Shown here: positions 1 through 64,000 of the stretch, piece by piece
How positions within the stretch are numbered: position 1 is the stretch's first letter
Layout of the letters: each line of letters opens with the position of its first letter
Source of the DNA: Haliea sp.
GTDB taxonomy: Bacteria > Pseudomonadota > Gammaproteobacteria > Pseudomonadales > Halieaceae
DNA length: 64,000 nt
Reading direction: 5' to 3'
NCBI GenBank assembly: GCA_041746975.1
Contig: JBGTGB010000058.1
Coordinates: 3,855-67,854 of the forward strand
Program-made: the position numbers and the translations under genes
The notes under the pieces: model-generated
Told to the model about the DNA's origin: nothing
What the model saw: the letters and a program-made list of their open reading frames with translations, nothing else
Databases searched by the model: none

Positions 1-1233
1 AGCAGCACCCGTGACACTCGCGATCCGCCAGCGAACGCTGCGGCGCTGGCGGGTGCGGGGGTCGGTGCTGCACTCGCGGCGGAGGCCGCCATCTGCGCCG
101 CCAATCCGATCTGCCTGGTGGCCTTCCCTGTCACCCCGGTGGGAATGCTGGAGGCGCCCCTGCGCAATCGCAGCAGTGGCGAGTTGGAGAACCGGGCGGC
201 CTATGCCCTGCTGTCCTATGACCTGACCGATGCTGTCACCCTTACGGTCGAGGGTCGGTATCAGGAGGAGAAGGTTTCGCAGCAATCGATCAGCCAGCGC
301 CTGGGGCAGGAAGTCACGAACTTCACCGCCATCTCCGACACTTTCAGCTCCTTTACTCCTCGCGTCACCCTGGACTGGAAGATCAACGACAACAACATGA
401 TCTATTTCCTGGTCGCAGAGGGAACCAAGCCGGGTGGCTTCAACTCGGCAGCCGCAATTGATGCCGGGGTGCCTGATTTCGAGGAAGAAGATCTTCGGTC
501 ATTCGAAATTGGTACCAAGAGCGTGCTCCTGGACGGCCAGATGGTTTTCAATACGGCCTTTTTCTACAACGAGCTCGAGGGCTATCAGCTGACCCAGAAC
601 GTCCAGGGCGCTGGCGAGATCACTTCGGCAACGGTCAACGCCGGTGATGCGGATCTTACCGGACTGGAATTGTCCATGTACTACCGACCCGAGGCACTGC
701 CGGGGCTGTCCCTGACTGCGAATTATGCCTACGTGGATCCGGAGTTCACCAATGGTTTCGATCTCAATCAGGGCCTGCTTAACGACATCGCCGATGATGG
801 CCTGACCAACTGTTCCACTGGCGTACAGTTTGAGGGCGCTGCGTGTTCGGTGGATACCGTTGCGCTGGGTTCCATTCGCGGTAAGCAGATTCCCCGCACA
901 TCACGGAATACCGCCTTCGTTGATGCTGAGTATCGGCAGGCGCTGGGGAATGGCTGGGAGTGGTACCTGGGGGCAAACTACTCCTATGAAGAGAGCCGCT
1001 TCGCTCAGGTGCTGAACCTCGCCGAGACCGGTGACATCGGCACGATGAACGCGCGTTTTGGCCTCGAGAACGATAAATACGCTATCAGCATCTGGGGCAA
1101 GAACCTGACCGGAGAGGACGCGGTGCCGTTTATTCTCCGCTATGCAGATGCGGGCGACAGCCTAAAACGGAACTTCGTCGCCACCACGCGGCGAGACACC
1201 TACTTCGGAGCCACCTTCACCGCGCGCTTCTAG
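1..1233 (+). CDS. TonB-dependent receptor, C-terminal part (5' end outside window)
   Basis: Frame is open from base 1; beta-barrel motifs (FTPRVTLDWK, YFLVAEGTKPGGFN, FEIGTKS), C-terminal GATFTARF with terminal Phe. Confidence 0.93.
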   Translation, partial: SSTRDTRDPPANAAALAGAGVGAALAAEAAICAANPICLVAFPVTPVGMLEAPLRNRSSGELENRAAYALLSYDLTDAVTLTVEGRYQEEKVSQQSISQRLGQEVTNFTAISDTFSSFTPRVTLDWKINDNNMIYFLVAEGTKPGGFNSAAAIDAGVPDFEEEDLRSFEIGTKSVLLDGQMVFNTAFFYNELEGYQLTQNVQGAGEITSATVNAGDADLTGLELSMYYRPEALPGLSLTANYAYVDPEFTNGFDLNQGLLNDIADDGLTNCSTGVQFEGAACSVDTVALGSIRGKQIPRTSRNTAFVDAEYRQALGNGWEWYLGANYSYEESRFAQVLNLAETGDIGTMNARFGLENDKYAISIWGKNLTGEDAVPFILRYADAGDSLKRNFVATTRRDTYFGATFTARF

Positions 1234-1255
1234 TGGTGTAGCCACGGTGAGGCAG

Positions 1256-1290
1256 AGCCGGCATGTGCTTTTGTAGCCATGCCGGCTTTT
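1256..1290 (+). terminator. Rho-independent terminator-like hairpin after the TonB receptor
   Basis: AGCCGGCATG (1256-1265) / CATGCCGGCT (1278-1287) inverted repeat followed by T-run. Confidence 0.6.
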
Positions 1291-1316
1291 CAATTTTCAA
1301 ATCACGGGGCTAGTTG

Positions 1317-2804
1317 ATGGACAAGGCGACGATCGTCGTGATCACCCTCGTTGTATACAAGGCGCTGCTGATCGGCATCGGATTCTGGGCGTCACGCCGC
1401 ACCCGGGATGCTGACGACTTTTTCCTGGGCGGTCGCGGTCTCGGCCCGCTGGTCGCTGCGATCAGCTACTCCTCCAGTGCCTCGTCGGCCTGGACCCTGC
1501 TGGGCATGAGCGGGCTCGCCTACGTAGTCGGGGTGTCTGCCCTGTGGCTGGTGGCGGGGTCCATTCTCGGCATGCTGGTGGCATGGTACTGGATCGGTCC
1601 GCGCCTGTGGCACTTCAGTCGCCAGCACGACCACATGACCCTGACTGATCTTATCCTCCACGACAGCAGTGGCCGGCTGCGTAGCCTGATTTTGTGGACG
1701 GCATCGATGATCGTGCTGGTCTCGTTTCTGCTCTACATCGCTGCCCAATTCCAGGGCGCCGGCAATACTTTCGCCACTACCTTTGATCTCTCCATGAGCC
1801 AGAGTATTGCCATCGGCGGCGCCATCATCATGGTCTACACCCTGTTGGGCGGTTTCTGGGCGGTCAGCGTCACGGACACCCTGCAGGGGCTGTTGATGGC
1901 AGTCACCGCCGTGCTGTTGCCGCTGGCGGCGCTGGTCGCCGTGGGCGGACCGGCCGGGTTCTGGCAGGGCCTGCTGGAGGTCAGCTCGCCGCAGCAGTTG
2001 AGCCTGACCGCCGGCAACAGTGGGCTGCTGGCCCTGGGAACAGTGGTGGGTGGTCTCGCCATTGGCATGGGCACTTTTGGCCAGCCGCACCTGCTGGTGC
2101 GCTTCATGGCGCTGCGGGATGAACGCGCGCTGCGCCAGGCCCGGCATATCACTATCGCCTGGTATCTGGTGGTGTTCCTCGGCATGTGTTTCCTGGGGCT
2201 CGTGGGCCATATTCTCGAGCGCGATGTCGCCAACCCGGAAACTATTTTTTTCGTGCTCACCGAGAGCCTGTTCCCCCCGGTATTGGGCGCCATCCTGCTG
2301 GCGGCGGTACTTTCGGCGATCATGTCCACTGCCGACAGCCAGCTGTTGGTAGCGGGGAGTGTAATCGCCCACGACCTCGGCCTGGGTGAGCGTCACCCGG
2401 CGCGCATGATGCTGGTGAGCAGGCTCACCATCGTAGTCCTGGTCGTATTGGCGGTGCTGGTGGCCATTTATCTACCACAGCAGATTTTCAGCCGGGTCTT
2501 GTTCGCCTGGATTGCACTGGGTTCGGCTTTTGGACCGCTGGTGTTTGTACGTCTCGCGGGCCTGCGCGTCGCTCCGCTGGGCGTGCTGCTCTCCATTGGC
2601 AGCGGCTTCGGCCTGGCGGTTGCGCTGTCACTCCTGCCTGACACCCCCGGGGACATCGCCGAGCGCCTGCTGCCATTCTGCGTGGCCCTGGCGATCCTGT
2701 TGCTCTGGCGACTACCCGCGCACGCAGTCAGAGCCTCGCAAGATCCTCCTGCCAGCCCGACAGCAGGGGGAACTGTTGGTCCGGAGCGCGCTCCCCCGGG
2801 CTGA
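1317..2804 (+). CDS. Sodium:solute symporter (SSS, PutP-like)
   Basis: Many TM helices; DFFLGGRGLGP, SAWTLLG, GGFWAVSVTDTLQG, GQPHLLVRFMA, AAVLSAIMSTADSQLL motifs; ATG at 1317 preferred to TTG at 1314. Confidence 0.9.
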   Translation: MDKATIVVITLVVYKALLIGIGFWASRRTRDADDFFLGGRGLGPLVAAISYSSSASSAWTLLGMSGLAYVVGVSALWLVAGSILGMLVAWYWIGPRLWHFSRQHDHMTLTDLILHDSSGRLRSLILWTASMIVLVSFLLYIAAQFQGAGNTFATTFDLSMSQSIAIGGAIIMVYTLLGGFWAVSVTDTLQGLLMAVTAVLLPLAALVAVGGPAGFWQGLLEVSSPQQLSLTAGNSGLLALGTVVGGLAIGMGTFGQPHLLVRFMALRDERALRQARHITIAWYLVVFLGMCFLGLVGHILERDVANPETIFFVLTESLFPPVLGAILLAAVLSAIMSTADSQLLVAGSVIAHDLGLGERHPARMMLVSRLTIVVLVVLAVLVAIYLPQQIFSRVLFAWIALGSAFGPLVFVRLAGLRVAPLGVLLSIGSGFGLAVALSLLPDTPGDIAERLLPFCVALAILLLWRLPAHAVRASQDPPASPTAGGTVGPERAPPG

Positions 2805-3486
2805 TGCCGGCGCGCTGCAGGCAGTGCCAGGCGAGACAGAGATTCGAGGTCAGGACCGGTTTTCCGGTCAGGGCCTGGAGGGCGACAATGCTGCGCAGCC
2901 CGGGCATTCCGGTGCCGGTTATGACCAGCACATCGGCTTCGACCTTGCGCCAGCGCGCGCTGAGGAAAGGTATCGCCGTGCTGCTATCAAGCTGGTAGAT
3001 ACTGCGGGTATCGCTTGCATTTGGCTGCAGGCTATCGGCGCGCAGGATCTCGTAGCCGGCGTCGCTCCAGTAGTCCAGCGCATGGCTGAGCAGCCACGCC
3101 GGGTAGGGGCAGGCGAGAGCGATGCGGCGCGCGCCCAAGACCTTGAGCGCTGCGTGGATGGCCTCCGCCGCAGTGCAGACCGGTACGCCGCCCGCGCTCT
3201 GCAGGTCCTTGAGCAGTTTCTGCTCCCGACCCCTGGGCAGGAGATAGCTGGAGGCAGTACAGGCAAAGCCCAGGACATTGAGGGCCAGGGTGTCGAAGCT
3301 GGCAAGAGCCGCGGGCAGTTGCTCGATGTAGTCAATGAAGCGCTGTTGCGGTTCGCCGCTGCTCACGAGGCGGGTGCTGTGCATGCCCACCCCCGCCGGC
3401 AGCAGGAGGCGCAGCTCTGGTTCAACCGTCGGGTTGGCTTGTGGCGTGGCGATGCCAATGCTGCCTTTGCGTCCGTATTCGGGCAT
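2728..3486 (-). CDS. Maleate cis-trans isomerase / arylmalonate decarboxylase / Asp-Glu racemase fold protein
   Basis: IGIATPQANPTVEPE, FACTASSY, RRIALACPYP, KPVLTSNLCLAW; second catalytic Cys site reads ITGTGMP; 3' end overlaps the symporter by 77 bp. Confidence 0.85.
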   Translation of the reverse strand: MPEYGRKGSIGIATPQANPTVEPELRLLLPAGVGMHSTRLVSSGEPQQRFIDYIEQLPAALASFDTLALNVLGFACTASSYLLPRGREQKLLKDLQSAGGVPVCTAAEAIHAALKVLGARRIALACPYPAWLLSHALDYWSDAGYEILRADSLQPNASDTRSIYQLDSSTAIPFLSARWRKVEADVLVITGTGMPGLRSIVALQALTGKPVLTSNLCLAWHCLQRAGISPGERAPDQQFPLLSGWQEDLARL

Positions 3487-3620
3487 GGTGTCGTGAGTCG
3501 AGTGTATTTTTGTAGACTATTGTCCCAAAAAGTGTGTGGGTCAAGCATGGACTGGATTGGATTATACGGGTTGGAGCGTGGAGCGCACATGGCCGGCCCG
3601 GCAGCAGCGGGGGCGCGAGC

Positions 3621-4829
3621 ATGTTAGGACCAGGCGCTAGACCAATACCGGTGCTTGTTGTCGGTGCCGGCCCGGTAGGACTGACTGCGGCTGCGCTGCT
3701 GGTGCAAGCGGGCGTGCCGGTGCGAGTGGTGGAACGTGAACGGGACCTGCCGGAGGATATGCGCGCCTCCACGTTCCATCCGGCAACCCTGGAAATCATT
3801 GACCGCCTGGGACTGGCCCGGCCGCTGCTGGAAGAGGGCACGGTGGTGTCGCGCTGGCAGTATCTGGTACACGGCTCGCAGCAGCGCGCGGTTTTTGACA
3901 TGGGAGTGCTGGCCGAATGCACGGGCTTTCCGTTTCGCCTCCAGTGCGAGCAGTTTCGCCTCACCCGCCTGCTGCTAGCCAGGCTGCAGAGCAGCCCCCT
4001 GTTCACGATTCAGTTCGGCTGCGAACTGGTCGGCGTGCAGCCGGGCGAGGCAGACGTAGAAGTAGCGCTTGGATCCGACCGAGAGAGTGAGCGAGTCCGC
4101 TGCCGCTGGCTGCTGGCCTGTGACGGGGGTCGCAGTACGGTGCGTAAACAGCTGGGATTGGCCTTCGAGGGCATGCAGTTTCCCAAGACCTCGATCACCC
4201 TGGTGGTCAGGCACCCCTTTCAGGACCAGTGGCCGGATCTGCTCGGCGTGAACTACGTCTGGACTGACAGCGCCCACTATAGCCTGATGCAGTTGCGCGA
4301 CCTGTGGCGTTTGTCCTATTCACCCCGGCCAGACCAGTCCATCGCCGAGGCGCTGGCGCCGGAGGCTGCGCAGGCACAGCTGCAGGCGCTGTTCCCTGCC
4401 GCCCGGCCCTATGAATTGTTGCAGCGCAATTACTACACCTTGCAGCAACGCTGCCTGGACTCATTCGTCGTCGGCCGGGTGCTGTTTGCCGGCGATGCCG
4501 CACATCTTAACAGCCCGGCCGGCGGTATGGGGATGAACAGCGGCATCCACGATGCCCAGTGCCTGGTTGAGCACCTGCTCCCGGTGCTGGCGGGAAAGGA
4601 CCCGGCCCATCTGCAGCGTTACGATCGTCGCCGGCGAACCATCGCGCTGGAGGAAGTGCAGCGACTGTCGGCCCGCAATTATGCTCGCCACCGGGAGACC
4701 GATCCGGCGCGGCGGGCTGAAATCTGGCGGGAGCTGCAGGCCACCGCCGATAATCCCGGGCGCCAGCTCGATTACCTGATGGACTCCTCAATGTTGCGTT
4801 CCCTGGAGCGTGAACGCAGTATCGACTGA
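3621..4829 (+). CDS. FAD-dependent monooxygenase (MhpA/PheA-like aromatic hydroxylase family)
   Basis: VLVVGAGPVGL, LLACDGGRSTVRK, FAGDAAHLNSPAGGMGMNSGIHDA fingerprints; start set at ATG 3621. Confidence 0.9.
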   Translation: MLGPGARPIPVLVVGAGPVGLTAAALLVQAGVPVRVVERERDLPEDMRASTFHPATLEIIDRLGLARPLLEEGTVVSRWQYLVHGSQQRAVFDMGVLAECTGFPFRLQCEQFRLTRLLLARLQSSPLFTIQFGCELVGVQPGEADVEVALGSDRESERVRCRWLLACDGGRSTVRKQLGLAFEGMQFPKTSITLVVRHPFQDQWPDLLGVNYVWTDSAHYSLMQLRDLWRLSYSPRPDQSIAEALAPEAAQAQLQALFPAARPYELLQRNYYTLQQRCLDSFVVGRVLFAGDAAHLNSPAGGMGMNSGIHDAQCLVEHLLPVLAGKDPAHLQRYDRRRRTIALEEVQRLSARNYARHRETDPARRAEIWRELQATADNPGRQLDYLMDSSMLRSLERERSID

Positions 4830-4843
4830 TTACCGGAGGCTAT

Positions 4844-6400
4844 ATGGAATCACTACAGCAACTCCTGGCCCGTGCTCCCTGCGCGATTCCAGACCCGGTT
4901 ACCAGTCGTATCGACGGCGCGCTGGTACCGCCAGACACTGCTGCCGCTACCCTGCCGATCACGTATCCCGGGACCGCGGAAGTGGTGACGCAGTTGCAGG
5001 TAGCGGATGCTGCCGAGGTCGGGCGCGCGGTCGCCGCTGCCCGCGCCAGTTTTGCCAGCGGTGTCTGGGCGGGAATGGCCGTTGCCGAGCGCCAGCGGGT
5101 TCTGCGCAAGGGCCAGCAGCTGTTGCAGGAGCACAGCGCGACCCTGGCCTTCCTCGAATGCCTGGCTGCGGGGCTGCCGATGGTGCATCTGCAGTCGCGT
5201 CAGGTGCCACGGGCGGCGGAGAATTTCGGTTTCTTCGCTGAATTCATTGGTCAGCAGGCGGGCGAGAGCTTTGAGCAGATGCCCGGCTACCTGACCACTG
5301 TCACCCGCCAGCCCGCGGGGGTCGCGGCCCTGCTGGCGCCCTGGAACGCGCCGCTGGCGCTGGCTTCCATGCAGCTCGCCTCCTGCATCGCTTTTGGTAA
5401 CAGCTGTGTGCTCAAGCCTTCCGAATACACGCCACTGTCAATTGGCTATATGGTGGATTTGCTGGAACAGGCAGGCCTTCCGCCGGGCGTAATCAACGTG
5501 GTTAACGGGCCGGGTGCGGTGACCGGTGCGGCACTGGTGGCGCACCCGGATATCGACCGCATCGCTTTCACCGGCGGGACGGCCACGGCTCGCGCAATCA
5601 TGGCGGCCGCTGCGCCCAGGCTGGTGCCTCTGCATCTGGAGCTCGGCGGCAAGTCGGCGAATATAGTCTTTGACGACGCCGATCTCGAGCAGGCGCTGGA
5701 CGGTTCACTTATCAACATATTCGCCAATAACGGCCAGATCTGTATCGCCGGCTCGCGCATCCTGGTGCAGCGCGGCATTGCCGATCGCTTCATACCGGCC
5801 TTTGTCGAGCGTGCGCGCCATATTCGCGTGGGCGATCCGATGGACCCGGACTCGGAAATGGGGCCGCTGGCGTTTGCCGCCCACTTGCAGCGGGTGCAGG
5901 AGCACATTGCCGGTGCCCTGGCCGATGGGGCGCGGCTGCTGGTGGGCGGCGCAGGCCTGCCCGAACTGGGCGCTGGCTACTTTCTGCAGCCGACAGTGTT
6001 GCAGGTAGAGTCCAATGCCCTGCCTATCTGTCAGCGGGAAGTGTTTGGGCCGGTCGCCACCATACAGCTGTTCGACCGGGGCGAAGAGGCGTTCAGTATC
6101 GCCAATGACAGTGAATTTGGCCTGGTTGCCTATGTCTGGACCGATTCGCTGCAACGCACCCTCGCCGCTCAGCAGCGCCTGGAGGTGGGCACAGTGTGGG
6201 TCAACACTCCGCTGGCGCGCGATCTACGGGCGCCTTTCGGCGGCTTCAAGCAGTCGGGCATGGGCCGCGATGGTCCGCGGCAGTGCGCGGAGTTTTATAC
6301 CGAAGAAAAGGCCACGATTGTCGCCCGCGGGCGGGTGCCCATGCCGCGCCTGGGTGCGGGGGGCGTGGATATCAGTGCAAGGGATCCTGGAGCTGATTAA
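4844..6400 (+). CDS. Aldehyde dehydrogenase, 2-hydroxymuconate/2-aminomuconate semialdehyde dehydrogenase-like
   Basis: PWNAP, FTGGTAT, LELGGKSA (Glu), NGQICIAGSR (Cys), REVFGPV, APFGGFKQSGMGRDG; QVPRAAENFGFFA resembles HpaE/XylG types. Confidence 0.9.
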   Translation: MESLQQLLARAPCAIPDPVTSRIDGALVPPDTAAATLPITYPGTAEVVTQLQVADAAEVGRAVAAARASFASGVWAGMAVAERQRVLRKGQQLLQEHSATLAFLECLAAGLPMVHLQSRQVPRAAENFGFFAEFIGQQAGESFEQMPGYLTTVTRQPAGVAALLAPWNAPLALASMQLASCIAFGNSCVLKPSEYTPLSIGYMVDLLEQAGLPPGVINVVNGPGAVTGAALVAHPDIDRIAFTGGTATARAIMAAAAPRLVPLHLELGGKSANIVFDDADLEQALDGSLINIFANNGQICIAGSRILVQRGIADRFIPAFVERARHIRVGDPMDPDSEMGPLAFAAHLQRVQEHIAGALADGARLLVGGAGLPELGAGYFLQPTVLQVESNALPICQREVFGPVATIQLFDRGEEAFSIANDSEFGLVAYVWTDSLQRTLAAQQRLEVGTVWVNTPLARDLRAPFGGFKQSGMGRDGPRQCAEFYTEEKATIVARGRVPMPRLGAGGVDISARDPGAD

Positions 6401-6938
6401 GCTCAACCACAAAGCCGTCGGGATCCTGCACCACGCTGACCATGACCCGGATCTCGCTGCTACCATCGTAGGAAGGGTAGGATACCAGGGAGGGCTCGCT
6501 CAGTACCGTGACTCCCTCGAGGGTAGTCGCTTTGGCAAAGCTCGTTTCCAGCTCATCGCTGTTGAATACCAGGACTACGGTGCCACGCTTGAAAGCGGCG
6601 TCCGTGAGGTCCACTTTCTCGACCTCGGGGCGCACGTACTGCAGCAGTCCGACAATGCCGACGTAGTCGTCGTTGGCGCGCAGAAACACCAGCCGCCGCA
6701 CCCGTTCCGCATCTTCGTTGCTGGCCCCGGCGGGGGTGTTCACCATGTTGTCGTAGATGACCCGCATCCCCAGCGCGTCACGATAGAAGGCCAGTGACGC
6801 CTCGACATCGTTTACCACCAGGGTGGTGCGACGCAGGTCGATTGCAGTTCGCTGGTCTTCCGCCACGGGCGCCGCCGCTGCCGCTAAGGGCAGCCAGAGC
6901 GCGACGGCCAGCAAGGCACTCAGGAAAGGTGTGTGCAT
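6372..6938 (-). CDS. VOC/glyoxalase family protein with signal peptide
   Basis: TTLVVNDVEASLAFYRDALGM and VQDPDGFVVELNQ; hydrophobic N-terminus ending in AAAAA. Confidence 0.8.
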   Translation of the reverse strand: MHTPFLSALLAVALWLPLAAAAAPVAEDQRTAIDLRRTTLVVNDVEASLAFYRDALGMRVIYDNMVNTPAGASNEDAERVRRLVFLRANDDYVGIVGLLQYVRPEVEKVDLTDAAFKRGTVVLVFNSDELETSFAKATTLEGVTVLSEPSLVSYPSYDGSSEIRVMVSVVQDPDGFVVELNQLQDPLH

Positions 6939-6957
6939 TGTGTGTTCTCCGCTAACA

Positions 6958-6975
6958 GGGCCCGTTGCCGGGCCC
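6958..6975 (-). other. Intergenic GC hairpin with GCAA tetraloop on the minus-strand transcript
   Basis: GGGCCCG-TTGC-CGGGCCC between the DUF1838-like and VOC genes; no U-tract, so more likely a stabiliser or pause site than a terminator. Confidence 0.5.
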
Positions 6976-6989
6976 GGGACGCAAGGGGA

Positions 6990-7865
6990 TTACTCGGATT
7001 TGCGACCGTCGATGATCTTCTTCATATAGGTCCAGGAGGTCTCGTTGCGGCGCGGGTCATCGCCCGCGGGTGGGCTGGTGTACTCCGGATAGTTGGTGGC
7101 GATCTCGTTCTTCATCAGCTCCGAGAGTTGGTCATAGCTTTCCAGCTTGCGACCCATGGCGTTGAAGTACAGCAGGCCACTGCGGTTACCCATCTCCATC
7201 CAGGGCAGCCACTGCGAGATCCGGACCCAGGATACGACGGGATACTCGACATCGATGGCCGGATCCAGCAGTGCAGCGGTGCTGCCGTTGAAGTCGAAAA
7301 TCTCGGTCGCGTGGTAAGTGCCGCCAACGTACTGCTGATAATCCCCGGCGAGTGGGTTGGTGTAGAACAGCGGTATCTCCATGCGCATAAGGTATTGGCC
7401 GTTCATGTCTTCGAGATTGAATGTGCGCTCTTCTCCGCTGGGTGTCCTGCCGTAGCTGGTGTGGTTGACTGGATCATTGGCGACGTGAATCACCTCGTTG
7501 CTGGCACCGGTCCAGGGATTCTCGAAGGTGCGCATGACCTCGTTGGTCTCCGGATCGAGATACAGCATGATCTCCCGGGACACCAGTCTGTAACCCTTGC
7601 CCAGCTGCGGGTCACTGACTTCCAGGCACTGGCGGATGTTCATGCCGTCGAGGTTGAAGACAAGCTTGTCGCGTTCCCCGGGCACCCGGGCATAGGCGCG
7701 CCCGAACCACTGGAATACCTGGGGATCGTTGTCCTTGAGGGAACACTGCACCTTGCGGTTCAGCTGGATGTAGCCGTCGGCTGTATTGGGGTCTATCTGT
7801 TCAGCGCTGGCGGAGCAGACGAGCAGGGCGCCGAGCCCGGCTGCGAGAAGTTGGCGAATATGCAT
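6990..7865 (-). CDS. DUF1838-like exported protein
   Basis: Signal peptide (LLAAGLGALLVCSASA); WFGRAYARVPGERDKLVFNLDGMN, NPWTG, HVANDPVN, WLPWMEMG resemble DUF1838 as I recall it. Confidence 0.7.
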   Translation of the reverse strand: MHIRQLLAAGLGALLVCSASAEQIDPNTADGYIQLNRKVQCSLKDNDPQVFQWFGRAYARVPGERDKLVFNLDGMNIRQCLEVSDPQLGKGYRLVSREIMLYLDPETNEVMRTFENPWTGASNEVIHVANDPVNHTSYGRTPSGEERTFNLEDMNGQYLMRMEIPLFYTNPLAGDYQQYVGGTYHATEIFDFNGSTAALLDPAIDVEYPVVSWVRISQWLPWMEMGNRSGLLYFNAMGRKLESYDQLSELMKNEIATNYPEYTSPPAGDDPRRNETSWTYMKKIIDGRKSE

Positions 7866-7970
7866 GATCAGTCCTCTTATTGGTTAGGCTTGTTGCCCGA
7901 GAATGCAGCTTTCCCCAGTACTATATAATATGATCTATAAGTATGGAAATATAACTTATAAGGAGTGGTG

Positions 7971-8285
7971 ATGGCAGCCTATATGGTGGTCGAGGCAGAA
8001 ATTGAGCAGCCTCAGGGGTTTGCGGCCTATGCGAGAGCGGTGCCGGCGCTGGTGGCGGAATACGGTGGCGAGTATCTTGTGCTCGGCGGAGAGGCGGAGT
8101 CTCTGGAAGGGGATTGGGGTGGCGTCCGGCTGGTGCTGCACCGCTGGCCCGACCGCGACACGGCCCGCCGCTTCTGGCACTCTCCCGAATACCGGGAACT
8201 CAAGCGCCTGCGCGAGGGAACCGGCACCTTTCGTGTTATGTTGCTTGAGGGGCTGGAGCGAGAAGTGCTGGAGAACGCGCCATGA
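7971..8285 (+). CDS. DUF1330 domain protein
   Basis: AYMVVE...FAAYARAVPALVAEYGGEYLVLGG...LEGDW...FWHSPEYRELKRLR; AGGAG RBS at 7961. Confidence 0.85.
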   Translation: MAAYMVVEAEIEQPQGFAAYARAVPALVAEYGGEYLVLGGEAESLEGDWGGVRLVLHRWPDRDTARRFWHSPEYRELKRLREGTGTFRVMLLEGLEREVLENAP

Positions 8286-17623: not shown

Positions 17624-18553
17624 CTAAAAAGGCCGGGGCAATGCCCCGGCCTTTTTATTTTGTGTCCGGGCCACAACCTCAAGATAGACAATCGAACCGA
17701 CAACAATGGCGATACCCACCAGTTGTAACGCCGAAATCTGTTCGCCCAGAAAAAGCACTGCCATTATGGCCGCTGCTGGTGGGCCTACAGTACTGGCAAA
17801 TGCTGCTCGCTGTGAGCCAATGCGGCGCACACCCTCTGCCATCAGCGAAAGCGGGATTATCGTTGCAATCATTACCAGCGCGCCCAACCACGCCCACGCC
17901 TCGGCCGACAGTGCAAGATCAAGCCACCCGTGGCGGAGCTGGTAGTGCACTGCGAAAGCACCACCCGCGGCGCCCATGGCCAGAAGAGTGAAAAGCGTGC
18001 TGCCTATTTCAGGGGTCAATCGCGCACTGATCAAAAAATAAATTGCTATTGTCAGGGCGCAGAAAAAGACCCAGAGCGCACCTTCAATATTGGCGCTGAG
18101 CAACTCCGTGCTGTCAATTCCCACCACCAGGATGATACCGACAAAGGTTGTCACCAGCGCCGCCACAGTGGAACGCCTTAAGGGCTCGAAACCCAGCAGG
18201 ACAGCCAACATTACGACAATTGCGGGGTAGGTATAAAGAAGGGACCGCTCCACACTCGCATCAATGAGTGTTAGGGCATAGAAGTTCGAGAGGGCGCCGA
18301 GGTAATAGCATAGGAAGCCTGCGGCTATTGCTGTTGCCGCATGCGAAAGTTTTAAGTGAACATCGCGGCGAAAGGACCCAGACAGGAACGCGATGACCAG
18401 AAATCCTGGCACAGCCAGTACGGAACGCGCCGCCGCTACGGTCTCATAGTCAACTCCCAGGCTATATAGCTGCTTGGCAAAAATCCCCTTGGCAGCCAGC
18501 ATGATAGAGCCGACCAGAACAAACAGAGAGCCCATCCATAGGTTTCGCGTCAC
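17624..18553 (-). CDS. DMT/EamA family transporter
   Basis: Two EamA repeats, about 10 TM; KGIFAKQLY, LLYTYPAIV, RRIGSQRAA, FLGEQIS. Confidence 0.9.
   Translation of the reverse strand: MTRNLWMGSLFVLVGSIMLAAKGIFAKQLYSLGVDYETVAAARSVLAVPGFLVIAFLSGSFRRDVHLKLSHAATAIAAGFLCYYLGALSNFYALTLIDASVERSLLYTYPAIVVMLAVLLGFEPLRRSTVAALVTTFVGIILVVGIDSTELLSANIEGALWVFFCALTIAIYFLISARLTPEIGSTLFTLLAMGAAGGAFAVHYQLRHGWLDLALSAEAWAWLGALVMIATIIPLSLMAEGVRRIGSQRAAFASTVGPPAAAIMAVLFLGEQISALQLVGIAIVVGSIVYLEVVARTQNKKAGALPRPF
17626..17656. terminator. Bidirectional intrinsic terminator
   Basis: AAAAA-GGCCGGGGC-AAT-GCCCCGGCC-TTTTT between convergent genes; lies within the last codons of the DMT ORF. Confidence 0.85.
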
Positions 18554-19218
18554 TCTGCTCCAAGCTCGGCAATTACTTCATCGGTAGTCATCACTCGCGA
18601 CCATAGGCGCTGCAACATGCTCAATGTGGCCTCCTGCATATCTTCACTGTCTGTGCCGGTGCCGTCGCTTACGATGACCACGCTGTACTGGGCATCGCAG
18701 GCCTCCATCGCAGTCATCGCTACGCAGTTATTTGTCGATACTCCCACACACACAACCGATTTGATACCCATCGCCTTCAGATGCGAGTCGAGACCGGTAG
18801 ACCGGAAGGCGCCCTGGGTTGTTTTGTTAACCACCAGATCCTCCGGACTAGGTTTCAGTGCCGCCACAATCTCATGTTCGGGCTGGCCCACAATATTGTT
18901 CGTTGCCTTAACGATGCCGGCAATATGCCTTGGGACGTCACTGGCATCGGGCATATTGGATCCATAGGTTATGTAAATTACCTTGGCGCCGACGGATCTG
19001 ACGCAGTCAGCAAGCCTCGAAATGTTCGGAATCAACACCTGTTCGATACGATCAAATCGATAGTTCGCGTCCTCAAGTGTTCCTTGCTCAGCCAGTATCC
19101 TTCCCAGCCCCATCAGACGGTTGCCGGTAGCGTTCTGCATATCGATTATCAGCAGGGCTGTATCTGCCGCGCTTAGTGAGACGGATTGGCTGAACGAGTC
19201 GACAAAAGTGGGGCGCAT
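18550..19218 (-). CDS. Isochorismatase-family cysteine hydrolase
   Basis: Asp (LLIIDMQN), Lys (VVNKTTQGAF), Cys (GVSTNNCV) triad. Confidence 0.9.
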   Translation of the reverse strand: MRPTFVDSFSQSVSLSAADTALLIIDMQNATGNRLMGLGRILAEQGTLEDANYRFDRIEQVLIPNISRLADCVRSVGAKVIYITYGSNMPDASDVPRHIAGIVKATNNIVGQPEHEIVAALKPSPEDLVVNKTTQGAFRSTGLDSHLKAMGIKSVVCVGVSTNNCVAMTAMEACDAQYSVVIVSDGTGTDSEDMQEATLSMLQRLWSRVMTTDEVIAELGAE

Positions 19219-19270
19219 GTGGAGTATTCCTTGGCCTGGATAGCATTAAAATAAGCGCTAATAAACTTGA

Positions 19271-19284
19271 AATGTTCGGACATT
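19271..19284. promoter_or_regulatory. Operator palindrome AATGTTCGGACATT
   Basis: 12/14 identical to the 14935 site; between the divergent isochorismatase genes. Confidence 0.7.
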
Positions 19285-19339
19285 TTAGATCAAATAGGAG
19301 TTCACGTCATCAACATCATTGTTCCCGGGACTACTGGAT

Positions 19340-19972
19340 ATGGATGAATTTGAAAAAGCAGGCTATGGGCAAAAGCCTATTGGTTATGGTGATCGCCCGG
19401 CTGTATTGATAGTCGATTTTCAAAAAGGTTTTACTGACGCGTCGTACCCGCTGGGCAGGTCCTCACATGTGCAGCGGGCCGTGGACAACACCGCAGTCCT
19501 GGTGGCGGAAGCCCGCCAGCGCGGGATTCCAGTCGCATCCTGCAATGTTGCCTGGCAAAGCGCTGCTGACATGGCCTACTGGAAAATAGCGTCGCTATAT
19601 GACGGCACGTTCTTTCACGGGCATCCTTGCACAGAGTTCGATCCGAGAATTTCCGACCCCGATTACATTTTTCAATTTACCAAAACCGCCCCTTCGATTT
19701 TCTTCCAGACCCCAGTGGTGACATGGCTGACAAAGCACTGCATCGACACCACCATTATCACCGGGTGCACTACATCCGGATGTGTGCGTGCGTCTATCGT
19801 GGACTCTTTCTCCTATGGCTTTCGGACCATCGTTCCTGAAGATTGCTGCGGCGACCAGAACGAAGATGCGCATCGGAGCAACCTGCGAGACGTAGGTCGA
19901 CGCTATGCCGATGTCACTACGCTGGCTGATGTCATTGCTCACTTTGAAACACATTTTCCCAAGGCCAACTGA
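19340..19972 (+). CDS. Isochorismatase-family hydrolase (N-carbamoylsarcosine amidase / maleamate amidohydrolase-like)
   Basis: GYGDRPAVLIVDFQKGFTD, FTKTAPSIFF, GCTTSGCVRAS, DVGRRYADV. Confidence 0.9.
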   Translation: MDEFEKAGYGQKPIGYGDRPAVLIVDFQKGFTDASYPLGRSSHVQRAVDNTAVLVAEARQRGIPVASCNVAWQSAADMAYWKIASLYDGTFFHGHPCTEFDPRISDPDYIFQFTKTAPSIFFQTPVVTWLTKHCIDTTIITGCTTSGCVRASIVDSFSYGFRTIVPEDCCGDQNEDAHRSNLRDVGRRYADVTTLADVIAHFETHFPKAN

Positions 19973-19981
19973 GGATCCACG

Positions 19982-20785
19982 ATGCCAACTGCAACAATTA
20001 ACAACCACACCATGTATTACGAAGTCCATGGCGATGGCCCGCCCGCAGTCTACATCGGGGGTTGGGACACCTTCTGTCACGGCCGGGAGCATTTTCTCGC
20101 GCGCGGCATGACCGACAAGTATTCAGTGCTTTTGGTGGACTATCGTGGCATCGGTGAATCTGATGACGATTTGAGCGTTGCTCCAACCACAGAATTACAT
20201 GCCGACGATATCATCGGCCTGCTGGACCACCTCGGTATGACCAGTGTTTATTTTGTCGGCCTCGTCGGTATCGGTGCCTGTATCGGTCAATGGGTAGCTT
20301 TAAAGCGACCGGATCTGGTGCGCTGTATGGTGAACATGGGTTGCTGGACGTACTCCGACGATTGCATGCGCGATCAGCTCAACGCGTTGGGGGTCATGCA
20401 TGAGAAAGCCGGCTTCCTTGCGTTTCAGGAACTCGTTGCGGTGTATTCATTCCGGCCCGACTATTATATTGCCAACCGACACAAGTTATTGGGCAGCGGG
20501 CGCGTATGGGGAGTGCTTGAGAATAGGTTGACCGCTCATTTACGATTCATTGAGGCCTGTAACAGTCACGACATAAGGCCTCACCTGAAGGATATCGGTG
20601 CCCCGACGCTGGTTATTCATGCGGGGCAGGACGTCATCACTGGGCCTCGCACCACGACCCCTCTGGAAGAAGGTCTGCCCAATGCGGTGGGAGTGACCAT
20701 GGGCGATGTGGCCCATGTGGTCGCGGGCAAGGACGAAAAAATCGCCTTCTGTAAAATCCTCCACGACTTTCTGGACCAGCACTAG
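19982..20785 (+). CDS. Alpha/beta hydrolase fold protein lacking the nucleophile Ser
   Basis: MYYEVHGDGP, DYRGIGESD, PTLVIHAGQD, VAH; elbow reads GLVGIG instead of GxSxG. Confidence 0.85.
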   Translation: MPTATINNHTMYYEVHGDGPPAVYIGGWDTFCHGREHFLARGMTDKYSVLLVDYRGIGESDDDLSVAPTTELHADDIIGLLDHLGMTSVYFVGLVGIGACIGQWVALKRPDLVRCMVNMGCWTYSDDCMRDQLNALGVMHEKAGFLAFQELVAVYSFRPDYYIANRHKLLGSGRVWGVLENRLTAHLRFIEACNSHDIRPHLKDIGAPTLVIHAGQDVITGPRTTTPLEEGLPNAVGVTMGDVAHVVAGKDEKIAFCKILHDFLDQH

Positions 20786-20821
20786 CTTGGGCTGACGGTA
20801 AACCGACGGGCGCACGGCATC

Positions 20822-22006
20822 CTAGATAATCCCGCGTGCCCTTAAATCGTCCAATGCCCCTCCGTGGCCGAGTTCTTCACCTAGCAGCGCATCATTGTCC
20901 TCCCCCAGTCCCCGGCCGGGGGAAATCGCGAGGCGTTCCTGGTCAAGGCGGATTGGATTTCTCAGCACCTGCAGTTCACCGTCGCGATGTGGAATGGTGG
21001 CGCGCATCTTGACCTTATCAACAAAAGGACTATCCAAAGCGGCGGGTAGATCGTAGACCGGCGCCACCGGCACGTAGGTCTGCAATTTTTCCAGCCAATT
21101 CGCTGTGTCATCCCCCTCGAATATCTGATCCAGTATCGGGGTGAGGAGATCTCTGTTTATTGCGCGATCTCGCATGTTCGCAAAGCGTGAGTCCTGAGCC
21201 AATTCAGGATGGCCAATGATATCTACCAGCAATCCCCAGAACTTTTCGGTCATGCACATGACGAATATCCAGCCATCCGCTGTCTTGACCAACTGCACCG
21301 GAGTTTGTGATGGGTGCGAACTGCGCGGCAGGCGTTCAGTGAGAATACCGTGGTTCATATACCAGGTTCCGGGGTAGCTTAACTGGTGTAGTGCCACATC
21401 GAACAAGCTTATATCGACGTCACGCCCGCCCTGGCTAGCCCGTCCTATCAACGCCGCCAGACATCCCATTCCCGCAACAGTGCCGGTCATGAAATCAATC
21501 ATTGACAGCCCAAATCGTGTTGGTGGTGAATCCGGGTCACCCGTAAGCTCGAGAAAACCGCATTCGGACTGCATGAGATAGTCATATCCGGGCCAGTCTG
21601 CGCGATCATTGTCTCTTCCGTAGGCCGAGATATGGGTACAGATGATATCGTCCTTAATAGATTTCAGGCTCGCATAGTCCAGGCCAAGCTTTGCGGGCTG
21701 ATTGCCTCTGAGATTGTTCCAGACCACGTCAGCGGTCTTCACAAGCTCATGGAATAATGCAGTCCCTTCCTGACTTTTCAGGTTCAGAGTGACACTCTTT
21801 TTGTTCAGATTGAATGCCTGGAAGTAGGTACTATCGTCCTCTCCCAGCAAGACCGCACCGGTTTGACGGGCCGGGTCTCCGCCACTTTCGCGGCTTTCTA
21901 TCTTGATCACCTCTGCACCGAGATCAGCCAGATACATGGATCCATAGGGCCCGGCGCCGAATTGTTCGATTGCCAGGACGCGAATGCCCTGCAGTGGTAG
22001 GTTCAT
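20822..22006 (-). CDS. CoA-transferase family III (CaiB/BaiF), third paralog
   Basis: PLQGIRVLAIEQFGAGPYG, LADLGAEVIKIE, NLNKKSVTLNLK, PGYDYLMQ. Confidence 0.92.
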   Translation of the reverse strand: MNLPLQGIRVLAIEQFGAGPYGSMYLADLGAEVIKIESRESGGDPARQTGAVLLGEDDSTYFQAFNLNKKSVTLNLKSQEGTALFHELVKTADVVWNNLRGNQPAKLGLDYASLKSIKDDIICTHISAYGRDNDRADWPGYDYLMQSECGFLELTGDPDSPPTRFGLSMIDFMTGTVAGMGCLAALIGRASQGGRDVDISLFDVALHQLSYPGTWYMNHGILTERLPRSSHPSQTPVQLVKTADGWIFVMCMTEKFWGLLVDIIGHPELAQDSRFANMRDRAINRDLLTPILDQIFEGDDTANWLEKLQTYVPVAPVYDLPAALDSPFVDKVKMRATIPHRDGELQVLRNPIRLDQERLAISPGRGLGEDNDALLGEELGHGGALDDLRARGII

Positions 22007-22102
22007 GAGATGGTCGCTCCTTGAAAGAGACGGTTATTGGCGGTCCTGAGGCTCAATTGCCCACTCTGGCAGCAATGCTTGCATCATCCGGGCAATTATT
22101 GC

Positions 22103-22150
22103 ATTCTACAGTCATAGAAGATTAAGCGTCAAATGTCCGGTCAATTGACG
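22103..22150. promoter_or_regulatory. Back-to-back sigma70 -35 boxes flanking operator AATGTCCGGTCAAT (22132-22145)
   Basis: CGTCAA (22127-22132, TTGACG on minus) with TAGAAT (22103-22108, minus) 18 bp away; TTGACG on plus at 22145-22150. Confidence 0.65.
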
Positions 22151-22191
22151 GTTGGACTTTGGGAATGATAACTGCCAAAGAGAGGTGCAAT

Positions 22192-24249
22192 ATGTCTTAT
22201 CGCCTAGGAGTCGACGTAGGGGGAACGTTTACTGACCTCTTATTGGTTGACGAGGATTCGGGGAAAGTTTTCACCGCAAAAGTGCCCAGCACACCGGATG
22301 ATTCCTCCATTGGTGTGCTCAATGGTATCAAGCGTGTATGCGAAATCGCCAACGTCGATCCCGGCAAGATCTCGCAGGTTATGCACGGCACCACGGTTGC
22401 CACCAACACCATTCTGACCAACACCGGGGCCAAGGTGGGTCTGGTGACGACCAAGGGGTTTCGTCAGGTTCTGCAGATCGCGCGATCCTATGTGCCAGGT
22501 GGCCTGGGCGGCTGGGTCATTTACAACAAGAGCGATGCGCTTGCGCCACTGTCCTGCACAATCGAGGCGGATGAGCGAATGGGTGCAGATGGAAAGGTAG
22601 TTCGCCCCCTCAACAAGAAGGCGTTGAAGCAGTCACTGGAAAGCCTGAAAAAGGAAAATATCGAGGCACTCACAGTATGTCTCATCAACTCCTACGCAAA
22701 CGGCAGCAATGAGAAGGAAGTTGCCAAGATAGCGAAAGAGGTGTTGCCGGGAATTCCCATCTCGATCTCCTACGATGTTGTACCGGAGATGCAAGAGTAC
22801 GAGCGTGCCATAACAACCGTTGCAAACTCCTACGTGCGCCCCCGGGTCTCAAAGTATGTACAGAATCTGCAGCGCAAGCTCAGCAAGGAAATGGGCGGGG
22901 TCAAACTGCATATCCTGCGCTCCGACGGAGGCATGGCTTCAGCGAAGGTGGCCGAGTCACTACCTGTGAACCTGCTGATGAGCGGTCCTGCGGGCGGCGT
23001 TGCCGGTGCGGTCTGGGTAGCGAAGCAGGCCGGATTCAAGGACCTGCTAACCTTCGACATGGGGGGCACGTCCACCGATGTCGCGCTGGTTCAGGACGGC
23101 AAAGCGCAATTGCGTCGAGAAACCACCGTTGGTGACGTTACAGTCCGTGCATCTTCCGTGGACGTTCGAACTGTGGGTGCAGGGGGTGGCTCAATCGCTC
23201 ACGTGCCGGAGCTGACCGGCGCGCTTCGTGTCGGGCCAGAAAGTGCTGGCGCTGAACCGGGTCCTGCTGCCTATAACAAGGGCGGTACCCTGCCAACGGT
23301 GACCGATGCGAACGTAGTACTGGGTTACCTGCCAACAGAGGTGCGGCTTGGGGGTGACATGGAGATTCGCAAGGATCTCGCCGAGGACGCGATTCGGCCC
23401 ATTGCCAAGGCTCTGGGAATTTCCATCAAGCGTGCCGCCGCCGGCATCGTCGATATCGTCAATGAAAATATGTATGGCGCCCTGCGTCTGGTTTCGGTTG
23501 AGCAGGGCTATGACCCCCGCGAATTCGCTCTTATTGGCTTTGGTGGCGCGGGTCCCCTGCATGCCAACGCACTCGGGAAACTGATGAATAGCTGGCCGGT
23601 TATTGTCCCGCCAGGCCCGGGTGTATTGTGTGCGTATGGAGACGCCACGACACGGGTGCGCGATGAAGCTTCCCGCACCTTCATTCGTCGATTCAGTCAG
23701 ACAACCGCCGCTCAGGTAGCTCAGATGTTCGAGAAGCTGGCAGCGCAAGCGGAAAAAACGATCGAGAAGGAAGGAGTGCCGGAAAACGAGCGCAGCCTTA
23801 CCTACCAGGCAGATATTCGTTACCACGGACAGGGGCTGCTATTGACTGTAGACTTTGAATTGGATGCACTACGGTCACAAGGTCTGGACGTCATCGGTGA
23901 CCAGTTTGAAGAGATGCACAAGCAGCTGTTCACCTTCGCTCTTGAGAGCGACAAGGAAATTGTGAACCTGCGCGCGGTTGCGCAGGGGCGCTCCGCAGAT
24001 ATTGAACCTCAAAAGGTGGCTCAGGGGTCCCGCACACCGAACAAGGCGTCCATTATCGGTAAGTCCAGTGTTTACATGGACCACAAGGATCTGCAGGCCA
24101 CTCTGTACAAACGGTCAGAGCTGCGCGCTGGTAACGAAATCCCCGGGCCAGCTGTCTTGTTGGAAATGGATTCGACCACAGTTATTTTGCCAGGGCATAT
24201 CGGCAAGGTAGATACTTTCGGAAATATTCTGATTACGCCACAAGCGTAA
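22192..24249 (+). CDS. Hydantoinase A / 5-oxoprolinase family, ATP-binding subunit
   Basis: GVDVGGTFTD, HGTTVATN, SGPAGGVAG, DMGGTSTD, VGAGGGSIA, FGGAGPLHA. Confidence 0.95.
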   Translation: MSYRLGVDVGGTFTDLLLVDEDSGKVFTAKVPSTPDDSSIGVLNGIKRVCEIANVDPGKISQVMHGTTVATNTILTNTGAKVGLVTTKGFRQVLQIARSYVPGGLGGWVIYNKSDALAPLSCTIEADERMGADGKVVRPLNKKALKQSLESLKKENIEALTVCLINSYANGSNEKEVAKIAKEVLPGIPISISYDVVPEMQEYERAITTVANSYVRPRVSKYVQNLQRKLSKEMGGVKLHILRSDGGMASAKVAESLPVNLLMSGPAGGVAGAVWVAKQAGFKDLLTFDMGGTSTDVALVQDGKAQLRRETTVGDVTVRASSVDVRTVGAGGGSIAHVPELTGALRVGPESAGAEPGPAAYNKGGTLPTVTDANVVLGYLPTEVRLGGDMEIRKDLAEDAIRPIAKALGISIKRAAAGIVDIVNENMYGALRLVSVEQGYDPREFALIGFGGAGPLHANALGKLMNSWPVIVPPGPGVLCAYGDATTRVRDEASRTFIRRFSQTTAAQVAQMFEKLAAQAEKTIEKEGVPENERSLTYQADIRYHGQGLLLTVDFELDALRSQGLDVIGDQFEEMHKQLFTFALESDKEIVNLRAVAQGRSADIEPQKVAQGSRTPNKASIIGKSSVYMDHKDLQATLYKRSELRAGNEIPGPAVLLEMDSTTVILPGHIGKVDTFGNILITPQA

Positions 24250-24268
24250 CTGACGAGGAGCAGAGCAC

Positions 24269-26233
24269 ATGCCAGCAACCATCGTTGAGACCAATACTAC
24301 CAAGTTCAAGCATAAGGACATCGATCCCATTACGCTCGACATCATCGAAAATGCGATGATGAACGCGAGATACGAGATGGATACGGTGCTGTTCAGAACC
24401 GCCATGTCTCCTGGTATACGGGAGCAGCATGACGAATTTCCCATGATTGCGAACCGCGACGGCAAGATGGTCGTCGGCCAGTTCGGAAGCTTCATCCATG
24501 GTTTCAAAGAGGCTTACGACGGCACCATAGAGGAGGGTGATCTTTTCCTGACTACAGACCCCTACTCCTGCAACGGCGCCATCAGTCACGTAAACGATTG
24601 GTTGCTGCTGCGGCCGATCTTCAAGAACGGGCGCCTGATTGCCTATGCGGCGATGTTTGGTCATATGACCGACGTCGGTGGCAAGGTGCCTGGAAGCTTG
24701 CCGACCGATGCCCGTGAGATTTTTGAGGAGGGTATTCGCATACCGCCTACCAAGATATTCAGGAACGATGAATTGCAGGAAGACCTGCTCAACCTGATAT
24801 TGCACAACTGCCGCTTGCCTCACTGGAACCGAAGCGACTTCAATGCACTAGTCGCGGCTATCAGGACGGCGGAAAAGCGGGTAATCGAAATTGCCAATCG
24901 GTTCGGAGATGACCATTTCTACTCTGCCCTGGACGAATTGCTTGAACGCAACAAGCTGGCCATGTCGAAGCTCATCAAAAGAACTGTGTCCACCAAGAAG
25001 ATGGTCTTTGAGGACTACATCTGTGACGACGGCCTGGGTATGGGGCCGTATAAGATCAAGTGTGCAATGTGGCGTGAGGGTGACAAGGTCATTTTCGACT
25101 TTGCAGGTACCGATCCGCAGTCGATCAGCTCTATCAACTTCCTGCTGAACGAAGAAATGTTCAAAATGTTTTGCGGTGTGTACATGATCATGATTTTTGA
25201 TCCGCAAATCATGTTCAACGATGGCTTCTATGACCTAATGGAGGTCAGAATTCCTTTCGGCACGCTGCTGAAACCGAAGCAGCCCGCGGCACTTTCATGT
25301 CGCACTCACGCCCTGGGCCGTATTTTTGACGTGCTCGCCGGACTTCTCGGTCAGGGCAGCCCAGACCTTCTTGCAGGAGCCGGCTTCTCCGATAGTCCGC
25401 ACTTCATGTATTCGGGCTACGACAAGAATGGCGACTGGTACCAGCTCTACTCAATCGGCTTTGGGGGCATACCCGGCAAGCCGACAGGGGACGGCCCCGA
25501 CGGACATTCGCTTTGGCCCAGTTTTACCAACGTCCCCAATGAGTTTCTGGAGAGTTACTTCCCGTTACGCATAGAACTCTATGAGACCATACCTGATAGT
25601 GGAGGCCCAGGACTGCATCGAGGCGGCAACGGGTTGCGTATGGCATACTGCTTCCTCGAGCCCGGCACAATTTCAGTGCACGATGATCGCTGGCTGACCT
25701 ATCCCTGGGGTGTGAATGGCGGTCTTCCGGGCCGTAGGTCCGAGAAACTATTGCACCGAACAGACGGCACCATAGAAAAACTTCCTTCCAAATGCGATCT
25801 GATCGAAGTGAACGCCGGTGATATTCTGCACTTCAATACCTGGGGTGGCGGTGGCTGTGGCGATCCGTTCAAGCGCCCTGCCGAGCGCGTTGCATTTGAC
25901 GTCAAGGCCGGTCTGGTTACGCGCAAGGGAGCGGAGCGTTACGGCGTTGTCCTTGAGGATGATTTGTCCGTTAACGAAAAGAAAACTGCCAGTTTGCGGG
26001 AAAAATTGTCCAAAGCTCGAGGCAAGCCCCCTGTCTTTGATCGTGGAGGCACCATCGACGAACTCAAGGCCCGCTGCTTTAAGGAGACCGGGCTGCAGCC
26101 ACCGCGTCAGCCGGAGTTTCAAACCTGGGCCACCAAGCTGGTTGATCTGGCACCCAAGAAGGCCAAGAAAGCCAAGCAGGCGAAAGCCGTCACAGGCAAG
26201 TCGGCCGCGAAGCGCAAAAATAAAGTAGCGTGA
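24269..26233 (+). CDS. Hydantoinase B / 5-oxoprolinase family subunit
   Basis: DPITLDIIEN, TAMSPGIRE, GHMTDVGGKVPGS, EEGIRIPP, DSGGPGLHRGGNG, TWGGGGCGDP; Lys/Ala-rich C-terminal tail. Confidence 0.95.
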   Translation: MPATIVETNTTKFKHKDIDPITLDIIENAMMNARYEMDTVLFRTAMSPGIREQHDEFPMIANRDGKMVVGQFGSFIHGFKEAYDGTIEEGDLFLTTDPYSCNGAISHVNDWLLLRPIFKNGRLIAYAAMFGHMTDVGGKVPGSLPTDAREIFEEGIRIPPTKIFRNDELQEDLLNLILHNCRLPHWNRSDFNALVAAIRTAEKRVIEIANRFGDDHFYSALDELLERNKLAMSKLIKRTVSTKKMVFEDYICDDGLGMGPYKIKCAMWREGDKVIFDFAGTDPQSISSINFLLNEEMFKMFCGVYMIMIFDPQIMFNDGFYDLMEVRIPFGTLLKPKQPAALSCRTHALGRIFDVLAGLLGQGSPDLLAGAGFSDSPHFMYSGYDKNGDWYQLYSIGFGGIPGKPTGDGPDGHSLWPSFTNVPNEFLESYFPLRIELYETIPDSGGPGLHRGGNGLRMAYCFLEPGTISVHDDRWLTYPWGVNGGLPGRRSEKLLHRTDGTIEKLPSKCDLIEVNAGDILHFNTWGGGGCGDPFKRPAERVAFDVKAGLVTRKGAERYGVVLEDDLSVNEKKTASLREKLSKARGKPPVFDRGGTIDELKARCFKETGLQPPRQPEFQTWATKLVDLAPKKAKKAKQAKAVTGKSAAKRKNKVA

Positions 26234-26250
26234 TACGGCAGTACTGAGGT

Positions 26251-26277
26251 GGGGCGCCTGTTGGCGCCCCTTTTTTT
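26251..26277 (+). terminator. Intrinsic terminator
   Basis: GGGGCGCC-TGTT-GGCGCCCC followed by T7. Confidence 0.85.
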
Positions 26278-27160
26278 ATTGCGGGAATTTCCTGGCTAGC
26301 GCGAGAATACGCTGAGCCTTGTATACCACCGGGTAATCAATGAAATAGCCATCAAGTTGAATGGATACAGAGCCACTGTTTTCAGCCGCCTCAAACGCCG
26401 CGACAATAGCTTCCGCGTGCGCAATCTCCTCAGCACTCGGGGTAAATACTTCATTACAGAGTGGCACCTGACTGGGGTGAATGCAAAGCTTGCCAGCGAA
26501 GCCGAATCTTTTGCCGCGAGCAGCCGAGGCGCGGAATCTTTCATCATCCCTTATTTGCAATACGACGGTGTCAATAGGTGGATCAATATTCGCCATTCGA
26601 GTGGCATGGCTAATGCGCGCTCTAGCGTAGTTCAGTACCTCTTCGTCTTCGCTCCAGATGTAGTCCAGGTCCAGGGTATAATCACCGCCGCCAAAAGACA
26701 GGCGTTTTACTCTGGAAACGGCACTGGCGATCTCAGTCGCGCACTCTACACCGCGAGCAGTCTCGATAATTGGCATCAGGTCAATGCCGCCGGGTGCCAT
26801 CCCGGCTTTACGCTCAGCAGTACTGATAAGCTCGTCAATTGCCAGCAGGCTAGCTGCGGATTCCACTTTGGGAATAACGATGCCATCAAGCCACGGCCCG
26901 ACCACCGCCCTTATGTCTTCCTCGCAGTACCCGGTTTCCAGAGAATTCACGCGGATGTAGCCCAGACAGCTCCGCGGGTTCTGCATCGCTGCTGTGACAC
27001 CGGCGCGAGTGGCAACTTTTTCGGCTACCGGGACCGCGTCTTCAAGGTCAAGTATGACGGCATCGGCCGAGGCGCCAAAGACCTTTTCGACTTTTCGCGG
27101 GTGGTTGCCGGGCGTGAACAAAAAGCTTCTGATTGTTCTGATGTCAGCAGCTGTATTCAT
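26276..27160 (-). CDS. CitE-like acyl-CoA lyase (HpcH/HpaI aldolase-citrate lyase family)
   Basis: RSFLFTPGN, ADAVILDLEDAV, IPKVES, IETARG, FGGGDY, GKLCIHPSQ, IDYPVV. Confidence 0.93.
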   Translation of the reverse strand: MNTAADIRTIRSFLFTPGNHPRKVEKVFGASADAVILDLEDAVPVAEKVATRAGVTAAMQNPRSCLGYIRVNSLETGYCEEDIRAVVGPWLDGIVIPKVESAASLLAIDELISTAERKAGMAPGGIDLMPIIETARGVECATEIASAVSRVKRLSFGGGDYTLDLDYIWSEDEEVLNYARARISHATRMANIDPPIDTVVLQIRDDERFRASAARGKRFGFAGKLCIHPSQVPLCNEVFTPSAEEIAHAEAIVAAFEAAENSGSVSIQLDGYFIDYPVVYKAQRILALARKFPQ

Positions 27161-27162
27161 GC

Positions 27163-27942
27163 TCAACCCCACGTCCAGCCATCAGCGGACTGCCAGCCGC
27201 GAGTGAATTCGAAGGAGTAATTGAAATTGGCCGCAGCATGTTCTGACAAAGAGGCTTCGAATATTCGGCCATTCTTGCCGAAATATCGACGGCACACTTT
27301 CAGGGACGCGGAACCTGGTTCAACATTCAGAAATCCGGCGACTCGCTCACTCAGAATGCTTGCATATATTTCGACTTGTATCTTTTGCACCTCTTCACCG
27401 TAGGAATCGGCGATAAGCCGATAAACGGGGGTAGACGTTGCGCCGATTTTGTCAATAACGCCGGCATACTCAGGCAGAATGTAGACATTCACCCAACAAA
27501 TGGGTAGCGCCGTCTCTACGAATGTTCGAAGACCTGAGACGCAGCTCCAGTGACTGCTGGTAGGACACTTGAGCTCGCGGGCCAGTGCCCTGTTCAGTTT
27601 GACGTCTTCGAATCGGTCGATGACGCGTAGCCGGCTGTCCTCGGGGTAGCTGAAAAGTTCGGAGGGCTCCTTCACCAACTGGGCGTAAGACGCCTGAGTT
27701 TCGCTGGCCACAATGATTGTGCCTATTCCCTGGCGGCGCTCGATCAGTCGCACTTCTTCAAGTACCCGAAGCGCGCCGCGAATAGTGTGGCGGCTGACGC
27801 GGTAGGTCTTCATCAGATCGAGTTCGCCCGGCATGCGCGTCCCAACGGCGAATTTTCCGCTGCGGATCGCGCCTAGAAGTTCTTCGGCGATGACTTTGTA
27901 ACGGGGACTTTTCCCGACATCGCTACCGGCAACGTTCAACAT
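27163..27942 (-). CDS. GntR family regulator, HutC/UTRA subfamily
   Basis: wHTH GTRMPGELDLMKTYRVSRHTIRGAL...RRQGIGT; C-terminal UTRA-like domain. Confidence 0.9.
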   Translation of the reverse strand: MLNVAGSDVGKSPRYKVIAEELLGAIRSGKFAVGTRMPGELDLMKTYRVSRHTIRGALRVLEEVRLIERRQGIGTIIVASETQASYAQLVKEPSELFSYPEDSRLRVIDRFEDVKLNRALARELKCPTSSHWSCVSGLRTFVETALPICWVNVYILPEYAGVIDKIGATSTPVYRLIADSYGEEVQKIQVEIYASILSERVAGFLNVEPGSASLKVCRRYFGKNGRIFEASLSEHAAANFNYSFEFTRGWQSADGWTWG

Positions 27943-27973
27943 GCTTGCATCCCAACCAACTTAATTGGATACT

Positions 27974-27987
27974 ATTGTCCGTACATT
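27974..27987. promoter_or_regulatory. Operator palindrome ATTGTCCGTACATT
   Basis: 12/14 identical to the 14935 site; between the divergent gntR and maoC starts. Confidence 0.7.
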
Positions 27988-28018
27988 TGGGGCCACAATC
28001 AAGCGTGAGGAGGAAATA

Positions 28019-28543
28019 ATGGGTGTGAGACAGGACGAGCAGCTTGGGCCGAATCGCTACCGTAGGGCAAGCGGTCGCTTGTATGAAGACTTCACGGTAG
28101 GAGATGTATACGAACACCACCCCGGGCGTACGGTAACTCAGCATGATAATGCGTGGTTTACCCTGTTGACCATGAACACCCATCCCCTGCATTTTGACGA
28201 GGAGTATGCCAAGGGAACCGAATTCGGAAAACCATTGATCTGCAGCCCGCTGACCGTCGCCATTCTGGTCGGAATGAGCGTCTCCGACGTGAGTGAAAAG
28301 GCCATTGCCAACCTCGGCTGGAAAGAAATCGCGCTGGTGGCACCGGTTTTCCCCGGCGATACCCTGTATGCCGAGTCGGAGGTTCTTGGCAAGCGTGAGT
28401 CCAAGTCACGGCCGAATGCTGGCGTGGTCACCGTAAAAACGACGGGTCGCAATCAGGACGGTAAACCAGTGTGTGTGTTCGAGCGCTCCATGCTGGTGCC
28501 TAAGCGCTCTGACGTGAACGTAACGACGGGGGCCATTTCATGA
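28019..28543 (+). CDS. MaoC-family hot-dog hydratase/dehydratase (RipB/itaconyl-CoA hydratase-like)
   Basis: LYEDFTVGDVYEH, WFTLLTMNTHPLHFD, IANLGW, PVFPGDTLYAESEVL; GGAGG RBS before ATG 28019. Confidence 0.88.
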   Translation: MGVRQDEQLGPNRYRRASGRLYEDFTVGDVYEHHPGRTVTQHDNAWFTLLTMNTHPLHFDEEYAKGTEFGKPLICSPLTVAILVGMSVSDVSEKAIANLGWKEIALVAPVFPGDTLYAESEVLGKRESKSRPNAGVVTVKTTGRNQDGKPVCVFERSMLVPKRSDVNVTTGAIS

Positions 28544-29712
28544 AAAACACCGATTTTAACACCCAGGAATACGCGGAACTGGAAGCGCAGATTCTGGATA
28601 CTATCGATCGTTGGGTAGAGAAGGACGTCAGGCCCATAGCGAGGCATTTTGATCAGGCGGACGAGTACCCTGTCGAGCTGGTCGAGCAAATGAAAGAACT
28701 GGGCTTGTTTGGCGCGACTATATCACAGGAATATGGCGGCCTGGGTTTGAGTGCAACCACCTATGCACGTATCGTATCCAGAATATGTGAAGTGTGGATG
28801 GCGCCTACAGGCGTGTTCAATTCTCATTTGATCATGGCGAGTTGCGTTCAGCGTGCGGGCACCGCAGAGCAGAAAGAGCGATTCCTGCCGCGGTTCGCCA
28901 CCGGCGAGCTGAGAGGTGGAGTTGGCCTGACCGAACCTGATGCCGGGACCGATCTTCAGGGGATTAGAACCGTTGCGCGGCGGGACGGCGACGACTACGT
29001 CATCAATGGCACCAAGACCTGGATCACCAACGGCATCAAGGGCAATTGCCTGGCCGTCTTGACCAAAACCGACCCTACCGTTTCCCCTGCTCACAAAGGT
29101 ATGAGCCTGTTTTTGTGCGAAAAGGGTGACGGCTTCACAGTAGGCAAAAAGCTGAAGAAGTTGGGCTACCGGGCGATCGACAGCGCTGAGCTGATCTTCC
29201 AGGACTTTCGCGTCAGCAAGGATAACTTGATTGGTGGAGAGGAGGGTCGTGGCTTTGTGCAGGTGGCCGGCGGGCTTGAGTTGGGCAGGATTAATATCGC
29301 TGCGAGAGGTGCCGGCATGGCCGCGGGCGCAACCAAACTGTCCCTCGCCTATGCCAAGGACCGCAAGACTTTCGGCAAGGCGATCGTTGAGCATCAGGCT
29401 ATTCAGCTGAAACTTGCCGAAATGTCTACTCGTTCCGAGGCAGCCAGATTGTTGGTTGAACAAGCTGCGCGCAAGTACGATCAGGATGAACGTTGTGATC
29501 TGGAGGCGGGCCAGGCCAAGTTTTTTGCCTCCGAAGCGGCAGTGCAGAACAGCCTCGATGGCATGCGGGTATTCGGTGGCTACAGCTATTCGACCGAGTA
29601 TGAAATCGAGCGATTCTACCGGGACGCCCCGCTTCTCTGTATCGGCGAGGGTACCAACGAAATCCAGCGGATCATTATCGCCAAGCAGATGGTGGCGAGA
29701 TCAGGCGGTTAG
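28540..29712 (+). CDS. Acyl-CoA dehydrogenase
   Basis: LTEPDAGTDL, NGTKTWITNG, LELGRINIA, RKTFGKAI, GGYSYSTEY, IGEGTNEIQR. Confidence 0.95.
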   Translation: MKNTDFNTQEYAELEAQILDTIDRWVEKDVRPIARHFDQADEYPVELVEQMKELGLFGATISQEYGGLGLSATTYARIVSRICEVWMAPTGVFNSHLIMASCVQRAGTAEQKERFLPRFATGELRGGVGLTEPDAGTDLQGIRTVARRDGDDYVINGTKTWITNGIKGNCLAVLTKTDPTVSPAHKGMSLFLCEKGDGFTVGKKLKKLGYRAIDSAELIFQDFRVSKDNLIGGEEGRGFVQVAGGLELGRINIAARGAGMAAGATKLSLAYAKDRKTFGKAIVEHQAIQLKLAEMSTRSEAARLLVEQAARKYDQDERCDLEAGQAKFFASEAAVQNSLDGMRVFGGYSYSTEYEIERFYRDAPLLCIGEGTNEIQRIIIAKQMVARSGG

Positions 29713-29734
29713 GTGAGCCCCCGGTCCTGAACCT

Positions 29735-30406
29735 TTACTTCGAGAGGAAAGTGGTGAACTCATCCACCTCCAACCTGGGCGTCCGATACTGGTTCACCGG
29801 TGCGCCTGGATCCGCATAACCCAGGGACATCGCTGAGACGAACATCTGTTCCGGTGGTGCGCCGATCAGGCCCATCACCGTATCGTGATACTTGAGAAAG
29901 GCCGCCTGAGCACAGGTCTCAAGACCAAAGCCGCGCGCCGAGAGCATTATCGACTGGATAAAGATTCCGTAGTCTATCCAGCTGCCCAGCTCAAGGTCGC
30001 GGTCGATGGTGAACAACAGGGCGACGGGCGCATCGAAGAATTGGTAATTTCTTCGATGTTGGCGCGACATGGCCTGTTTATCGTCCTTTTCGATACCCAA
30101 GTGGCCATACAGTCCCCAGCCGGTGTTGCGGCGGCGGCCGATGTAGGGTTCTCGCCATGCGACCGGATAGTAGTTGTATTCCTGCTCGCCGGCATCGCCT
30201 TGATCGTGTCGGAGGCAGCAGGCATCGACAATTTGCTGGCGTTTTTCGCCGCTGGCGACCCACACCCGCCAGGGTTGAATATTGGATCCAGAGGCGGCTC
30301 GACCGGCCGTGCGGAGAATTTCTTCGATGATCTTCTGGGGAACCGGCCTGTCTTTTCTGAACGCGCGTATGGATTGGCGCCCGTTGATTGCTTCATTTAC
30401 GTCCAT
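29735..30406 (-). CDS. Nitroreductase family protein
   Basis: RQSIRAF, AASGSNIQPW, FFDAPV, MLSARGFGLETCAQ, MSLGYAD. Confidence 0.9.
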   Translation of the reverse strand: MDVNEAINGRQSIRAFRKDRPVPQKIIEEILRTAGRAASGSNIQPWRVWVASGEKRQQIVDACCLRHDQGDAGEQEYNYYPVAWREPYIGRRRNTGWGLYGHLGIEKDDKQAMSRQHRRNYQFFDAPVALLFTIDRDLELGSWIDYGIFIQSIMLSARGFGLETCAQAAFLKYHDTVMGLIGAPPEQMFVSAMSLGYADPGAPVNQYRTPRLEVDEFTTFLSK

Positions 30407-30557
30407 ATCCTGCTGCGCCCCACGCCTTGAGCTTGCATGCTGTCCCTCCATCCAAAAGCCAGCATAGCACCTAACCCCGGCGGGGTATTGCTCCCGCAGG
30501 GTGGCTCTGCGAAGTTGAGGCCTCCGTGCTGCGGCACGCAGGTAATGGAGAAGCGTG

Positions 30558-32285
30558 ATGGCGCCCCGATCTTTCCTCTTTCCCGTTTGGCATCATTGCC
30601 TGCTGGTCAGCGTTGTTTTACTTCTGGCTCCTGTCCTGGCGGCTCAACCGGCGGAGCAGCTGCTTCACAACGCCCGCATTTACACCCAGGACCCCGAGCA
30701 GCCCTGGGCGGACACCATCGCCATTGCCGGCGACACGATTGTGTATGTAGGCGATTACGCAGGTGCCAAGCCTCATCTCGCCGCTACCACCCGGCAGACC
30801 GATCTAGGCGGCAAGCTGGTGCTGCCAGGCTTTATCGACACCCACATGCATGTAGCCGGCACCATCCCCTATGTGTTTGCCGCATCTCTGGGTCCGGATA
30901 TGAGCCCGGATGAGCTGGTAGCCGCGATTGCCGAGCACGCGGCGGCGTATCCAGAGCAAAACCCGGTGATCGGCAGCGGCTTTCTCGGTGCTGTTTTCGA
31001 TGAGCAGGGGCCTACCGCGGCGGACCTGGACCGGGCTGTACCGGACCGGCCGGCGATGATTTTTGACGAGGGGTTCCATTCAGCCTGGATTAACAGCAAG
31101 GCTATGGAATTGGTCGGGCTCAGCGCCGACAGCCCCGATCCGGTGCCCGGCGTGCACTATTACAAGCGTTACCCCGATGGCACGCCAACGGGCTGGCTGA
31201 TAGAAGGTGCTGCCTTCAATTGGGTCAGCGAAAAGCTGGGTGTAACCACTGAAGCCAGCCTGGAAGCCGGTGCGGACCAGTTTTTGGGCACCATGTCTGC
31301 CATGGGGATTACCGCCGCCTTTGACGCCGGGCTGTTCGATGGTGGTGAGAAAACCCTGAACCTGTTTGAAAAGTTGGTTGCCGAGCAGCGGTTACCACTG
31401 CGCGTGGTCGGCTCCCTGTACGTCAACACACCGGCCAAGCTGGCTGCTGCGCCCGCAGACCTTGCCCGTATGCAGCAGCGTTTTCATTCCGAGTTCTTCG
31501 ACGTGCGCACGCTGAAAATTTCTCTCGACGGTACAGTGGAAGCTCAAACCGCGTTTATGCTGGAGCCCTACGTGAAACCCGCGGGCCACGAGGCACCGCC
31601 GCTGGTGCCCGCCGCTGACGCCTTGGCCGCGGTTGCCCGCGCCTCCGCCGACAATATCGATCTCCATCTCCACGCGCTGGGAGACGGCGCCGTCCGCCTT
31701 GCCCTGGATGCGGTGGAGGCGGCGCGGAAAGCTCATCCTGAGACTGACTCTCGTTTTACCGTGTGCCACTTGCAGGTCGTTAACCCCGCGGATATCGCTC
31801 GCTTTGGGGAGTTGGAGGTTATCGCACAGTCCACGCCGACCTGGTACGTGTATGACGAGATAGCGCTGGAGTTTCTCGGCGAGGAGCGTCTGCAGCAGCA
31901 CTATCCGCTGCGTTCAATCGCTGCCGGCGGCGCTCGTATTACCCTTGGCAGTGACTACCCAGCCAGCTGGATAGGCCTGGATGGCCTCAATCCATTGTTC
32001 AATATCGAGATGGCGATGACCCGACGCCCAGCCGGGGATCGGGACTTTGTGCCGCAGCCTCCGGCCAGTGAGGTCATCACCCTTGAGCAGGCCATTCGTG
32101 GCTACACCCTTGATGCCGCCTGGCAGCTGCGTTTAGAGGACCAGATCGGTTCCCTGCAGGTGGGCAAGCAGGCAGATCTGGTAGTACTCAGCGACAACCT
32201 GTTCGAGATGGATCCTTACGCCATTCACACTGCCCGCGTGCTTACCACGATCGTCGATGGCAAGACTGTGTTCAACGCGGAATAG
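30558..32285 (+). CDS. Amidohydrolase family 3 (YtcJ-like), exported
   Basis: Signal peptide; PGFIDTHMH, LKISLDG, HALGD, VCHLQ, LGSDYP, GSLQVGKQADLVVL. Confidence 0.9.
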   Translation: MAPRSFLFPVWHHCLLVSVVLLLAPVLAAQPAEQLLHNARIYTQDPEQPWADTIAIAGDTIVYVGDYAGAKPHLAATTRQTDLGGKLVLPGFIDTHMHVAGTIPYVFAASLGPDMSPDELVAAIAEHAAAYPEQNPVIGSGFLGAVFDEQGPTAADLDRAVPDRPAMIFDEGFHSAWINSKAMELVGLSADSPDPVPGVHYYKRYPDGTPTGWLIEGAAFNWVSEKLGVTTEASLEAGADQFLGTMSAMGITAAFDAGLFDGGEKTLNLFEKLVAEQRLPLRVVGSLYVNTPAKLAAAPADLARMQQRFHSEFFDVRTLKISLDGTVEAQTAFMLEPYVKPAGHEAPPLVPAADALAAVARASADNIDLHLHALGDGAVRLALDAVEAARKAHPETDSRFTVCHLQVVNPADIARFGELEVIAQSTPTWYVYDEIALEFLGEERLQQHYPLRSIAAGGARITLGSDYPASWIGLDGLNPLFNIEMAMTRRPAGDRDFVPQPPASEVITLEQAIRGYTLDAAWQLRLEDQIGSLQVGKQADLVVLSDNLFEMDPYAIHTARVLTTIVDGKTVFNAE

Positions 32286-32300
32286 GGCGCACCCGGCGAC

Positions 32301-33974
32301 TCAGGCTGTCAGCGCCGCGGACCTCGTAGCGGCGGCTACTTCCTGCGGCAGGACAAACCAGCGCAGCTGTTCATGGGCGGGTGAGAGTGTCACGCTGGAG
32401 TACGCTGCCGGGCGATCCTCCCGGCATAGTTCGTACTCCGCCAGTTCCAGCTGAGTCATCAGCGCCAGCGGCGCCTGGCCTTTCGCTACGGCTGTCGGGC
32501 GCTCCAGCCAGCTCTGGTCTGCGATAGGGTCGGGGCGCGCGCCCGCAAGGCTCTGAAAGCGCCAGACCCCGTGTAGCGTATCCACCTCGTACCAAGGCAG
32601 CAGCCGCCAACCATACTCTGCCACCAGTTCCAGCGCCCGCAGCAGGTATTCGAATTCCTCATCGTCGATGAAGTAGTTGAAGTTCAAGCGGACCCAGCCG
32701 GGCCGCAGCAGGCTGGCACCGGCGGTGATGGCAGCCTCCAGCTGCTTGCTGTAGGCCATCTCCAGCCCCAGCAGGGCGTGGGCATACGGCCCCGCGCAGG
32801 AGCAGCCACCGCGAGCCTGGATACCGAACAGGTCGTTGAGCAGGGCCACTACAAAGCCATAGTGCAGGTCGTGCTCACCGTGGCGAAAACGCAGGGAAAA
32901 GATCGGCAGGCGCGGTGCCTCGTGGCTGCCAAGAACCTCGATATTCGAGCAGGCGCGCAGCCGGGCCATGGCGCGCTCGGCCAGCGCCGATTCGCGGGCC
33001 TGTATCGTCTCGGTGCCTACGGCCTGTTGCAGGGAAAACACCAGGCCCGCACGGATGGATTCCACGATTGCGGGTGTGCCCCCTTCCTCCCGCCGCTCGA
33101 CGTCACTAGTATAGACGTGGTCCTCCGGAGTTACGTAGGTCACCGTGCCGCCGCCCACCATGGCCGGCACCCGGTTGCGCAACAGCGCACTTTTCGCCAC
33201 CAGGATGCCGGGGGTTCCGGGGCCGCCGACAAATTTATGCGGAGAAAGGAATACCGCGTCCAGCGGGTTTTCGCCATTCATGTCGATGGCCACATAGGGG
33301 CCCGCGGCGGCGTAGTCCCAGAATGCCAGCGCGCCGTGCGCCTGCAGCAGACGGGTGACGGCCGCCACATCACTTTTGATCCCGGTGACATTGGAAGCGG
33401 CGGAAAAGCTGCCGATCAGCAGGGAGCGGTGTGCGTGCCGCTGCAAAGCAGATGCAAGTGCCTCCAGGTCGATACCGCCCTTTGTGTCCAGGGGAATGAC
33501 CTCCACCTTGGCGATGCTCTCCCGCCAGGGCAGCTCGTTGGAGTGGTGCTCGTAGGGGCCAATAAAGACTACCGGTCGTTCCTCCGCGGGCAGATGGGCC
33601 GCAAGCTGGCAGCGCGCATCCAGCTCCGCCGGCAGGCGCAGATTCATGACATCGATCAGCTTGTTGATGGCGGCGGTGGCGCCGGAGCCGCAAAAAATTA
33701 CCTTGTCTTCGACGCCGCCATTGACTGCCATGCGAACCTGCCTGCGGGCCGCTTCCCGCAGGTTCGTAGTGTGGGCGCCGGTAAAGGAGGTCTCCGTGTG
33801 CGTGTTGGCATAGTAGGGCAGCACCTGCTCGCGGATGTAGTCTTCGACGAAATCGAGGCAGCGACCGGAGGCGGTGTAATCCGCATACACCAGAGGCTTG
33901 TCACCGAACGGCGTGGCGATCGGCTGGCGCTGGCCAATGACGGCTTTGCGGATGCGCTCAATCAGAGGGCTCAT
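32301..33974 (-). CDS. Class V PLP-dependent enzyme (cysteine desulfurase-like)
   Basis: YADYTASGR, YANTHT, EHHSNELPWRE, SPHKFVGGPG (PLP Lys), RGGCSCAGPY. Confidence 0.88.
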   Translation of the reverse strand: MSPLIERIRKAVIGQRQPIATPFGDKPLVYADYTASGRCLDFVEDYIREQVLPYYANTHTETSFTGAHTTNLREAARRQVRMAVNGGVEDKVIFCGSGATAAINKLIDVMNLRLPAELDARCQLAAHLPAEERPVVFIGPYEHHSNELPWRESIAKVEVIPLDTKGGIDLEALASALQRHAHRSLLIGSFSAASNVTGIKSDVAAVTRLLQAHGALAFWDYAAAGPYVAIDMNGENPLDAVFLSPHKFVGGPGTPGILVAKSALLRNRVPAMVGGGTVTYVTPEDHVYTSDVERREEGGTPAIVESIRAGLVFSLQQAVGTETIQARESALAERAMARLRACSNIEVLGSHEAPRLPIFSLRFRHGEHDLHYGFVVALLNDLFGIQARGGCSCAGPYAHALLGLEMAYSKQLEAAITAGASLLRPGWVRLNFNYFIDDEEFEYLLRALELVAEYGWRLLPWYEVDTLHGVWRFQSLAGARPDPIADQSWLERPTAVAKGQAPLALMTQLELAEYELCREDRPAAYSSVTLSPAHEQLRWFVLPQEVAAATRSAALTA

Positions 33975-34035
33975 GGCTCTGCTCCCGGGTTGCATGTCTG
34001 CTGAATTATAACGCCCATATTAGCGCGTGACAGCT

Positions 34036-34120
34036 GAAACATTGTGCCTATATGTGTTTAAATATCGACTTATAACGGAATTATGTTTCATTTTAATAGA
34101 TATCAGCGAAACAATGTTTC
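34036..34120. promoter_or_regulatory. Three phased GAAACA-N-TGTTTC-like sites (putative Lrp/AsnC operators)
   Basis: Perfect site at 34108-34120, 10/13 matches at 34036 and 34077; spacings 41 and 31 bp. Confidence 0.55.
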
Positions 34121-34142
34121 TGCAGTGGCGCTGGAGGCATAC

Positions 34143-34592
34143 ATGCTCGACCCCACCGACAAACATCTTCTGCGTCTGCTGCAGGTGGATGCCGCGCTCT
34201 CTGTGGCGGACCTCGCGGAGCGGGTGAGCATTTCCAAATCCGCCTGCTGGCGGCGCCTGCAGAAGCTGGAGCAGGGCGGAATCATCCGCCAAAGGGTGAC
34301 CCTCCTCAACGCCGCCAGCGTTGGGCTTGGCCTGACCGTGTTTATCACCATTCGCACCAACCAGCACAATGAGGCCTGGGTGCAGCGCTTTCGGGAGGTC
34401 GTACAGGGTGTGGAAGGCGTGCTCGAGGTCTACCGTCTGGGCGGGCAGCTGGACTATTTGCTAAAGGCGGTCGTAGCCGACATGCCGGATTATGATCGGC
34501 TTTACCAGCAGCTGATAGGCGCCGATCTGTTTGATGTGTCCGCTAGCTTTGTGATGGAAGAGATCAAGGCCACCACTGTGCTGCCGTTGTAG
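34143..34592 (+). CDS. Lrp/AsnC family regulator (DecR/YbaO-like)
   Basis: LDPTDKHLLRLLQ...SACWRRLQKLE; TNQHNEAW, DYLLKAVVADM, VSASFVME. Confidence 0.9.
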   Translation: MLDPTDKHLLRLLQVDAALSVADLAERVSISKSACWRRLQKLEQGGIIRQRVTLLNAASVGLGLTVFITIRTNQHNEAWVQRFREVVQGVEGVLEVYRLGGQLDYLLKAVVADMPDYDRLYQQLIGADLFDVSASFVMEEIKATTVLPL

Positions 34593-34604
34593 GCATGTGT
34601 GAAG

Positions 34605-34631
34605 GCCGGCGCGACCTTAGCTCGCGCCGGC
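34605..34631. terminator. Hairpin between the convergent lrp-like gene and sodB
   Basis: GCCGGCGCGA-N7-TCGCGCCGGC; weak U-tracts. Confidence 0.55.
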
Positions 34632-34639
34632 AGCGTAAC

Positions 34640-35221
34640 TCAGGCGAAGTTCTGGTTCACAAATTCCCAGTTCACCAGCGCCCAGAATGCCTCCAGGTAC
34701 TTGGGGCGGGCATTGCGATAATCGATGTAGTACGCGTGCTCCCAAACATCCACGGTCAACAGCGGTGTAACTGCAGTGTCGGTCAACGGCGTCTCCGCGT
34801 TGCTGGTATTCACAATGGCAACGCTGCCGTCTCCATTCTTGATCAGCCAGGTCCATCCAGAGCCAAAGTTGCCGGTAGCGGCCTCGGTGAATTCCTTTTT
34901 GAAGTCGGCAAAAGAGCCGAAAGCTTCGTCTATGGCCGCGGCCACGGCACCGGTGGCGACGCCACCGCCTTTGGGGCTCAGGCACTCCCAGTAAAAGCTG
35001 TGGTTCCACACCTGGGCCGCATTGTTGAACATGTCGTCGGAGGAGGTCTTGATAATGTCCTCCAGCGACTGGCCCTCGAATTCAGTGCCGGGCAGCATGC
35101 CGTTCAGCTTTTTCACATAGCTGTTGTGATGCTTGCCGTAGTGATAGTCGAGGGTCTCTTTGGAAATGTGCGGCGCCAGCGCGTCGCGCGGGTAAGGCAG
35201 GGCGGGAAGTTCAATAGTCAT
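34640..35221 (-). CDS. sodB: Superoxide dismutase [Fe]
   Basis: HYGKHH, FNNAAQVWNHSFYW (Fe-type), FGSGWTWL, DVWEHAYYIDYRN. Confidence 0.96.
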   Translation of the reverse strand: MTIELPALPYPRDALAPHISKETLDYHYGKHHNSYVKKLNGMLPGTEFEGQSLEDIIKTSSDDMFNNAAQVWNHSFYWECLSPKGGGVATGAVAAAIDEAFGSFADFKKEFTEAATGNFGSGWTWLIKNGDGSVAIVNTSNAETPLTDTAVTPLLTVDVWEHAYYIDYRNARPKYLEAFWALVNWEFVNQNFA

Positions 35222-35444
35222 GGTCGTCCTCCAATAATTCTAGGATGTGTGGGGAAACGTACAGACAAGTGTTGCAGCGTCACCGGTCCGCTGTCGCGGT
35301 GGCCGATGCTTTTATTGGTAGGGGTCCTGCGCAGACGAACAGTATAACGCATTGTGCGTGGTCACAGTAATCGTCTAAGGTTACCGTTACGGATTGAAAC
35401 AAGGGCGCGCCATGGCGGCGCCGCCTTAGCGAGGTAAATCTCTC

Positions 35445-37850
35445 ATGTTGCTGTCGATTCTCCTTTTCCTGGTTTTGGTGATCGCTGTGCTCTGGTACCG
35501 CCCGACATTGGTGGTCGGTTCTGCGATTGTGGCTGTCGGCACGCTGTTGCTGACCGAACTGCACGGGGGCATGTGGCTGATACTTCTGTTGGTGCTGGGC
35601 GTCATCGCCCTGCTCAATGTTGAGCAATGGCGTCGCCACTATCTGGTCGCACCGGTCTACGCCATGCTGCGCAAGGCCATGCCGCCAATGAGCATCACCG
35701 AGCGCGAGGCCCTGGAAGCGGGCACGACCTGGTGGGAAAAGGACTTGTTCAGTGGCAGGCCGGACTGGCATCGTTTCGCAGCTATCCAGCCACCGGTGCT
35801 GAGTGACAAGGAACAGGCATTTCTGGACAACGAGGCCAACGAGCTTTGCGCCATGATCGACGAGTGGGACGTGCACCAGCGTCAGGACCTGTCGCCTGAG
35901 GTCTGGGACTACCTGCGTCAGAAAGGATTTTTCGGCCTGATCATCCCCGAGTCCTATGGCGGACGGGATTTCAGCCCGTACGCCCAGAGCCGCATCATGA
36001 GCAAGATTGCGAGCCGCTCAATTACCGCGGCGGTCACCGCGATGGTGCCCAATTCCTTGGGCCCAGGCGAGCTGCTGGTCAAATACGGCACCGAGGAACA
36101 GAAGCAGCGCTGGCTCCCGGGCCTGGCGGACGGTTCGGAACTGCCCTGTTTCGGCCTGACCGGTCCCGAGGCGGGATCGGATGCGGGGGCGATTCCGGAC
36201 ATCGGTCTGGTCTGCAGGGGCGAATTCGAAGGGGAGGAAGTGCTGGGCCTGCGGCTCAATTTTCACAAGCGCTGGATTACGCTGGCACCGGTGGCCACGG
36301 TCGTGGGTCTCGCATTCCAGTTACGCGATCCTGATGGTCTCCTGGGCGATCCGCACACGGTCGACTACGGGATAACCTGCTGCCTGCTGCCCGCCGACTA
36401 CCCGGGTGTGGAGATCGGGCGCCGCCACAATCCGGGGGCGCCGTTCATGAACGGTCCCATCATGGGTAAGGACGTGTTTATTCCGGTGGACTGGATCATC
36501 GGTGGACCGGCGATGGCGGGCAAGGGCTGGCGGATGCTGATTGAGTGCCTGGGTGCGGGCCGCGGTGTGTCCCTGCCGGCGCTGTCCACCGCCAGCGGCG
36601 AGATGTGCTACCTGATGGTGGGTGCCTATGCGCGCATCCGCCGCCAGTTCAACATGGAAGTAGGTAAGTTCGAGGGTGTGCAGGAGGCGACCGCAGAGAT
36701 AGCCGCCGGTGCCTACACCCTGGAAGCCATGCGCGAGATGGTCACTCGCGGTCTTGAGGATGGTACGCCTTCGGTGATGACCGCCATGGCCAAATACCAC
36801 GCCACCGAGCTGATGCGGACGCTGGTCAACCACGGCATGGACGTGGTTGGCGGCCGCGGCATTCAACTTGGCCCGCGCAATTTCCTCGGCGCCAGCTACC
36901 AGGCGCTGCCGGTGGGGATCACGGTCGAGGGCGCCAACATCCTCACCCGTTCGCTGATGATCTTCGGCCAGGGCGCGATGCGCTGCCACCCCTATCTGTT
37001 CGATGAGATGCAGACTCTGGAGGCAGAGGAAACCCACGAGGGTGAGCGCGAATTTGAACCCCTGCTCATGCAACACCTGGGACACATCAGCAGCAACCTG
37101 GCGCGGCTGGTAGTGCTGGGTTTAAGTGCATCGCTCTTGAGTTCGGTACCCTCTGGAGCCGATGCGTTCAGCCGCCGCTGGTACCAGCGCATCAACCACC
37201 TGAGTGCGGCGTTGGCTACCTGTGCCGATGTCGCCCTGGGTATTCTCGGCGGTGATCTCAAGCGCCGCGAATTGCTTTCGGCGCGTCTGGGGGATGTTCA
37301 CAGCCAGCTGTTCATCTCCAGCAGCCTGCTGAAATTCCACGCCACCCAGCCGCGTAGCGAGGAGGGGGATGCCCACGCGGCCTACGCTCTGCAGCACTCT
37401 CTGTTCGCAGCCCAGGAGGCTCTGCTCGCCTACTGTGATAACTTTCAGCCGCGTGCGCTGGGGCTGCTGATGCGGGTCCTGTGCCTGCCGCTGGGGCGGA
37501 TTTTCCGGCCGCCGAATGATGATCAGATTCGCGAACTGGGGACGCTCATCATGGAACCCAATGCGGTACGCGAGATGCTGGCGACACACGTGTACCTGAG
37601 CCAGGACCCGGAGGATGCGGTAGGCCGGGTGGAAACCACCTTCCAGATGTTGCTGCAGGTGGACCAATCGTTCCAGGCCCTGCACCGCGCCTGGCGCAAG
37701 GGTGATTTCGAGGCTGAGACTCTGGACGAGGCCTTACAGGCGGCGGTGGATAAGGCAATTATTCGCGCCGAGGACGTGGAGCCATTGCGCGAATACGACG
37801 CCCGCCGCTTCGACTGTGTGCTGACCGACCACTTTGAAAGCCTGCAGTGA
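35445..37850 (+). CDS. fadE: Long-form acyl-CoA dehydrogenase, FadE type
   Basis: N-terminal TM pair, EALEAGTTWWE, MVPNSLGPGELL, GSDAGAIPD, ITVEGANILTRSL, C-terminal DUF1974-like region. Confidence 0.9.
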   Translation: MLLSILLFLVLVIAVLWYRPTLVVGSAIVAVGTLLLTELHGGMWLILLLVLGVIALLNVEQWRRHYLVAPVYAMLRKAMPPMSITEREALEAGTTWWEKDLFSGRPDWHRFAAIQPPVLSDKEQAFLDNEANELCAMIDEWDVHQRQDLSPEVWDYLRQKGFFGLIIPESYGGRDFSPYAQSRIMSKIASRSITAAVTAMVPNSLGPGELLVKYGTEEQKQRWLPGLADGSELPCFGLTGPEAGSDAGAIPDIGLVCRGEFEGEEVLGLRLNFHKRWITLAPVATVVGLAFQLRDPDGLLGDPHTVDYGITCCLLPADYPGVEIGRRHNPGAPFMNGPIMGKDVFIPVDWIIGGPAMAGKGWRMLIECLGAGRGVSLPALSTASGEMCYLMVGAYARIRRQFNMEVGKFEGVQEATAEIAAGAYTLEAMREMVTRGLEDGTPSVMTAMAKYHATELMRTLVNHGMDVVGGRGIQLGPRNFLGASYQALPVGITVEGANILTRSLMIFGQGAMRCHPYLFDEMQTLEAEETHEGEREFEPLLMQHLGHISSNLARLVVLGLSASLLSSVPSGADAFSRRWYQRINHLSAALATCADVALGILGGDLKRRELLSARLGDVHSQLFISSSLLKFHATQPRSEEGDAHAAYALQHSLFAAQEALLAYCDNFQPRALGLLMRVLCLPLGRIFRPPNDDQIRELGTLIMEPNAVREMLATHVYLSQDPEDAVGRVETTFQMLLQVDQSFQALHRAWRKGDFEAETLDEALQAAVDKAIIRAEDVEPLREYDARRFDCVLTDHFESLQ

Positions 37851-38038
37851 CCGCAGCGCGATCGGCGGATCTGGCGTTACCGAGAACGGTGGCAGGTACC
37901 ATGGCGTCATCGACATGAATTCTTTCTTGCCAAAATCTGTAGTGGGTTTATAGTCGGCCGGTCAGTGGCGCAGGCGCGCATGGTTTTTGGGAGATGAGCC
38001 TGCAGTCATTATCGCTAATTATCATAAGGGAAACTTTT

Positions 38039-41035
38039 ATGAAGTTGATAACCGCATTGGCGGCACTGCCGCTGGGCGTGGCTCTCGTTGCCGGGTCTAC
38101 AGCCGTTGCCCAACCACCACAGGTGCCGGATGGCGCCGCGCTCGCAGCGGCCCTCCCGGCGGATCTCGTCAAGAAACAGGGAGTCTATATCGTGCGGATG
38201 GCGGACAGCCCCGTCGCCGCCTACCAGGGTGGTGTTCAAGGACTGCGCGCCACCAAGCCCGGCAAGAACCGTAAGTTGAATCCGCGGGATCCCGCCGTAG
38301 TGGCCTATGCAGACTACCTGGCAGCGCGCCAGAACGAAGCCATCGTCCGGGTCGGTGCCAAGAAGTTGTATAGCTACAAATATAGCTATAACGGCTTCGC
38401 AGCAGAATTGACCTCGGGCCAGGCTCAGGCGCTGCGCAATCTGCCGGGCGTGATTTCGGTAACACCGGACACCCTGTTGCAGCCCGATACCATCACAACC
38501 AGTGACATGTTGCAGCTGGAAGCGGGTCTCTGGAGCGAGCTCGGTGGGGTGGAAAATGCCGGAGAAGGTATCATCGTCGGGATTATCGACTCCGGAGTCT
38601 GGCCGGAAAGTGCCAGCTTTTCCGATCGCAGCGGTGTCAACAAAAATGGCAAGGGCGGCAAGCTCGATTACCGGCAGATTCCGGGCTGGCACGGCAAGTG
38701 CACCCCCGGTGACGAATTCCCCGCCTCGAAGTGCAACCAGAAGCTGATCGGTGCCCAGTGGTTCAATGCCGGTTTCGGCGGTGACGCGGGGGTACGTGCA
38801 CAGTTCCCCTATGAATACGCCTCGGCGCGGGATGCCGATGGCCATGGCACTCACACTGCCTCGACCGCGGCGGGCAATGCCAATGTGCCGGTATCGATCG
38901 CCGGCAACGATATGGGTTTCGCTAGCGGCATGGCGCCGCGGGCAAGGGTCTCTGTCTATAAGACCTGTTGGGGCCGAGGTGGCGAGGGTGGCTGCTTTTC
39001 CAGTGACAGCGTGGCTGCAATCGACCAGGCAGTAATCGACGGCGTGGATGTTATCAATTTCTCGATTAGTGGTTCCCGGACCAGTTTCCTGGACCAGGTT
39101 GAAGTAGCTTTTCTTTTCGCGGCCGACGCAGGTGTATTTGTCGCCGCCTCCGCTGGCAACTCCGGCCCGACGGCGAGCACGGTGGCCCACAACAGTCCCT
39201 GGCTGACCACGGTGGCGGCGGGTACTCATGACCGCGGCTTTGAGCCGGCATTTGTCACTACGGGCGAGGGCCAAAAATATCTGGGGATCACTTCCGGTTC
39301 CGGCACCAACTTGCTGCCGCTGGTTTTTGCCGGGGACGTAACCCTGGCGGGCGCAGATCCCACGGAGGGCGTATTGTGCTACCCGGGAACGCTGGAACCC
39401 GCCAAAGTTGAGGGCAGGATTGTCCTCTGTGATCGCGGCGATATTGCCCGGGTGGAGAAGAGCCGGGCAGTATCGCTGGCGGGGGGCTTGGGCATGGTTC
39501 TGGCCAATACCAGCGCCGGGCAATCGCTCAATGCTGATTTCCACGTAGTGCCTTCCATCCATGTCAATGATACAAATGGTGCGGCGTTACGCGCCTATAT
39601 CGCGTCTGCCCAGGATCCCTTGGCAAGTATTGATGCGAGCGTTCCCGCGATTGTCGAGGCCTCTGAGGTCGCAGGTTTCTCCTCCCGCGGCCCGGCGCTG
39701 GCCGGTAGCGGTGACATCCTCAAGCCCGACATCATGGCTCCGGGGGTGGATGTGATCGCCGCAGTTTCTCCGGCGGGCTACAACGGCAATACCTTTGACG
39801 CGTTGAGCGGCACCTCCATGTCCAGTCCGCACATGGCTGGCTTGGGCGCGCTGATGAAACAGCGATACCCGGACTGGTCCCCGGCGGCCATCAAGTCCGC
39901 CTTCATGACCACTGCGACCCAGAAAACCAACGACGGTAACTTCATTGCCGGCGGTCCTTTTGACTACGGTGCAGGTTTTGTAGTACCCAATCGGGCTGCC
40001 AACCCTGGCCTTGTGTACGATGCTGGTTTCACCGACTGGCTGGGATTCCTCTGTGGTACCGGCGATGTGAGCGCACCTTACTGTGCAAGCCTCGGCAAGG
40101 ACCCCAGTGACCTTAACTACCCGTCCATCGCGATAGGGTCCCTGGTCGGATCACAGACTGTGACCCGCACGGTAACCAACGTCGGCGAGGCTGGGACCTA
40201 CGAGGTAGAAGTTTGGGATCTCGATGGTATCGATGTCACTGTTGAGCCGGCGAGCCTGATTCTTGGCAAGGGCGGGCAGGGCACTTACACCGTGACCCTG
40301 AGAAACGTCACTGCTCCGCTCAAGGCGTACGCCAACGGCGCAATTGTCTGGAATGATGGCAACGGTAACAGTGTCCGCTCTCCCGTTGTGGCACGGCCAG
40401 TTGAGATTGATGTCCCGGCTGCTGTGAGTGGAGCAGGGATTTTTGGGAGCCTCTCTTTTGACGTCGCCTTCGGTTATACCGGAGAGTACTCAGTGCGGCC
40501 ATTGGGTCTGCAAGCGGCGACGGAGATCCCTGGCAATGTGGTGGACGATCCGGCTAACGACATCAATACCGCCCTCGGGTCCGGTGTCGGGGTAACCTTC
40601 CATAGTGTGAAGGTCGAGGCCGGCGCCGCGCTGCAGCGTATTGCCCTGTTCGATGATTACACCGATGGCAACGATGATCTGGACTTGTACGTGTACAACG
40701 GTGACACCGGTAGGTACGTGGGCGGGAGCTTTTCGGGCACCAGCGCCGAACAAGTGGATATTATCAATCCGACCGCATCAACCTACCTCGTCGTTGTCCA
40801 CGGCTGGGAAACCGATGGCCCGGATGCCAACTACACGCTATTCAGCTGGTCCGTCGCAACGGACGAGGGGAATATGACCGTGACCGCACCCGACTCGGCG
40901 GTGTCCGGCACGTCAGGCTCGGTCATCGTCGACTGGACAGACCTGGGTCAACTTTCCAAGTATCTCGGTGTACTCTCGCACCAGAATGCTGAAGGCGAGA
41001 TCGCTCGCACGGTGATTTCGGTGGATACCGACTAG
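38039..41035 (+). CDS. Secreted S8 subtilase (I9 prodomain, PA domain, Fn3-like and C-terminal beta domains)
   Basis: IIDSGVWPES (Asp), DGHGTHTASTAAG (His), GTSMSSPH (Ser), YSYKYSYNGFAA prodomain, KPDIMAPG, DLNYPSI. Confidence 0.95.
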   Translation: MKLITALAALPLGVALVAGSTAVAQPPQVPDGAALAAALPADLVKKQGVYIVRMADSPVAAYQGGVQGLRATKPGKNRKLNPRDPAVVAYADYLAARQNEAIVRVGAKKLYSYKYSYNGFAAELTSGQAQALRNLPGVISVTPDTLLQPDTITTSDMLQLEAGLWSELGGVENAGEGIIVGIIDSGVWPESASFSDRSGVNKNGKGGKLDYRQIPGWHGKCTPGDEFPASKCNQKLIGAQWFNAGFGGDAGVRAQFPYEYASARDADGHGTHTASTAAGNANVPVSIAGNDMGFASGMAPRARVSVYKTCWGRGGEGGCFSSDSVAAIDQAVIDGVDVINFSISGSRTSFLDQVEVAFLFAADAGVFVAASAGNSGPTASTVAHNSPWLTTVAAGTHDRGFEPAFVTTGEGQKYLGITSGSGTNLLPLVFAGDVTLAGADPTEGVLCYPGTLEPAKVEGRIVLCDRGDIARVEKSRAVSLAGGLGMVLANTSAGQSLNADFHVVPSIHVNDTNGAALRAYIASAQDPLASIDASVPAIVEASEVAGFSSRGPALAGSGDILKPDIMAPGVDVIAAVSPAGYNGNTFDALSGTSMSSPHMAGLGALMKQRYPDWSPAAIKSAFMTTATQKTNDGNFIAGGPFDYGAGFVVPNRAANPGLVYDAGFTDWLGFLCGTGDVSAPYCASLGKDPSDLNYPSIAIGSLVGSQTVTRTVTNVGEAGTYEVEVWDLDGIDVTVEPASLILGKGGQGTYTVTLRNVTAPLKAYANGAIVWNDGNGNSVRSPVVARPVEIDVPAAVSGAGIFGSLSFDVAFGYTGEYSVRPLGLQAATEIPGNVVDDPANDINTALGSGVGVTFHSVKVEAGAALQRIALFDDYTDGNDDLDLYVYNGDTGRYVGGSFSGTSAEQVDIINPTASTYLVVVHGWETDGPDANYTLFSWSVATDEGNMTVTAPDSAVSGTSGSVIVDWTDLGQLSKYLGVLSHQNAEGEIARTVISVDTD

Positions 41036-41054
41036 GCCACTGAGCAGTAAGCTC

Positions 41055-41082
41055 AAACCCGCGCCCTGCGCGGGTTTTTTTT
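41055..41082 (+). terminator. Intrinsic terminator
   Basis: AAACCCGCGC-CCT-GCGCGGGTTT followed by T-run. Confidence 0.85.
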
Positions 41083-41109
41083 GACATCGGCAGGGGCAAT
41101 AATAGGGCC

Positions 41110-41985
41110 ATGTTCGATCTCATCTCACAGCGCCTGTTCGCAACGCCGCCCGAGGAAACGCTCTATCACTATACAACCCTGAGCGGCCTGCTGGGTATCG
41201 TCGACAGCGCCGAGCTGCGCTGCAGTGATATCCGCTACATGAACGATTCCACTGAGCTACGCCACACGCTTGATCTGCTCGGGGAGCAGGTAACCCAGCG
41301 CATCGTAGCCGGGGTCGACAAGCCGGCCCTGCTGACTGCGTTTCTCGATTGGCTGACCCACCGGGTTGTGAGCGGGCCGATGTTGTTCTGTGCCTCTTTC
41401 CGTGGCAACGGCAATCTGCTGAGCCAGTGGCGCGGCTACAGCGTTCACGGCAAGGGGGTGAGTCTCGGATTCACGCCTGAACACTTACTGGATTGCGCGC
41501 GGCGTCAGCACTTCGAAGTCGGGCGTTGCGTGTATACGCCATCGCAACAGGAAAAAATGATCGATGAGATCATTGATGCGGTCGAGGCGTTGGCGGCAGA
41601 CAGCGATCAAAACCACGAGACGGCAGGTCAGAACCGCCGTTGGGTCCGTCGCTTTCAGACTATCGAGGGCGATTTGCTGCGCATCGCCGCAGTGCTCAAG
41701 CATCCCGCGTTTGAGGAAGAGCAGGAATGGCGTATTGTGTCGCCCATGATCGGCGATGTGACTGCTGCCAAAGCGCAGTTTCGCGAGGGCAATTCCATGT
41801 TGATTCCGTGGTATCCCCTCGATCTGCGCGACGAAGAGGGCCGGTTGGCCATCGAGCACGCTTTTCTCGGACCTACCGGCAATATCGACCTGTCAATGAA
41901 CTCACTGGCGCTGTATTTGCAGAGCCGCGGCGCATCGCCGCGCCGCGACATTACCTACTGCGATATCCCCTATCGCAAGCGCTGA
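41110..41985 (+). CDS. DUF2971 domain protein
   Basis: LYHYTT, YMNDSTE, LSQWRGYS, GVSLGF, LKHPAFEEEQEWRIV. Confidence 0.8.
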   Translation: MFDLISQRLFATPPEETLYHYTTLSGLLGIVDSAELRCSDIRYMNDSTELRHTLDLLGEQVTQRIVAGVDKPALLTAFLDWLTHRVVSGPMLFCASFRGNGNLLSQWRGYSVHGKGVSLGFTPEHLLDCARRQHFEVGRCVYTPSQQEKMIDEIIDAVEALAADSDQNHETAGQNRRWVRRFQTIEGDLLRIAAVLKHPAFEEEQEWRIVSPMIGDVTAAKAQFREGNSMLIPWYPLDLRDEEGRLAIEHAFLGPTGNIDLSMNSLALYLQSRGASPRRDITYCDIPYRKR

Positions 41986-41987
41986 GT

Positions 41988-42626
41988 CTACTCCGGTTGT
42001 GCGGGGGCCTGCTCGACGGGACGTTCCCGGTACCACTGGCTCATGTCGTCGTACAGTTCGCCTTTCAGCAGATACAAGGGAGACATGTGGTAGATCTTGA
42101 TATCGTGAAAAGGGTCAGTGATGATCTTGGTCGCCCAGACCAGGCCGGATTGCACCCCCTTGAGGAAAAACAGTTGCACGGTCCGAAAGACAACCGCGCC
42201 AACGCCGGTAAAGAACCAGAGGATCGCCGTGTTGTGCAGGAAGCCTTTGCTCACCTGATGGTCAGTGAGCAGTCCCATAAGATTCGGGCTCAGCCAGAGC
42301 AGGGCGGGCAGGGCTATCCAGACTGACAGTAGCACCACTTTGCGCTGCAGGTTGTAGCCCACCTTGACGCTTTCCTTGTACTCGTGGCTGGCCTGGTTCA
42401 CCTCGTCCCAGCTCTTGGGTTCAAAAAAGAAGTGGCCGATCTGGCGCAGGATCATGGCCAACAGCCATCCCACCATCACTGCCAGCACCGGGTCCACAAG
42501 GAGCAGCAGATAGCTGGCGATGAAGCAGCTGGCGCTGAGCAGGTGCAGCGACTGGTTGATCCGGTTGTGATGATAGTAGCGGTGGTCGTCCCAGCGCTGC
42601 TGGTGAAGTTCTTCAGCAAAGTTCAT
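41988..42626 (-). CDS. Mpo1/DUF962-like membrane protein
   Basis: YYHHNRINQSLH and RQIGHFFFEP His motifs around TM segments; ATGA overlap with psd. Confidence 0.6.
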   Translation of the reverse strand: MNFAEELHQQRWDDHRYYHHNRINQSLHLLSASCFIASYLLLLVDPVLAVMVGWLLAMILRQIGHFFFEPKSWDEVNQASHEYKESVKVGYNLQRKVVLLSVWIALPALLWLSPNLMGLLTDHQVSKGFLHNTAILWFFTGVGAVVFRTVQLFFLKGVQSGLVWATKIITDPFHDIKIYHMSPLYLLKGELYDDMSQWYRERPVEQAPAQPE

Positions 42627-43546
42627 GACAGTATCTCCGGTGGCGACGCAGTGTCTTGAGTGGGTGGAAGCTTTTCCCCGACCGCGTTTCGTTGCAGCAG
42701 GGCCTGTCCCATCTGCACGCGGCTGCCGGTCTCGGTGCCGGGGCAGAACTGGTGGTTACCGCGGGCAAACAGGATGATGGTGGAGCCATGTTGGAAATAG
42801 CCCAGTTCATCGCCCTTGCGCACGCTTACGCTACAGTTGATTCGCTCCGGCCCCTGGTAGCGCATGTCCAGGGCCGTTTCCAGGCAGTGCAGCTTGATGC
42901 TCGCAACGAGAATGGCAGCTACCGGTACCAGACATATAGCGCTGTCCGCATCCTCCGTATGCAGCGGCAGTACTGCCCGTTCATTCTTGCAGTAAAGCTT
43001 TTCAATGCGCTTCAAGGCGATCGGGTTGACGTTCCAGGTATCCCCGGAAATGTAGGTGACCTGCTCCAGTCTGCAGTCCACCGGTGCATGGAAACGATGG
43101 TACATGCTGGACGTGAGGCGCAGGGTAACGAAGACACCATCACGGTATTGTTCCTGCAGCTCCCGGTTTGGAATCAGATCCGCCAGTTCATAGGGAAAGC
43201 CTTTGGCCTGGAACAGGGTTGTGCCCATGATCCTGCCGCGGGCACCGACTATGGCATCGCAGGGACTGGTGACGACATCCGGCCTCATATCCACGGTTCT
43301 GGCGCCCGTCTTGAGTTCCCGCGTGAAGCAGGCCTGCAGGCTGTTGAAGCGCTGCTGTTTCGTCTCATCGAGGTTGAGATCATCAGCGAACAGACGCCAG
43401 AGTGCTATTGTGAGGCGGGTCAGCAGTGGGCTCTCGATACGGCTGAACCAGCCCAGGAACTGTGTTGCCAGCCTGCGGGGGATGCGGTTGGTCAGGAGGA
43501 AGTTGAGCTGCTCCTGCTGGCCCAATTGACGAATCAGCTGGTTCAT
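42623..43546 (-). CDS. psd: Phosphatidylserine decarboxylase family proenzyme
   Basis: FTRELK, SPCDA, YHRFHAP, NERAV, VAAILVASI, GDELGYFQHGST self-cleavage motif. Confidence 0.9.
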   Translation of the reverse strand: MNQLIRQLGQQEQLNFLLTNRIPRRLATQFLGWFSRIESPLLTRLTIALWRLFADDLNLDETKQQRFNSLQACFTRELKTGARTVDMRPDVVTSPCDAIVGARGRIMGTTLFQAKGFPYELADLIPNRELQEQYRDGVFVTLRLTSSMYHRFHAPVDCRLEQVTYISGDTWNVNPIALKRIEKLYCKNERAVLPLHTEDADSAICLVPVAAILVASIKLHCLETALDMRYQGPERINCSVSVRKGDELGYFQHGSTIILFARGNHQFCPGTETGSRVQMGQALLQRNAVGEKLPPTQDTASPPEILS

Positions 43547-43549
43547 GGC

Positions 43550-46261
43550 TCAGGCCACCGAGCGCTGCTTGAGTGGGCCGATGGGCGCCGGCAGGTCAAG
43601 ATTTCGCAGGTATTCATCCATGATTGCACTGCCCTCATAGTCGGCGGCGCGAGCACGGGCGCCGGCCCGCAGCGCCGCGTGTCGTCCCGGTTTCTGAAAG
43701 TGAGCCACTATGTGGGCGGCGAACTCCTCCTCGTCCGCAGCCAGATAACCGCTCACGCCAGGCTGGATAATGTCCGCGGGTCCTTTTGTGGCATAGGCGA
43801 CAGCCGGCATGCCGTGAGCAAAAGCTTCCAGTAAAACGTTGCCGAAGGTATCGAAACGCGAGGGGAATACGAACAGGTCCAGGCCCTGGTACAGCTGGGC
43901 GAGTCGGGCATGATCGGTCCAGCCAAGAAACACGGCGTCCGGCAGTTGTGCCCGCAAAGCATCTTCCTCCGGTCCTGAGCCCGCGATTACCAGGCGCAGG
44001 TCCGGCAGTGACTGCCGCGCCCGATCGAGAATTCGCGGTAGATCGCGCAGGCCCTTTTCCTGGCTGAGGCGGCAGGCGATGAACAGCACGGGCGTCTCCG
44101 CGTCAGCGTCGGCAAAAAGTTCCCGCTTTTCCACTGGCACGCTGTTCGCAATGGCCTCAGGTGCCTGATGCGCGGTAAGAAACACCTGCATAGGATCGAG
44201 CTCCATTTCGTGGCCGGTCAGCCAGCGTTTGTGCTCGGTGTTCAGCACAAAAACACCGTCGAACTGCTGGTATAGCAGGCGCAGCAGGCGCCGAATACGG
44301 TCGCGTTCGTGGGGCGTGGCGTCGGTCGTTGACTTGATGTATTCGAGCCAGTCGGTGTGCATGAAAAAGTAGCAGGGCACGTTGAACATGTACTTGAGAA
44401 ACAGCGCGACCAGTACCATGGGGCCCTCGGTCGAGCAGATCACGCGATCGTAACCACCTTCATAGAATGCGCGGGCAATCTGCAGCAGATCGGGAATCCT
44501 GAGCTGCTGGCCGCCGGTGTCGGGCAGGGTGTAGCTCCCCAGCGGTCTGAACACCAGCAGGTGATCCTCTGCCTCTCGCTCGTCGTCACAGACCAGCAGG
44601 TCGATGGGCAGATCTCTCTGCTGAATCTGGCGCAGCTTTCCGGTCAGGGAATTGGACACGCCGTTGCGGTCAAACAACGTATCGGTAAGATGCAGGGCGC
44701 GGCAATTGTGGCTGTTGCTACCCAGTTGTCGGGCAAAGTCGTTGAGAAACTGCCGATTCTGATAGAGTAAACGTGTACTTGCGACAGTGGCGCCAGCGAG
44801 AACCGCCGAGATCATCAGCGGAAAGGATATGCCGTCCAGCAAGTCCGTGACCTTGCGCCCACTGGTGTGGCGGTGTGGATTGTCACCACCGAATACCAGG
44901 GCGCTCAGCTGGGCAGGGATCTCGAAATTGCGCGTCAGCTCTTCGGTAGAAAACCGCAGGGCCTGATTGTCAGAGGTCAGCAGCCCGGATTTCTCAACCT
45001 TCGCCAGCATCAGGCGATTAAGATCGGTAAACAGCTCACCGATAGACTCGTTGACTGTCGCTACGAATTCTTCCGGCGTCCCTTGCTTGCTCGCCGCGAT
45101 CCGCTGCAGATGGTTGAGGCAGAAGCGGTATTTCTTCGCCACTTTCCACTTCAGCATGCGGTTGGGTTTCTTGCCCTGGAGGGCGTCGTGGACAAACTCG
45201 AAGAACTTGCGGGCGTGCTTCTTCTTCTGTAGTTCGAGCATGGCGTTGCTGATTGCGAGGCAGGCGAGTTTGTCGCTGGTTTCACCGCGGTGCAGGAGAA
45301 TACGCAGCAGGCCTGGATCCTGAATGCGGGTGGCTACCTGAGCAAAGTAATCAAGCAGTGCGATATTGAGCTTCTGGTTCTCGCCTACGTGGCCAAATGG
45401 CGCGATGCGCCCTTCACGGATGGCTTCCAAGGCCAGCGCTGAGGGCTTTTCCTGGAGCAGGCGTTGCTGCAGGTCAGGTACCTGCAGAAAAGAGCCGCAC
45501 TGTCCGGCAAATATTCCCATGTGATCGTCCGAGCCACCGGTAAGAACCTTCGGACTCTCCGCATTCACACCGAAATCGGCGGGATTCAACCGGTGCTTGC
45601 GTCCCCAGGCCTGCATCTTTTCTGGAGTGATGCTGCGGGCCCAGTTGAGTGTCAGCGTCGACTGCCAGAGGTCGCGCTGCCCATTCAGGACCTCGACTCG
45701 CTGGAACAACAGCGCCAGCAGTTCAAAGACGGTGGGATCGACCTTGCCGGTGTGGGCATACAAAAACAGGGGGTGCGGCAGGATAACCGGAAGGTCATGC
45801 TCGGCAGCGTAGCGGAGAAACTGATAAACATCGCGCCGATGGCGGTTGAGAATTTCTTCCTGGGCTGGACTGAAACCATAAGTCAGAACATGCACGAACA
45901 GGTCACGATCGGGAAAGTGACAGGTGAATTCGGCACCTACCAGCACATCCTCCCCCTTGTCCAACAGCTGCCAGCAGGACCGCGCATTGTTGTGGTTGGT
46001 CACCGTAATAACATCGCTGCCGTGCTGGCGCAGGCATTTCACCAGTTTCTTGCTTTCCAGCCAGGTCTCGGGCAGGCGCAGTATCCGCCCCCATAGTTCA
46101 TCCGGTTGGTCGCTGTTCAGGTCGTGGCAGTGCAGATCGATCCGGAGTCGATCCTCCGCCGCAAAGCGCGTCTCCTCCTGCTCCAGGAAGCTATTGAAGC
46201 CGTTCGCGAGCGAAGGGCGGAAGTCTGCCTGGCGGGCGCGATCAAGCTGGGTAACAGTCAT
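43550..46261 (-). CDS. PHP-domain phosphoesterase fused to GT4 glycosyltransferase
   Basis: N-terminal DLHCH, TNHN, GAEF, HVL, PHP, GGSDDH; C-terminal TDTLFDRNGVS, STEGP, HTDW, RLSQEKGL, FPSRFDTFGNVLLEA; ATGA overlap with upstream gene fixes the start at 46261. Confidence 0.85.
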   Translation of the reverse strand: MTVTQLDRARQADFRPSLANGFNSFLEQEETRFAAEDRLRIDLHCHDLNSDQPDELWGRILRLPETWLESKKLVKCLRQHGSDVITVTNHNNARSCWQLLDKGEDVLVGAEFTCHFPDRDLFVHVLTYGFSPAQEEILNRHRRDVYQFLRYAAEHDLPVILPHPLFLYAHTGKVDPTVFELLALLFQRVEVLNGQRDLWQSTLTLNWARSITPEKMQAWGRKHRLNPADFGVNAESPKVLTGGSDDHMGIFAGQCGSFLQVPDLQQRLLQEKPSALALEAIREGRIAPFGHVGENQKLNIALLDYFAQVATRIQDPGLLRILLHRGETSDKLACLAISNAMLELQKKKHARKFFEFVHDALQGKKPNRMLKWKVAKKYRFCLNHLQRIAASKQGTPEEFVATVNESIGELFTDLNRLMLAKVEKSGLLTSDNQALRFSTEELTRNFEIPAQLSALVFGGDNPHRHTSGRKVTDLLDGISFPLMISAVLAGATVASTRLLYQNRQFLNDFARQLGSNSHNCRALHLTDTLFDRNGVSNSLTGKLRQIQQRDLPIDLLVCDDEREAEDHLLVFRPLGSYTLPDTGGQQLRIPDLLQIARAFYEGGYDRVICSTEGPMVLVALFLKYMFNVPCYFFMHTDWLEYIKSTTDATPHERDRIRRLLRLLYQQFDGVFVLNTEHKRWLTGHEMELDPMQVFLTAHQAPEAIANSVPVEKRELFADADAETPVLFIACRLSQEKGLRDLPRILDRARQSLPDLRLVIAGSGPEEDALRAQLPDAVFLGWTDHARLAQLYQGLDLFVFPSRFDTFGNVLLEAFAHGMPAVAYATKGPADIIQPGVSGYLAADEEEFAAHIVAHFQKPGRHAALRAGARARAADYEGSAIMDEYLRNLDLPAPIGPLKQRSVA

Positions 46262-47979
46262 GGTGTTCTCCCGGTGATGGCGTCGATAGTGTCGGTCGCT
46301 ATGGGTGAGTGACCGGCGACTGGCTGCAGGCCAAATCTGGCTCGCAACATTTCTGTGACCAGTTGGCGTTGTATCTCGCGGTGGGTGAGCTGCTCTGACT
46401 GCCACCACCAGCCGTCCATGGCCATTTGCCGGGCCGCATCGAGAAAGCGTTGCACGACTGCGGAGAAGTCATCGTCGGAGTAGTTGAGGCTCATGATCAG
46501 GCGGCCACTGCCGACCCAGGAGAGCTCCAGACCCTGATCGCGCAGGTAGAACTGGAACATCCAGTTGTAGCGGGAGGGCACCGTGTAGAGGACGGTCCAG
46601 ATACTGTGCATATTGGCGACTCGCACAGGGAGTTGCGCCCTGGTAAGCTGATCGTTCAGCTGCCTCGCGCGCGCATTCCAGAGTGTATCCGCGTCCCGGT
46701 ACAGGGCCTGGTAGTAAGGTTCTTCCACACGCTGCAGAAAAACGTTCATTGCGGCCATGACATAGGGATGGGAATTGAAAGTGCCGCGTGCAAAGGCGAT
46801 GTTTGCCGGCTGTTCTTCCTTGAAGCGCTTCATCAACTGACGGCGACCGCACAGTACACCCACGGGCAGGCCACCGCCCAGGGTTTTGCCGTAGGTGACC
46901 ATATCGGCCTGGATGCCGAAGTACTCCTGGGCGCCGCGATGGGCAAGCCGAAAGCCGGTGAAGACCTCATCGAAGATCAGGACGATACCGCGGCGGGTAC
47001 AGACCTCGCGTATCAGCTGCAGCCAGTGGGTGTAGGTGCTGCGGTCAAAATGGGCGCTGCGGCCGCTGCTCACCAGAGTGGCATCGCCGGCTGCATCCGC
47101 GTTGGGGTGCAGGGCCTGCAGCGGGTTGATCAGCACGCAGGCGATGTTCTTGCGGGTCTCCAGCACCTTGAGCGTACGCTCGCTCAAGTCGCACAATGTG
47201 TACACGTCGCTGGTCTTGCGCTGATTGCCGACACCCGGCTGCACACCGTCCCACCAGCCATGGTAGGCGCCGCAAAGCCGGACCAGGTGTGAACGGCCGG
47301 TGTGATAGCGGGCAAGGCGTACGGCCTGCATTACTGCCTCCGTGCCGGACATATGGAAGGACACTTCATCCAGTCCCGATAGGGCCTGCAAGCGTTCTAC
47401 ATTGTCCCGGATTACCGGATGGTAGGGGCCGAGCACTGGTCCCAGCGGACCCGCTATGCGCGTGGCTTCCGCAAGGCAGTCCTTGTAGAAATCGTAACCG
47501 AAGACGTTAACGCCGTAGGAGCCCGACAGATCGTAGCGCCAGTTGCCGTCAATATCCCGGAGGCGAACTCCGTCGCTGCAGTCAACGACGGAGCCTTGGC
47601 GCAGCGCTTTCGCCAGACCATTCCGATAGGGAAAGGGCACCCGGTAGGCACTGGTGAAGCTCACATCGGAGATACTGCTGTCGAGCGTTGCGCCGAACTC
47701 CAGGCTCTTGGGGGAGCGCGCCTGCAGCTGACGGATTAACCTGCCAAAACCGGCTCGACGCTGCTCAGCAACCTCAGAAGGCGCTCCGTCACTGTTGAAG
47801 TAGCGTTCAGGACCAAAGCTGTAATAGGGAACCAGACGGGAGATCCGGCGTGACCATTTGGCGTGGCCACGCAGGGAGGGGTGTTTTGCCAGAGACAGAC
47901 GCAGCCTGTTCCAGAGGAGGTAAATGAATACCAGCATGGCTGGTACCAGCAGGAGATAAGTTTCAATACCGTTGAGCAT
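46258..47979 (-). CDS. Class III aminotransferase (glutamate-1-semialdehyde aminomutase-like) with N-terminal membrane anchor
   Basis: SGTEAVMQAVRLAR, GAYHGW, LIFDEVFTGFR, TYGKTLGGGLPVG (PLP Lys), GTFNSHP; hydrophobic YLLLVPAMLVFIYLLW. Confidence 0.85.
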   Translation of the reverse strand: MLNGIETYLLLVPAMLVFIYLLWNRLRLSLAKHPSLRGHAKWSRRISRLVPYYSFGPERYFNSDGAPSEVAEQRRAGFGRLIRQLQARSPKSLEFGATLDSSISDVSFTSAYRVPFPYRNGLAKALRQGSVVDCSDGVRLRDIDGNWRYDLSGSYGVNVFGYDFYKDCLAEATRIAGPLGPVLGPYHPVIRDNVERLQALSGLDEVSFHMSGTEAVMQAVRLARYHTGRSHLVRLCGAYHGWWDGVQPGVGNQRKTSDVYTLCDLSERTLKVLETRKNIACVLINPLQALHPNADAAGDATLVSSGRSAHFDRSTYTHWLQLIREVCTRRGIVLIFDEVFTGFRLAHRGAQEYFGIQADMVTYGKTLGGGLPVGVLCGRRQLMKRFKEEQPANIAFARGTFNSHPYVMAAMNVFLQRVEEPYYQALYRDADTLWNARARQLNDQLTRAQLPVRVANMHSIWTVLYTVPSRYNWMFQFYLRDQGLELSWVGSGRLIMSLNYSDDDFSAVVQRFLDAARQMAMDGWWWQSEQLTHREIQRQLVTEMLRARFGLQPVAGHSPIATDTIDAITGRTP

Positions 47980-48049
47980 GGGCTTCCCGCGCCGTGGCAA
48001 CCACGCATGACGCAGCTACCGTTGGTTTGGTCCACAATGCACCGGTTTG

Positions 48050-48089
48050 ATTGCAGTGTTCTTACAGTTTCGGGAAGCTTTTGTTGCAG
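48050..48089 (-). promoter_or_regulatory. Pho-box-like 11-bp periodic array (OmpR/PhoB-family site)
   Basis: Minus strand CTGCAAC-AAAA-GCTTCCC-GAAA-CTGTAAG-AACA-CTGCAAT, about 70 bp upstream of the operon start. Confidence 0.55.
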
Positions 48090-48123
48090 TGAGAGGGCCC
48101 GCGTCGGACGCAGGCCGCCGCGA

Positions 48124-49401
48124 TCAGCCTTTGCTGGCAGCCAGCGCCTGCTCGATATCGGCGATGATATCGTCGATGTGCTCGATACCAACCGAGATGC
48201 GCACCATGTCGTCACTGACACCCGCTGCTGCGAGCTCCTCGGGATTAAGCTGGCGATGGGTGGTGCTCGCCGGATGGCAGGCGAGAGATTTGGCGTCGCC
48301 GATATTGACCAGACGCAGGATCAATCGCAGCGCATCGATAAAGCGCCCGCCCGCATCGTGACCACCGTCAATGCCGAAGCTGAGAATACCTGAGGCCTTG
48401 CCACCACAGATTTTCTCGCAGGTTTCCCGAAAGGGGCTGTCCTTGAGGCCGGCGTAATTTACCCAGCGCACCTGCGGGTGCTGGTGCAGATACTGCGCAA
48501 CTTTTTCCGCATTGCTGCAATGGCGTTCCATGCGCAGGTCCAGAGTCTCCAGACCCTGCATCAGCAGGAACGCGCTGTGTGGCGAAAGCGCGGCCCCGGT
48601 GTTGCGCAGGGGCGCCACCCGGCAGCGGCCAATAAATGCAGCGGGCCCCATGGCCTGGGTGTAGACCACGCCGTGGTAGGACGGGTCCGGTGTATTCATA
48701 ATTGCAAAGCGCTCGGTGTGTGCTGCCCAGTCAAATTTGCCGGAATCGACGATGGCGCCGCCAATCGTGGTGCCGTGGCCGCCGATGTACTTGGTCAGGG
48801 AATGCACCACGATATCGGCGCCGTGGTCAAAGGCCCGGCACAACAGCGGGGTAGCGACGGTATTGTCGACAATCAGGGGCACGCCCCCGGCATGGGCGAT
48901 TTCCGCCCAGCGGTCGATATCCACCACGTTTCCTGCCGGGTTGCCGATGGATTCGCAGAACAGGGCCCGGGTGTTCTCGTCTATAAGCGACGCGACACGT
49001 TCGAAGTCGTCGGCCTTGGCAAAGCGGGTCTCGATACCCTGGCGCGGGAATGTATGGGCAAAGAGGTTGTAGGTACCGCCATAGAGTTGCGAGGTGCTGA
49101 CGATATTGGTACCCACTTCGGCGATGGCCTCGATCGCATAGCGGATCGCCGCCATGCCCGAGGCCACGGCCAGGGCGCCAATTCCGCCTTCCAGCGCCGT
49201 CAGGCGTGCCTCCAGCACCGCATTGGTGGGGTTCATGATGCGGCTGTAAATGTTTCCCGGCACCTTGAGGTCGAACAGGTCGGCACCGTGCTGGGTATCA
49301 TTGAAGGTGTAGGAGGTGGTCTGGTAGATGGGAGTGGTGGCGGCGTTGGTCGCCGGGTCGCCATCGTAGCCCGCGTGCAGGGCGATAGTTGCTGGTTTCA
49401 T
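48124..49401 (-). CDS. metY: O-acetylhomoserine aminocarboxypropyltransferase / sulfhydrylase
   Basis: PIYQTTSY, IYSRIMNPT, VASGMAA, DNTVATP, HSLTKYIGGHG (PLP Lys), LVNIGDAKSL. Confidence 0.92.
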   Translation of the reverse strand: MKPATIALHAGYDGDPATNAATTPIYQTTSYTFNDTQHGADLFDLKVPGNIYSRIMNPTNAVLEARLTALEGGIGALAVASGMAAIRYAIEAIAEVGTNIVSTSQLYGGTYNLFAHTFPRQGIETRFAKADDFERVASLIDENTRALFCESIGNPAGNVVDIDRWAEIAHAGGVPLIVDNTVATPLLCRAFDHGADIVVHSLTKYIGGHGTTIGGAIVDSGKFDWAAHTERFAIMNTPDPSYHGVVYTQAMGPAAFIGRCRVAPLRNTGAALSPHSAFLLMQGLETLDLRMERHCSNAEKVAQYLHQHPQVRWVNYAGLKDSPFRETCEKICGGKASGILSFGIDGGHDAGGRFIDALRLILRLVNIGDAKSLACHPASTTHRQLNPEELAAAGVSDDMVRISVGIEHIDDIIADIEQALAASKG

Positions 49402-49423
49402 GGTGTCGATCCGCTGTGGGTGT

Positions 49424-49432
49424 ATTCTACCA
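49424..49432 (-). promoter_or_regulatory. Extended -10 element (TGGTAGAAT) for metY
   Basis: TGn-TAGAAT on the minus strand 22 bp upstream of the ATG. Confidence 0.45.
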
Positions 49433-49553
49433 GCGAGGGAGCGTACCAGACCCGCAGGGGATGGCAAGGTCGGGCCGCCCAAGTCGCGCCTCTCGACTTG
49501 CTGTCTGCGCTGAAGAGTATAGAGTTACGGTATAACATTGAGGGGAAGCAATC

Positions 49554-50042
49554 ATGAAGTTGACGATAAACGGCAAGCAGACAGAAATTGACGCAGAGCC
49601 CGACATGCCCCTGCTGTGGGCATTGCGTGACCTCCTTGGCCTGCGCGGCACCAAGTACGGCTGCGGCAAGGGACTTTGCGGCGCCTGTACGGTGCACCTG
49701 GATGGCCAGCCGCGGCGCAGCTGCCAGCTGACGGTGGCGGACGCTGCGAAGGGCAAGGTAACGACCATAGAGGGATTGTCAGCCGATGGCTCCCATCCAC
49801 TGCAGCAAGCCTGGCGCGAGTTCAATGTCCCCCAATGTGGCTACTGCCAGTCCGGCCAGTTAATGAGCGCCAGCGCGCTGCTGGCGAATAACTCCTCGCC
49901 ATCGGACGAGGAAATCAACAGTGCGATGGCGGGCAACCTGTGTCGTTGCGGGACTTATCCGCGAATCCGCACAGCGATCAAAAGTACCTTCACGGACGCC
50001 GCTGCCATTGCCCAGGCAGTAACAAGGGAGGACACGGTATGA
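49554..50042 (+). CDS. iorA: (2Fe-2S) subunit of isoquinoline 1-oxidoreductase-type molybdoenzyme
   Basis: [34 protein letters not shown]; family-level name. Confidence 0.9.
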
Positions 50043-52285
50043 GTGCTCTCAGCGTAGTTTCCAGACGCCGTTTCCTGCAGCTCACCGGTCTTGCGGCCAG
50101 CGGTCTGGTACTGGGTGCGGTTGCTCCTCGCAATCTGGCTCTGGCCGGTATTCTCGATGAGGCCCAGGGGTCACAGCTCAACCTGTTTGTCAGCGTGGCC
50201 ACCGATGGCACTGTGGAGATCATTGCCCATCGCTCCGAGATGGGCACCGGCATTCGCACCAGCCTGCCGCAGGTGGTAGCGGATGAAATGGAGGCAGACT
50301 GGCAGCGGGTCAAGGTAATCCAGGCCCATGCAGACGCCCGCTATGGCAGCCAGAACACCGACGGCTCCCGCTCCGTGCGCGACTTCTACCAGGTCATGCG
50401 GCAGATGGGAGCCGCGGCACGGACCCTGCTTGAGCAAGCTGCGGCCGCTGTTTGGGAAGTGCCGGTCGAGGAGTGCACAGCGCGCGAGCACGCGGTACAC
50501 CACAGCGGCGGCAAGAGCCTCGGCTTCGGTGAGCTGGCGGCGAAAGCCGCAGACCAACCCCTGCCGGAATTGGAGACCCTGCGCCTTAAGGATCCGGCGG
50601 ATTTCCGCTATATCGGCAAGGATGTGCCGATTGTCGACCTGCAGGACATGACCACCGGCAATACCACCTACGGCATTGATGTGCACGTCCCCGGAATGCT
50701 CTACGCCAGCATCGAGCGCACTCCCTGGCTGCAGGGCCGTATCGCTTCCTACGATTCTTCCGCCGCACTGGAAGTGAGCGGTGTGCTGGACGTGGTTGAG
50801 CTTAAAGCGGTTGATGGAGCGCCGGGCTTCAACCCCATCGAGGGCGTTGCCGTAATTGCGACCAATAACTACAGCGCGCTCAAGGGGCGGGCGGCGCTGA
50901 AGGTGCGCTGGCGCAAGAGCGACCATAGCAGCCACAACGCGGACGCCTACCTCGATCAGCTGGTGGCACGGGTTGAGGGTGGCGCGGGTGAAGTGCGGCG
51001 TCAGCGAGGCGATGTAGACAGCGCCCTGGCAAACGCAGCGACGCTCCTTGAGGCGACCTATCGGACCCCCTACCTGGCTCATGCCTCCATGGAGCCGCCG
51101 GTGGCGACCGCGCGGGTTACAGATGAGGGCTGTGAAATCTGGGCCTGCACCCAGACGCCGCAGGCTACCCAGCAGGCCGTTGCGGATACGCTTGAGCTGG
51201 ACCCCTCTGCCGTTACGGTACACGTAACGCTGTTGGGCGGTGGCTTCGGACGCAAGTCCAAGCCGGACTTCTCGGTAGAAGCGGCCAGGCTCGCTTCCCA
51301 CGTTGGCAAACCGGTGCAGGTGGTCTGGAGTCGCGAGGATGATATCCGTCACGATTACTTTCACTCCTGCAGCGCCCAGCACTTTAAAGCTGCGCTGGAT
51401 GAAGCCGGCACGGTGACTGCGTGGCTGGGACGGGAAGCTTCGCCTCCGATTGCTGCCACCTTCGATACCAGCGTGCGGAGGAATGGCGCTGGCGGCTTGT
51501 CCCAGAGCTTTGCCAGCGTGCCCTTCGCGGTACCCAACCTGCGCATGGAAAGTCACGAGGCTCCCGCCCATGTGCGTATCGGCTGGCTGCGCGCTGTTTA
51601 TAATGTTCCTTTTGCGTTCGGGGTTGGCAGCTTTGTCGACGAGCTGGCACATGCTGCCGGTCGCGACCCGGCCGAGTTCTGGCTGCAGCTTATCGGCGAG
51701 GACCGCCTGTTGGATTTCAGTGCCGAGGGTTTCGAGTACAGCAACTATGGGCGCTCCCTTGCGGAGTATCCCTTTGCCACGGCGCGTACCAAGGGCGTGA
51801 TCCGTGAGCTGGTGGCCTCCATCCCCTGGGGTGAAGAGTTACCGGAAGGGCAGGGTTGGGGGCTCTCGGTGGCCAACAGTTTCCTCAGCGATGTCGCAGT
51901 CGCCAGCAAGGTGGAAGTGAGAGACGGTCGCTTGCGGGTCCTGGAACTGCACGGCGTCATCGATGCCGGCCGTGTGATCAACCCGGATCGCGTCCACGCG
52001 CAGATGGAGGGTGGCATGATTTTTGGCCTGAGCCTGGCCCTGAACGGCGAGATCACCTTCGACGGCGGTGAGGCGCAGCAGTCCAACTTCCACGACTATC
52101 CCATCGCGCGCATGGACCAGGTCCCCGGTGTGATCCGCAGCCACATCATAAAGAGTGACGCGGCCCCAACCGGGGTTGGAGAGCCCCCCACGCCGCCCAC
52201 CGCGCCCGCCATCGCCAACGCGGTCTTTGCCGCTACCGGCAAGCGCATTCGGGAGCTGCCCCTGGGTAAGCACTTCAATGTGTGA
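50039..52285 (+). CDS. iorB: Molybdopterin-binding subunit, IorB/xanthine dehydrogenase family, Tat signal
   Basis: SRRRFLQ Tat motif, [40 protein letters not shown]; family-level name. Confidence 0.9.
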
Positions 52286-52304
52286 GCTGGGGACAGTGAT
52301 TTGC

Positions 52305-52763
52305 TCAGTTTGCTGCGACCAGCATCACCCCAAGCAGCATCATGATGGTGCCTGCTAGCCTGGGCGGTGAGAGGGGAATTTTCGGGTATCCAAGCCAGCC
52401 TTTCCGGTCCAGCAGCAGCGCTGCGATCACCTGACCGCAGATAAGGGTAATCGCAAGCGTCAACGCGCCGAGTCTGGGCGCCAGGAAAATCGCCATGGTG
52501 ACGATGAACGCTCCGAAGACGCCGCCCAGCCATGCCCACCAGGGGGTGGTCGCGAACGCGCCGGTCCTGAACCACACCCAGCCGCGGGTCATGGCGATTA
52601 GCCCCAGGGTGCAGGTCCCCAGCAGAAACGAAACGAGCGCCGCCTGCACCGGAGAGGCGAGGTGGGTGCGCAACTCGGCATTGATGCCAGCCTGGGAGGC
52701 GAGAGAGCAGCCGACGGCAATGCTGCACGCCAACAGGAGATACTTGCCGGGCGAATTATGCAT
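52305..52763 (-). CDS. DMT family transporter (YdcZ/DUF606-like)
   Basis: QAGINAEL, ALVSFLLG, PWWAWLGG, LAPRLGA, GQVIAALLLD. Confidence 0.85.
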   Translation of the reverse strand: MHNSPGKYLLLACSIAVGCSLASQAGINAELRTHLASPVQAALVSFLLGTCTLGLIAMTRGWVWFRTGAFATTPWWAWLGGVFGAFIVTMAIFLAPRLGALTLAITLICGQVIAALLLDRKGWLGYPKIPLSPPRLAGTIMMLLGVMLVAAN

Positions 52764-53224
52764 CAGACCGACTGCTTTCTGGCGACGAGAAAGACGCCAG
52801 CGACGATCAGCACTGCTCCCAGCATTCGCGGCAGGGACATTTCAATTCTGGGATAGCCGAGCCAGCCGTTGTGGTCCAGCACCATGGACGCCAGCAGCTG
52901 GCCGCCGACGATGCTGATGGCGAGCGTCAATGCCCCCAGTTTAGGTGCCAGATACACTGACATGGCGACATTGAAAGCGCCGAGCAGGCCACCCAGCCAT
53001 GCCCACCAGGGAATGTCTGTCAGGGCCTCCGCCGCGGGCCAGGGCGCGTCGAGCAGGAGGGCAATCACGCCCAGAAGCAGCGTGCCGGTGAGAAAAGACA
53101 GGAATGCGGCCTGAATGGGCGAGTGCAGGGCGAGCCTTAGCTGTGCATTGACGCCGGCCTGTGAGGCGGCGCAGGCGCCGGCCAGGAGGCTGCAGAGCAG
53201 CAGGAAAGTGGTGCTGAGAGTCAT
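52763..53224 (-). CDS. DMT family transporter (YdcZ/DUF606-like), tandem paralog
   Basis: QAGVNAQL, AAFLSFLTG, PWWAWLGG, LAPKLGA, GQLLASMVLD; TGATG coupling. Confidence 0.85.
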   Translation of the reverse strand: MTLSTTFLLLCSLLAGACAASQAGVNAQLRLALHSPIQAAFLSFLTGTLLLGVIALLLDAPWPAAEALTDIPWWAWLGGLLGAFNVAMSVYLAPKLGALTLAISIVGGQLLASMVLDHNGWLGYPRIEMSLPRMLGAVLIVAGVFLVARKQSV

Positions 53225-53328
53225 CACCAAAAACCACCCGAATGTACGTGTGCTGTGTCCGCGAGAAACGGGAGTGTATCATCGGCCATGACCTACTATA
53301 CGCCCCGCAGCAAAGAGAGTGAGAATCC

Positions 53329-54546
53329 ATGTCCATTCTGAGATTGGGCCTCGTTCCCCAGATCCTTATTGGCGTAGCACTCGGGGCCCTGCTGGGGTGG
53401 CTTGTACCGGGATTGGCGGCACCGCTGGGTCTGCTGGGTGAGCTCTTTGTTGGCATGCTGAAAGCGGTGGCGCCGCTACTGGTGCTGCTACTGGTAATGT
53501 CCGCCATCGCCAACAAGCACGAGAGTGGCAGCGACGGACGGAAGTCACTGCTGACGCTGGCTCTGTATCTGGCGGGCACGGTGTGCGCTGCAGTAGTCGC
53601 AGTGTTAATGAGCCAGCTGTTTCCGCAGACCATTGCGCTCAGTGAGGGCGCCACGGGCAGTCCACCGCTGGCGGTGACTGCGGTGCTCGCCGATGTCCTG
53701 TTCAAACTCATCGACAACCCGGTGAATGCGCTGCTCACGGGCAACTTCCTCGGCTGCCTGACCTGGGCCATTCTGCTGGGTCTGAGCTTCCGCAAAGCCA
53801 ACAACACGTTCAAGGAGCATCTGCAGACGCTGGCCAAGGGTGTCACCGATATTGTCGGCTATGTCATCCGTCTGGCACCGCTGGGTATCTTCGGGCTGGT
53901 CTGCGCCACGGTGGCGACTACCGGTCTGTCGGCGCTGGTAGGCTATGCCAGCCTGGCCGGGCTGCTGGTCGCCTGCATGCTGGTGATGGCGCTGCTGGTC
54001 AACCCGCTGCTGGTGTTTCTGCTGATCCAGCGCAACCCCTACCCGATTGTCTTCAGGTGTCTGGAGGAGTCAGGAATCACCGCATTCTTTACTCGCAGCT
54101 CCGCCGCCAACATTCCGGTCAATCTCAACCTGGCGAAGAAAATGGGTATCAGCGAAGAACTCTATGCGGTGACCATCCCGATCGGTGCCACCGTCAATAT
54201 GGCCGGTGCGGCAATCACCATCACGGTCCTTAGCCTGGCTGCTGCCAATACCCTGGGGATCGAGGTGTCCCTGGCCACAGCCCTGCTGCTCTGTGTTATC
54301 TCCGCCCTAGCTGCCTGCGGCGCCAGCGGGGTGCCATCCGGCAGCCTGTTGCTGGTGCCGCTGGCCTGTTCCCTGTTTGGCATTCCGCTGGACGTTGCCA
54401 TGCAGGTTGTGGCGGTGGGCTTTGTCATCAGTGTCATTCAGGATTCAGCGGAGACGGCACTGAATTCCAGCACTGACGTCATCTACACCTATGCCGTGGA
54501 TCAGCTGCCAGTACCGGCAAGCGAGAGCCGGGAGGCCACGGTATGA
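53329..54546 (+). CDS. sstT: Serine/threonine:Na+ symporter SstT (DAACS family)
   Basis: [65 protein letters not shown]. Confidence 0.92.
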
Positions 54547-55322
54547 AGCTGCGACAGTATCAGGTCGACGCCTTTGCCAGCCGTGTCTTCGAAGGCAATC
54601 CCGCGGCAGTTTGCCCGCTCGAGTCCTGGCTTGCTGACACGCTCCTGCAGGCCATAGCGATGGAGAACAATCTCTCCGAGACCGCGTATCTGGTGCCTGC
54701 GGGAAATAATTTCCAGCTGCGCTGGTTCACCCCCTCAACCGAGGTGGACCTCTGTGGCCACGCCACCCTGGCAGCAGCCCATGTGCTCTACACCGAGCTG
54801 GGCTACAGCGCCGACTACGTCCGCTTCGATACCCGCAGTGGCGAGCTGAGCGTGCGTCGGGACGGCGATCAGTACGTGCTGGACTTTCCCGTAAGTGTCC
54901 CCGAAATCTGCGCGGCGCCCGCTGGTCTGGCCGCGGCCCTGGGGCGGGAGCCAGAAGCGGTGCTGGCAGCGGATGACCTGGTGGCGGTGTTCGCCAGCGA
55001 GGACGAAGTGCGGAGACTGGAGCCTGATCAGGTTCTGCTAGCCGCGTTGGACTATCGAGGCGTTATCGTCACCGCGCCCGGGCAACAGCACGATTTCGTT
55101 AGCCGGTTCTTCGCCCCCAGGGTGGGGGTTCCCGAAGATCCGGTAACCGGTTCCGCGCATTGCAAGCTGGTGCCCTACTGGGCGCAGCGTCTGGGCAAGC
55201 TCAGGATGAGTGCGCGCCAGGTTTCCCGGCGCGGTGGTGATCTGACAGTGGAACTGCGCGGCGACCGGGTGCATATGGCTGGCCGCGCAGTGCTGTTCAT
55301 GGCAGGGCAGATCCGACTTTAA
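54543..55322 (+). CDS. PhzF family isomerase (YddE-like)
   Basis: [43 protein letters not shown]. Confidence 0.92.
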
Positions 55323-55339
55323 ATGTAACGCCTGCGCAG

Positions 55340-57748
55340 TTAAAACTCGTAGCGAGCATCCACGCCAAAAGCGCGCAGTTCACGATAGGTGTTGATGGCA
55401 AAACCCAGCACCCCGAAATCGATACCAAATTCGCGTATCTTTTCATTGGTCAGGTTGCGACCCCACAAGCCTACCTCGAGGTTTCCACGCGCAACTGGAA
55501 TGTCGCGCAGGGTGAGGCGGGCATTGAGCAGGTCATGCGCCGACACCGAGTCGAAGTTATTGAGCTGATTGTGGAAACCGCGGTTGTCGGCGTAGGTCAT
55601 GTCTGCCCGTGCTACCAGCGTCCCAACGGATGTGGCTGGAAAAGTGTACTGCGCAATCAGTGCGGCCGTATGTTCCGGCGCATGCACGTTGGTGGACGCA
55701 AAATCTTTGATCTCTCCTTCCCCCTGGGGTAGGCCGGTGATGGGGTTGGCAATACCTGTGACAAAAGTATCGAAGTCGATTTTCAGGTAGCCGTAGTTCG
55801 CCTGCAGCAACAGGCCTTCTAACGGCAGCAGTGTCAGGTCGATTTCTACGCCGGTGGCGGTGCTCTCGCCGGCATTGACGACGCGGGTAGAGGCGCCGCC
55901 CGAGCCCGCTTCGAACTGTGCTACCTGCCGATCGGTATAATCCATGTAGAACAGGGCGCCATTGAGGCGGGCACGCCGATCCCACAGTTCGGATTTCAGG
56001 CCCAGTTCGAAGGCGACGATCTCTTCCTCATCGGCGGGGCGGGTGAAGGAGGAGACCGTGGTTGCGCGTGCATTGTAGCCGCCCGAACGGAAGGCTGAGG
56101 ACGCTGTAAAATAGGTGTTGACGTCCGGCGTCCACTGGTAGGACAGGGTCATCATCGGGCTGAAGTTGGTCCAGGTGGTACTGTCCTTCACAGTGTCTAC
56201 ACGCCCGAGATCCGAGAAATTGGTCGTCAGCGAAGCCTCCTTCCAGTCCTTGGACAGACGTGCTCCGACGGTGATGTCAAAGTCCTGGGTCAGGGACCAG
56301 GTTGCCTGACCGTAGGCTGCGACGGCATCGTTATCAATACCGTAGGCGAAGTCGGGATTGCCGAGGCGTACACTTTTGCCGATGCAGGCGGCGGGCCCCT
56401 GACCCTGGCAGAGGAACTGCTGTACCGGCAGGGGCTGCTGGCCAAAGGCGACAATGGCGGGTAGTACAAACCGCTGTGGGTTGAATTCTTCAGCCTCCTC
56501 GTGGAAGAAATATACGCCGGCGGTGTAGTTCAGACGATCGTCGAAGGCCGTACCCATGAGTTGAAACTCCTGGGTGACCTGATCCTGCTCGCTGAATCGC
56601 GTCGCAGCAAAACTCGATACGAATTCACCGGCGGGTATAAAGGTGCCGGTCGGGCCATTCAGCACCGTGTTGGCTGCAACGGGGACCATGCCAAAGCTGG
56701 TGCCTCTGGCGTGGCTGTCCCAATCGCGGTAGGAGGTGATGGATTTCAGGGTCACGTTTCCCAGGTTCCACTCCAGCGTCAACGCGTGGCCGGTAACGTC
56801 CGATGTGCCTTCGTCACTGCGGTTATCGCGCAGGGGCAGAGCACTCAATCGGTCCGGTGATGACACTGCCGCCAGTTGCTGATAAAACGCGCCACCCAGG
56901 CCAATATGGAAGGGGCGTACATGGCTCAGTTGCGAGGTCTGGTTGTTTTCCTGGCGTTCGGACCAGTCCCAGACGTAGTCTGCGGTGAAGTTCTCCGTCG
57001 GTGTCCAACGCAGCGCCGCGCGGGCGGCATCGGACTTGTACTCCCCGAGATCGTCGCCCGTGTACAGGCTCTTCACGTTACCGTCGTGCTGGCTGCGATG
57101 GTAGGAAATCTTGGCGGCAAAATCGCCAAATTTAGGGGTGTCCACACTGGTTGTGCTGCGGAAGAAGCCTCGCTCCCCAAAGGTCAGCGCCTGGGAGAAG
57201 CCGAATTCCCCCGCCGGCCGTTTGGTGACCAGATTGATAGCCCCGCCGGTGGAGTTCCGGCCATAAAGAGTACCCTGGGGACCGCGCAGCACTTCAATGC
57301 GCTCCAGGTCAACGATGTCGAAGGCGGCGCCGGTGCTGCGGCCAAGATACACACCGTCGACATACAGGCCGACTGCCGGGTCCGTGGTGAGTGCGGTTTC
57401 CACGGCCGCCACTCCACGGATCGCTATGCCCAGATTGGACTGGGAACCGGGCTGTTTGTTGATACGGATATTGGGGATGTAGTCTGCTACCTGCGAAGCC
57501 TCGAAGGCGCCAATGGCCTGCAATTCCATCTCGCCCATGACGGCTACCGAAATGGGCGTTTCCTGCAGGCCCGCTTCCCGGCGCTCCGCGGTGACGATGA
57601 CCTCTTCCAGGGCAGTGCTGCGCGCCGGAGTCTGGGCCGTGGTCTGCGCCATGGCGGCGCCACTCAACAGGCAGATAGCGCTACCGATAATGGACTTTTG
57701 AAACACGGAGTGTCGTTCAACAACAGAATTACTGCGCAGGAATTTCAT
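55340..57748 (-). CDS. TonB-dependent receptor
   Basis: Signal peptide, LEEVIVTAERR, IEVLRGPQGTLYGRNSTGGAIN, C-terminal GVDARYEF. Confidence 0.95.
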   Translation of the reverse strand: MKFLRSNSVVERHSVFQKSIIGSAICLLSGAAMAQTTAQTPARSTALEEVIVTAERREAGLQETPISVAVMGEMELQAIGAFEASQVADYIPNIRINKQPGSQSNLGIAIRGVAAVETALTTDPAVGLYVDGVYLGRSTGAAFDIVDLERIEVLRGPQGTLYGRNSTGGAINLVTKRPAGEFGFSQALTFGERGFFRSTTSVDTPKFGDFAAKISYHRSQHDGNVKSLYTGDDLGEYKSDAARAALRWTPTENFTADYVWDWSERQENNQTSQLSHVRPFHIGLGGAFYQQLAAVSSPDRLSALPLRDNRSDEGTSDVTGHALTLEWNLGNVTLKSITSYRDWDSHARGTSFGMVPVAANTVLNGPTGTFIPAGEFVSSFAATRFSEQDQVTQEFQLMGTAFDDRLNYTAGVYFFHEEAEEFNPQRFVLPAIVAFGQQPLPVQQFLCQGQGPAACIGKSVRLGNPDFAYGIDNDAVAAYGQATWSLTQDFDITVGARLSKDWKEASLTTNFSDLGRVDTVKDSTTWTNFSPMMTLSYQWTPDVNTYFTASSAFRSGGYNARATTVSSFTRPADEEEIVAFELGLKSELWDRRARLNGALFYMDYTDRQVAQFEAGSGGASTRVVNAGESTATGVEIDLTLLPLEGLLLQANYGYLKIDFDTFVTGIANPITGLPQGEGEIKDFASTNVHAPEHTAALIAQYTFPATSVGTLVARADMTYADNRGFHNQLNNFDSVSAHDLLNARLTLRDIPVARGNLEVGLWGRNLTNEKIREFGIDFGVLGFAINTYRELRAFGVDARYEF

Positions 57749-57887
57749 GGCATCTCCAGGGTGTGGGCATTACTTATGTTATGTTTTTGACCGCGGTTAG
57801 CTTAGACCATCACAGGCAGCTGATGCAAGCGCGGCCGGCGGGAAGCCAGCATGGTTTAAAAATGGCTGGTGCAGCCGCGTGCTATAG

Positions 57888-59735
57888 CTAGCCGCCGTAG
57901 CATTGCCTGACCGCTTCTGCACCATCCTTGCGGATTGCCTGATACTTGTCCCAGAACGCAGCGTCAATGCCGCGGAGGTAGGCATTGGTGTTGTCCTGGC
58001 GATAACGGGTCAGGTGCCGCGGTCCGCCGTTGTAGACGCCGTAGGTGGCTCGCGCCAGATCGTGGATATCGCCCCGCACCTCGTGTTCCTTGCGTTTGAT
58101 TGCATAGTCGACCAGATAATGGGAGAGGATCTCGTTTCCGGCGCGGGCGTTATAACCGACATTTTTTAGCAGTGCATCCAGATCATAAATGTTGCGCCAG
58201 ACATGCTGATTGATCTGCATCAGCCCCACCGAGCCTGCGGAAGACTGGATCGGGGTGACCTTGCCTTTGGTCTCGACGAATTGGCGCCAGCAGGACTCCT
58301 GCCAGGCGGTGGCTCGCATCATGTCTTCGTAGAGCTCAAAGTACTCAGCGGGCACCTTGCCGCGCTTGCGCTCAGCGGCAATGCTTTCATCCAGCAACTG
58401 CTCCATGGTTCGCAGGTAGCGATCCAGGTCATTCGGAGCTGGAATCCAGCCGGTCAGTTGTTTCACCAGCGCGGGGCTCACAGCCGCCGCCTGGGCGGGC
58501 GCTATCAGCCAGGCAAAAGGGCCGGCCGCAGGGGTGTCCTCCAGGGGCTCCAATTCCAGCTCCGGTTCCAGCCCCAGCAATTGCCGCAGCTGCGGATCAA
58601 CCCGGGAGTCGTAGGCCAGTTGTTCCTCGGTAACCGCCGGCGCCAGCATGCGTGCCATCCGCCGCAGGGTGTTGCTGTCCAGGGCCAGGCCGAGGTGTGG
58701 GGCGGCGATATCCAGGGCTTCGAGGGCGTTGGCGGCACTGACGAAGGTTGCCACTTGCATGCCGCGGGCACCGGGCAGGTTGAGATCAGTGCTGCGCAGT
58801 AGCGGAGCCAGGCGTGCCCAGGTGGAGAGAAACAGGCTGCGCACGGGGTCGTGATCGCGAACGTCGGCTGCCAGGGCATCCCGCAATTCGTGCCTCGCCT
58901 CCAACAGGATTTCCGCCAGTGTGGCGCGTAATTCGGGTTCCGCGGGCGTTGCCAGATCCTTGACCAGCCAGGTGGCAAAGGCGTCCCAGGATTGCCACGC
59001 GGCGTCCCAGGCGGCCAGTTCCTCCGGCGTCAGCGCAGTTTCCTCCGTTGGCGCCCAATCGGGCGGGGGGGCAGGTGCCTCCAGGGAAAAAGTCACGCTC
59101 ATGGCGTCCGTCTCGGCGCGCGCGGATTGCAGGTTCAGGGAGTTGGCGATGAGCCCGGGATCCGCTTCCCCGACCGGCAGTGCGTCCTGGAGCAGGGCGC
59201 GCAGATCGGTGACTGCGGGCCCGAAATCGATGTTGACGGCCCCGAGGCGGGGGTGGACCTGATCCTTGATCCAGTTCCAGACTACCCCGGACATGTTCCG
59301 TTGCCCCTCGACGTCGCCGCCGAGGATGTTTGAATCGGTGACCCGGAAGCTGACCCGCCCGCTGCCCGGCTCGACCAGGGCCTCCTTGAACGTCTCGATG
59401 CTGCCGTTCCAGGCGAAAGGCAGCAAGCAGCGCCCTCCCACCGGGGTGCCGGCGCGGGCGCTCACCCGGGTGGTCAACCGCAGCAGGCCGGTGTCTGTAC
59501 CCTCGACCCGGGGGTCGTGGAGCATCAGGTAGTTGCAGTCGTTGCGGTCCCGGAACAGTTCGGCGTTGCCCTCCGGACCCTGGAAAACCTGCTGCTTCAG
59601 TGCGTCGCTGACGACCGCGTAGTCCAGGCTGACCGGCAGTTCAATGGATACCGCCAGCACCGGGAGCGGAAGCAGTGCCGGCAGCGCCCAGCACAGGCGC
59701 ACGGCGATCCAATGACGGCAAACGAAACGGTACAT
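57888..59735 (-). CDS. Exported protein with C-terminal SLT lytic transglycosylase domain and large N-terminal beta-rich domain
   Basis: ATAWQESCW (catalytic Glu), GSVGLMQIN, YNARAG, YNGGP; signal peptide; start codon uncertain. Confidence 0.75.
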   Translation of the reverse strand: MYRFVCRHWIAVRLCWALPALLPLPVLAVSIELPVSLDYAVVSDALKQQVFQGPEGNAELFRDRNDCNYLMLHDPRVEGTDTGLLRLTTRVSARAGTPVGGRCLLPFAWNGSIETFKEALVEPGSGRVSFRVTDSNILGGDVEGQRNMSGVVWNWIKDQVHPRLGAVNIDFGPAVTDLRALLQDALPVGEADPGLIANSLNLQSARAETDAMSVTFSLEAPAPPPDWAPTEETALTPEELAAWDAAWQSWDAFATWLVKDLATPAEPELRATLAEILLEARHELRDALAADVRDHDPVRSLFLSTWARLAPLLRSTDLNLPGARGMQVATFVSAANALEALDIAAPHLGLALDSNTLRRMARMLAPAVTEEQLAYDSRVDPQLRQLLGLEPELELEPLEDTPAAGPFAWLIAPAQAAAVSPALVKQLTGWIPAPNDLDRYLRTMEQLLDESIAAERKRGKVPAEYFELYEDMMRATAWQESCWRQFVETKGKVTPIQSSAGSVGLMQINQHVWRNIYDLDALLKNVGYNARAGNEILSHYLVDYAIKRKEHEVRGDIHDLARATYGVYNGGPRHLTRYRQDNTNAYLRGIDAAFWDKYQAIRKDGAEAVRQCYGG

Positions 59736-59750
59736 CTACACTTCCTGGGT

Positions 59751-59788
59751 TAAAGGGTCAGGTCCCTTTATTTTAAAGGGGTCAGGTC
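59751..59788. repeat. Short palindromic/direct repeat pair (REP-like)
   Basis: TAAAGGG-TCAGGT-CCCTTTA hairpin then TAAAGGGGTCAGGTC direct copy. Confidence 0.5.
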
Positions 59789-59812
59789 GATTATTGTAGC
59801 ATCCCCTCCCTC

Positions 59813-61057
59813 TTAAGCCCCGTCCTTCTGCTCCAGGCCGGAGATGATCGCGTCGACGTCCACGCTGTCACCCGCCAGCGTGTGGGTGATCGATTTCAGC
59901 TGCTGCAGGGAAACGCGCCCCCGCTTGCTTGCCAATTCCCGGGCGACGTCGTCCAGACCTGCAGCGCCGTCGGTTGCCTCCTCCAGCGCCAGATGCAACC
60001 GGTGCATGAACACCGCCGCGCGGGCGGTGACCGGTCCGGAGGAACGCTTCACGAACAGGGTATCGGCCTTGCGGCCCCAGTTTTCCTTCCAGGCCACGGT
60101 CTGCTGGTAACGGAGATCGCTGAGCGCCCCCGAGCGCCAGAGGATGTTGGCGGCGTAGTATTCGGCCAGTCCCTCGACGATCCAGTCCGCGTCCTTACCG
60201 CCATGGATACCGGTAGCCACGTGCACCAGCTCGTGGATCATGCTGCTGGTACGGTTGCCGCTGACCAGCGGCCGTTCGGCGTGCATGAACAGCGAGCGGG
60301 TACCCGACAGGCCACCCCGCCACATGGGATTGCCGGCGGTCACGACCAGCAGGCGCTCGGGGAAACCGGGAAACACACTTTTGATATCCGGGATTGTCCA
60401 GCCAAGGAACGCCAGCGTGTCCTGCAGGCGCCCGCCCTGGCCGGCCGGGGCCGCAACGCGGACGTCGATGCCGGCTATGACGTCCTGGCGGCTGGTGATA
60501 TTGCCAAGTATCAGCCAGCCTTTCGGCCGTGGCAGGCGGCGCCCGGGGTCGACAATCCGGTAGTGATTGCTGTTGGCGCTGGTGCTGGCGTAGGGTGCTG
60601 CAGAGGACCAGCCGGGCGGCAACTCAAACTGGATTTCGGCGTTCGCAGTGAGCCCTTTGGCCACGGTCGCGGTAATTGGCGGGACCAGCTTGTCGCTGCG
60701 CAGGATGGCCCATTCATCGGTCAGGAGCGAGTCATAGCTGCCGCTGGCTTTTTGCTCGCTGAGCACGAACTCGTAGTGCAGGCTGGCTTCGGGGCCCTGA
60801 GGTGCCCAGGTGGCGGTGTCGCCATCCAGTGTGAGTCCAGCGTCGCTGTGCACCCCAAGGTGCCGACCGGGATCAAGGTGGAGCACCAGTTTCCTGGGCA
60901 GGCGCTCCCCCAGAAGCCGGATCTCCACCCTGGCAACTTCGCTGTCGGGGCTGATTGCGGCGCGGTAGAGCAGCTCGTAGTCGGCAGCGCGTGTGGAAGC
61001 TGTGCCCAGGGCGAGTAGCAATGTCAGGAGTGAGAAGAGGTACAGACGGGGGGTCAT
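59813..61057 (-). CDS. Exported gluzincin-type Zn metallopeptidase (M61/M1-like)
   Basis: HELVH followed by WIVEGLAEYY; signal peptide from ATG 61057. Confidence 0.7.
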   Translation of the reverse strand: MTPRLYLFSLLTLLLALGTASTRAADYELLYRAAISPDSEVARVEIRLLGERLPRKLVLHLDPGRHLGVHSDAGLTLDGDTATWAPQGPEASLHYEFVLSEQKASGSYDSLLTDEWAILRSDKLVPPITATVAKGLTANAEIQFELPPGWSSAAPYASTSANSNHYRIVDPGRRLPRPKGWLILGNITSRQDVIAGIDVRVAAPAGQGGRLQDTLAFLGWTIPDIKSVFPGFPERLLVVTAGNPMWRGGLSGTRSLFMHAERPLVSGNRTSSMIHELVHVATGIHGGKDADWIVEGLAEYYAANILWRSGALSDLRYQQTVAWKENWGRKADTLFVKRSSGPVTARAAVFMHRLHLALEEATDGAAGLDDVARELASKRGRVSLQQLKSITHTLAGDSVDVDAIISGLEQKDGA

Positions 61058-61208
61058 GGTCAACCTGGATGAAGAGGGCAGGGGTGCAGGATACCAGTGC
61101 TGCCGGGCCAAACCTATAGCGGTGGCAATCGCGGCAGCTAGCTCGTACTATTTACCTATAGCGGCCTCAGTGCCGTGTCAGCACAACAAACAACAGGGGA
61201 TGGGAATC

Positions 61209-61922
61209 ATGAACGAGCAGCAAGAGCAGCAAGAGCAGCAAAAGACTTTCGACATCAATCAGGTCATTGCCCAGGCGAAGGCGGTCATCACCAATCCTGT
61301 GGGCTTTTACCAGACCATGCCCAAGAGTGGCGGCTACGGTAATCCGGTAATCTTCGTCGCGGTGATGGGCGCGGTGATGGGTCTCATTACTGCGGTGCTT
61401 TCATTCTTCGGTTCGGCGGCGGGCATGCTGGCGGCGGGTCTGGGTGCGATCATAATCATGCCTATCTTTGCCGTGCTGGGCGCGTTTATCGGTGCCGCCA
61501 TTCTGTATGTAATCTGGAAGCTGATGGGTTCGGCCGAGAGCTATGAAACCGCGTTTCGCTGTCAGGCCTCTGCCGCAGCGATCTACCCTATCTCGGCGCT
61601 GCTGGCGATCGTGCCCTATATCGGCAGCATCGTGATGATCGCCTGGGGTGCGTTCCTGATGATTGAGGCCAGCGTGTCGGTGCACGGCCGCGAGCGCAGG
61701 ACTGCGCAGATTGTATTCGGTGTCCTGGCGGCGCTTTTAATCCTGTCGAATATTGCCAGCGAGCGCGCCGCGCGGCAGATGGAGGCGCGGATGGAACGCA
61801 TGGGCAACCAGTTCCAGGGTATCGAGGACATGTCGCCCGAAGAAGCCGGGCGCAAAATGGGCGAGTTTTTCAAAGGCCTGGAAGAGGGCGCCAACAGGAC
61901 CGCCCCCAGTCAGGACGACTGA
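61209..61922 (+). CDS. YIP1 family membrane protein
   Basis: AVITNPVGFY, five hydrophobic segments, SYETAFR; N-terminal (GAGCAGCAA)x3 repeat at 61215-61241. Confidence 0.75.
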   Translation: MNEQQEQQEQQKTFDINQVIAQAKAVITNPVGFYQTMPKSGGYGNPVIFVAVMGAVMGLITAVLSFFGSAAGMLAAGLGAIIIMPIFAVLGAFIGAAILYVIWKLMGSAESYETAFRCQASAAAIYPISALLAIVPYIGSIVMIAWGAFLMIEASVSVHGRERRTAQIVFGVLAALLILSNIASERAARQMEARMERMGNQFQGIEDMSPEEAGRKMGEFFKGLEEGANRTAPSQDD

Positions 61923-62809
61923 TCGCCGCTGCGCCGCTCGCGCACCCCCTGCAATTGCTTGCAGAGGTCCCCGGCTCCTTCCAGCACTCGCGCCGTCGGG
62001 CGCTGGATCAGATCCGGGTCGACCACCAACAGGCCACCCCGCAGGGCGCGCAGGCCCGGGTAGCGGTGCCAGTCAGTCAGCCACTCGGGATGCGCACTAC
62101 CCATGCCGCCTGCGACTATGGCATCGGGGTTGCGTGCCAGCACAGATTCCATATTGATCCGCGGCGCCAGGGTGGCGACGTCGGCAAAGATATTGACGCC
62201 GCCACACAGGCCGATCACCTGGCTGATCAGATGATCGCCGTTGATCGTCTGCAGGGGCTCGTGCCAGATCTGGTAAAACACTGAAACCCGGATGGCGTCT
62301 CGATAGCGCTGCGCCAGCTCCGCAAATCCCTGCTCCAGCCGCAGCGCTGAGGCCTCGGCACTGACGCCCGTTCCGCCCAGCTCGCCCAGCAAACGGATGC
62401 TGGCGGGAATGTCAGATAGTTGGCGCAGCTCGCTCACGTAAATCGGTATCCCCAGCCGCTCCAGCTTGTCCAAAGCGCCGGCGCCGTTGCCCGAACCCCA
62501 CATCAGAATCAGATCTGGCCGCGCAGCGACTATCTGTTCCAGGCTGAAAGCATTGAAGGAGCCGACCTGGGGCAGGCCGCGAGCTGCCTCGGGAAAGTTA
62601 CTGTAGCTGACCACCCCGACCAGCCGCTCGCCGGCGCCCGCGCTGTAGAGATTCTCGACGATATGCGGCGCGAGCGCGACGATGCGCTGCGCTGGCGCCG
62701 GCAGGGTCACCGTGCGACCCTGGAAATCGACCACGCTGACAGGCTCCGCCCGGGCAGTCCCCGCAAGCGCCAGCAGCAGGCAGAGCAGGATGAGTGGGCG
62801 CGCCGTCAC
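61910..62809 (-). CDS. btuF: Periplasmic cobalamin-binding protein, BtuF-like
   Basis: QRIVALAPHIVENLY, GVVSYSNFP, EQIVAARPDL, INMESVLARNPD, QRPTAR; GTG start overlapping upstream stop. Confidence 0.8.
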   Translation of the reverse strand: MTARPLILLCLLLALAGTARAEPVSVVDFQGRTVTLPAPAQRIVALAPHIVENLYSAGAGERLVGVVSYSNFPEAARGLPQVGSFNAFSLEQIVAARPDLILMWGSGNGAGALDKLERLGIPIYVSELRQLSDIPASIRLLGELGGTGVSAEASALRLEQGFAELAQRYRDAIRVSVFYQIWHEPLQTINGDHLISQVIGLCGGVNIFADVATLAPRINMESVLARNPDAIVAGGMGSAHPEWLTDWHRYPGLRALRGGLLVVDPDLIQRPTARVLEGAGDLCKQLQGVRERRSGDQSS

Positions 62810-63585
62810 AGGCCGATGACCAGCGGTTGGCGACCGTTGGGATGTTGTTGTATCAGCACCTCGGCGTGAAACAGGTCGCGAAACAGGGCCGCCGTGAGCA
62901 CCTCCCCCGGTGACCCGGTGGCTACCTGCCGACCCCGGTCCAGGACCACCAGCCGGCTGCCCACGGCGGCGGCGAGATTGACGTCGTGCACCACCAGCAG
63001 CACTGCGCAACCGCGGCCCGCAATGGCGGCAATGGCGGCTGCCAGTTGCTGCTGGTGGGCCAGGTCAAGGGCCGCTGTCGGCTCGTCCAGCAACAGGAGT
63101 TTTCCGCTCATGTCGCCGCTGTCCCAGATCTGGGCAAAGACCCGCGCCAGCTGCACGCGCTGGCGCTCACCACCGGACAGCTGGGTGTAGAGGCGGTTGC
63201 GGAGTTCCAGAGTGTCGGTCGCCTCGAGAGCATGCCGGGCGATCTCCCGGTCGATGCGAGCCCCGGTGGCGTGCGGGGTGCGCCCCAACAGCACGACTTC
63301 TTCCACCGTATAGGGGAAATTCAGCAGCGATAGTTGGGGCAGAAACGCAAGCTGCTGTGCCAGCGCGCGCCGCTGCCAGTTGCTCAGGGGTCGCCCACCG
63401 AATTCAATGGTGCCTGCGCTGGCGGCAAAGTCCCCGGCAAGCAGTCGCAGCAGGCTGGATTTGCCGGCGCCGTTGGGACCAATCAGCACTACCACCTCTC
63501 CCGCGTCCAGTTGCAGATGGATGTCCTCCAGGACCGGTTCGCCCCAGGGGGCGGCGCAGACCTCGTCCAGCACAAGCACGCTCAT
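62806..63585 (-). CDS. hmuV: ABC ATP-binding subunit, HmuV-like
   Basis: GPNGAGKSS, LSGGERQRVQLARVFAQ, LLLDEPTAALDLAHQ; ATG 63585 overlaps permease stop. Confidence 0.8.
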   Translation of the reverse strand: MSVLVLDEVCAAPWGEPVLEDIHLQLDAGEVVVLIGPNGAGKSSLLRLLAGDFAASAGTIEFGGRPLSNWQRRALAQQLAFLPQLSLLNFPYTVEEVVLLGRTPHATGARIDREIARHALEATDTLELRNRLYTQLSGGERQRVQLARVFAQIWDSGDMSGKLLLLDEPTAALDLAHQQQLAAAIAAIAGRGCAVLLVVHDVNLAAAVGSRLVVLDRGRQVATGSPGEVLTAALFRDLFHAEVLIQQHPNGRQPLVIGL

Positions 63586-64000
63586 GTCTGCATCCCGTAC
63601 TGATGTCGCTGGCGCAGCAGGGAAATGAAGAAGGGCACGCCGATCAGCGCGGTGATAATGCCCACCGGCAGTTCCGTGGGCGCCAGCACCACTCTGGACA
63701 GCGTGTCCGCCACCACCAGCAGGATGGCGCCGGCGAGGGCGGACGCAGACAACAGATAGCGATGGTCTGGGCCGATCCACAGGCGCACGACGTGGGGTAC
63801 CACCAGGCCGACAAAGGCAATGGTGCCTACCAGTGCCACCGAAGTGCCCACGCCGACCGCAACCCAGCCGATCAGGGCCAGCTTGGTGCGGTCCACGTCG
63901 ATACCCAGATGGCGCGCTTCCGATTCCCCCAGCAACAGGGTGTTCAGCGCCTGCGCGTAGCGGGGCAGGGCCAGCAGCACCGCGCCGCTGACCACGCTCG
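63582..64000 (-). CDS. FecCD-family permease (HmuU/BtuC-like), 5' end outside window
   Basis: LGESEARHLG, FVGLVVPH, PDHR, ELPVGIITALIG. Confidence 0.9.
   Translation of the reverse strand, partial: SVVSGAVLLALPRYAQALNTLLLGESEARHLGIDVDRTKLALIGWVAVGVGTSVALVGTIAFVGLVVPHVVRLWIGPDHRYLLSASALAGAILLVVADTLSRVVLAPTELPVGIITALIGVPFFISLLRQRHQYGMQT

Follow-up and report, generated by a model that had tools for sequence, protein, structure and literature searches.

The stretch of DNA analyzed here (the window) comprises 64,000 nucleotides of Haliea sp. (Halieaceae; GCA_041746975.1, contig JBGTGB010000058.1, positions 3,855-67,854, forward strand). It contains an intact gene for a protein, P0001, that is a member of a large branch of the maleate isomerase/arylmalonate decarboxylase (AMDase) fold, along with a set of neighboring genes of which several recur in related loci (Table 1). 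No signal peptide was seen in P0001. The symporter gene overlaps the P0001 gene by 77 bp at its 3' end, and two related loci (L001 and L002) have the same layout, with overlaps of 46 and 17 bp. On the other side, the monooxygenase gene is divergent (head-to-head) from the P0001 gene; its reading frame is open from 3534, and the ATG at 3621, ahead of the GxGxxG motif, is the likely start.

The aldehyde dehydrogenase gene is found in 28 of the 80 related loci; the best NCBIfam model for its product is HpaE, at 484 bits, under the cut-off of 638 bits. The VOC protein has a counterpart with 70% identity in one related locus (L005), the DUF1838 gene is present in 25 loci of context clade A (see below), and the nitrilase-superfamily gene occurs in 10 of the 80 loci, those closest to the window. 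No informative solved relative was found for either the VOC or the DUF1838 protein, and a structure model of the latter, built from an 18-sequence alignment in search of a hidden ring-cleavage enzyme, was unusable (pLDDT 43). Downstream in the window lie genes for a family III CoA-transferase and an HMGL-type lyase under a PrpR-like activator, a unit that has its own sigma-54 regulator and appears in none of the 80 related loci. No recognizable ring-cleavage dioxygenase of known para-diol type is encoded within the window.

Table 1. Genes and sequence features at the P0001 locus (window coordinates)
Feature	Position	Strand	Evidence or remark
Sodium:solute symporter, PutP-like, convergent	1314..2804	+	PF00474 6.3e-63
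P0001, one-Cys maleate-isomerase/AMDase-fold protein	2728..3486	-	252 aa; PF17645, PDB, AF2, Foldseek
Cys217 codon TGT in SNLCLAW, outside both canonical loops	2836..2838	-	alignments
Second catalytic loop, T190-G191-T192-G193-M194-P195	2902..2919	-	ungapped columns against two-Cys relatives
Gly191 codon GGC, within VITGTGMPG	2914..2916	-
D159-T160-R161-S162-I163-Y164	2995..3012	-	alignment to maleate isomerase (MI) and two-Cys relatives
Tyr128 of P-Y-P motif	3103..3105	-	Tyr133 of MI, Tyr126 of AMDase; invariant
Cys76 codon TGT in GFACTASS, first catalytic-loop cysteine	3259..3261	-	aligns with Cys76 of N. farcinica MI
Q16-A17-N18 of first-strand loop	3433..3441	-	Asn18 is Asn14 of N. farcinica MI (alignment to 2xed)
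PnpA/HspB-like class A flavin monooxygenase	3621..4829	+	PF01494 3.7e-62; PDB PnpA 6ain 2e-46, HspB 7da9 4e-38
Aldehyde dehydrogenase, 15 bp downstream of monooxygenase	4844..6400	+	PF00171 8.7e-150
Small VOC/glyoxalase-fold protein	6372..6938	-	PF00903 1.6e-10
DUF1838 protein, hydrophobic signal-peptide-like N-terminus	6990..7865	-	PF08894 3.6e-73; alignment A2
Nitrilase-superfamily (CN_hydrolase) protein, same conserved neighborhood	8282..9337	+	PF00795 1.2e-33

Fold and family assignment

P0001 passes the Pfam model PF17645 (Amdase), which covers the maleate isomerase/AMDase-like proteins within the Asp/Glu racemase fold, with an E-value of 2.8e-17 and 63.6 bits against a cut-off of 25.9 bits. 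Its AF2 model is confident (pLDDT 96.8), and Foldseek matched it with probability 1.00 both to MIs (TM 0.76-0.83; 0.80 for 4fq5) and to AMDase (TM 0.80). The two-base Asp/Glu/hydantoin/allantoin racemases gave weaker fold matches (TM 0.48-0.67), and P0001 fails PF01177, the model of the Asp/Glu/hydantoin/allantoin racemases (19.9 bits; cut-off 31 bits). It also falls short of two equivalog models, those of EutA (TIGR02990, 63.6 of 318 bits) and AMDase (NF052327, 53.1 of 225 bits), and no eutBCDE-type genes, indicative of an ectoine context, were found near its gene in the window. A sequence search of the PDB placed MI 4fq5 (8e-13) ahead of AMDase 3ixl (5e-5); judged by sequence, P0001 is thus nearer to maleate isomerase than to AMDase. 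An ESM Atlas search returned the same family names only.

One cysteine, on the first loop

Conservation was assessed in 120 database homologues with 41-61% identity to P0001 and in an alignment of 81 locus rows (80 loci from species genomes plus the window). Among the homologues, Cys76 is kept in 118 and the second loop is nearly constant (Gly191 and Gly193 in all 120, Thr192 in 119); all locus rows have Gly191, and all but one have Cys76. The pairing of Cys76 with Gly191 is therefore a trait of the whole family and not a chance feature of one sequence. The initial annotation, made from the DNA alone, had noted a racemase-fold enzyme with Cys in FACTA and Gly in ITGTGMP, and concluded that it is not a conventional isomerase. 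The domain and structure matches bear out the first point and the homologues the second; the conclusion is supported as well, as regards a conventional two-cysteine isomerase, by a second loop, T-G-T-G-M-P, that is free of cysteine. Across the wider superclade, the Cys76 thiol is not universal: about 18% of the 50%-identity representatives with a G-T-G loop lack it and have I, V, M, H, N or other residues instead.

The Cys76 column holds the first cysteine of both the N. farcinica MI (numbered here as the 2xed chain index minus 22) and the P. putida S16 Iso. In the second loop, Gly191 takes the place of the second cysteine, and Gly193 that of an asparagine. Gly191 aligns without gaps with the second cysteine of relatives that have two (loop S-C-T-N-[LF]-[PA]); its match to MI residue 194 carries an uncertainty of one position, since the ISxCVQMP loop of both characterized isomerases is longer than the family loop by one residue.

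An additional cysteine, Cys217, is present in 79 of the 81 locus rows and in 104 of the 120 homologues. The five solved relatives that were aligned all have Ala at this position, as do 59 of 63 two-Cys relatives (56/60 and 3/3). On the alignments, Cys217 might be a relocated second thiol, and so perhaps the further cysteine at the second site that would contradict the initial annotation.

The remainder of the pocket combines inherited and family-specific residues. Polar residues of MI type are retained in Asn18 (invariant in alignment A1 of the one-Cys family), Arg39 and Tyr128, and Arg49, Arg161, Tyr53, Tyr81 and Tyr164 have been added. Of Asn14, Tyr133 and Asn163 (numbering confirmed on chain 2xed), which we take to be the defining maleate-binding residues of MI, P0001 keeps the first two, and the third is replaced by the invariant Thr160. 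Gln16, Thr160 and Tyr164 are specific to the one-Cys family; two-Cys relatives have Ser, Ala or Arg at position 16, and where the family has Tyr164, both N. farcinica MI and the two-Cys subfamily have Gly. Arg161 is missing from the two characterized isomerases, yet is found in one two-Cys subfamily. The dioxyanion-hole motifs are conserved as well: Thr77, Ser79/Ser80, Tyr128 and Thr192-Gly193 match, at the sequence level, Thr75, Ser76, Tyr126 and the Gly189 backbone of AMDase.

Distribution and gene contexts

In size, the one-Cys branch amounts to at least about 100 clusters (50% identity) and, in species-representative genomes, 386 loci. Its hosts include abundant bacteria of marine and fresh waters (Halieaceae/Luminiphilus, Rhodospirillaceae) and soil Alcaligenaceae, in which the genes reside in conserved catabolic islands. 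Three context clades can be distinguished. In clade A, a PnpA/HspB-like monooxygenase gene adjoins the one-Cys gene throughout, and the loci encode LeuCD-like hydro-lyases and an enone reductase. Clade B has esterases, an HsaA-like oxygenase and an AKR, and no PnpA/HspB-like monooxygenase beside the one-Cys gene. In clade C operons, the gene is accompanied by those for a flavin hydroxylase, a PuuE-like ring amidohydrolase (3cl6, 4e-29) and a NicF-like hydrolase, similar to maleamate amidase (3ot4, 2e-29). Throughout these differing contexts the residues of the pocket stay the same, with Asp159, Thr160, Arg161 and Tyr164 invariant or nearly so in all three clades.

The single-linkage cluster labeled 'FADmo', present in 43 of the 81 loci, is not one orthologue: it joins two kinds of monooxygenase, a PnpA/HspB-like protein of about 400 aa in clade A and a PRK06126/RebC-like protein of about 550 aa in clade C. 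The Haliea sp. genome carries a second, duplicated pair of monooxygenase and isomerase-like genes, in which the isomerase-like paralogue has no cysteine at either site and its gene overlaps that of the related monooxygenase by 8 nt. LeuCD-like hydro-lyases are encoded elsewhere in this genome, on contig C401.

Two leads were discarded. An amine oxidase of related loci that might have pointed to a nicotine-like substrate is generic, being nearest to L-amino-acid/monoamine oxidases and matching NicA2 only at 2e-18. The sole fusion match, an apparent AMD-AKR fusion (P0388), consists of two adjacent genes run together, as indicated by its frameshifted tail and internal Tat signal peptide.

A putative double-bond isomerase

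P0001 probably shifts or flips a C=C bond within a breakdown pathway. From the observed fold, the conserved residue pattern, the constant pocket and the linkage to a monooxygenase gene, we infer a substrate class, a reaction and a role for Cys76: our preferred, still tentative reading (probability about 0.35) is that P0001 is a double-bond isomerase that acts on a maleyl-type acid with Cys76 as its only catalytic thiol. The enzyme would be cytoplasmic and cofactor-free, its single loop thiol approaching the substrate from one face. A substrate carboxylate would sit in the dioxyanion hole formed by Thr77, Ser79/80, Tyr128 and the Thr192-Gly193 backbone, while further anionic or carbonyl groups would be gripped by Asn18, Arg39, Arg49 and Thr160/Arg161. 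The substrate itself may be a cis-enedioate, an enone or a half-amide, formed downstream of the PnpA/HspB-like monooxygenase. The Cys76 thiolate would add to the double bond, the resulting enolate would rotate within the dioxyanion hole, and the thiol would leave; such a cycle would require no second proton donor, and glutathione plays the comparable part in the isomerases of maleylpyruvate and maleylacetoacetate.

We favor this reading because maleate isomerases are the nearest relatives in both fold and sequence, and because Cys76 matches Cys76 of MI. The title of PDB entry 2xed names a covalently bound succinylcysteine intermediate in a Cys194 mutant of N. farcinica MI, and the modified residue is presumably Cys76. 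The pattern of retention points the same way, with MI residues Asn14, Arg39 and Tyr133 kept and Cys194, Asn196 and Asn163 replaced by Gly, Gly and Thr. A pocket that is invariant across three context clades suggests one common small substrate or moiety. Para-diol rings are cleaved to maleyl compounds, and a maleyl substrate is favored since the gene pairs with a PnpA/HspB-like monooxygenase, whose relatives make such rings. The duplication of the pair in the genome, the NicF-like hydrolase of clade C, the LeuCD-like hydro-lyases and enone reductase of clade A, and the coexistence of two-Cys and one-Cys forms in Pigmentiphaga litoralis all argue for an isomerase as well.

Several observations count against it. 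N. farcinica MI without Cys194 yields a trapped adduct rather than turnover, and a Cys76-only enzyme would therefore need a more activated substrate or another base. Cys76 is missing from part of the wider G-T-G group, as noted above, and the paralogue in the same genome has neither cysteine. The clade B context offers no hint of maleyl chemistry, and the window encodes no dioxygenase recognizable as a known para-diol ring-cleavage type, the VOC protein having no close solved relative.

Alternative readings

Instead of adding to the double bond, Cys76 might serve as the base of a proton-shift isomerase (tautomerase or delta-isomerase), abstracting the proton alpha to the carboxylate in the dioxyanion hole and delivering it, on the same face, to the carbon two positions along; we consider this possible, if rather unlikely. 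Candidate reactions are itaconate to citraconate or mesaconate, the interconversion of cis- and trans-aconitate by an allylic shift, and, for a ring-fission product, enol-keto conversion. A single base normally suffices for 1,3-proton shifts, as in PrpF, aconitate isomerase, 4-OT and KSI, which would explain the loss of the second cysteine in a family descended from two-base enzymes. The conserved Arg39, Arg49 and Arg161 would suit a di- or tricarboxylate, the few distant relatives with His in place of Cys76 carry a better base than nucleophile, and LeuCD-like hydro-lyases occur both in related loci and on contig C401. The neighboring aldehyde dehydrogenase most resembles HpaE, whose pathway proceeds to a tautomerase step. 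The CoA-transferase and lyase genes under the PrpR-like activator just downstream would also fit, but their separate regulator and their absence from all 80 related loci make the link to the P0001 gene weak. Furthermore, the closest characterized relatives work by thiol addition.

P0001 could alternatively use conventional two-base chemistry, as an isomerase or racemase whose loop has been rebuilt. Cys217, in the opening turn of the helix that succeeds the last strand, would then act as the second acid/base, a reading that we find doubtful. It would account for the contrast between Cys217 in the family and Ala in the solved and two-Cys relatives. Some of the wider relatives with Ala217 have Cys214, one helical turn away (11/125), and at the pseudo-symmetric position 109, beside the Cys76 loop, both groups have Ala; on topological grounds, the strands that precede residues 217 and 191 should be neighbors. 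However, Cys217 is less conserved than Cys76 (104 against 118 of 120), 27% of the wider Gly191 representatives have no cysteine at positions 213-218, and there is no compensation pattern where Cys76 is lost. The change from Ala to Cys could merely fill the volume vacated when Cys was replaced by Gly.

More broadly, the family might embody a natural, cofactor-free design with the cysteine on the face opposite to that of AMDase, like the one engineered into AMDase as G74C/C188G, used for stereo-inverted protonation after decarboxylation, for a one-base 1,3-proton shift or for thiol addition, with Cys217 possibly a migrated thiol; we hold this to be decidedly doubtful.

A racemase or epimerase of a chiral acid or ring intermediate, in which Cys76 would serve one face and water, Tyr164 or Tyr81 the opposite face, is improbable. 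Allantoin and hydantoin racemases act in ring-opening pathways, and the HpxO-PuuE-allantoin racemase logic has an analogue in the clade C operons, which pair the one-Cys gene with a PuuE-like ring amidohydrolase and a flavin hydroxylase; the invariant tyrosines are, moreover, specific to the one-Cys family. Set against this are the distance in fold of the hydantoin and allantoin racemases (TM 0.53-0.67), the PF01177 score below cut-off, and the fact that nothing puts a tyrosine at the second site.

The initial annotation had described P0001 as a mirror image of AMDase and possibly a decarboxylase or hydrolase. As a description of residues, the mirror image stands: Cys at the first site and Gly at the second is the pattern of the engineered (S)-selective AMDase G74C/C188G (bioRxiv 10.64898/2026.01.14.699310). 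A natural enzyme that decarboxylates a substituted malonate or a beta-keto acid without a cofactor, and in which Cys76 would protonate the enediolate on the face opposite to that used by AMDase, also finds some footing in the retained dioxyanion-hole residues and in the P-Y motif, which equals the A125P change of improved (S)-variants (bioRxiv 10.64898/2026.01.14.699310; PMC12576825). AMDase-like function is nonetheless very improbable: the equivalog score is 53 of 225 bits, and the sequence match is weaker than that to MI. By an approximate offset of HMMER ranges (query 69-228 against chain 67-225), Val156 and Met159 of the AMDase hydrophobic pocket that destabilizes the leaving carboxylate (Leu40, Val43, Tyr48, Val156, Met159; given in part in PMC12576825), whose N-terminal residues lie outside the alignment, fall on the polar or charged Ser158-Asp159 and Arg161-Ser162. 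Decarboxylation is reported to be blocked by hydrogen bonds to the leaving carboxylate (PMC12576825), and the conserved Arg and Asn would retain, not expel, a second carboxylate. With its MI-type polar residues, and with neighbors that belong to oxidative ring catabolism and have relatives that make or consume maleyl-type compounds, P0001 is unlikely to be a mirror-image decarboxylase, and the suggestion of a decarboxylase or hydrolase is not upheld.

Least probable of all is a non-catalytic or accessory role, in which P0001 would bind or deliver substrate to the flavin monooxygenase or capture its product: the monooxygenase and isomerase-like pair is conserved and duplicated, and the paralogue is cysteine-free with an overlapping monooxygenase gene, but the family holds constant Cys76, the dioxyanion hole and some 25 further residues, as is typical of an active enzyme, and in clade B the gene has no monooxygenase of this kind next to it.

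Comparison with known systems

We found no characterized member of the one-Cys family in the literature on AMDase-family catabolic clusters, on DUF1838 or on the clade C gene combination. The homarine operon homABCDER (PMC13236597), considered in view of the marine host, contains no member of the P0001 fold.

The best sequence matches among solved structures are the maleate isomerases (EC 5.2.1.1) of N. farcinica (2xec/2xed) and P. putida S16 (Iso; 4fq5/4fq7). These share with P0001 the fold, the first cysteine, the counterparts of Asn14, Arg39 and Tyr133, and an E-x-E motif, although identity is only 22-24%. They differ from it in the second cysteine (residue 194 in N. farcinica MI and 200 in Iso) and in Asn196 of MI, both Gly in P0001, as is the asparagine that follows the second cysteine in the SCTN-type relatives, and in Asn163, which becomes Thr followed by an invariant Arg. 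The one-Cys family adds the invariant residues Arg49, Tyr53, Tyr81, Tyr164 and Cys217 and a C-terminal L-x-x-G-W motif. P. putida S16 pairs hspB with iso in its nic2 cluster (PMC3332521), and the P0001 gene likewise adjoins an HspB-type monooxygenase gene. The third-best sequence match (1.4e-10), the structural-genomics protein OPAG_01669 of Rhodococcus opacus (4ix1), has the P0001 fold (TM 0.75-0.80) and Gly at the second site; it also lacks the first cysteine (VGQVGTPFS) and has Ala at position 217.

Closer at hand are the uncharacterized two-Cys relatives with the SCTN loop, annotated as decarboxylase/maleate isomerase family proteins (for example, Pigmentiphaga litoralis L087:1444-2232). 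Their loops, F-A-C-T and S-x-T-x-[LM]-P, align with those of the P0001 family without gaps, and the P-Y motif, the S-S-N motif and Trp220 are common to both groups, which also co-occur in genomes. Cys191, Asn193 and Ala217 of the two-Cys group correspond to Gly, Gly and Cys in the P0001 family, whose Tyr53, Tyr81, Tyr164 and Arg49 are absent from the former, and the starred branch of the tree splits the two. Pigmentiphaga litoralis has both a two-Cys relative and a one-Cys form in one genome, and the two are therefore probably not redundant.

AMDase of B. bronchiseptica (EC 4.1.1.76; 3dg9/3ip8) has in common with P0001 the fold, PF17645, a single loop cysteine and the dioxyanion hole. The sequence match is weak (5e-5) and covers the C-terminal two-thirds only, and the loops are reversed: natural AMDase has Gly74 first and its sole cysteine, Cys188, second. 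The Cys/Gly arrangement of P0001 is instead that of the engineered G74C/C188G enzyme, and the structure 3ixl is of G74C/C188S. A survey of 58 natural AMDases found Cys at position 74 in none (PMC4996985). Our search of five Alcaligenaceae and Comamonadaceae genomes with NF052327 returned only sub-threshold relatives, one two-Cys and one of the Gly/Cys SCTN type.

Catalysis by two cysteines from two faces is the textbook feature of the Asp/Glu racemase fold, with AMDase as the known one-cysteine exception, for which we know of no natural substrate. The P0001 family, whose members are currently annotated as 'maleate isomerase' or 'arylmalonate decarboxylase', is a second natural one-cysteine branch, far larger than AMDase and with the opposite cysteine retained. 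Once its reaction is assigned, at least three undescribed pathways would become accessible, and for (S)-selective protonation chemistry its natural Cys-first scaffolds may offer a better point of departure than the inverted AMDase mutants.

The P0001 gene and its neighbourhood

Translation of the minus-strand open reading frame (ORF) P0001 places a cysteine within FACTA (Cys76) and a glycine within ITGTGMP (Gly191), as the initial annotation had read them. The ORF is a genuine gene, judging by its match to Pfam family PF17645 (Amdase; 2.8e-17), a confident AlphaFold model (mean pLDDT 96.8, alignment of 59 homologues) and the Foldseek placement of that model with the maleate isomerases of Pseudomonas putida S16 (Iso, 4fq5/4fq7, TM 0.80-0.83) and Nocardia farcinica (2xec/2xed, TM about 0.76) and with arylmalonate decarboxylase (AMDase, 3dg9/3ixl, TM 0.80). 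For the longer opposite-strand ORF that spans the entire gene, a domain search found no family match.

The P0001 gene is monocistronic and diverges from that of a class A flavin monooxygenase, whose likely start lies just ahead of the GxGxxG motif and yields the ~400-amino-acid length of its homologues. This monooxygenase is most like PnpA (6ain, 2e-46) and HspB (7da9, 4e-38), which hydroxylate para to an existing hydroxyl with expulsion of a substituent. The convergent overlap with a symporter gene also appears at the related loci L001 (46 bp) and L002 (17 bp). The DUF1838 protein is probably periplasmic because its N-terminus is hydrophobic and signal-peptide-like. Its conservation is very strong (mean column identity 74% across 18 loci, alignment A2); we found no solved relative, and its AlphaFold model, from a shallow alignment, is poor (pLDDT 43).

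Features of the P0001 region (window coordinates)
Feature	Position	Strand	Remarks
P0001 ORF	2728-3486	minus	252 residues
Cys76 codon TGT	3259-3261	minus	within GFACTASS
Gly191 codon GGC	2914-2916	minus	within VITGTGMPG
Opposite-strand ORF	2512-3627	plus	
PutP-like symporter	1314-2804	plus	3' ends overlap by 77 bp (2728-2804)
Divergent promoter region	3487-3620		about 135 bp, AT-rich
Sigma-70-like match	3544-3516	minus	only one in promoter region
Class A flavin monooxygenase	open from GTG 3534; likely ATG 3621	plus	starts facing P0001
Aldehyde dehydrogenase	15 bp after monooxygenase	plus	
Small VOC protein			farther out, aldehyde dehydrogenase side
DUF1838 protein	6990-7865	minus	
Nitrilase-fold protein; PrpR-like activator; CoA-transferase/HMGL-lyase pair			farther along window

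The same genome encodes a second PF17645 protein (L085:1489-2235, contig G000:C126), 26% identical to P0001 and with cysteine at neither catalytic site. Its gene shares 8 nt with the end of a flavin monooxygenase gene (L085:1489-2833 for the pair), within which the contig ends and whose product is 30% identical to that of the window. The pairing of a monooxygenase with an isomerase-like protein is thus a module that has been duplicated.

A one-cysteine family

A search of 5.8 billion proteins returned 1124 relatives of P0001. Among the best 120 of these (41-61% identity), Cys76 is present in 118, Thr192 in 119, and Gly191 and Gly193 in all 120; the Cys/Gly pattern is thus a trait of the whole family, not an accident of one sequence. 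Exhaustive searching of 50%-identity representatives with HMMER gave 2730 relatives, and 134 near-full-length top matches were scored: 104 are Cys/Gly, 23 combine the second-site glycine with I, H, V, M, N, T, S, L or A at the first site, and 3 are Cys/Cys. These three, together with 60 members of another two-Cys subfamily, carry the second loop S-C-T-N-[LF]-[PA], against [TS]-G-T-G-[ML]-P in ungapped columns of the one-Cys family, so that two residues, a Cys and an Asn, have both become Gly. In a quick maximum-likelihood tree of 84 rows, a branch (SH-aLRT 99) splits the one-Cys family from the two-Cys proteins, the rooting being only indicative because of long outgroup rows and a stray row that groups with them. 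P0001 is best filed in a large uncharacterised one-cysteine clade within PF17645; we found no described member in the searchable literature.

With numbering checked against chain 2xed (N. farcinica residue equals chain index minus 22), Asn18, Arg39, Cys76 and Tyr128 of P0001 correspond to Asn14, Arg39, Cys76 and Tyr133 of N. farcinica maleate isomerase, and Thr160 to Asn163. For Gly191 the counterpart is residue 194, give or take one position, since the two characterised isomerases have an ISxCVQMP loop with one residue more than that of the family. The absence of both Cys194 and Asn163 rules out a canonical maleate isomerase and bears out, at the residue level, the earlier view that this is not a conventional isomerase.

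Compared with two-Cys relatives, the family adds invariant Gln16, Arg49, Tyr53, Tyr81, Pro129, Thr160 and Tyr164 and a C-terminal L-x-x-G-W motif. Arg161 is also invariant; its column holds Thr in the N. farcinica enzyme and Leu in S16 Iso, and Arg again in the sampled two-Cys subfamily. All of these residues are identical across the three gene-context clades described below, which indicates a small substrate, or a substrate moiety, shared by all three.

At position 217 (SNLCLAW), 79 of 81 alignment rows and 104 of the best 120 of the 1124 homologues carry Cys, against Ala in each of the five aligned relatives of solved structure and in 59 of the 63 two-Cys relatives. Cys217 occurs in 65% of the wider Gly191 relatives and gives way to Cys214 in 9%; 27% lack both. 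The helix that follows the last strand has residue 217 in its first turn, and by fold topology this strand should adjoin the one that runs into the Gly191 loop. Beside the Cys76 loop, the pseudo-symmetric counterpart of residue 217 is residue 109, an Ala in the one-Cys family and two-Cys relatives alike. Cys217 may be a relocated second thiol, a reading of low probability, or equally plain volume compensation for the Cys-to-Gly change.

Three gene contexts

A pattern scan of species-representative genomes located 386 loci, 80 of which were fetched; clustering of neighbour ORFs, together with the tree, divides these and the window into three clades. Clade A, which includes the window, occurs in Halieaceae/Luminiphilus, Lysobacterales and others. 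Its typical neighbours are a TonB receptor, aldehyde dehydrogenase, PnpA/HspB-like monooxygenase, symporter, cytochrome c, flavin amine oxidase and DUF1838 protein, often with an alpha/beta hydrolase, FAD_binding_4 dehydrogenase, nitrilase-fold protein, LeuCD-like hydro-lyase, enone reductase, or the formaldehyde pair FghA/FrmA. In the window's genome, no amine oxidase/cytochrome c pair stands next to the P0001 gene. Contig C401 of that genome (L094 = G000:C401:940-5316) carries a GlcD-like FAD_binding_4 dehydrogenase gene followed by LeuC-like and LeuD-like genes, 59, 61 and 53% identical to those of the L005 cluster; in this fragmented assembly, part of the clade A set therefore sits on a different small contig. 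There are two additional LeuCD-like paralogues (L095, L096). At the cluster edge, ~3-5 kb downstream of the P0001-type gene, several Luminiphilus/Halieaceae loci (L012, L015 and L020 among them) encode an S-formylglutathione-hydrolase-like esterase together with a class III zinc alcohol dehydrogenase. They look like a formaldehyde detoxification pair, a hint that the clade A substrate carries a methyl group removed oxidatively.

Clade B (Rhodospirillaceae) combines DUF3089, two beta-lactamase-fold hydrolases, an HsaA-like oxygenase, an aldo-keto reductase and an MFS transporter. The database protein P0388, an apparent fusion of the one-Cys family with the reductase, is two adjacent genes joined by a frameshift; because its reductase part opens with a separate twin-arginine signal peptide, a periplasmic location is probable for the clade B reductase.

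Clade C (Alcaligenaceae, Bradyrhizobia) is a tight operon of the P0001-type gene, TctC, a 550-aa PRK06126/RebC-like monooxygenase, a NicF-like isochorismatase-fold amidase (3ot4, 2e-29), a PuuE-like ring amidohydrolase (3cl6, 4e-29) and a LysR regulator. The operon has the look of an undescribed pathway for an N-heterocycle or a cyclic imide. A compact version occurs in Pigmentiphaga litoralis (L038:9941-16018), with similar ones at L041, L050, L054 and L055; strains with this operon are cultivable and hence good hosts for genetics.

Three loci labelled Nitrosopumilus, Marinimicrobia and Chthoniobacteraceae (L006, L027, L074) have proteobacterial-type clusters nested in proteobacterial tree clades, and their contigs are probably mis-binned in their MAGs.

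Proposed reaction

The reaction, in every reading considered here, is one that we infer. By its title, PDB entry 2xed is the Cys194 mutant with a succinylcysteine intermediate attached covalently; we take the modified residue to be Cys76. P0001 retains the dioxyanion hole and the Asn18/Arg39/Tyr128 set, and its second face is opened (Gly191, Gly193) and re-lined (Thr160, Arg161, Tyr164). Its neighbours in the various clades belong to enzyme types with characterised relatives that form or use up maleyl-type compounds: para-hydroxylating monooxygenases, NicF-type maleamate amidase, LeuCD-type hydro-lyases (maleate hydratase HbzIJ is of this type) and enone reductase. Given the retained Cys76, the kept pocket and these neighbours, we favour a C=C isomerase acting through Cys76 alone. 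The thiol would add to an activated maleyl compound, and the adduct would rotate and then eliminate the thiol, the proton donor being dispensable; we give this course a probability of roughly one in three.

The other course for such a Cys76-only isomerase, somewhat less probable, is a 1,3-proton shift by one base, with a di- or tricarboxylate or an enol as substrate. A relocated second thiol at Cys217 is less probable again, and a racemase with another second base is improbable. Slightly more doubtful still is the decarboxylase that the initial annotation proposed as a mirror image of AMDase. The residue pattern is indeed mirror-image, because Cys at position 74 occurs in none of 58 natural AMDases surveyed (PMC4996985) and G74C/C188G is the exact residue pair of engineered (S)-selective variants (bioRxiv 10.64898/2026.01.14.699310). 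However, the rest of the pocket seems to speak against AMDase-like decarboxylation: AMDase pushes one carboxylate out into a hydrophobic pocket (PMC12576825), whose Val156/Met159 map approximately, by the offset of HMMER ranges, to Ser158-Asp159 and Arg161-Ser162, and the N-terminal loop, P-Q-A-N, is isomerase-like. The AMDase match is weak (5e-5, residues 69-228 only). Equivalog models reject both AMDase (NF052327, 53 bits against a 225-bit cut-off) and EutA (63.6 against 318 bits). A non-catalytic partner of the flavin monooxygenase is the least probable reading, very much a long shot.

Comparison with known systems

The fold, likely reaction class and catabolic role are unsurprising, and the chemistry is relevant to biocatalysis; contributed here are the division into three context clades, the duplicated pairing with a monooxygenase, the N. 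farcinica numbering check and the Cys217 question. The nic2 cluster of P. putida S16 runs hspB, an unassigned ORF, iso, then nfo, hpo and ami (PMC3332521), and the window pair are homologues of HspB and Iso. Functionally, P0001 would be likest maleate isomerase, yet it is without two defining features of that enzyme, Cys194 and Asn163. With AMDase it has a single loop cysteine in common, but it keeps the opposite one and fails the equivalog model.

Follow-up and report, generated by a model that had tools for sequence, protein, structure and literature searches.

A conserved alpha/beta-hydrolase-fold protein without an elbow nucleophile, encoded with two isochorismatase-family amidases in a putative catabolic island of Haliea sp.

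How might a protein of the alpha/beta-hydrolase fold act when the serine of its nucleophile elbow has gone, and what does it do beside two cysteine amidases? These questions are raised by a locus in a 64,000-nucleotide stretch of a Haliea sp. contig, referred to here as the window. The original prediction held that two isochorismatase-family enzymes (Iso1 and Iso2) and a serine-less alpha/beta protein strip nitrogen from a ring-opened lactam, imide or ureide. All three open reading frames lie as it had placed them, among the following genes, here called the island:

15026-17614: TonB-dependent receptor gene
17624-18553, minus strand: EamA-family transporter (PF00892), in an operon with Iso1
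18550-19218, minus strand: Iso1, a 222-aa isochorismatase-family cysteine hydrolase (D26/K132/C165)
19319-19972, plus strand: Iso2, a 217-aa isochorismatase-family cysteine hydrolase (D33/K122/C155)
19982-20785, plus strand: serine-less alpha/beta-hydrolase-fold protein, 267 aa (PF00561)
20822-22006, minus strand: family III CoA-transferase (CoAT_3; PF02515, 347 bits), convergent with the serine-less gene
22159-24249, plus strand: HyuA, with the Hydantoinase_A/Hydantoinase_B domain matches of HyuAB
24269-26233, plus strand: HyuB, likewise with Hydantoinase_A/Hydantoinase_B domain matches
26276-27172, minus strand: CitE/RipC-like lyase
27163-27942, minus strand: GntR/UTRA regulator
27965-28543, plus strand: Ich/RipB-like hydratase
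28540-29712, plus strand: acyl-CoA dehydrogenase

Both amidases appear intact. They belong to the Pfam family Isochorismatase (PF00857; 109.1 bits for Iso1 and 111.6 bits for Iso2, against a cutoff of 27), and the Asp-Lys-Cys triad that each had been said to keep lies in the canonical motifs and is unchanged in related loci, in 55 orthologues of Iso1 and 65 of Iso2. The Lys-to-Cys spacing is 33 in both, which we take to be the spacing of RutB, NicF and CSHase as well. Specific activities are harder to assign. Iso1 falls below the cutoffs of the NCBIfam equivalogs BiuH (74.4 bits, cutoff 370) and RutB (74.2 bits, cutoff 378), and in the PDB it is matched best by uncharacterised cysteine hydrolases, biuret hydrolase and RutB. 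The top PDB match of Iso2 is the N-carbamoylsarcosine amidohydrolase 26st (3e-34), followed at 1e-29 to 1e-31 by 4l07/4l08 and 3ot4/3uao, whose PDB titles read merely isochorismatase family and which we take to be the maleamate amidase NicF; 1nba is also matched. With E-values from 3e-34 to 1.5e-22 across 26st, 4l07, 3ot4 and 1nba, the N-carbamoylsarcosine amidase and NicF activities are about equally distant from Iso2. Since alignments with Iso2 orthologues begin near residue 8, the probable start codon is the ATG at 19340 and not the TTG at 19319, which gives a predicted protein of 210 aa.

The third protein is a sound member of its fold. It scores 40.9 bits against PF00561 (cutoff 25.8), its AlphaFold model has a pLDDT of 94.9, and Foldseek matches it to serine esterases and the enol-lactonase 2xua with probability 1.00 and TM-scores of 0.8-0.85. 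The stretch around its elbow reads VYFVGLVGIGACIGQ, and the positions that bear on its chemistry are these:

20258-20275, plus strand: elbow G93-L94-V95-G96-I97-G98, with V95 inserted and G96 in the nucleophile column
20279-20281, plus strand: Cys100, in helix 97-108, four residues past the serine column
20630-20632, plus strand: Asp217, the acid position after strand 209-214
20714-20716, plus strand: His245, the catalytic base position

The GLVGIG elbow and Cys100 thus have exactly the coordinates first reported for them. An HMMER alignment with the esterase Est1, a MAFFT alignment that took in 84 serine-bearing relatives, a profile-profile comparison with hhalign and an HMM search of the PDB agree in placing Gly96 in the serine column and V95 as an insertion. 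The exception is the HMMER alignment with the arylesterase 3hea, which sets V95 in that column, so that whichever alignment is followed no nucleophile stands there. The AlphaFold secondary structure also fits a single inserted residue and an elbow without a nucleophile: strand 89-94 is followed by two coil residues (95-96) and helix 97-108, where the model of a serine-bearing paralogue encoded in the same genome runs from strand 87-92 through the single coil residue Ser93 to helix 94-105.

This arrangement is the rule among the protein's relatives. Homologues at E ≤ 1e-10 number 478, almost every one of the best 120 is 267 aa long, and 115 with at least 56% identity were taken as the close family. 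No Ser, Cys or Asp occurs at the elbow position in any of these 115, without exception; the V95-G96 pair holds V95 in 114 of them and Ile in one. G96, G98, C100, D126, D217 and H245 are each found in 115 of 115, and Trp28 and C32-H33 are likewise invariant. The Asp and His positions, which the original prediction had described as kept, also align with those of Est1. Further out, W28, W122, H196, D217, R223 and H245 are unchanged in a distant serine-less set down to ~30% identity, and the nucleophile site across the wider group is Val-Gly or Gly-Gly. In the tree, 21 serine-less representatives fall within one 23-leaf clade (support 0.96); on this alignment and tree, the serine-less proteins are shown to be a distinct, near-monophyletic clade with a one-residue elbow insertion. 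A decaying pseudo-enzyme is ruled out by strong conservation and by the coherence of the clade, with ~21 representative clusters together. No solved structure for the clade came up when the PDB was searched with an HMM. Among 400 genomes of the phylum, an HMM of a distant alignment recovered, beyond the close family, nothing but paralogues with serine or alanine; a metagenome scan with a 5-sequence alignment gave 4 serine-less loci of 80, and an ESM Atlas search returned only generic alpha/beta hydrolase clusters.

Database sources label the serine-less protein "3-oxoadipate enol-lactonase" or "pimeloyl-ACP methyl ester carboxylesterase", and it cannot be either. Its best sequence and fold matches are indeed PcaD (2xua) and the metagenomic Est1 (6eb3/8v16), and the motifs W122..D126, C193..H196-D197 and D217..T220..R223 are common to all three. 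In PcaD and Est1, however, the elbow is Gly-x-Ser-Met-Gly-Gly and strand 3 leads into a normal helix, in place of which the serine-less protein has a loop bearing C32 and H33 (pLDDT 82). Membership of the PcaD family (TIGR02427) was rejected at 77.2 bits against a cutoff of 255.85, the catalytic Ser being absent.

Could the nucleophile have moved? A covalent hydrolase that attacks through, for example, Cys32, on the rebuilt loop after the oxyanion Trp28, or Cys100 is an unlikely reading. C32-H33 and C100 never vary within the close family, most members of the clade have Cys or Thr at position 32, and the lower-confidence loop is the very part of the fold that has been rebuilt; four members of the clade nonetheless carry P, A, G or D at position 32. 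Cys100 is an unlikely classical nucleophile because serine-bearing relatives have A, M or C in the same column, buried in a helix, and several members of the serine-less clade have A, L, G, I or T.

What, then, does the protein accompany? Among 82 related loci, Iso2 lies directly upstream of the serine-less gene in 65, most often with a gap of 9-30 bp. In the window the gap is 9 bp, and the GAGGA ribosome-binding site of the serine-less gene overlaps the Iso2 stop codon; Iso1 and the downstream EamA gene share 4 nt. CoAT_3 is present in 61 of the related loci, HyuA in 45 and HyuB in 42, the EamA transporter adjoins Iso1 in 51, and the CitE/RipC-like lyase, GntR regulator, Ich/RipB-like hydratase and acyl-CoA dehydrogenase occur with the cluster in 32-39. 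The serine-less gene and Iso2 are found in the same three of 41 relatives. The trio thus belongs to one conserved island with the ATP-dependent HyuA/HyuB. Divergent clade members provide independent contexts, which include HyuA-HyuB-Iso2-(serine-less protein) in two loci (L078 and L082) and, at 39% identity, HyuB-HyuA-(serine-less protein)-SDR-MFS-CN_hydrolase. In Woeseiaceae the order is a lactonase-like SGL gene, the serine-less gene and a CoA-transferase, with no adjacent amidase. In Lentisalinibacter the serine-less gene is adjoined by a CoA-transferase only, and HyuB (79% identical) and Iso2 (53% identical) lie elsewhere in the genome; the transferase directly after the serine-less gene in both groups is of family III (32-35% identical). 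Even where identity has fallen to 39%, the protein keeps company with HyuAB, an amidase and a family III CoA-transferase.

Such company would also suit a protein that is no catalyst, namely a subunit with an accessory or scaffolding role, or a ligand-binding partner of HyuAB or Iso2. The nucleophile is gone, the coupling to Iso2 is tight, HyuA is a neighbor in distant loci, and passages in two sources describe extra subunits used by HyuAB-type carboxylases (PMC5214803, PMC13677872). A conserved His is not proof of catalysis either, since it is often retained at the catalytic position of non-catalytic alpha/beta members (PMC3531081). Still, His245, Asp217, Trp28 and Arg223 are held over a range of identity at which scaffolds usually keep less, and the Woeseiaceae gene sits far from HyuAB and Iso2; a non-catalytic role is judged quite unlikely, and we infer from the conserved residues that the protein is probably still an enzyme.

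The regulation of the island is suggested by a palindrome that recurs in four of its promoter regions:

14935-14948, unstranded: second exact copy, upstream of the TonB-dependent receptor gene
19271-19284, unstranded: palindrome AATGTTCGGACATT, exact, in the divergent Iso1/Iso2 promoter region
22132-22145, unstranded: degenerate copy with 2 mismatches, in the CoAT_3/HyuA divergent region
27974-27987, unstranded: copy with 1 mismatch, between the GntR gene and the hydratase gene

In 41 of 53 related loci the Iso1/Iso2 spacer contains the motif WWTGT-N4-ACAWW or its core. The copy at 19271-19284 shares sequence with the -10 of a promoter-like minus-strand site, and that at 22132-22145 with the -35 of a second promoter-like site; the scan for promoters and terminators was at chance level overall and so was used for these overlaps only. 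The palindrome is likely the operator of the island's GntR/HutC-type repressor, and Iso1, Iso2 and the serine-less gene are apparently co-regulated with the island, as the original prediction called for.

Known pathways offer partial parallels. In the Rut pathway of E. coli, as had been proposed, a cysteine amidase (RutB) is paired with a partner (RutD) that lacks the elbow serine and keeps the His; the RutD structure 3v48 reads GHALG, in agreement with the literature (PMC3531081). RutD is, however, biochemically uncharacterised and dispensable for laboratory growth, its proposed role being to hasten the breakdown of carbamate after RutB, a step that is also spontaneous (PMC8113886), and the analogy therefore transfers little mechanism. 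Membership of the RutD family (TIGR03611) was rejected at 69.8 bits against a cutoff of 238.5, and RutD has an elbow of normal length whereas GLVGIG carries an insertion. The Rut ring is opened by the RutA/F oxygenase, in contrast to an ATP-dependent HyuAB followed by CoA-dependent steps here. In tomato, MKS1 is a serine-less 3-ketoacid decarboxylase of the same fold, resembling the present protein in the replacement of the elbow nucleophile and in non-covalent chemistry (PMC3531081); it belongs to the plant hydroxynitrile-lyase branch, has GHALG without an insertion, and showed no specific sequence relationship to the serine-less protein.

Two further systems share the amidase. Creatinine degradation combines an ATP-dependent N-methylhydantoinase of HyuA/HyuB type with N-carbamoylsarcosine amidohydrolase, of the isochorismatase family and Iso2's best solved relative. 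To our knowledge, that pathway has no serine-less alpha/beta protein, second amidase or CoA module. Nicotinate degradation, the other analogy first drawn, sets an alpha/beta-fold enzyme (NicD) beside an isochorismatase-family amidase (NicF). NicD is a serine deformylase, which the serine-less protein cannot be, and the island has no ring-cleaving dioxygenase or maleate isomerase. A literature search for a pathway joining hydantoinase, isochorismatase and CoA-transferase found nothing relevant.

HyuA and HyuB score below every NCBIfam equivalog cutoff, caprolactamase models included; judged by its domains, HyuAB is an ATP-dependent lactamase/hydantoinase-type ring-opening enzyme. Because two intact amidases and the serine-less protein sit with this ATP-driven ring opener, the island probably serves to remove nitrogen from a ring compound. 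To that extent the conserved island with HyuAB bears out the original prediction; its lactam, imide or ureide is suggested by context. Iso1, Iso2 and the serine-less protein would be functional components of a catabolic island, spread horizontally and controlled by GntR, in which, from context, HyuAB would spend ATP to open a stable nitrogen-containing ring, Iso1 and Iso2 would take off amide or carbamoyl nitrogen, and the CoA-transferase, acyl-CoA dehydrogenase, Ich-like hydratase and CitE-like lyase would consume the leftover di-acid.

For the serine-less protein itself, the most likely role is that of a His-Asp acid-base catalyst that works non-covalently on the product of the amidases. An oxyanion hole formed by the Trp28 NH and the Gly-rich elbow may hold a carbonyl or carboxylate, and His245-Asp217 would serve as general acid-base, perhaps with the lid His186 and Arg223, with no covalent intermediate; how His186, Arg223, Cys32 and Cys100 lie with respect to His245 is read from sequence only. 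The step would follow amidase release and precede CoA activation, the preferred candidate being decarboxylation of an N-carboxy (carbamic acid) or beta-carboxy intermediate, then enamine or imine hydrolysis, then hydration or isomerisation of an unsaturated di-acid. From the Woeseiaceae context, with no adjacent amidase, a step linked to CoA activation fits at least as well as a post-amidase one. For the account as a whole, catabolic island and non-covalent catalyst together, the chances appear evenly balanced.

The protein could also transfer protons on the ring itself, before or alongside HyuAB, as a racemase, epimerase or tautomerase. Such a counterpart of hydantoin racemase would hold the ring carbonyl in the oxyanion hole and use His245 and His186, both conserved across the clade, as its two bases. 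Classical hyu clusters, such as that of Pseudomonas sp. NS671, unite HyuAB, a carbamoylase and a hydantoin racemase; the serine-less gene directly follows HyuB-HyuA in loci L091 and L093, and in L094 it adjoins a gene of the D-glutamate cyclase family, which interconverts D-glutamate and 5-oxo-D-proline and suggests a stereochemical theme. Most loci, however, place the serine-less gene after Iso2 and beside the CoA-transferase, and we know of no racemase of this fold; proton transfer on the ring is considered rather unlikely.

Very improbable is a cofactor-free oxygenase of the HOD/QDO type, in which the His-Asp dyad would deprotonate an N-heterocycle for reaction with O2. The setting of N-heterocycle catabolism and the invariance of D126 (after strand 6) and H245 would suit it, and a passage in PMC10548524 describes cofactor-free oxygenation on the alpha/beta-hydrolase fold. 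D126 and W122 are, however, common in serine-bearing relatives too, most related loci also have separate TauD-like and HpaB-like oxygenase genes, and HOD and QDO are absent among the PDB matches listed, His and Asp being the only shared features.

Nucleophile-free proteins of this fold are usually annotated as esterases or lactonases, and the serine-less clade is an unstudied enzyme branch. Given purifying selection, the elbow insertion with its rebuilt loop, and the partnership with HyuAB, amidase and CoA-transferase, its chemistry is directly testable, and it may illuminate RutD, whose role remains unsettled. [quoted passage not shown] As a common feature of Halieaceae, Luminiphilus and Woeseiaceae, bacteria that abound in coastal waters, the island may matter, through its substrate, for marine dissolved organic nitrogen.

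The features considered here belong to the island, a gene cluster at ~14–30 kb of the window:

18550–19218, minus strand: Iso1, isochorismatase-family protein (222 aa; Pfam Isochorismatase, 109 bits)
19319–19972, plus strand: Iso2, isochorismatase-family protein (217 aa; Pfam Isochorismatase, 112 bits)
19982–20785, plus strand: serine-less alpha/beta-hydrolase-fold protein (267 aa; Abhydrolase_1, only 40.9 bits)
20822–22006, minus strand: CoAT_3, family III CoA-transferase
22159–26233: HyuA/HyuB (HyuAB), ATP-dependent lactamase/hydantoinase-type enzyme

The alpha/beta protein (VYFVGLVGIGACIGQ) has lost its elbow nucleophile through an insertion while retaining His245 and Asp217. Its elbow, GLVGIG (G93–G98), lies at 20258–20275 and C100 at 20279–20281, exactly as originally predicted. 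Among 115 homologues (56–89% identity), zero variation was observed at G93, L94, G96, G98, C100, D126, D217 and H245, and V95 varies in one; the Asp and His positions said to be kept are therefore present in 115/115. Four independent alignments (HMMER against the known alpha/beta-fold protein Est1; MAFFT with 84 serine-bearing representatives having a G-x-S-M-G-G-x-I-A-Q elbow; hhalign profile–profile; and a PDB HMM search) agree that Gly96 occupies the serine column and that V95 is the inserted residue. The exception is the HMMER alignment to arylesterase 3hea, which places V95 in the serine column. Whichever alignment is followed, neither residue is able to serve as a nucleophile.

The AlphaFold model of the protein (pLDDT 94.9) contains strand 89–94, two coil residues and helix 97–108, whereas that of a paralogue in this genome that retains the serine (pLDDT 95.3) contains strand 87–92, a single coil residue (Ser93) and helix 94–105. 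The segment following strand 3 also differs, being a normal helix (32–43) in the paralogue versus an irregular loop in the serine-less protein (residues 28–42; pLDDT ~82) that carries the invariant C32, H33, G34, R41 and G42. Relocation of the nucleophile to Cys32, within this loop, or to Cys100 is distinctly unlikely. Cys100 lies four residues past the serine column within a helix. Relatives that carry the serine have Ala, Met or Cys at this position, while several serine-less members have A, L, G, I or T there. Judged from sequence, Cys100 is therefore unlikely to act as a classical nucleophile, a role that would have counted against the original prediction.

A scan of 1.8 billion representative proteins yielded 562 matches at E ≤ 1e-10. 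Of the full-length matches, 21 carry the glycine-rich elbow with the insertion, G-x-(V/G)-G-x-G. A maximum-likelihood tree places all 21 within one 23-leaf clade (support 0.96), and the serine-less proteins form a clade rather than represent accidental loss. W28, W122, H196, D217, R223 and H245 are invariant clade-wide, down to ~30% identity, and H186 nearly so; that the protein is a non-catalytic partner is considered improbable. The PDB HMM search found no solved member of the clade, the nearest structure being the serine esterase Est1.

RutD does lack the elbow serine, as had been claimed: the 3v48 sequence reads GHALG, and the ESTHER paper lists RutD without serine, alongside the decarboxylase MKS1 (PMC3531081). 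RutD is uncharacterised, proposed only as an accelerator of carbamate breakdown and dispensable in the laboratory, while the aminoacrylate deaminase of the Rut pathway is RutC (PMC8113886). Membership of the alpha/beta protein in the RutD or PcaD family was rejected on equivalog scores. The suggested RutB/RutD analogy thus holds in a loose sense only, both systems having a serine-less alpha/beta protein that follows a cysteine amidase. A RutD-like protein (elbow GHAIGG; 7.8e-55 to 3v48) is encoded at L090:9199–9999 (G330), where its neighbours are ABC transporter genes and a RidA/L-PSP gene instead of a classical rut operon.

Both isochorismatases keep the predicted Asp-Lys-Cys triad (Iso1 D26/K132/C165; Iso2 D33/K122/C155), unchanged in 55/55 and 65/65 orthologues, respectively, from related loci. 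Neither reaches any NCBIfam equivalog cutoff; Iso1, for instance, scores 74 bits on both the BiuH and RutB models, far under their cutoffs. With triads intact and cutoffs missed, Iso1 and Iso2 look like active cysteine amidases of undescribed subfamilies. Solved relatives of Iso1 are biuret hydrolase, uncharacterised cysteine hydrolases and RutB. The best solved relative of Iso2 is N-carbamoylsarcosine amidohydrolase (26st, 3e-34; 1nba, 1.5e-22), and 26st is followed by 4l07/4l08 and 3ot4/3uao, titled in the PDB only as isochorismatase-family hydrolases, which we take to be the maleamate amidase NicF. Since orthologue alignments begin near residue 8, the true start of Iso2 is probably the ATG at 19340.

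Co-regulation with the island, whose absence would have refuted the original prediction, is supported by shared palindromes and gene junctions. Exact copies of the palindrome AATGT-N4-ACATT are present at 14935 and 19271 (the latter in the Iso1/Iso2 spacer) and degenerate ones at 22132 and 27974, all four in promoter regions of the island; five matches with ≤2 mismatches were found versus 1.6 expected, and the motif is present in the Iso1–Iso2 spacer of 41/53 related loci. The Iso1 and EamA genes overlap by 4 nt, and the Iso2 stop is 9 bp from the alpha/beta start, whose ribosome-binding site spans that stop codon. A strong hairpin (17625–17657; 15-bp stem, T runs on either side) where the TonB-receptor and EamA genes converge is likely a bidirectional terminator.

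The GC content of the island is 52–56% versus 60–65% in its flanks. A search of 41 relatives detected the alpha/beta gene in only three; the 14 other genomes of the genus gave no match. Iso2 and HyuB (≥84% identity) occur in the same three. Eight others (G002, G003, G004, G007, G012, G013, G016 and G020) carry a HyuB paralogue (63–66% identity) with neither Iso2 nor the serine-less gene found, so HyuAB of this type also works in another context.

By tblastn over 82 related loci, many ending early at contig ends, Iso2 was found in 65, CoAT_3 in 61, Iso1 in 55, the EamA transporter in 51, HyuA and HyuB in 45 and 42, a CitE-like lyase in 39, the GntR regulator in 36, and an Ich-like hydratase and an acyl-CoA dehydrogenase in 32 each. 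Every locus with Iso2 has it as the immediate upstream neighbour of the alpha/beta gene, in the same orientation. The island's hydratase and lyase are similar to RipB/Ich and RipC/CitE of itaconate metabolism, but their scores fall below the cutoffs.

Related loci (L004–L065) mostly add TauD-like dioxygenase (46), HpaB/AbfD-family (35) and PrpD/MmgE-family (38) genes to the cluster. None was found in the window (17614–17624 and 27942–30451 compared), making its island copy a reduced version; its genome (92% complete) has TauD paralogues at only 30–32% and no HpaB-like match. A separate upstream module (8282–13656) encodes a CN_hydrolase, a sigma54 PrpR-type activator, a family III CoA-transferase and an HMG-CoA-lyase-family protein, bringing the family III CoA-transferases of the window to three inside 11 kb.

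The serine-less gene is linked to HyuAB, amidases and CoA-transferase, and divergent clade members repeat this linkage. Loci L078 and L082 have the order HyuA-HyuB-Iso2-(serine-less gene), and L091 and L093 (39% identity; elbow GLGGMG) have HyuB-HyuA-(serine-less gene)-SDR-MFS-CN_hydrolase. At L094:8749–9849 (48% identity; elbow GIIGIG), a D-glutamate cyclase (PF07286) gene and a TRAP transporter follow, which hints at a tie to 5-oxoproline-type lactams. Separately, in Woeseiaceae and Lentisalinibacter, the gene has an SMP-30-type lactonase gene on one side and a gene for a family III CoA-transferase on the other, with HyuB (79% identical) and Iso2 (53%) elsewhere in the genome. The stable partners are thus a ring-opening/lactam enzyme, an amidase and a CoA-transferase.

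A protein of ~355–390 aa that ends in a SAM-methyltransferase domain and has no assigned domain in its N-terminal half lies beside HyuAB at L028:18076–19236, L078:3923–5092, L091:1082–2149 and L093:2878–3930, transcribed divergently from HyuAB in the last three. It is kept at 30–59% identity near HyuAB and the serine-less gene, and is not in the window.

The favoured reading, at about even odds, is that the serine-less protein performs non-covalent general acid–base catalysis, its substrate being the acid that the amidases release. Candidate steps would be decarboxylation of a carbamic acid or beta-carboxy compound, hydrolysis of an enamine or imine, and conversion of an unsaturated di-acid by hydration or isomerisation. 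Its acting instead on the ring, as a racemase or tautomerase, is unlikely, and a cofactor-free oxygenase highly improbable. The genomic reading is well supported, and the reaction of the serine-less protein is experimentally testable.

Follow-up and report, generated by a model that had tools for sequence, protein, structure and literature searches.

A candidate catabolic regulon in Haliea sp. that may link ATP-dependent opening of a cyclic imide by HyuAB to CoA-dependent cleavage

In the window investigated here, a stretch of 64,000 nucleotides from Haliea sp., we observed that a hydantoinase-type gene pair (hyuA and hyuB) and a set of CoA-dependent genes share one conserved operator, and that the two are kept together across genomes and phyla. 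The region from about 14.9 to 29.7 kb may be one catabolic regulon for a small nitrogen heterocycle, in which HyuAB would open a cyclic imide and the product would be deamidated, activated with CoA, oxidised, hydrated and cleaved; as a whole, with the imide route included, this best reading is a tentative one, to which we give somewhat less than an even chance. If true, it would be an undescribed route from a nitrogen heterocycle to pyruvate and acetyl-CoA in a marine gammaproteobacterium under one repressor. The core genes of the module recur from bacteria to haloarchaea.

Gene content and composition

The original prediction covered positions 20822-29712, in which seven genes lie. Our ORF and Pfam/NCBIfam profile search of the window recovered all seven, each intact and at the coordinates given beforehand, with names that hold at the family level only, none of the genes reaching an NCBIfam equivalog cutoff. 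That range stands for the genes themselves and fails as the limit of the regulon, as operator copies and two isochorismatase genes lie outside it. The features are as follows.

11540-14894, plus strand: CoA-transferase, HMG-CoA-lyase and CoA-transferase genes (Pfam)
14935-14948: operator copy AATGTACGTACATT, a perfect palindrome, 78 bp upstream of the TonB-dependent receptor gene
15026-17614, plus strand: TonB-dependent outer-membrane receptor, 862 aa (Pfam Plug and TonB_dep_Rec)
17624-18553, minus strand: EamA/DMT-family inner-membrane transporter (Pfam EamA)
18550-19218, minus strand: isochorismatase-family cysteine hydrolase 2 (Pfam)
19271-19284: operator copy AATGTTCGGACATT, in the divergent promoter of the two isochorismatase-family genes
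19319-19972, plus strand: isochorismatase-family cysteine hydrolase 1 (Pfam)
19982-20785, plus strand: alpha/beta-hydrolase-fold protein (Pfam, NCBIfam)
20822-22006, minus strand: family III CoA-transferase, Ict-like (Pfam CoA_transf_3, 347 bits)
22132-22145: operator copy AATGTCCGGTCAAT, between the CoA-transferase gene and hyuA, 47 bp upstream of hyuA
22192-24249, plus strand: HyuA (Pfam Hydant_A_N, Hydantoinase_A, Hydant_A_C)
24269-26233, plus strand: HyuB (Pfam Hydantoinase_B, 475 bits)
26276-27172, minus strand: CitE/HpcH-like lyase (Pfam HpcH_HpaI)
27163-27942, minus strand: GntR/HutC-type regulator, GntR HTH and UTRA domains (Pfam)
27260-27273: operator-like site with one mismatch, inside gntR, 88 bp upstream of citE
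27974-27987: operator copy ATTGTCCGTACATT (reverse complement AATGTACGGACAAT), midway between gntR and maoC
28019-28543, plus strand: RipB/Ich-like MaoC hydratase (NCBIfam RipB_Ich, 218 bits, below the cutoff of 340)
28540-29712, plus strand: acyl-CoA dehydrogenase (Pfam, three ACAD domains)
29735-30451, minus strand: nitroreductase-family flavoprotein (Pfam)

The start of hyuA is placed at the ATG at 22192, after a ribosome-binding site, while the listed ORF starts at the TTG at 22159; isochorismatase 1 may alternatively start at the ATG at 19340. The EamA gene is co-transcribed with the isochorismatase 2 gene and lies downstream of it. A strong bidirectional terminator (17625-17657) follows the TonB receptor gene and another terminator (26251-26270) follows hyuB.

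The whole block forms a compositional island, with a GC content of 0.548 compared with 0.613-0.619 in the flanks. The nitroreductase-family gene lies inside this island and is syntenic in only two related loci (L003 and L004); since a motif scan did not find the operator upstream of it, its place in the regulon is uncertain. The genes at 11540-14894 sit directly ahead of the operator and the TonB receptor gene, which CoA-transferase genes also precede in Luminiphilus loci, and their HMG-CoA-lyase member scores 305 bits against the HMG-CoA lyase subfamily model, above its cutoff of 246. They are possibly a second diacid branch, of uncertain membership.

A shared operator

A 14-bp palindrome, AATGTNCGNNCAWT, was matched nine times in the window with at most one mismatch, against 0.45 matches expected, and none of 100 shuffles reached nine. 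It is present in every divergent promoter of the cluster and upstream of the TonB receptor gene, and about 25 related Halieaceae loci keep its sites in the corresponding places, so that the predicted shared operator was confirmed. More than 20 Halieaceae loci have exactly the sequence of the copy at 22132-22145, which borders the -35 element of the CoA-transferase gene's best promoter-like site; the copy at 19271-19284 overlaps a minus-strand -10-like hexamer, and the one between the CoA-transferase and TonB receptor genes is kept in several Luminiphilus/Halieaceae loci. A second shared word, ATGCTTGCATC, occurs as an exact 11-mer at 22075 and 27941; the closest relatives do not conserve it, and it is probably not the operator.

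An operator copy also sits in the promoter of gntR itself, and in L003, L004 and L083 GntR orthologues and the operator are found together; the GntR/HutC-type protein is probably the repressor acting on these AATGT-N4-ACATT sites. The excess of operator matches, their conservation and the low-GC island together argue for one regulon.

Linkage across genomes

In all five MaoC or HyuB orthologue contexts that were long enough (L003 and L004 included), gntR-(citE)-prpD and maoC-acad lie beside an isochorismatase/CoA-transferase/hyuAB core, in differing gene order, and in all Halieaceae contigs of sufficient reach the linkage of hyuAB with the CoA genes is kept despite rearrangement. HyuB orthologues (45-96% identity) were found in Gamma- and Alphaproteobacteria, Geobacillus, Rubrobacter and haloarchaea, and in the contexts read they nearly always adjoin an isochorismatase-type amidase and a lyase for 2-alkylmalate-type acids. 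The lyase sets consist of a CoA-transferase with an HMG-CoA-lyase-like protein, a CoA-transferase with MaoC and CitE, or a PrpB-like lyase. The substrates cleaved by these partner lyases are 2-hydroxy-2-alkyl-succinate-type acids or the corresponding CoA esters.

Plasmids of Acidiphilium, Novosphingobium, Geobacillus and Rubrobacter carry HyuB orthologues in operons with isochorismatase and CoA-transferase genes, accompanied by an HMG-CoA-lyase-like gene in all of them except Rubrobacter, with LeuCD-type dehydratases nearby in two of the four contexts. The Novosphingobium neighbour is annotated by NCBI as N-carbamoylsarcosine amidohydrolase. Three haloarchaeal plasmids harbor hyuA-hyuB-isochorismatase-PrpB-like lyase without a CoA-transferase, which suggests that HyuAB does not need a CoA-ester substrate. 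In Luminiphilus-type sister loci a RutA-like monooxygenase gene (378 bits) follows hyuB, and many Chromatiales-type loci have, in place of the isochorismatase, an uncharacterised 290-aa protein; the latter observation counts against the best reading.

Coupling of the hydantoinase pair with the CoA genes, as originally predicted, is thus strongly supported by the shared operator, by the linkage surviving rearrangement in Halieaceae and by the lyase partners in other phyla and archaea. It is very improbable that two unrelated neighbours, a plain 5-oxoprolinase feeding glutamate and an ordinary itaconate/methylsuccinate cluster, merely lie side by side. Each half does resemble a known self-sufficient system (PMC12290011), and catabolic islands often collect unrelated genes, but the two halves have a conserved operator in common, their linkage outlasts those rearrangements and holds in four other lineages and in archaea where the lyases and CoA-transferases are not orthologous, and where HyuB is 74-96% identical across gammaproteobacterial families, 2-alkylmalate-lyase-type partners are always retained.

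HyuAB as a predicted ring-opening hydrolase

HyuA carries DVGGTFTD at 8, DMGGT at 289 and GAEPGP at 353, ATP motifs as defined in PMC8453981, and the metal tetrad of HyuB (Asp55-His107-Asp110-His132) is intact; the C-terminal tail of HyuB is Lys/Ala-rich. The PDB relatives of HyuA are N-methylhydantoinase 7HK5 (465 bits) and caprolactamase CapA (388 bits), and those of HyuB are 7HK5 (215 bits), CapB (195 bits), acetophenone carboxylase (122 bits) and the acetone carboxylase alpha subunit (57 bits). Against the caprolactamase equivalog models this HyuAB scores 539 and 212 bits, with cutoffs of 1000. With about 575 aa, the core of HyuB has the length of the hydrolase type (PMC5214803), and no gamma-subunit gene was found in the window or in any related locus read. 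The intact motifs, these kinships, the core length and the missing gamma-subunit gene point to HyuAB as an ATP-dependent ring-opening hydrolase, in which HyuA would bind ATP and HyuB would be the metal-dependent hydrolytic subunit.

Carboxylases of the acetone/acetophenone type belong to the same superfamily, their subunits score 230-280 bits with HyuA in the PDB, and HMG-CoA-lyase-like genes are fused to hyuAB in many loci, so a HyuAB acting after the lyase and carboxylating a ketone from a beta-hydroxyacyl-CoA was also weighed. We give it only the slimmest chance: the 57 bits of HyuB to the acetone carboxylase alpha subunit stand against 195-215 bits to hydrolases, its core is of hydrolase length, the gamma-subunit gene is missing, and the constant isochorismatase partner would have no role.

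The CoA module

In composition, the CoA part of the Halieaceae loci equals the itaconate/methylsuccinate cluster of ich, mcd, mmgE, ict and ccl (PMC12290011), with CoA-transferase, MaoC hydratase, acyl-CoA dehydrogenase and CitE-like lyase, and with MmgE/PrpD in relatives; the acyl-CoA dehydrogenase gene adjoins the MaoC gene as mcd stands beside ich in that list. By gene annotation, MmgE/PrpD is absent from the window though present in relatives (L003, L083, L088 and L090), which weighs against the best reading.

In the PDB the MaoC protein matches beta-methylmalyl-CoA dehydratase 8HGN (137 bits), and the gene is predicted to encode an (R)-specific enoyl-CoA hydratase like Ich and mesaconyl-CoA hydratase, while the acyl-CoA dehydrogenase matches FadE3 4IV6 (430 bits). 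The CoA-transferase scores 213 bits against the succinate-glutarate model and 185 bits against the succinyl-CoA:mesaconate model, both below cutoff, and the CitE-like lyase 215 bits (citE) and 163 bits (RipC_Ccl), likewise below cutoff. This lyase is about equidistant in the PDB from CitE, malyl-CoA lyase and the 'acyl-CoA lyase beta chain' entries 8KHL/9NZB, and is proposed as a beta-hydroxyacyl-CoA lyase with citramalyl-CoA-type cleavage. The likeness of MaoC to Ich/mesaconyl-CoA hydratases, the matching gene set and the partner lyases together suggest a branched C4-diacid skeleton. That all CoA enzymes score below equivalog cutoffs, with the CitE-like protein equally near citrate and malyl-CoA lyases, speaks against the best reading.

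Removal of nitrogen and the nature of the ring

Judged by family, nitrogen removal would fall to the two cysteine hydrolases outside 20822-29712. Their triads, read from sequence, are Asp33-Lys122-Cys155 (isochorismatase 1) and Asp26-Lys132-Cys165 (isochorismatase 2). The best PDB relatives of isochorismatase 1 are N-carbamoylsarcosine amidohydrolase 26ST (122 bits) and the maleamate amidases 4L07 (112 bits) and 3OT4/3UAO (105 bits), and it is proposed to be a half-amide or carbamoyl amidase. The nearest families of isochorismatase 2 are biuret amidohydrolase and RutB (74 bits each, below cutoff), and its PDB neighbours are cysteine hydrolases, biuret hydrolase and RutB. In the alpha/beta-hydrolase-fold protein, an alignment of 25 orthologues revealed an invariant GLVG[IM]GAC and no GXSXG nucleophile elbow.

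The original prediction took a cyclic amide of lactam type through a substituted succinate to CoA cleavage. Its diacid and CoA part is upheld by the itaconate-type composition, and its plain-lactam part needs changing, because opening of a lactam gives an amino acid and not succinate. We replace the lactam by an imide or, less likely, a ureide, on the kinships of both isochorismatases, the nearness of HyuAB to N-methylhydantoinase, the RutA-like gene of the sister loci and the lack of any aminotransferase in the Pfam annotation of the regulon genes.

A carboxylated lactam, opened to an amino-diacid that becomes a CoA ester and loses its nitrogen late, for example by MaoC-fold ammonia elimination from a beta-aminoacyl-CoA, appears distinctly improbable to us. 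Hot-dog-fold ammonia lyases for aminoacyl-CoA esters do exist, HyuAB stands almost as near to caprolactamase as to N-methylhydantoinase, and a precedent exists in the indoleacetate pathway, where CoA chemistry on a substituted succinate comes after a hydantoinase-type lactamase (PMC5214803, PMC8360864). Such a scheme nevertheless leaves unexplained the two intact amidases under the same operator and the near-universal isochorismatase neighbour of HyuAB in other phyla, and it fits poorly with a MaoC protein nearest to Ich/mesaconyl-CoA hydratases and with a haloarchaeal module that has no CoA-transferase.

With a cyclic ureide (a substituted hydantoin or dihydropyrimidine), HyuAB would have the role of N-methylhydantoinase, isochorismatase 1 that of N-carbamoylsarcosine amidase and isochorismatase 2 that of RutB or biuret hydrolase, CO2 and ammonia would be released, and the remaining carbon skeleton would pass to the CoA module. 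The nearest solved structures of HyuAB and isochorismatase 1, the nearest families of isochorismatase 2, the RutA-like monooxygenase and the annotated Novosphingobium neighbour all favour this alternative, which we still regard as unlikely: decarbamoylation yields an amine and not a diacid, Pfam annotation of the regulon genes revealed no deaminase, aminotransferase, sarcosine oxidase or creatinine deaminase, the conserved lyases for 2-hydroxy-2-alkyl diacids are not obviously fed by a hydantoin route, and the family scores are all below equivalog cutoffs.

Proposed pathway

In the preferred imide reading, the compound would enter through the TonB receptor, proposed as the uptake step, and the EamA transporter. 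A receptor 39% identical to the former adjoins the hyuAB operon of Novosphingobium capsulatum; the EamA gene is conserved in Halieaceae loci and scores 76 bits, below cutoff, against the carboxylate/amino acid/amine transporter model TIGR00950. HyuAB would then open the ring amide bond at the cost of ATP, probably by the mechanism proposed for caprolactamase, with phosphorylation of the substrate in HyuA and its hydrolysis at the HyuB metal site. The ring would most likely be a five-membered cyclic imide of a methyl-branched C4 dicarboxylic acid (methylsuccinimide or methylmaleimide type), whose half-amide an isochorismatase-family cysteine hydrolase would deamidate with release of ammonia. 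The diacid (methylsuccinate, citraconate or mesaconate type) would be activated by the family III CoA-transferase, oxidised by the acyl-CoA dehydrogenase if saturated, hydrated by MaoC to a citramalyl-CoA-type ester and cleaved by the CitE-like lyase to acetyl-CoA and pyruvate.

Several points stand against this route. No imide-specific residue is known for the HyuAB family, the nearest solved relatives are two enzymes of the N-methylhydantoin route and would favour a ureide as much, and the alpha/beta-fold protein has no obvious nucleophile or assigned step. The known cyclic-imide route uses an ATP-independent imidase, which counts against ATP-dependent imide opening.

Comparison with known systems

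Cyclic-imide metabolism in Blastobacter sp. converts unsubstituted succinimide or maleimide by an imidase and a half-amidase and has no CoA module dedicated to it. It shares the chemical logic proposed here, from imide to half-amide to dicarboxylate, but its ATP-independent imidase and amidase-signature half-amidase are both non-homologous to the proteins found here. The creatinine/N-methylhydantoin route comprises an ATP-dependent N-methylhydantoinase and N-carbamoylsarcosine amidase (PDB 7HK5, 26ST, 1NBA), likewise a HyuA/HyuB-type opener with an isochorismatase-fold hydrolase and the nearest solved relatives of both window proteins; the window has no creatinine deaminase or sarcosine-oxidising enzyme, and the partners conserved here, CoA-transferases and C-C lyases, play no part in that route.

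The Rut pyrimidine pathway (RutA, RutB, RutD, RutE) and the lower nicotinate pathway (NicD, NicF) pair an isochorismatase-fold amidase with an alpha/beta-fold protein on ring-opened unsaturated amides. The same combination occurs here; sister loci also have a RutA-like gene, and the window a nitroreductase-family gene. However, HyuAB would take the place of an oxygenase in ring opening, the scores against all Rut models fall far short of their cutoffs, equivalents of RutC, RutF and RutG are absent, and the alpha/beta-fold protein is without the serine nucleophile.

Caprolactamase CapAB and valerolactamase OplBA (PMC8453981, PMC11033972) have the two-subunit architecture, ATP motifs and metal tetrad in common with HyuAB, so the mechanism is presumably the same, lactim phosphorylation followed by hydrolysis. 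Their clusters continue with an aminotransferase and a dehydrogenase on an omega-amino acid, whereas amidases and CoA-dependent cleavage would follow here.

In agreement with the original prediction that no described pathway joins both modules, no paper combining these families came up in full-text searches, and a hydantoinase is not part of the described itaconate/methylsuccinate cluster (PMC12290011). A partial precedent does exist in the anaerobic indoleacetate (iaa) pathway of Aromatoleum, where a predicted hydantoinase-type lactamase precedes CoA chemistry on a phenylsuccinate (PMC5214803, PMC8360864). No other described pathway was found in which, after such an opener, a family III CoA-transferase and an acyl-CoA dehydrogenase act on a substituted succinate. 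Its lactamase is predicted to act on a CoA ester, whereas haloarchaeal versions of the window module have no CoA-transferase, and it proceeds through a B12 mutase and a decarboxylating dehydrogenase, genes absent here, to an aromatic CoA ester.

The Pseudomonas aeruginosa/Cupriavidus necator cluster (ich, mcd, mmgE/msi, ict, ccl; PMC12290011) consists of the same enzyme families as the CoA module of the window and has the same predicted end products, pyruvate and acetyl-CoA, with its MmgE/PrpD matched in the closest relatives only and its Ich and Ccl models scoring below equivalog cutoffs for the window proteins. Here, in contrast, the genes are split over divergent operons with a HutC-type regulator, and lie among the genes for HyuAB, the two cysteine hydrolases, the alpha/beta-fold protein, the EamA transporter and the TonB receptor.

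Gene content and a shared operator

The ORF list, together with Pfam and NCBIfam searches, showed all seven genes of the original prediction to be in the window, and further genes join them through operator sites. None of these proteins reached an NCBIfam equivalog cutoff in the profile scan, so the names are valid at family level only.

Genes of the regulon in the window
15026-17614, TonB-dependent receptor, member by its upstream operator
17624-18553, EamA transporter, member with isochorismatase 2
18550-19218, - strand, isochorismatase 2 (cysteine hydrolase)
19319-19972, + strand, isochorismatase 1 (cysteine hydrolase)
19982-20785, alpha/beta-fold protein, member with isochorismatase 1
20822-22006, - strand, family III CoA-transferase
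22192-24249, + strand, HyuA
24269-26233, + strand, HyuB
26276-27172, - strand, CitE/HpcH-like lyase
27163-27942, - strand, GntR/HutC-type regulator with UTRA domain
28019-28543, + strand, MaoC hydratase
28540-29712, + strand, acyl-CoA dehydrogenase (acad), overlapping maoC by 4 bp

A conserved AATGT-N4-ACATT palindrome emerged when the intergenic regions were aligned with their counterparts from the closest relatives. Allowing at most one mismatch, AATGTNCGNNCAWT occurs 9 times in the window, where 0.45 would be expected, and 0 of 100 shuffles reach that number. The proposal that hyuAB and the CoA genes share one operator is thereby borne out, and the operator extends beyond the range first described, as sites also occur at the isochorismatase pair and the receptor gene. 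It follows from these sites that the regulon comprises the receptor, isochorismatase 2 with EamA, isochorismatase 1 with the alpha/beta-fold protein, and the seven named genes.

Operator copies
14935-14948, 78 bp upstream of the TonB-dependent receptor gene
19271-19284, between the two divergent isochorismatase-family genes
22132-22145, between the CoA-transferase gene and hyuA
27260-27273, one mismatch, 88 bp upstream of citE
27974-27987, between gntR and maoC

About 25 loci of Halieaceae and Luminiphilus have the motif in the corresponding intergenic places, and loci of the other (Woeseiaceae/Chromatiales-type) architecture lack it. The GntR/HutC-type protein is its putative binder: an N-terminal GntR HTH and a C-terminal UTRA domain (Pfam) and a palindromic operator in its own promoter are features of this repressor subfamily, and the site lies 32 bp from the gntR start. 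An exact 11-mer, ATGCTTGCATC, common to both divergent promoters (22075-22085 and 27941-27951) and with its 10-mer core once more within gntR (27356-27365), was rejected as the operator, since neither the orthologous regions in L003 and L004, the closest relatives, nor any other locus has it. A sigma-54 promoter at 22069-22085 was dropped, its spacing being one base off. The promoter and terminator scan gave a site total no higher than chance, and only positional coincidences were used from it, namely two strong terminators between convergent units (17625-17657 and 26251-26270) and two promoter-like sites touching operators.

The block 15026-30451, which holds the regulon and a nitroreductase-family gene, has a GC content of 0.548 against 0.613-0.619 on both flanks, suggesting that it was acquired as a block, possibly from a Luminiphilus-like donor of lower GC. 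The nitroreductase-family gene (29735-30451) is convergent with acad, syntenic in the two closest relatives and without operator; its product may act as an ene-reductase on an unsaturated ring, or be unconnected with the regulon. An amidohydrolase gene (30555-32285) lies outside this island. Before the receptor, 11540-14894 holds a CoA-transferase gene, an HMG-CoA-lyase-subfamily gene (305 bits, above the model cutoff) and a second CoA-transferase gene. These may be under another regulator, because their own upstream palindrome, ATTTCATATTGAAAT at 11345-11359, differs from the regulon operator.

HyuAB as a predicted ring opener

HyuA has all three ASKHA ATP motifs, DxGGTxxD, DxGGT and GxxPGP (PMC8453981), as DVGGTFTD at residue 8, DMGGT at 289 and GAEPGP at 353. 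The metal site of HyuB (Asp55, His107, Asp110, His132) is invariant in 20 orthologues, and its spacing, with 3 residues from His to Asp and 22 from Asp to His, agrees with that of caprolactamase CapB, in which alanine substitution of Asp41, His99, Asp101 and His124 abolishes activity (PMC8453981). The closest solved relative is a fused N-methylhydantoinase (465 bits for the A part, 215 bits for the B part); caprolactamase gives 388 and 195 bits. Against the NCBIfam equivalogs CapA and CapB the scores are 539 and 212 bits, below the cutoffs of 1000. HyuB scores 122 bits against acetophenone carboxylase and 57 bits against acetone carboxylase alpha, and its core of ~575 aa falls in the hydrolase and not the carboxylase length class (PMC5214803). 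Acetone and acetophenone carboxylases differ in having their own gamma (and epsilon) subunit genes and a HyuB-type subunit as long as about 680-780 aa, and no gamma or small-subunit gene was found flanking hyuAB in the window. Owing to the similarity order, the core length and the missing gamma-subunit gene, HyuAB is treated here as a predicted ATP-dependent ring-opening amidohydrolase; the same three points oppose a ketone carboxylase acting downstream of the lyase, which we consider hardly probable at all.

HyuB residues about 620-654 (26126-26230) form a Lys/Ala-rich low-complexity tail beyond the catalytic core, ending in …APKKAKKAKQAKAVTGKSAAKRKNKVA, and orthologue lengths of 612 to 690 aa differ chiefly by this tail.

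Amidases and the type of ring

Both isochorismatase proteins keep the Asp-Lys-Cys triad, as read from their sequences. For isochorismatase 1 the nearest relatives are N-carbamoylsarcosine amidase (122 bits), followed by maleamate amidases (112 and 105 bits); for isochorismatase 2 they are biuret hydrolase and RutB. Scores stay below the equivalog level for RutB (74 bits vs cutoff 378) and RutD (70 vs 239), and the window has no RutA gene; the RutA-like protein of the Luminiphilus-type sister loci reaches 378 bits vs cutoff 498. Taken together, the amidase relatives and the RutA-like gene indicate a predicted imide or ureide, a ring in which the nitrogen is flanked by a carbonyl on either side. 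A plain lactam fits poorly, as its opening gives an amino acid and the regulon has no aminotransferase gene; the lactam scheme of the original prediction, in which nitrogen is removed late, also leaves the conserved amidases without explanation and is very unlikely.

A hydantoin- or dihydropyrimidine-type ureide ring fits the same neighbours almost as well as an imide. It agrees with the closest solved relatives of HyuAB and isochorismatase 1, N-methylhydantoinase and N-carbamoylsarcosine amidase, both of the creatinine/N-methylhydantoin pathway. It leaves the lyases unexplained, and no creatinine deaminase or sarcosine-oxidising gene with the operator occurs in the window; we regard it as rather unlikely.

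The alpha/beta-hydrolase-fold gene is co-transcribed with isochorismatase 1. Its product lacks the GXSXG nucleophile elbow, and 25 orthologues show an invariant GLVG[IM]GAC in its place. Asp and His are seemingly retained where they normally stand; the protein may be non-hydrolytic, for example decarboxylase- or lyase-like, or may use Cys.

The CoA module

A five-gene itaconate/methylsuccinate cluster has been described, consisting of Ict, Ich, Ccl, methylsuccinyl-CoA dehydrogenase and a methylsuccinate isomerase of the MmgE/PrpD type (PMC12290011). At family level, the Halieaceae CoA genes have the composition of this P. aeruginosa-type cluster. The best family of MaoC is RipB_Ich (218 bits, E 6.5e-65, below the 340 cutoff of the Ich equivalog), and its nearest PDB structures are mesaconyl-CoA hydratases. 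The CitE-like lyase scores 163 bits with RipC_Ccl against the Ccl equivalog cutoff of 375, and higher with citE (215 bits), and its PDB neighbours are roughly equidistant. The family III CoA-transferase and the acyl-CoA dehydrogenase, whose gene adjoins the hydratase gene, were recognized at domain level only. The MmgE/PrpD gene is absent from the window; a gene of this type, by family-level likeness, is present in L003, L083 and L088-L090 and at the edge of >12 Halieaceae loci.

In two long-read assemblies the acyl-CoA dehydrogenase gene is split or internally deleted, the nitroreductase gene is also split in L004, and L091 has many broken genes (L004 14823-15642 and 15673-16343; L090 10555-11681; L091). 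These breaks may be assembly errors or genuine decay, and some lineages may thus do without the acyl-CoA dehydrogenase.

Related loci in Gammaproteobacteria

HyuB relatives at 74-96% identity are very many, and at least 555 matching stretches were obtained in a one-genome-per-species scan. The 80 loci labelled by tblastn fall into two architectures. The Halieaceae core, as in the window, consists of isochorismatase 2-EamA, isochorismatase 1-alpha/beta-fold, CoA-transferase and hyuAB, with the receptor and the CoA-transferase genes before it a few kb away. Wherever the contig is long enough (window, L003, L004, L083, L088, L090, L091), gntR-(citE)-prpD and maoC-acad adjoin the core; L089 is cut off by a contig edge. 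The order of the itaconate-type genes and the core varies among these loci, the pattern expected under selection for co-location and not under inheritance of one arrangement. Three oxygenases are extra in Luminiphilus-type loci, one a TauD-family dioxygenase, one HpaB-like and one a close RutA paralogue, and none of the three occurs in the window.

Added genes of Luminiphilus-type loci
L086 12030-13091 and L087 12092-13150, RutA-like, directly 3' of hyuB
L086 709-2271, HpaB-like, after prpD
L084 2356-3213, TauD-family

In the second architecture (Woeseiaceae, Chromatiales and Steroidobacteraceae), hyuAB has as partners an HMG-CoA-lyase-like gene, fused upstream, and a different CoA-transferase, 30% identical to that of the window. 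These are accompanied by a 290-aa protein and often by an isochorismatase and an IclR regulator. This conserved protein of 275-300 aa (L001 4524-5426, L002 4163-5023 and about 36 further loci, with hyuAB, CoA-transferase and HMG-CoA-lyase-like gene) gave no Pfam match (E up to 1) and no PDB match (E up to 10). It seems to replace the isochorismatase in some loci, and its N-terminus is suspected to resemble a glyoxalase/VOC module.

Within a few kb of hyuAB, a SAM-methyltransferase of class I (~380-410 aa), whose gene overlaps or abuts (<=4 bp) a ~120-aa ORF without Pfam match, recurs in a gammaproteobacterial genome, Luminiphilus contigs and the Sphingomonas plasmid pJE1, where the ORF is annotated 'hypothetical protein' (L002 2516-4011; L086 14727-16252; L087 13165-14684; L092 4095-5683).

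Only metagenome runs contain the window, under the labels hot spring, lake and sediment. Its closest relatives among the matches listed are Halioglobus and other Halieaceae metagenome-assembled genomes.

Orthologues in other phyla and in haloarchaea

A tblastn search of plasmids gave HyuB orthologues at 45-65% identity, hits below about 40% belonging to other subfamilies.

Gene contexts of HyuB orthologues
Acidiphilium multivorum: leuCD-like, ..., gntR, HMG-CoA lyase, divergent from CoA-transferase-hyuA-hyuB-isochorismatase
Novosphingobium capsulatum: TonB receptor; gntR-HMG-CoA lyase-hyuA-hyuB-CoA-transferase-"N-carbamoylsarcosine amidohydrolase"
Geobacillus sp. Y412MC52: isochorismatase-hyuA-hyuB-CoA-transferase-HMG-CoA lyase; leuC and leuD nearby
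Rubrobacter indicoceani: gntR-CoA-transferase-hyuA-hyuB-isochorismatase
Three haloarchaea: hyuA-hyuB-isochorismatase, then an isocitrate-lyase/PEP-mutase family protein; plasmid operons adjoining an HTH regulator gene (L096 7905-13499, L097 5911-11489, L098 5941-11572)

The bacterial-plasmid CoA-transferases (57-72% identity), lyases (40-54%) and isochorismatases (41-55%) have their orthologues in the second gammaproteobacterial architecture, and the Novosphingobium receptor is 39% identical to that of the window. The best match of the haloarchaeal lyase is methylisocitrate lyase PrpB (230 bits vs cutoff 354). Only Sphingomonas pJE1, among the annotated contexts, is without both amidase and lyase, having MmgE/PrpD, oxidoreductases and succinate-semialdehyde dehydrogenase instead. 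What is constant across lineages is the ATP-dependent ring opener, the cysteine-hydrolase amidase and the C-C lyase. Characterised relatives of these lyases cleave acids of the 2-hydroxy-2-alkyl-succinate type, or the corresponding CoA esters, such as citramalyl-CoA, HMG-CoA, methylisocitrate and dimethylmalate, into pyruvate (or glyoxylate) and a short acid or acyl-CoA. One front end meets three non-homologous back ends (HMG-CoA-lyase-like, CitE with MaoC, and PrpB-like) by convergence. The archaeal version has no CoA-transferase gene, which implies that HyuAB needs no CoA-ester substrate, and the compact haloarchaeal operon offers a convenient minimal system as a CoA-free version of the module. 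Two unrelated systems lying side by side, or a plain 5-oxoprolinase, are opposed by the shared operator and by this cross-phylum linkage, and we hold either to be extremely improbable.

Proposed pathway and its meaning

Gene identities at family level and co-regulation are established. It is very probable that hyuAB and the CoA genes are coupled in one pathway. The seven steps of the scheme proposed here are inferred, and in full, with an imide as substrate, the scheme has somewhat less than an even chance. Uptake would rely on the TonB receptor and on EamA, after which HyuAB and ATP would open the cyclic imide of a methyl-branched C4 diacid, and the isochorismatase-type amidase would release ammonia from the half-amide. 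The CoA-transferase would then form the CoA ester, saturated (methylsuccinyl-type) esters would be oxidised by the acyl-CoA dehydrogenase, with the other stereoisomer handled by MmgE/PrpD in relatives, the MaoC hydratase would yield a citramalyl-CoA-type ester, and the CitE-like lyase would give acetyl-CoA and pyruvate. Against this scheme, some related loci have no isochorismatase, and the alpha/beta-fold protein, lacking a serine elbow, takes part in none of the steps. The known cyclic-imide route works without ATP, which counts against ATP-dependent imide opening. Biotin, carnitine/gamma-butyrobetaine, DMSP/gonyol, citrate-type siderophores, nicotinate, the thiamine pyrimidine, ectoine and the alpha-ketoglutaramate lactam were rejected as substrates, as needed enzymes were missing or the conserved partners were left unexplained.

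Oxidised chlorophyll, bacteriochlorophyll, haem and bilins are sources of maleimides. The deeply conserved module of HyuAB, isochorismatase-type amidase and 2-alkylmalate-type lyase might, as a pathway unrecognised until now in bacteria and haloarchaea, assimilate monopyrrolic maleimides from tetrapyrrole oxidation, a reading that we judge distinctly unlikely; methylmaleimide, methyl-ethyl-maleimide, methyl-vinyl-maleimide and hematinic acid would be the compounds concerned, and these are listed as chlorophyll and haem breakdown products in leaves and sediments (PMC7318184). The Halieaceae expansion of the module includes the TonB receptor, several CoA-transferases and the methylsuccinate genes. 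If this reading were true, a natural source of environmental methylsuccinate and citraconate would be given, and the last step of tetrapyrrole mineralisation would be closed.

Returning to the coupled pathway in general, if the model holds, it would join ATP-driven ring opening to a branched C5-dicarboxylate pathway, give a function to the widespread "hydantoinase/oxoprolinase family protein" annotation, and provide a natural source for methylsuccinate-type acids, whose environmental origin, for methylsuccinate, was called unclear until recently (PMC12290011). The carriers are abundant bloom-associated coastal bacteria (Halieaceae, Luminiphilus) and sediment Woeseiaceae, so that marine organic nitrogen probably contains the substrate as a common component.

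The claim that no described pathway joins the hydantoinase and CoA modules held up in full-text literature searches combining the families: no paper was found that joins hydantoinase/oxoprolinase with HMG-CoA lyase, CoA-transferase, isochorismatase, itaconyl-CoA hydratase, citramalyl-CoA lyase, methylsuccinate or imidase/succinimide as a pathway. The enzyme families themselves are known; their combination is undescribed and deeply conserved. The nearest precedent is the anaerobic indoleacetate pathway, in which a hydantoinase-type opener is likewise followed by CoA chemistry, but every downstream enzyme differs.

What the first reader, a model, noticed from the sequence alone, without database searches (positions are those of the whole stretch)
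41988..47979. Four-gene operon that looks like an undescribed membrane-lipid synthesis or remodelling system
Seen: aminotransferase III, PHP-GT4 fusion, PS-decarboxylase and Mpo1-like genes are translationally coupled (ATGA overlaps at 46258-46261 and 42623-42626, 3-bp gap at 43547-43549). All four have lipid or membrane connections: a TM anchor, a DAG-type glycosyltransferase motif set, a lipid decarboxylase and a hydroxy-fatty-acid dioxygenase-like protein. A Pho-box-like array lies upstream. Known: marine bacteria replace phospholipids under P limitation using PlcP with Agt, BtaAB or Ols enzymes, none of which has this composition. Inference: it makes a new amino- or glyco-lipid, or recycles phospholipid head groups into a P-free lipid.
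Basis: partly seen in the sequence, partly recalled or inferred. Interest (0 to 1): 0.82.

Follow-up and report, generated by a model that had tools for sequence, protein, structure and literature searches.

The report
Uncharacterised phosphate-starvation membrane-lipid operon
Four tightly linked genes in a marine Haliea-like bacterium form a widely conserved unit that carries phosphate-starvation control sites and most likely swaps phosphorus-containing membrane lipids for sugar lipids, using a set of enzymes that I did not find described in the papers I could search.

Summary
Four minus-strand genes (41988-47979) are translationally coupled: a membrane-anchored class-III aminotransferase (AT3), a 903-aa PHP phosphoesterase-GT4 glycosyltransferase fusion (PHPGT), a phosphatidylserine decarboxylase (PSD) paralogue, and a borderline Mpo1-like membrane protein (MPO).

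In 80 genomes carrying the fusion, 70 have it followed by PSD. AT3 precedes it in all 67 where the contig extends upstream, always in the same order. No other gene is co-conserved.

PhoB-type Pho boxes are enriched about ten-fold upstream (p = 4e-12). TGTCAT is the top enriched 6-mer. Stand-alone and alternative-partner copies of the fusion often carry Pho boxes too.

Elsewhere the fusion sits beside btaA/btaB-like, olsB/olsA-like, UgtP-like, MMPL and PhoD genes.

Best reading: a Pho-regulon lipid-remodelling module. The PHP domain plays the PlcP role by releasing diacylglycerol. The GT4 domain plays the Agt role by making a glycolipid. PSD, AT3 and MPO probably process PS/PE head groups.

The product and the order of steps are inferred, not shown. 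No description turned up in ten literature searches. I rate it a new variant of a known kind, worth lipidomics.

The parts
48050..48089 (-). Pho-box-like array. Half-sites lie in 11-bp phase: CTGCAAC (48083-48089), CTGTAAG (48061-48067) and CTGCAAT (48050-48056). The array ends about 70 nt upstream of the AT3 start codon.
   Evidence: Sequence. The best 18-mer scores 10/14. The block is 100% conserved in three Haliea genomes. Orthologous upstream regions are enriched for Pho boxes (27/56 vs 38/437, p = 4e-12). TGTCAT and CTGTCA are the top enriched 6-mers.
48096..48116 (-). GC-rich hairpin just after the metY stop codon. It is the probable end of the upstream transcription unit and so the operon boundary.
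   Evidence: Sequence. The stem is kept, with a compensatory change, in the Haliea alignment. There is no T-run, so the terminator function is inferred.
46258..47979 (-). AT3: a 573-aa class-III (GSA-aminomutase / MycA-AMT-like) PLP enzyme. It has an N-terminal TM anchor (residues 4-26, nt 47902-47970) and a conserved C-terminal WWW motif.
   Evidence: Pfam PF00202, 106 bits. It is below every NCBIfam equivalog cut-off. The best PDB hit is the mycosubtilin synthase aminotransferase domain 6kfm, E 6.7e-51. K365 (TYGK), D337 and W524-526 are invariant in 62 orthologues.
45377..46159 (-). PHP phosphoesterase domain of the fusion protein (about residues 35-295).
   Evidence: AF2 models (pLDDT 82.6 and 79.8). 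Foldseek hits to RNase AM/TrpH, BAD_1165, Cv1693 and the PolC/DnaE PHP domains. H44, H90, E111, H124, H163, D245 and H247 are invariant and H46 is conserved in at least 90% of sequences.
44702..45376 (-). Helical linker region of the fusion (residues 296-520). It contains a moderately hydrophobic helix at 475-495, a possible membrane-association element.
   Evidence: AF2 secondary structure. No significant structural match. Hydropathy. It always accompanies the PHP domain in ~900-aa family members.
43550..44701 (-). GT4 (GT-B, retaining-type) glycosyltransferase domain of the fusion (residues 521-903 plus the stop codon).
   Evidence: Pfam Glyco_trans_1_4, Glycos_transf_1 and Glyco_transf_4. 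Foldseek hits to BshA, PimB', PimA, SPS and MshA. R731, K736, D804 and E812 are invariant.
42623..43546 (-). PSD: a 307-aa pyruvoyl-dependent phosphatidylserine decarboxylase paralogue. The self-cleavage site is G254-S255-T256.
   Evidence: PF02666, 183 bits; TIGR00163, 153.7 bits against a cut-off of 111.75. E. coli Psd 6l06, E 1e-25, 30% identity. D97, H150, H153 and G254-S255-T256 are invariant in 67 orthologues.
41988..42626 (-). MPO: a 212-aa integral membrane protein, distantly Mpo1/DUF962-like, with a conserved His cluster.
   Evidence: PF06127, 23.6 bits against a cut-off of 24. All 34 homologues tested match the same N-terminal region. H15, H19, H20, H28, H65, E69, H81 and H174 are invariant. 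Four hydrophobic segments. At least 8000 homologous clusters, all unnamed.

Best explanation
This is a self-contained four-gene operon of the phosphate-starvation (PhoB) regulon that remodels membrane lipids to save phosphorus. The core is the 903-aa fusion protein. Its PHP metal-phosphoesterase domain fills the role that PlcP plays in known systems. It releases diacylglycerol and phosphate, or a phospho-head group, from a phospholipid, most simply from phosphatidic acid. The fused GT4 domain fills the role of Agt and glycosylates that diacylglycerol to a phosphorus-free glycolipid. The other three membrane-bound enzymes feed aminophospholipids into this route. PSD converts phosphatidylserine to phosphatidylethanolamine, whose primary amine is the kind of substrate class-III (omega) transaminases use. 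AT3 removes that amine, which saves the nitrogen. The Mpo1-like iron oxygenase helps to cleave the remaining two-carbon stub, leaving phosphatidic acid for the PHP domain.

Shown: gene content, coupling, co-conservation, intact catalytic residues in every enzyme, Pho boxes, and lipid-gene neighbourhoods.

Inferred: all substrates, the order of steps and the product.
For: The genes are translationally coupled.

Order and strand are conserved. PSD follows the fusion in 70 of 80 loci. AT3 precedes it in all 67 where the contig extends upstream. The carriers span Gammaproteobacteria, Zetaproteobacteria and MAGs assigned to other phyla. The flanks are not conserved and no fifth co-conserved family exists.

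Pho boxes are enriched upstream of AT3: 27/56 vs 38/437 control intergenic regions, p = 4e-12, and p = 4.5e-10 after de-replication. TGTCAT and CTGTCA are the top 6-mers in an unbiased enrichment. Stand-alone fusions (Luminiphilus 12/14; a Kordiimonadaceae locus with three phased sites) and the alternative-partner operons also carry Pho boxes.

The PHP fold and metal ligands are conserved, as are the GT4 fold and catalytic residues.

The PHP+helical domain is essentially always fused to GT4.

Homologues of the fusion occupy the 'PlcP slot' beside a BtaA-family gene (DUF3419, 296 bits) with a methyltransferase, GT4 and PGM (DUF3419 = betaine lipid synthase, PMC10685587). Others sit beside OlsB/OlsA-like genes, PhoD and a metallophosphoesterase, beside a UgtP/diglucosyl-DAG-synthase-like gene, and beside MMPL. 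PlcP neighbourhoods have the same pattern (PMC4796936).

PSD has all catalytic residues. The phosphate-contacting Tyr137 of E. coli Psd is replaced by an invariant Arg, so an anionic head group is still expected (PMC7952604).

AT3 is membrane-anchored, and its closest solved relative aminates a lipid-borne carbonyl.
Against: There is no expression or biochemical data; no RNA runs exist for this organism.

The window's own Pho box is weak (10/14).

Known PHP enzymes act on nucleotides, histidinol phosphate or phosphotyrosine. None is known to act on lipids.

AT3 is closest to GSA aminomutases and the MycA AMT domain, not to known amine:2-oxoacid omega-transaminases or phospho-lyases. Its direction (deaminating or aminating) is therefore open.

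The MPO step has no precedent: Mpo1 acts on 2-hydroxy fatty acids.

An extra PSD is not obviously needed for head-group removal.

Some homologues of the fusion lie next to separate DAG glycosyltransferases. The fused GT4 might therefore add a second sugar or use another acceptor.
Confidence: 0.55

Rival explanations
1. The operon builds a new nitrogen-containing phosphorus-free lipid, such as an amino-glycolipid. PHP-GT4 makes a glycosyl-diacylglycerol. The Mpo1-like oxygenase oxidises a position on the sugar or lipid. AT3 aminates the resulting carbonyl. The AT3-PSD-MPO trio would then be the functional equivalent of BtaAB or OlsBA, providing a zwitterionic or cationic substitute for PE.
For: The trio occupies the same neighbourhood slot as btaAB-like and olsBA-like genes next to other copies of the fusion. 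AT3's relatives include the lipid-aminating MycA AMT domain and sugar C-6' aminotransferases such as GenB and NeoN. MPO has a conserved His cluster that fits an iron oxygenase.
Against: It gives PSD no role. A pyruvoyl decarboxylase needs a free alpha-amino acid, and PSD keeps an anion-binding residue at the phosphate site. No sugar oxidase or dehydrogenase of a known type is present.
Confidence: 0.22
2. The operon modifies another envelope glycoconjugate or makes a soluble glycoside rather than a diacylglycerol glycolipid. One possibility is dephosphorylation and glycosylation of lipid A or LPS core. Another is a GT-plus-phosphatase pair like sucrose-phosphate synthase/phosphatase or MshA.
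For: The closest structural matches of the GT4 domain include BshA, MshA and sucrose-phosphate synthase, which use soluble or phosphorylated acceptors. GT plus phosphatase is a classic pairing for phosphorylated acceptors (own knowledge). JGI annotates homologues as 'involved in cell wall biosynthesis'.
Against: Three of the four proteins have membrane or lipid features. The neighbours of homologues are membrane-lipid genes, not LPS or solute genes. PSD is active only on acylated substrates (PMC7952604).
Confidence: 0.12
3. The linkage has no shared function. The psd is simply the housekeeping copy and the neighbours are unrelated.
For: I could not scan whole genomes for a second psd. PSD passes the general TIGR00163 cut-off.
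Against: Order-conserved linkage of the same four families occurs in 70 of 80 loci with unrelated flanks. Identity to E. coli Psd is only 30%, against 53-71% to operon copies in other classes and phyla. Some Marinobacter and Luminiphilus carry the fusion without an adjacent psd, so those genera must hold their housekeeping psd elsewhere (inference).
Confidence: 0.04

Closest known systems
PlcP-Agt lipid renovation system of marine and soil bacteria (PMC4796936)
   Same: It is controlled by a Pho box. It pairs a metal phosphoesterase that frees diacylglycerol with a GT4 glycosyltransferase that makes MGDG/GADG. Its neighbourhoods also hold btaAB or ols genes.
   Different: Here the phosphoesterase has a PHP fold, not the calcineurin-like metallophosphoesterase fold. 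It is fused to the GT4 through a ~225-aa helical region. Three further enzymes (AT3, PSD, MPO) are co-conserved with it. None of the four proteins has a Metallophos domain.
BtaAB (DGTS) and OlsBA (ornithine lipid) pathways
   Same: They belong to the same regulon and have the same purpose: phosphorus-free lipids made under phosphate limitation. They are found next to homologues of the fusion.
   Different: The enzyme families are unrelated. This operon has no SAM-dependent transferase and no N-acyltransferase.
E. coli phosphatidylserine decarboxylase Psd (PDB 6l06/7cnw)
   Same: Same family. The Asp-His-Ser self-cleavage triad, the catalytic His and the N-terminal membrane-binding helices are all present.
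   Different: Identity is 30%. The phosphate contacts Tyr137 and Ser166 are replaced by an invariant Arg143 and Asn172. It is an accessory copy encoded in a Pho-box operon.
Aminotransferase (AMT) domain of mycosubtilin synthase MycA, and glutamate-1-semialdehyde aminomutases
   Same: Class-III PLP fold over residues 131-523 (E 6.7e-51). The catalytic Lys and Asp are present.
   Different: It is a stand-alone enzyme with a TM anchor and a ~130-aa N-terminal extension. No carrier protein partner is encoded. It falls far below the HemL cut-off.
Yeast Mpo1 (Fe2+-dependent 2-hydroxy fatty acid dioxygenase; PMC10398889)
   Same: The N-terminal His-rich segment and two TM helices match the Pfam Mpo1-like profile.
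   Different: Only about 60 residues match and the score sits at the threshold. It has two extra TM segments and a conserved C-terminal tail. Its substrate is unknown.
TrpH/YciV (RNase AM) and Cv1693-type PHP phosphoesterases
   Same: These are the best structural matches of the N-terminal domain, with the same metal-ligand pattern.
   Different: They act on nucleotides or RNA 5' ends and are ~290-aa soluble proteins. Here the domain is followed by a helical region and a GT4.
Plant PAH1/PAH2 plus MGD/DGD route under phosphate starvation (own knowledge)
   Same: The logic is the same as the route proposed here: a phosphatidate phosphatase feeds diacylglycerol to glycolipid synthases when phosphate is scarce.
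   Different: The protein families are unrelated and the enzymes are separate polypeptides.

Membership tests
PHP (polymerase and histidinol phosphatase) superfamily | PHP barrel fold | tested here: met
   Foldseek of the N-terminal model: 7ug9 E 4.5e-5, then 9etk, 3e0f, 2yb1 and the PolC/DnaE PHP domains.
PHP (polymerase and histidinol phosphatase) superfamily | Metal-ligand motifs HxH, H, E, H, H, DxH | tested here: met
   H44, H90, E111, H124, H163, D245 and H247 are invariant in 52 sequences. H46 is conserved in at least 90%.
PHP (polymerase and histidinol phosphatase) superfamily | Pfam PF02811 above its gathering score | tested here: not met
   No PHP hit even at E <= 10. A second-tier relative, P0325, hits PHP at 22.7 bits (below the 26.4 cut-off) and PHP_C at 23.1 bits (above the 21.3 cut-off).
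PHP (polymerase and histidinol phosphatase) superfamily | Phosphoesterase activity, and on which substrate | not testable with these tools
   Needs an enzyme assay.
Glycosyltransferase family 4 (GT-B, retaining) | Pfam GT4 domains above their gathering scores, and a GT-B fold | tested here: met
   PF13692 95.7 bits, PF00534 87.5 bits, PF13439 40 bits. Foldseek hits to BshA, PimB' and PimA at about E 3e-13.
Glycosyltransferase family 4 (GT-B, retaining) | Nucleotide-sugar binding Arg/Lys and the (E/D)x7E motif | tested here: met
   R731, K736, D804 and E812 are invariant. The mapping onto the motif rests on my own knowledge of GT4.
Glycosyltransferase family 4 (GT-B, retaining) | Diacylglycerol as acceptor (Agt/Mgs-like) | not testable with these tools
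   Only weak family-level hits: GlcN_PG_synth 47.8 bits and Mgs 27.5 bits, both far below their cut-offs.
Phosphatidylserine decarboxylase (PF02666 / TIGR00163) | Profile scores above the curated cut-offs | tested here: met
   PF02666 183.5 bits against 22. TIGR00163 153.7 bits against 111.75.
Phosphatidylserine decarboxylase (PF02666 / TIGR00163) | G-S-T self-cleavage site and the Asp/His/His residues | tested here: met
   D97, H150, H153 and G254-S255-T256 are invariant in 67 orthologues and align with E. coli D90, H144, H147 and S254.
Phosphatidylserine decarboxylase (PF02666 / TIGR00163) | Phosphate-contacting residues of E. coli Psd (Tyr137, Ser166, Val167 backbone) | tested here: inconclusive
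   Y137 is replaced by R143 and S166 by N172; V167 corresponds to V173 (PMC7952604). An Arg can still bind a phosphate.
Phosphatidylserine decarboxylase (PF02666 / TIGR00163) | Being the organism's housekeeping psd | not tested
   No whole-genome scan was available. Indirect evidence argues against it.
Aminotransferase class III (PF00202) | Profile above its gathering score, with the catalytic Lys and the PLP-binding Asp | tested here: met
   106 bits against 30.5. K365 and D337 are invariant.
Glutamate-1-semialdehyde 2,1-aminomutase (HemL) | Equivalog score | tested here: not met
   TIGR00713 scores 169.6 bits against a cut-off of 527.3. It is not HemL.
Mpo1-like / DUF962 (PF06127) | Profile above its gathering score | tested here: inconclusive
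   23.6 bits against 24 for the window protein. All 34 homologues match at E <= 0.01, but only over profile positions 6-67 of 95.
Mpo1-like / DUF962 (PF06127) | Fe2+-dependent dioxygenase activity | not testable with these tools
   The conserved His/Glu cluster is compatible with it. The Mpo1 catalytic-residue papers were not held in the library.
Pho regulon (PhoB-controlled genes) | Pho box (two CTGTCAT-like repeats with 11-bp spacing) in the promoter region | tested here: met
   The window scores 10/14 within a phased array. Enrichment across orthologues gives p = 4e-12. The unbiased top 6-mers are TGTCAT and CTGTCA.
Pho regulon (PhoB-controlled genes) | Induction at low phosphate and PhoB binding | not testable with these tools
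   No RNA data exist for this organism.
PlcP-Agt system | PlcP, a calcineurin-like metallophosphoesterase | tested here: not met
   None of the four proteins has a Metallophos domain. The resemblance is one of role, not of family.

The most novel reading that the evidence does not exclude
This would be a previously unknown pathway that dismantles aminophospholipid head groups without a phospholipase C. PSD turns PS into PE. A membrane-anchored omega-type transaminase removes the PE amine and so salvages nitrogen. An Mpo1-like iron oxygenase cleaves the two-carbon remnant to leave phosphatidic acid. A lipid-active PHP phosphatase releases phosphate, and its fused GT4 caps the diacylglycerol with a sugar. 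It would be the first lipid substrate for a PHP enzyme and the first bacterial function for the Mpo1/DUF962 family.
Probability: 0.15. Interest if true: 0.88.

Novelty: new variant of a known kind. Interest (0 to 1): 0.72.

Why it matters
Replacing phospholipids under phosphate scarcity is a major adaptation of marine and soil bacteria and affects ocean phosphorus budgets. The known toolkits are PlcP-Agt, BtaAB and OlsBA.

This operon would add a widespread, compositionally different route. Relatives of the fusion occur in at least 373 species-representative genomes. The fourth gene has at least 8000 protein clusters in metagenomes.

It offers four testable firsts:
- a lipid-active PHP phosphoesterase;
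- a single-polypeptide 'PlcP+Agt' enzyme;
- a Pho-regulated accessory PSD;
- a bacterial role for the Mpo1/DUF962 family.

The genes could also serve as metagenomic markers of phosphorus stress.

Tried and rejected
1. Sequence searches for the PHP domain found nothing (Pfam at E <= 10; PDB phmmer). Only structure prediction and motifs showed it.

2. Foldseek with the full-length model was swamped by GT4 hits. I had to re-model the N-terminal 520 residues.

3. The search for expression data failed. The window is found only in metagenome DNA runs. The one run that matched Halioglobus japonicus gave sparse, low-depth contigs that say nothing about expression.

4. Ten literature searches found no paper describing this gene set. 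The lipocone paper mentions PHP only in another context.

5. The idea that AT3 is an ethanolamine-phosphate phospho-lyase-like enzyme has no specific support. No phospho-lyase appears among its 60 best PDB relatives.

6. No intrinsic terminators or internal promoters were found above chance in the operon.

7. The recurrent alternative partners of the fusion have no Pfam, NCBIfam or PDB match. These are a 770-810-aa family and a 573-581-aa family.

8. The Mpo1 catalytic-residue papers were not held.

Full report
OBSERVATION. The window comes from a Haliea-like member of the Halieaceae (marine Gammaproteobacteria). The best protein match is Haliea sp. E1-2-M8 at 91% identity. The junctions are an ATGA overlap at 46258-46261, a 3-bp gap at 43547-43549 and an ATGA overlap at 42623-42626. 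Each start codon has a plausible upstream Shine-Dalgarno-like stretch, read directly from the sequence. The downstream neighbour (DUF2971, plus strand) converges on the last gene with a 2-bp gap. The upstream neighbour is metY (O-acetylhomoserine sulfhydrylase). It is separated from the operon by 144 bp that contain a GC-rich hairpin and then a conserved block.

THE FOUR PROTEINS.

(1) AT3 is 573 aa and is a class-III PLP enzyme (PF00202, 106 bits).
- It reaches no NCBIfam equivalog cut-off (HemL 170 bits against 527).
- Its best solved relative is the aminotransferase domain of mycosubtilin synthase MycA (E 6.7e-51 over residues 131-523). From my own knowledge, that domain aminates a beta-keto fatty acyl chain. 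GSA aminomutases come next.
- K365 (TYGK) and D337 are invariant in 62 orthologues, as is a C-terminal WWW motif.
- Residues 4-26 form a TM anchor.

(2) The fusion protein (PHPGT) is 903 aa.
- Pfam sees only GT4 domains, at residues 533-874.
- The AlphaFold model is good (pLDDT 82.6, pTM 0.83). Its C-terminal half matches GT4 enzymes such as BshA, PimB', PimA, sucrose-phosphate synthase and MshA.
- A separate model of residues 1-520 (pLDDT 79.8) matches PHP phosphoesterases: the RNase AM/TrpH PHP domain 7ug9 (E 4.5e-5), 9etk, BAD_1165, Cv1693, and the PHP domains of PolC and DnaE.
- The PHP metal ligands H44, H90, E111, H124, H163, D245 and H247 are invariant in 52 homologues, and H46 is conserved in at least 90%.
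- Residues 296-520 are long helices with no significant structural match. They include a moderately hydrophobic helix at 475-495.

(3) PSD is 307 aa and passes both PF02666 and TIGR00163.
- It aligns with E. coli Psd at 30% identity.
- The self-cleavage and catalytic residues are invariant (D97, H150, H153, G254-S255-T256).
- Of the residues that contact the PE phosphate in E. coli Psd (Tyr137, Ser166, the Val167 backbone; PMC7952604), Tyr137 is replaced by an invariant Arg143 and Ser166 by Asn172. The site is altered, but an anionic head group is still expected.

(4) MPO is 212 aa.
- It scores 23.6 bits on Pfam Mpo1-like, 0.4 bits under the cut-off. All 34 homologues tested match the same N-terminal 60 residues.
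- It has four hydrophobic segments and an invariant set H15, H19, H20, H28, H65, E69, H81 and H174.
- It is the most conserved of the four proteins and has at least 8000 homologous clusters, all unnamed.

CO-CONSERVATION. A scan of one genome per species found at least 373 relatives of the fusion, and I kept 80 loci.
- In 70 of the 80, PSD follows the fusion; in 69 of them MPO follows PSD.
- AT3 precedes the fusion in all 67 of those where the contig reaches upstream.
- Order and strand are always the same.
- Carriers include Halieaceae, Colwellia, Paraglaciecola, Psychrosphaera, Marinobacter, Nevskia, Methylococcales, Cycloclasticus, Aliikangiella and Zetaproteobacteria.
- They also include MAGs labelled Binatia, Margulisiibacteriota and Crocinitomicaceae. 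Those MAG labels may be binning errors.
- Clustering all flanking ORFs shows the four families in 57-77 loci, while the next most frequent family occurs in only 8. The unit is therefore self-contained.
- The operon PSD is 53-71% identical across these lineages but only 30% identical to E. coli Psd. That pattern fits a mobile accessory paralogue rather than a vertically inherited housekeeping gene.

REGULATION.
- In the window, three CTGTCAT-like half-sites lie in 11-bp phase (48083-48089, 48061-48067, 48050-48056). The best 18-mer scores only 10/14.
- The whole block is identical in three Haliea genomes, whereas nearby intergenic bases vary.
- Across orthologous loci, 27 of 56 regions upstream of AT3 carry a same-strand box of at least 10/14. 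The figure is 38 of 437 for control intergenic upstream regions (odds ratio about 10, p = 4e-12). After de-replication the test still gives p = 4.5e-10.
- Most boxes lie 40-150 nt before the start codon.
- An enrichment test with no prior motif ranks TGTCAT and CTGTCA first among 3423 6-mers.
- Pho boxes also precede stand-alone copies of the fusion (Luminiphilus 12/14; a Kordiimonadaceae locus with three phased sites) and three of the four alternative-partner operons (11-12/14).

WIDER FAMILY.
- The PHP+helical region has only 789 relatives among 1.84 billion representative proteins. Full-length matches are almost all 880-920 aa, so the region comes fused to GT4.
- A second tier of ~800-aa proteins is also PHP+GT4.
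- Where the AT3-PSD-MPO trio is absent, the fusion is alone, or coupled to an unknown 770-810-aa protein, or next to an unknown 573-581-aa protein.
- Its other neighbours are telling. They include a DUF3419 protein (296 bits) with a small methyltransferase, a second GT4 and a phosphoglucomutase; DUF3419 is the betaine-lipid synthase BtaA/BTA1 family (PMC10685587).
- Further neighbours are OlsB/OlsA-like genes, PhoD and a metallophosphoesterase; an OlsF-like bifunctional acyltransferase; a UgtP/diglucosyl-DAG-synthase-like gene; and an MMPL transporter.
- This is the same pattern reported for plcP neighbourhoods (PMC4796936).

MECHANISM.
Shown:
- one coupled, conserved, Pho-box-bearing unit;
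- catalytic residues intact in every enzyme;
- a membrane anchor or lipid-binding features in AT3, PSD and MPO;
- lipid-remodelling neighbours around homologues of the fusion.

Inferred with moderate confidence: the PHP domain takes the PlcP role and supplies diacylglycerol, and the fused GT4 takes the Agt role.

Inferred with low confidence:
- PSD funnels PS into PE.
- PE's primary amine suits a class-III (omega-type) transaminase better than the alpha-amino acid of PS does.
- AT3 removes that amine.
- MPO cleaves the two-carbon remnant oxidatively.
- That leaves phosphatidic acid for the PHP domain.

This scheme uses every gene. It also explains why the fusion can work alone, acting on newly made phosphatidic acid as plant PAH plus MGD/DGD do (own knowledge). 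No step has been tested.

RIVALS.
- Amino-glycolipid. The trio could instead decorate the glycolipid to give an amino-glycolipid, equivalent to BtaAB or OlsBA. This fits AT3's relatives but leaves PSD without a role.
- Non-lipid product. A non-lipid glycoconjugate or a soluble product fits some of the GT4 structural matches, but not the membrane features or the gene contexts.
- Housekeeping psd. A housekeeping psd with chance neighbours is contradicted by the synteny.

COMPARISON AND NOVELTY. The system works like PlcP-Agt but is not a member of it, because no calcineurin-like phosphoesterase is present. The PHP-GT4 fusion, a Pho-linked accessory PSD, a membrane-anchored MycA/GSAM-like aminotransferase and a bacterial Mpo1-like protein together are a composition I could not find described. 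The ten searches covered a library that lacks most subscription journals. I rate it a new variant of a known kind.

LIMITS. There is no expression or biochemical evidence. The source is a metagenome, and the DNA runs holding it are labelled as hot-spring metagenome. The presence of a second psd was not checked. The window's own Pho box is weak.

Noticed in passing
L070:4161-6599, L071:1507-3942, L072:5525-7951, L079:5626-8025, L085:5686-8004, L088:5687-8008: An unknown 770-810-aa protein family (38-49% identical among members) sits immediately upstream of the PHP-GT4 gene, and often overlaps it, in genomes that lack the AT3-PSD-MPO trio. It has no Pfam, NCBIfam or PDB sequence match. Three of the four loci tested have strong Pho boxes just upstream. 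It may be a functional alternative to the trio.
   Followed up: partly
L083:10683-12404 (minus strand), L086:3013-4758: A second unknown partner family (573-581 aa, 36% identical) lies next to distant PHP-GT4 homologues. No family or structure match.
   Followed up: partly
L083:6007-7652 (minus strand) and L083:12502-15252: A distant PHP-GT4 homologue (43% identity) is transcribed divergently from a DUF3419 (BtaA-family) gene and a small methyltransferase. A second GT4 and a phosphoglucomutase lie downstream. It looks like a compact island for phosphorus-free lipids.
   Followed up: partly
P0316, P0325, P0333, P0340; L081, L090: A shorter (~800 aa) family of PHP+GT4 fusions exists with about 30-35% identity in the PHP domain. 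The two contexts I looked at showed no lipid genes, so its function may differ.
   Followed up: partly
window 48020-48035 (minus strand) and orthologous upstream regions: Besides Pho-box words, the 7-mers AACCAAC and CTGCAAC are strongly enriched upstream of AT3 (12/51 vs 6-7/437). In the window, AAACCAAC lies between the Pho array and the start codon. It may be lineage-specific conservation or a second regulatory or leader element.
   Followed up: no
window 41110-41985 (+): A DUF2971 gene converges on the operon with only 2 bp between the two stop codons. This arrangement is kept only in close Haliea relatives.
   Followed up: partly
window 37994-41035 (+), terminator-like hairpin 41055-41077: A large secreted subtilisin-like (S8) protease, judged from its GHGTHTAS and SGTSMSSPH motifs, is followed by the only clear intrinsic terminator in the area.
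   Followed up: no
window 49554-52285 (+): A [2Fe-2S] small subunit and a molybdopterin large subunit, typical of an aldehyde oxidase / isoquinoline oxidoreductase-type enzyme, lie divergent from metY. This is read from sequence motifs only.
   Followed up: no
whole window: The only public runs holding this sequence are labelled 'hot springs metagenome', although the closest relatives are marine Haliea. The habitat label or the organism's range deserves a look.
   Followed up: no
L026 and L054 (Zetaproteobacteria): In L026 no MPO gene was detected after PSD, although about 1.2 kb of contig remains. In L054 MPO lies about 490 bp beyond PSD instead of the usual 20-100 bp. This may reflect an insertion or local rearrangement.
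   Followed up: no
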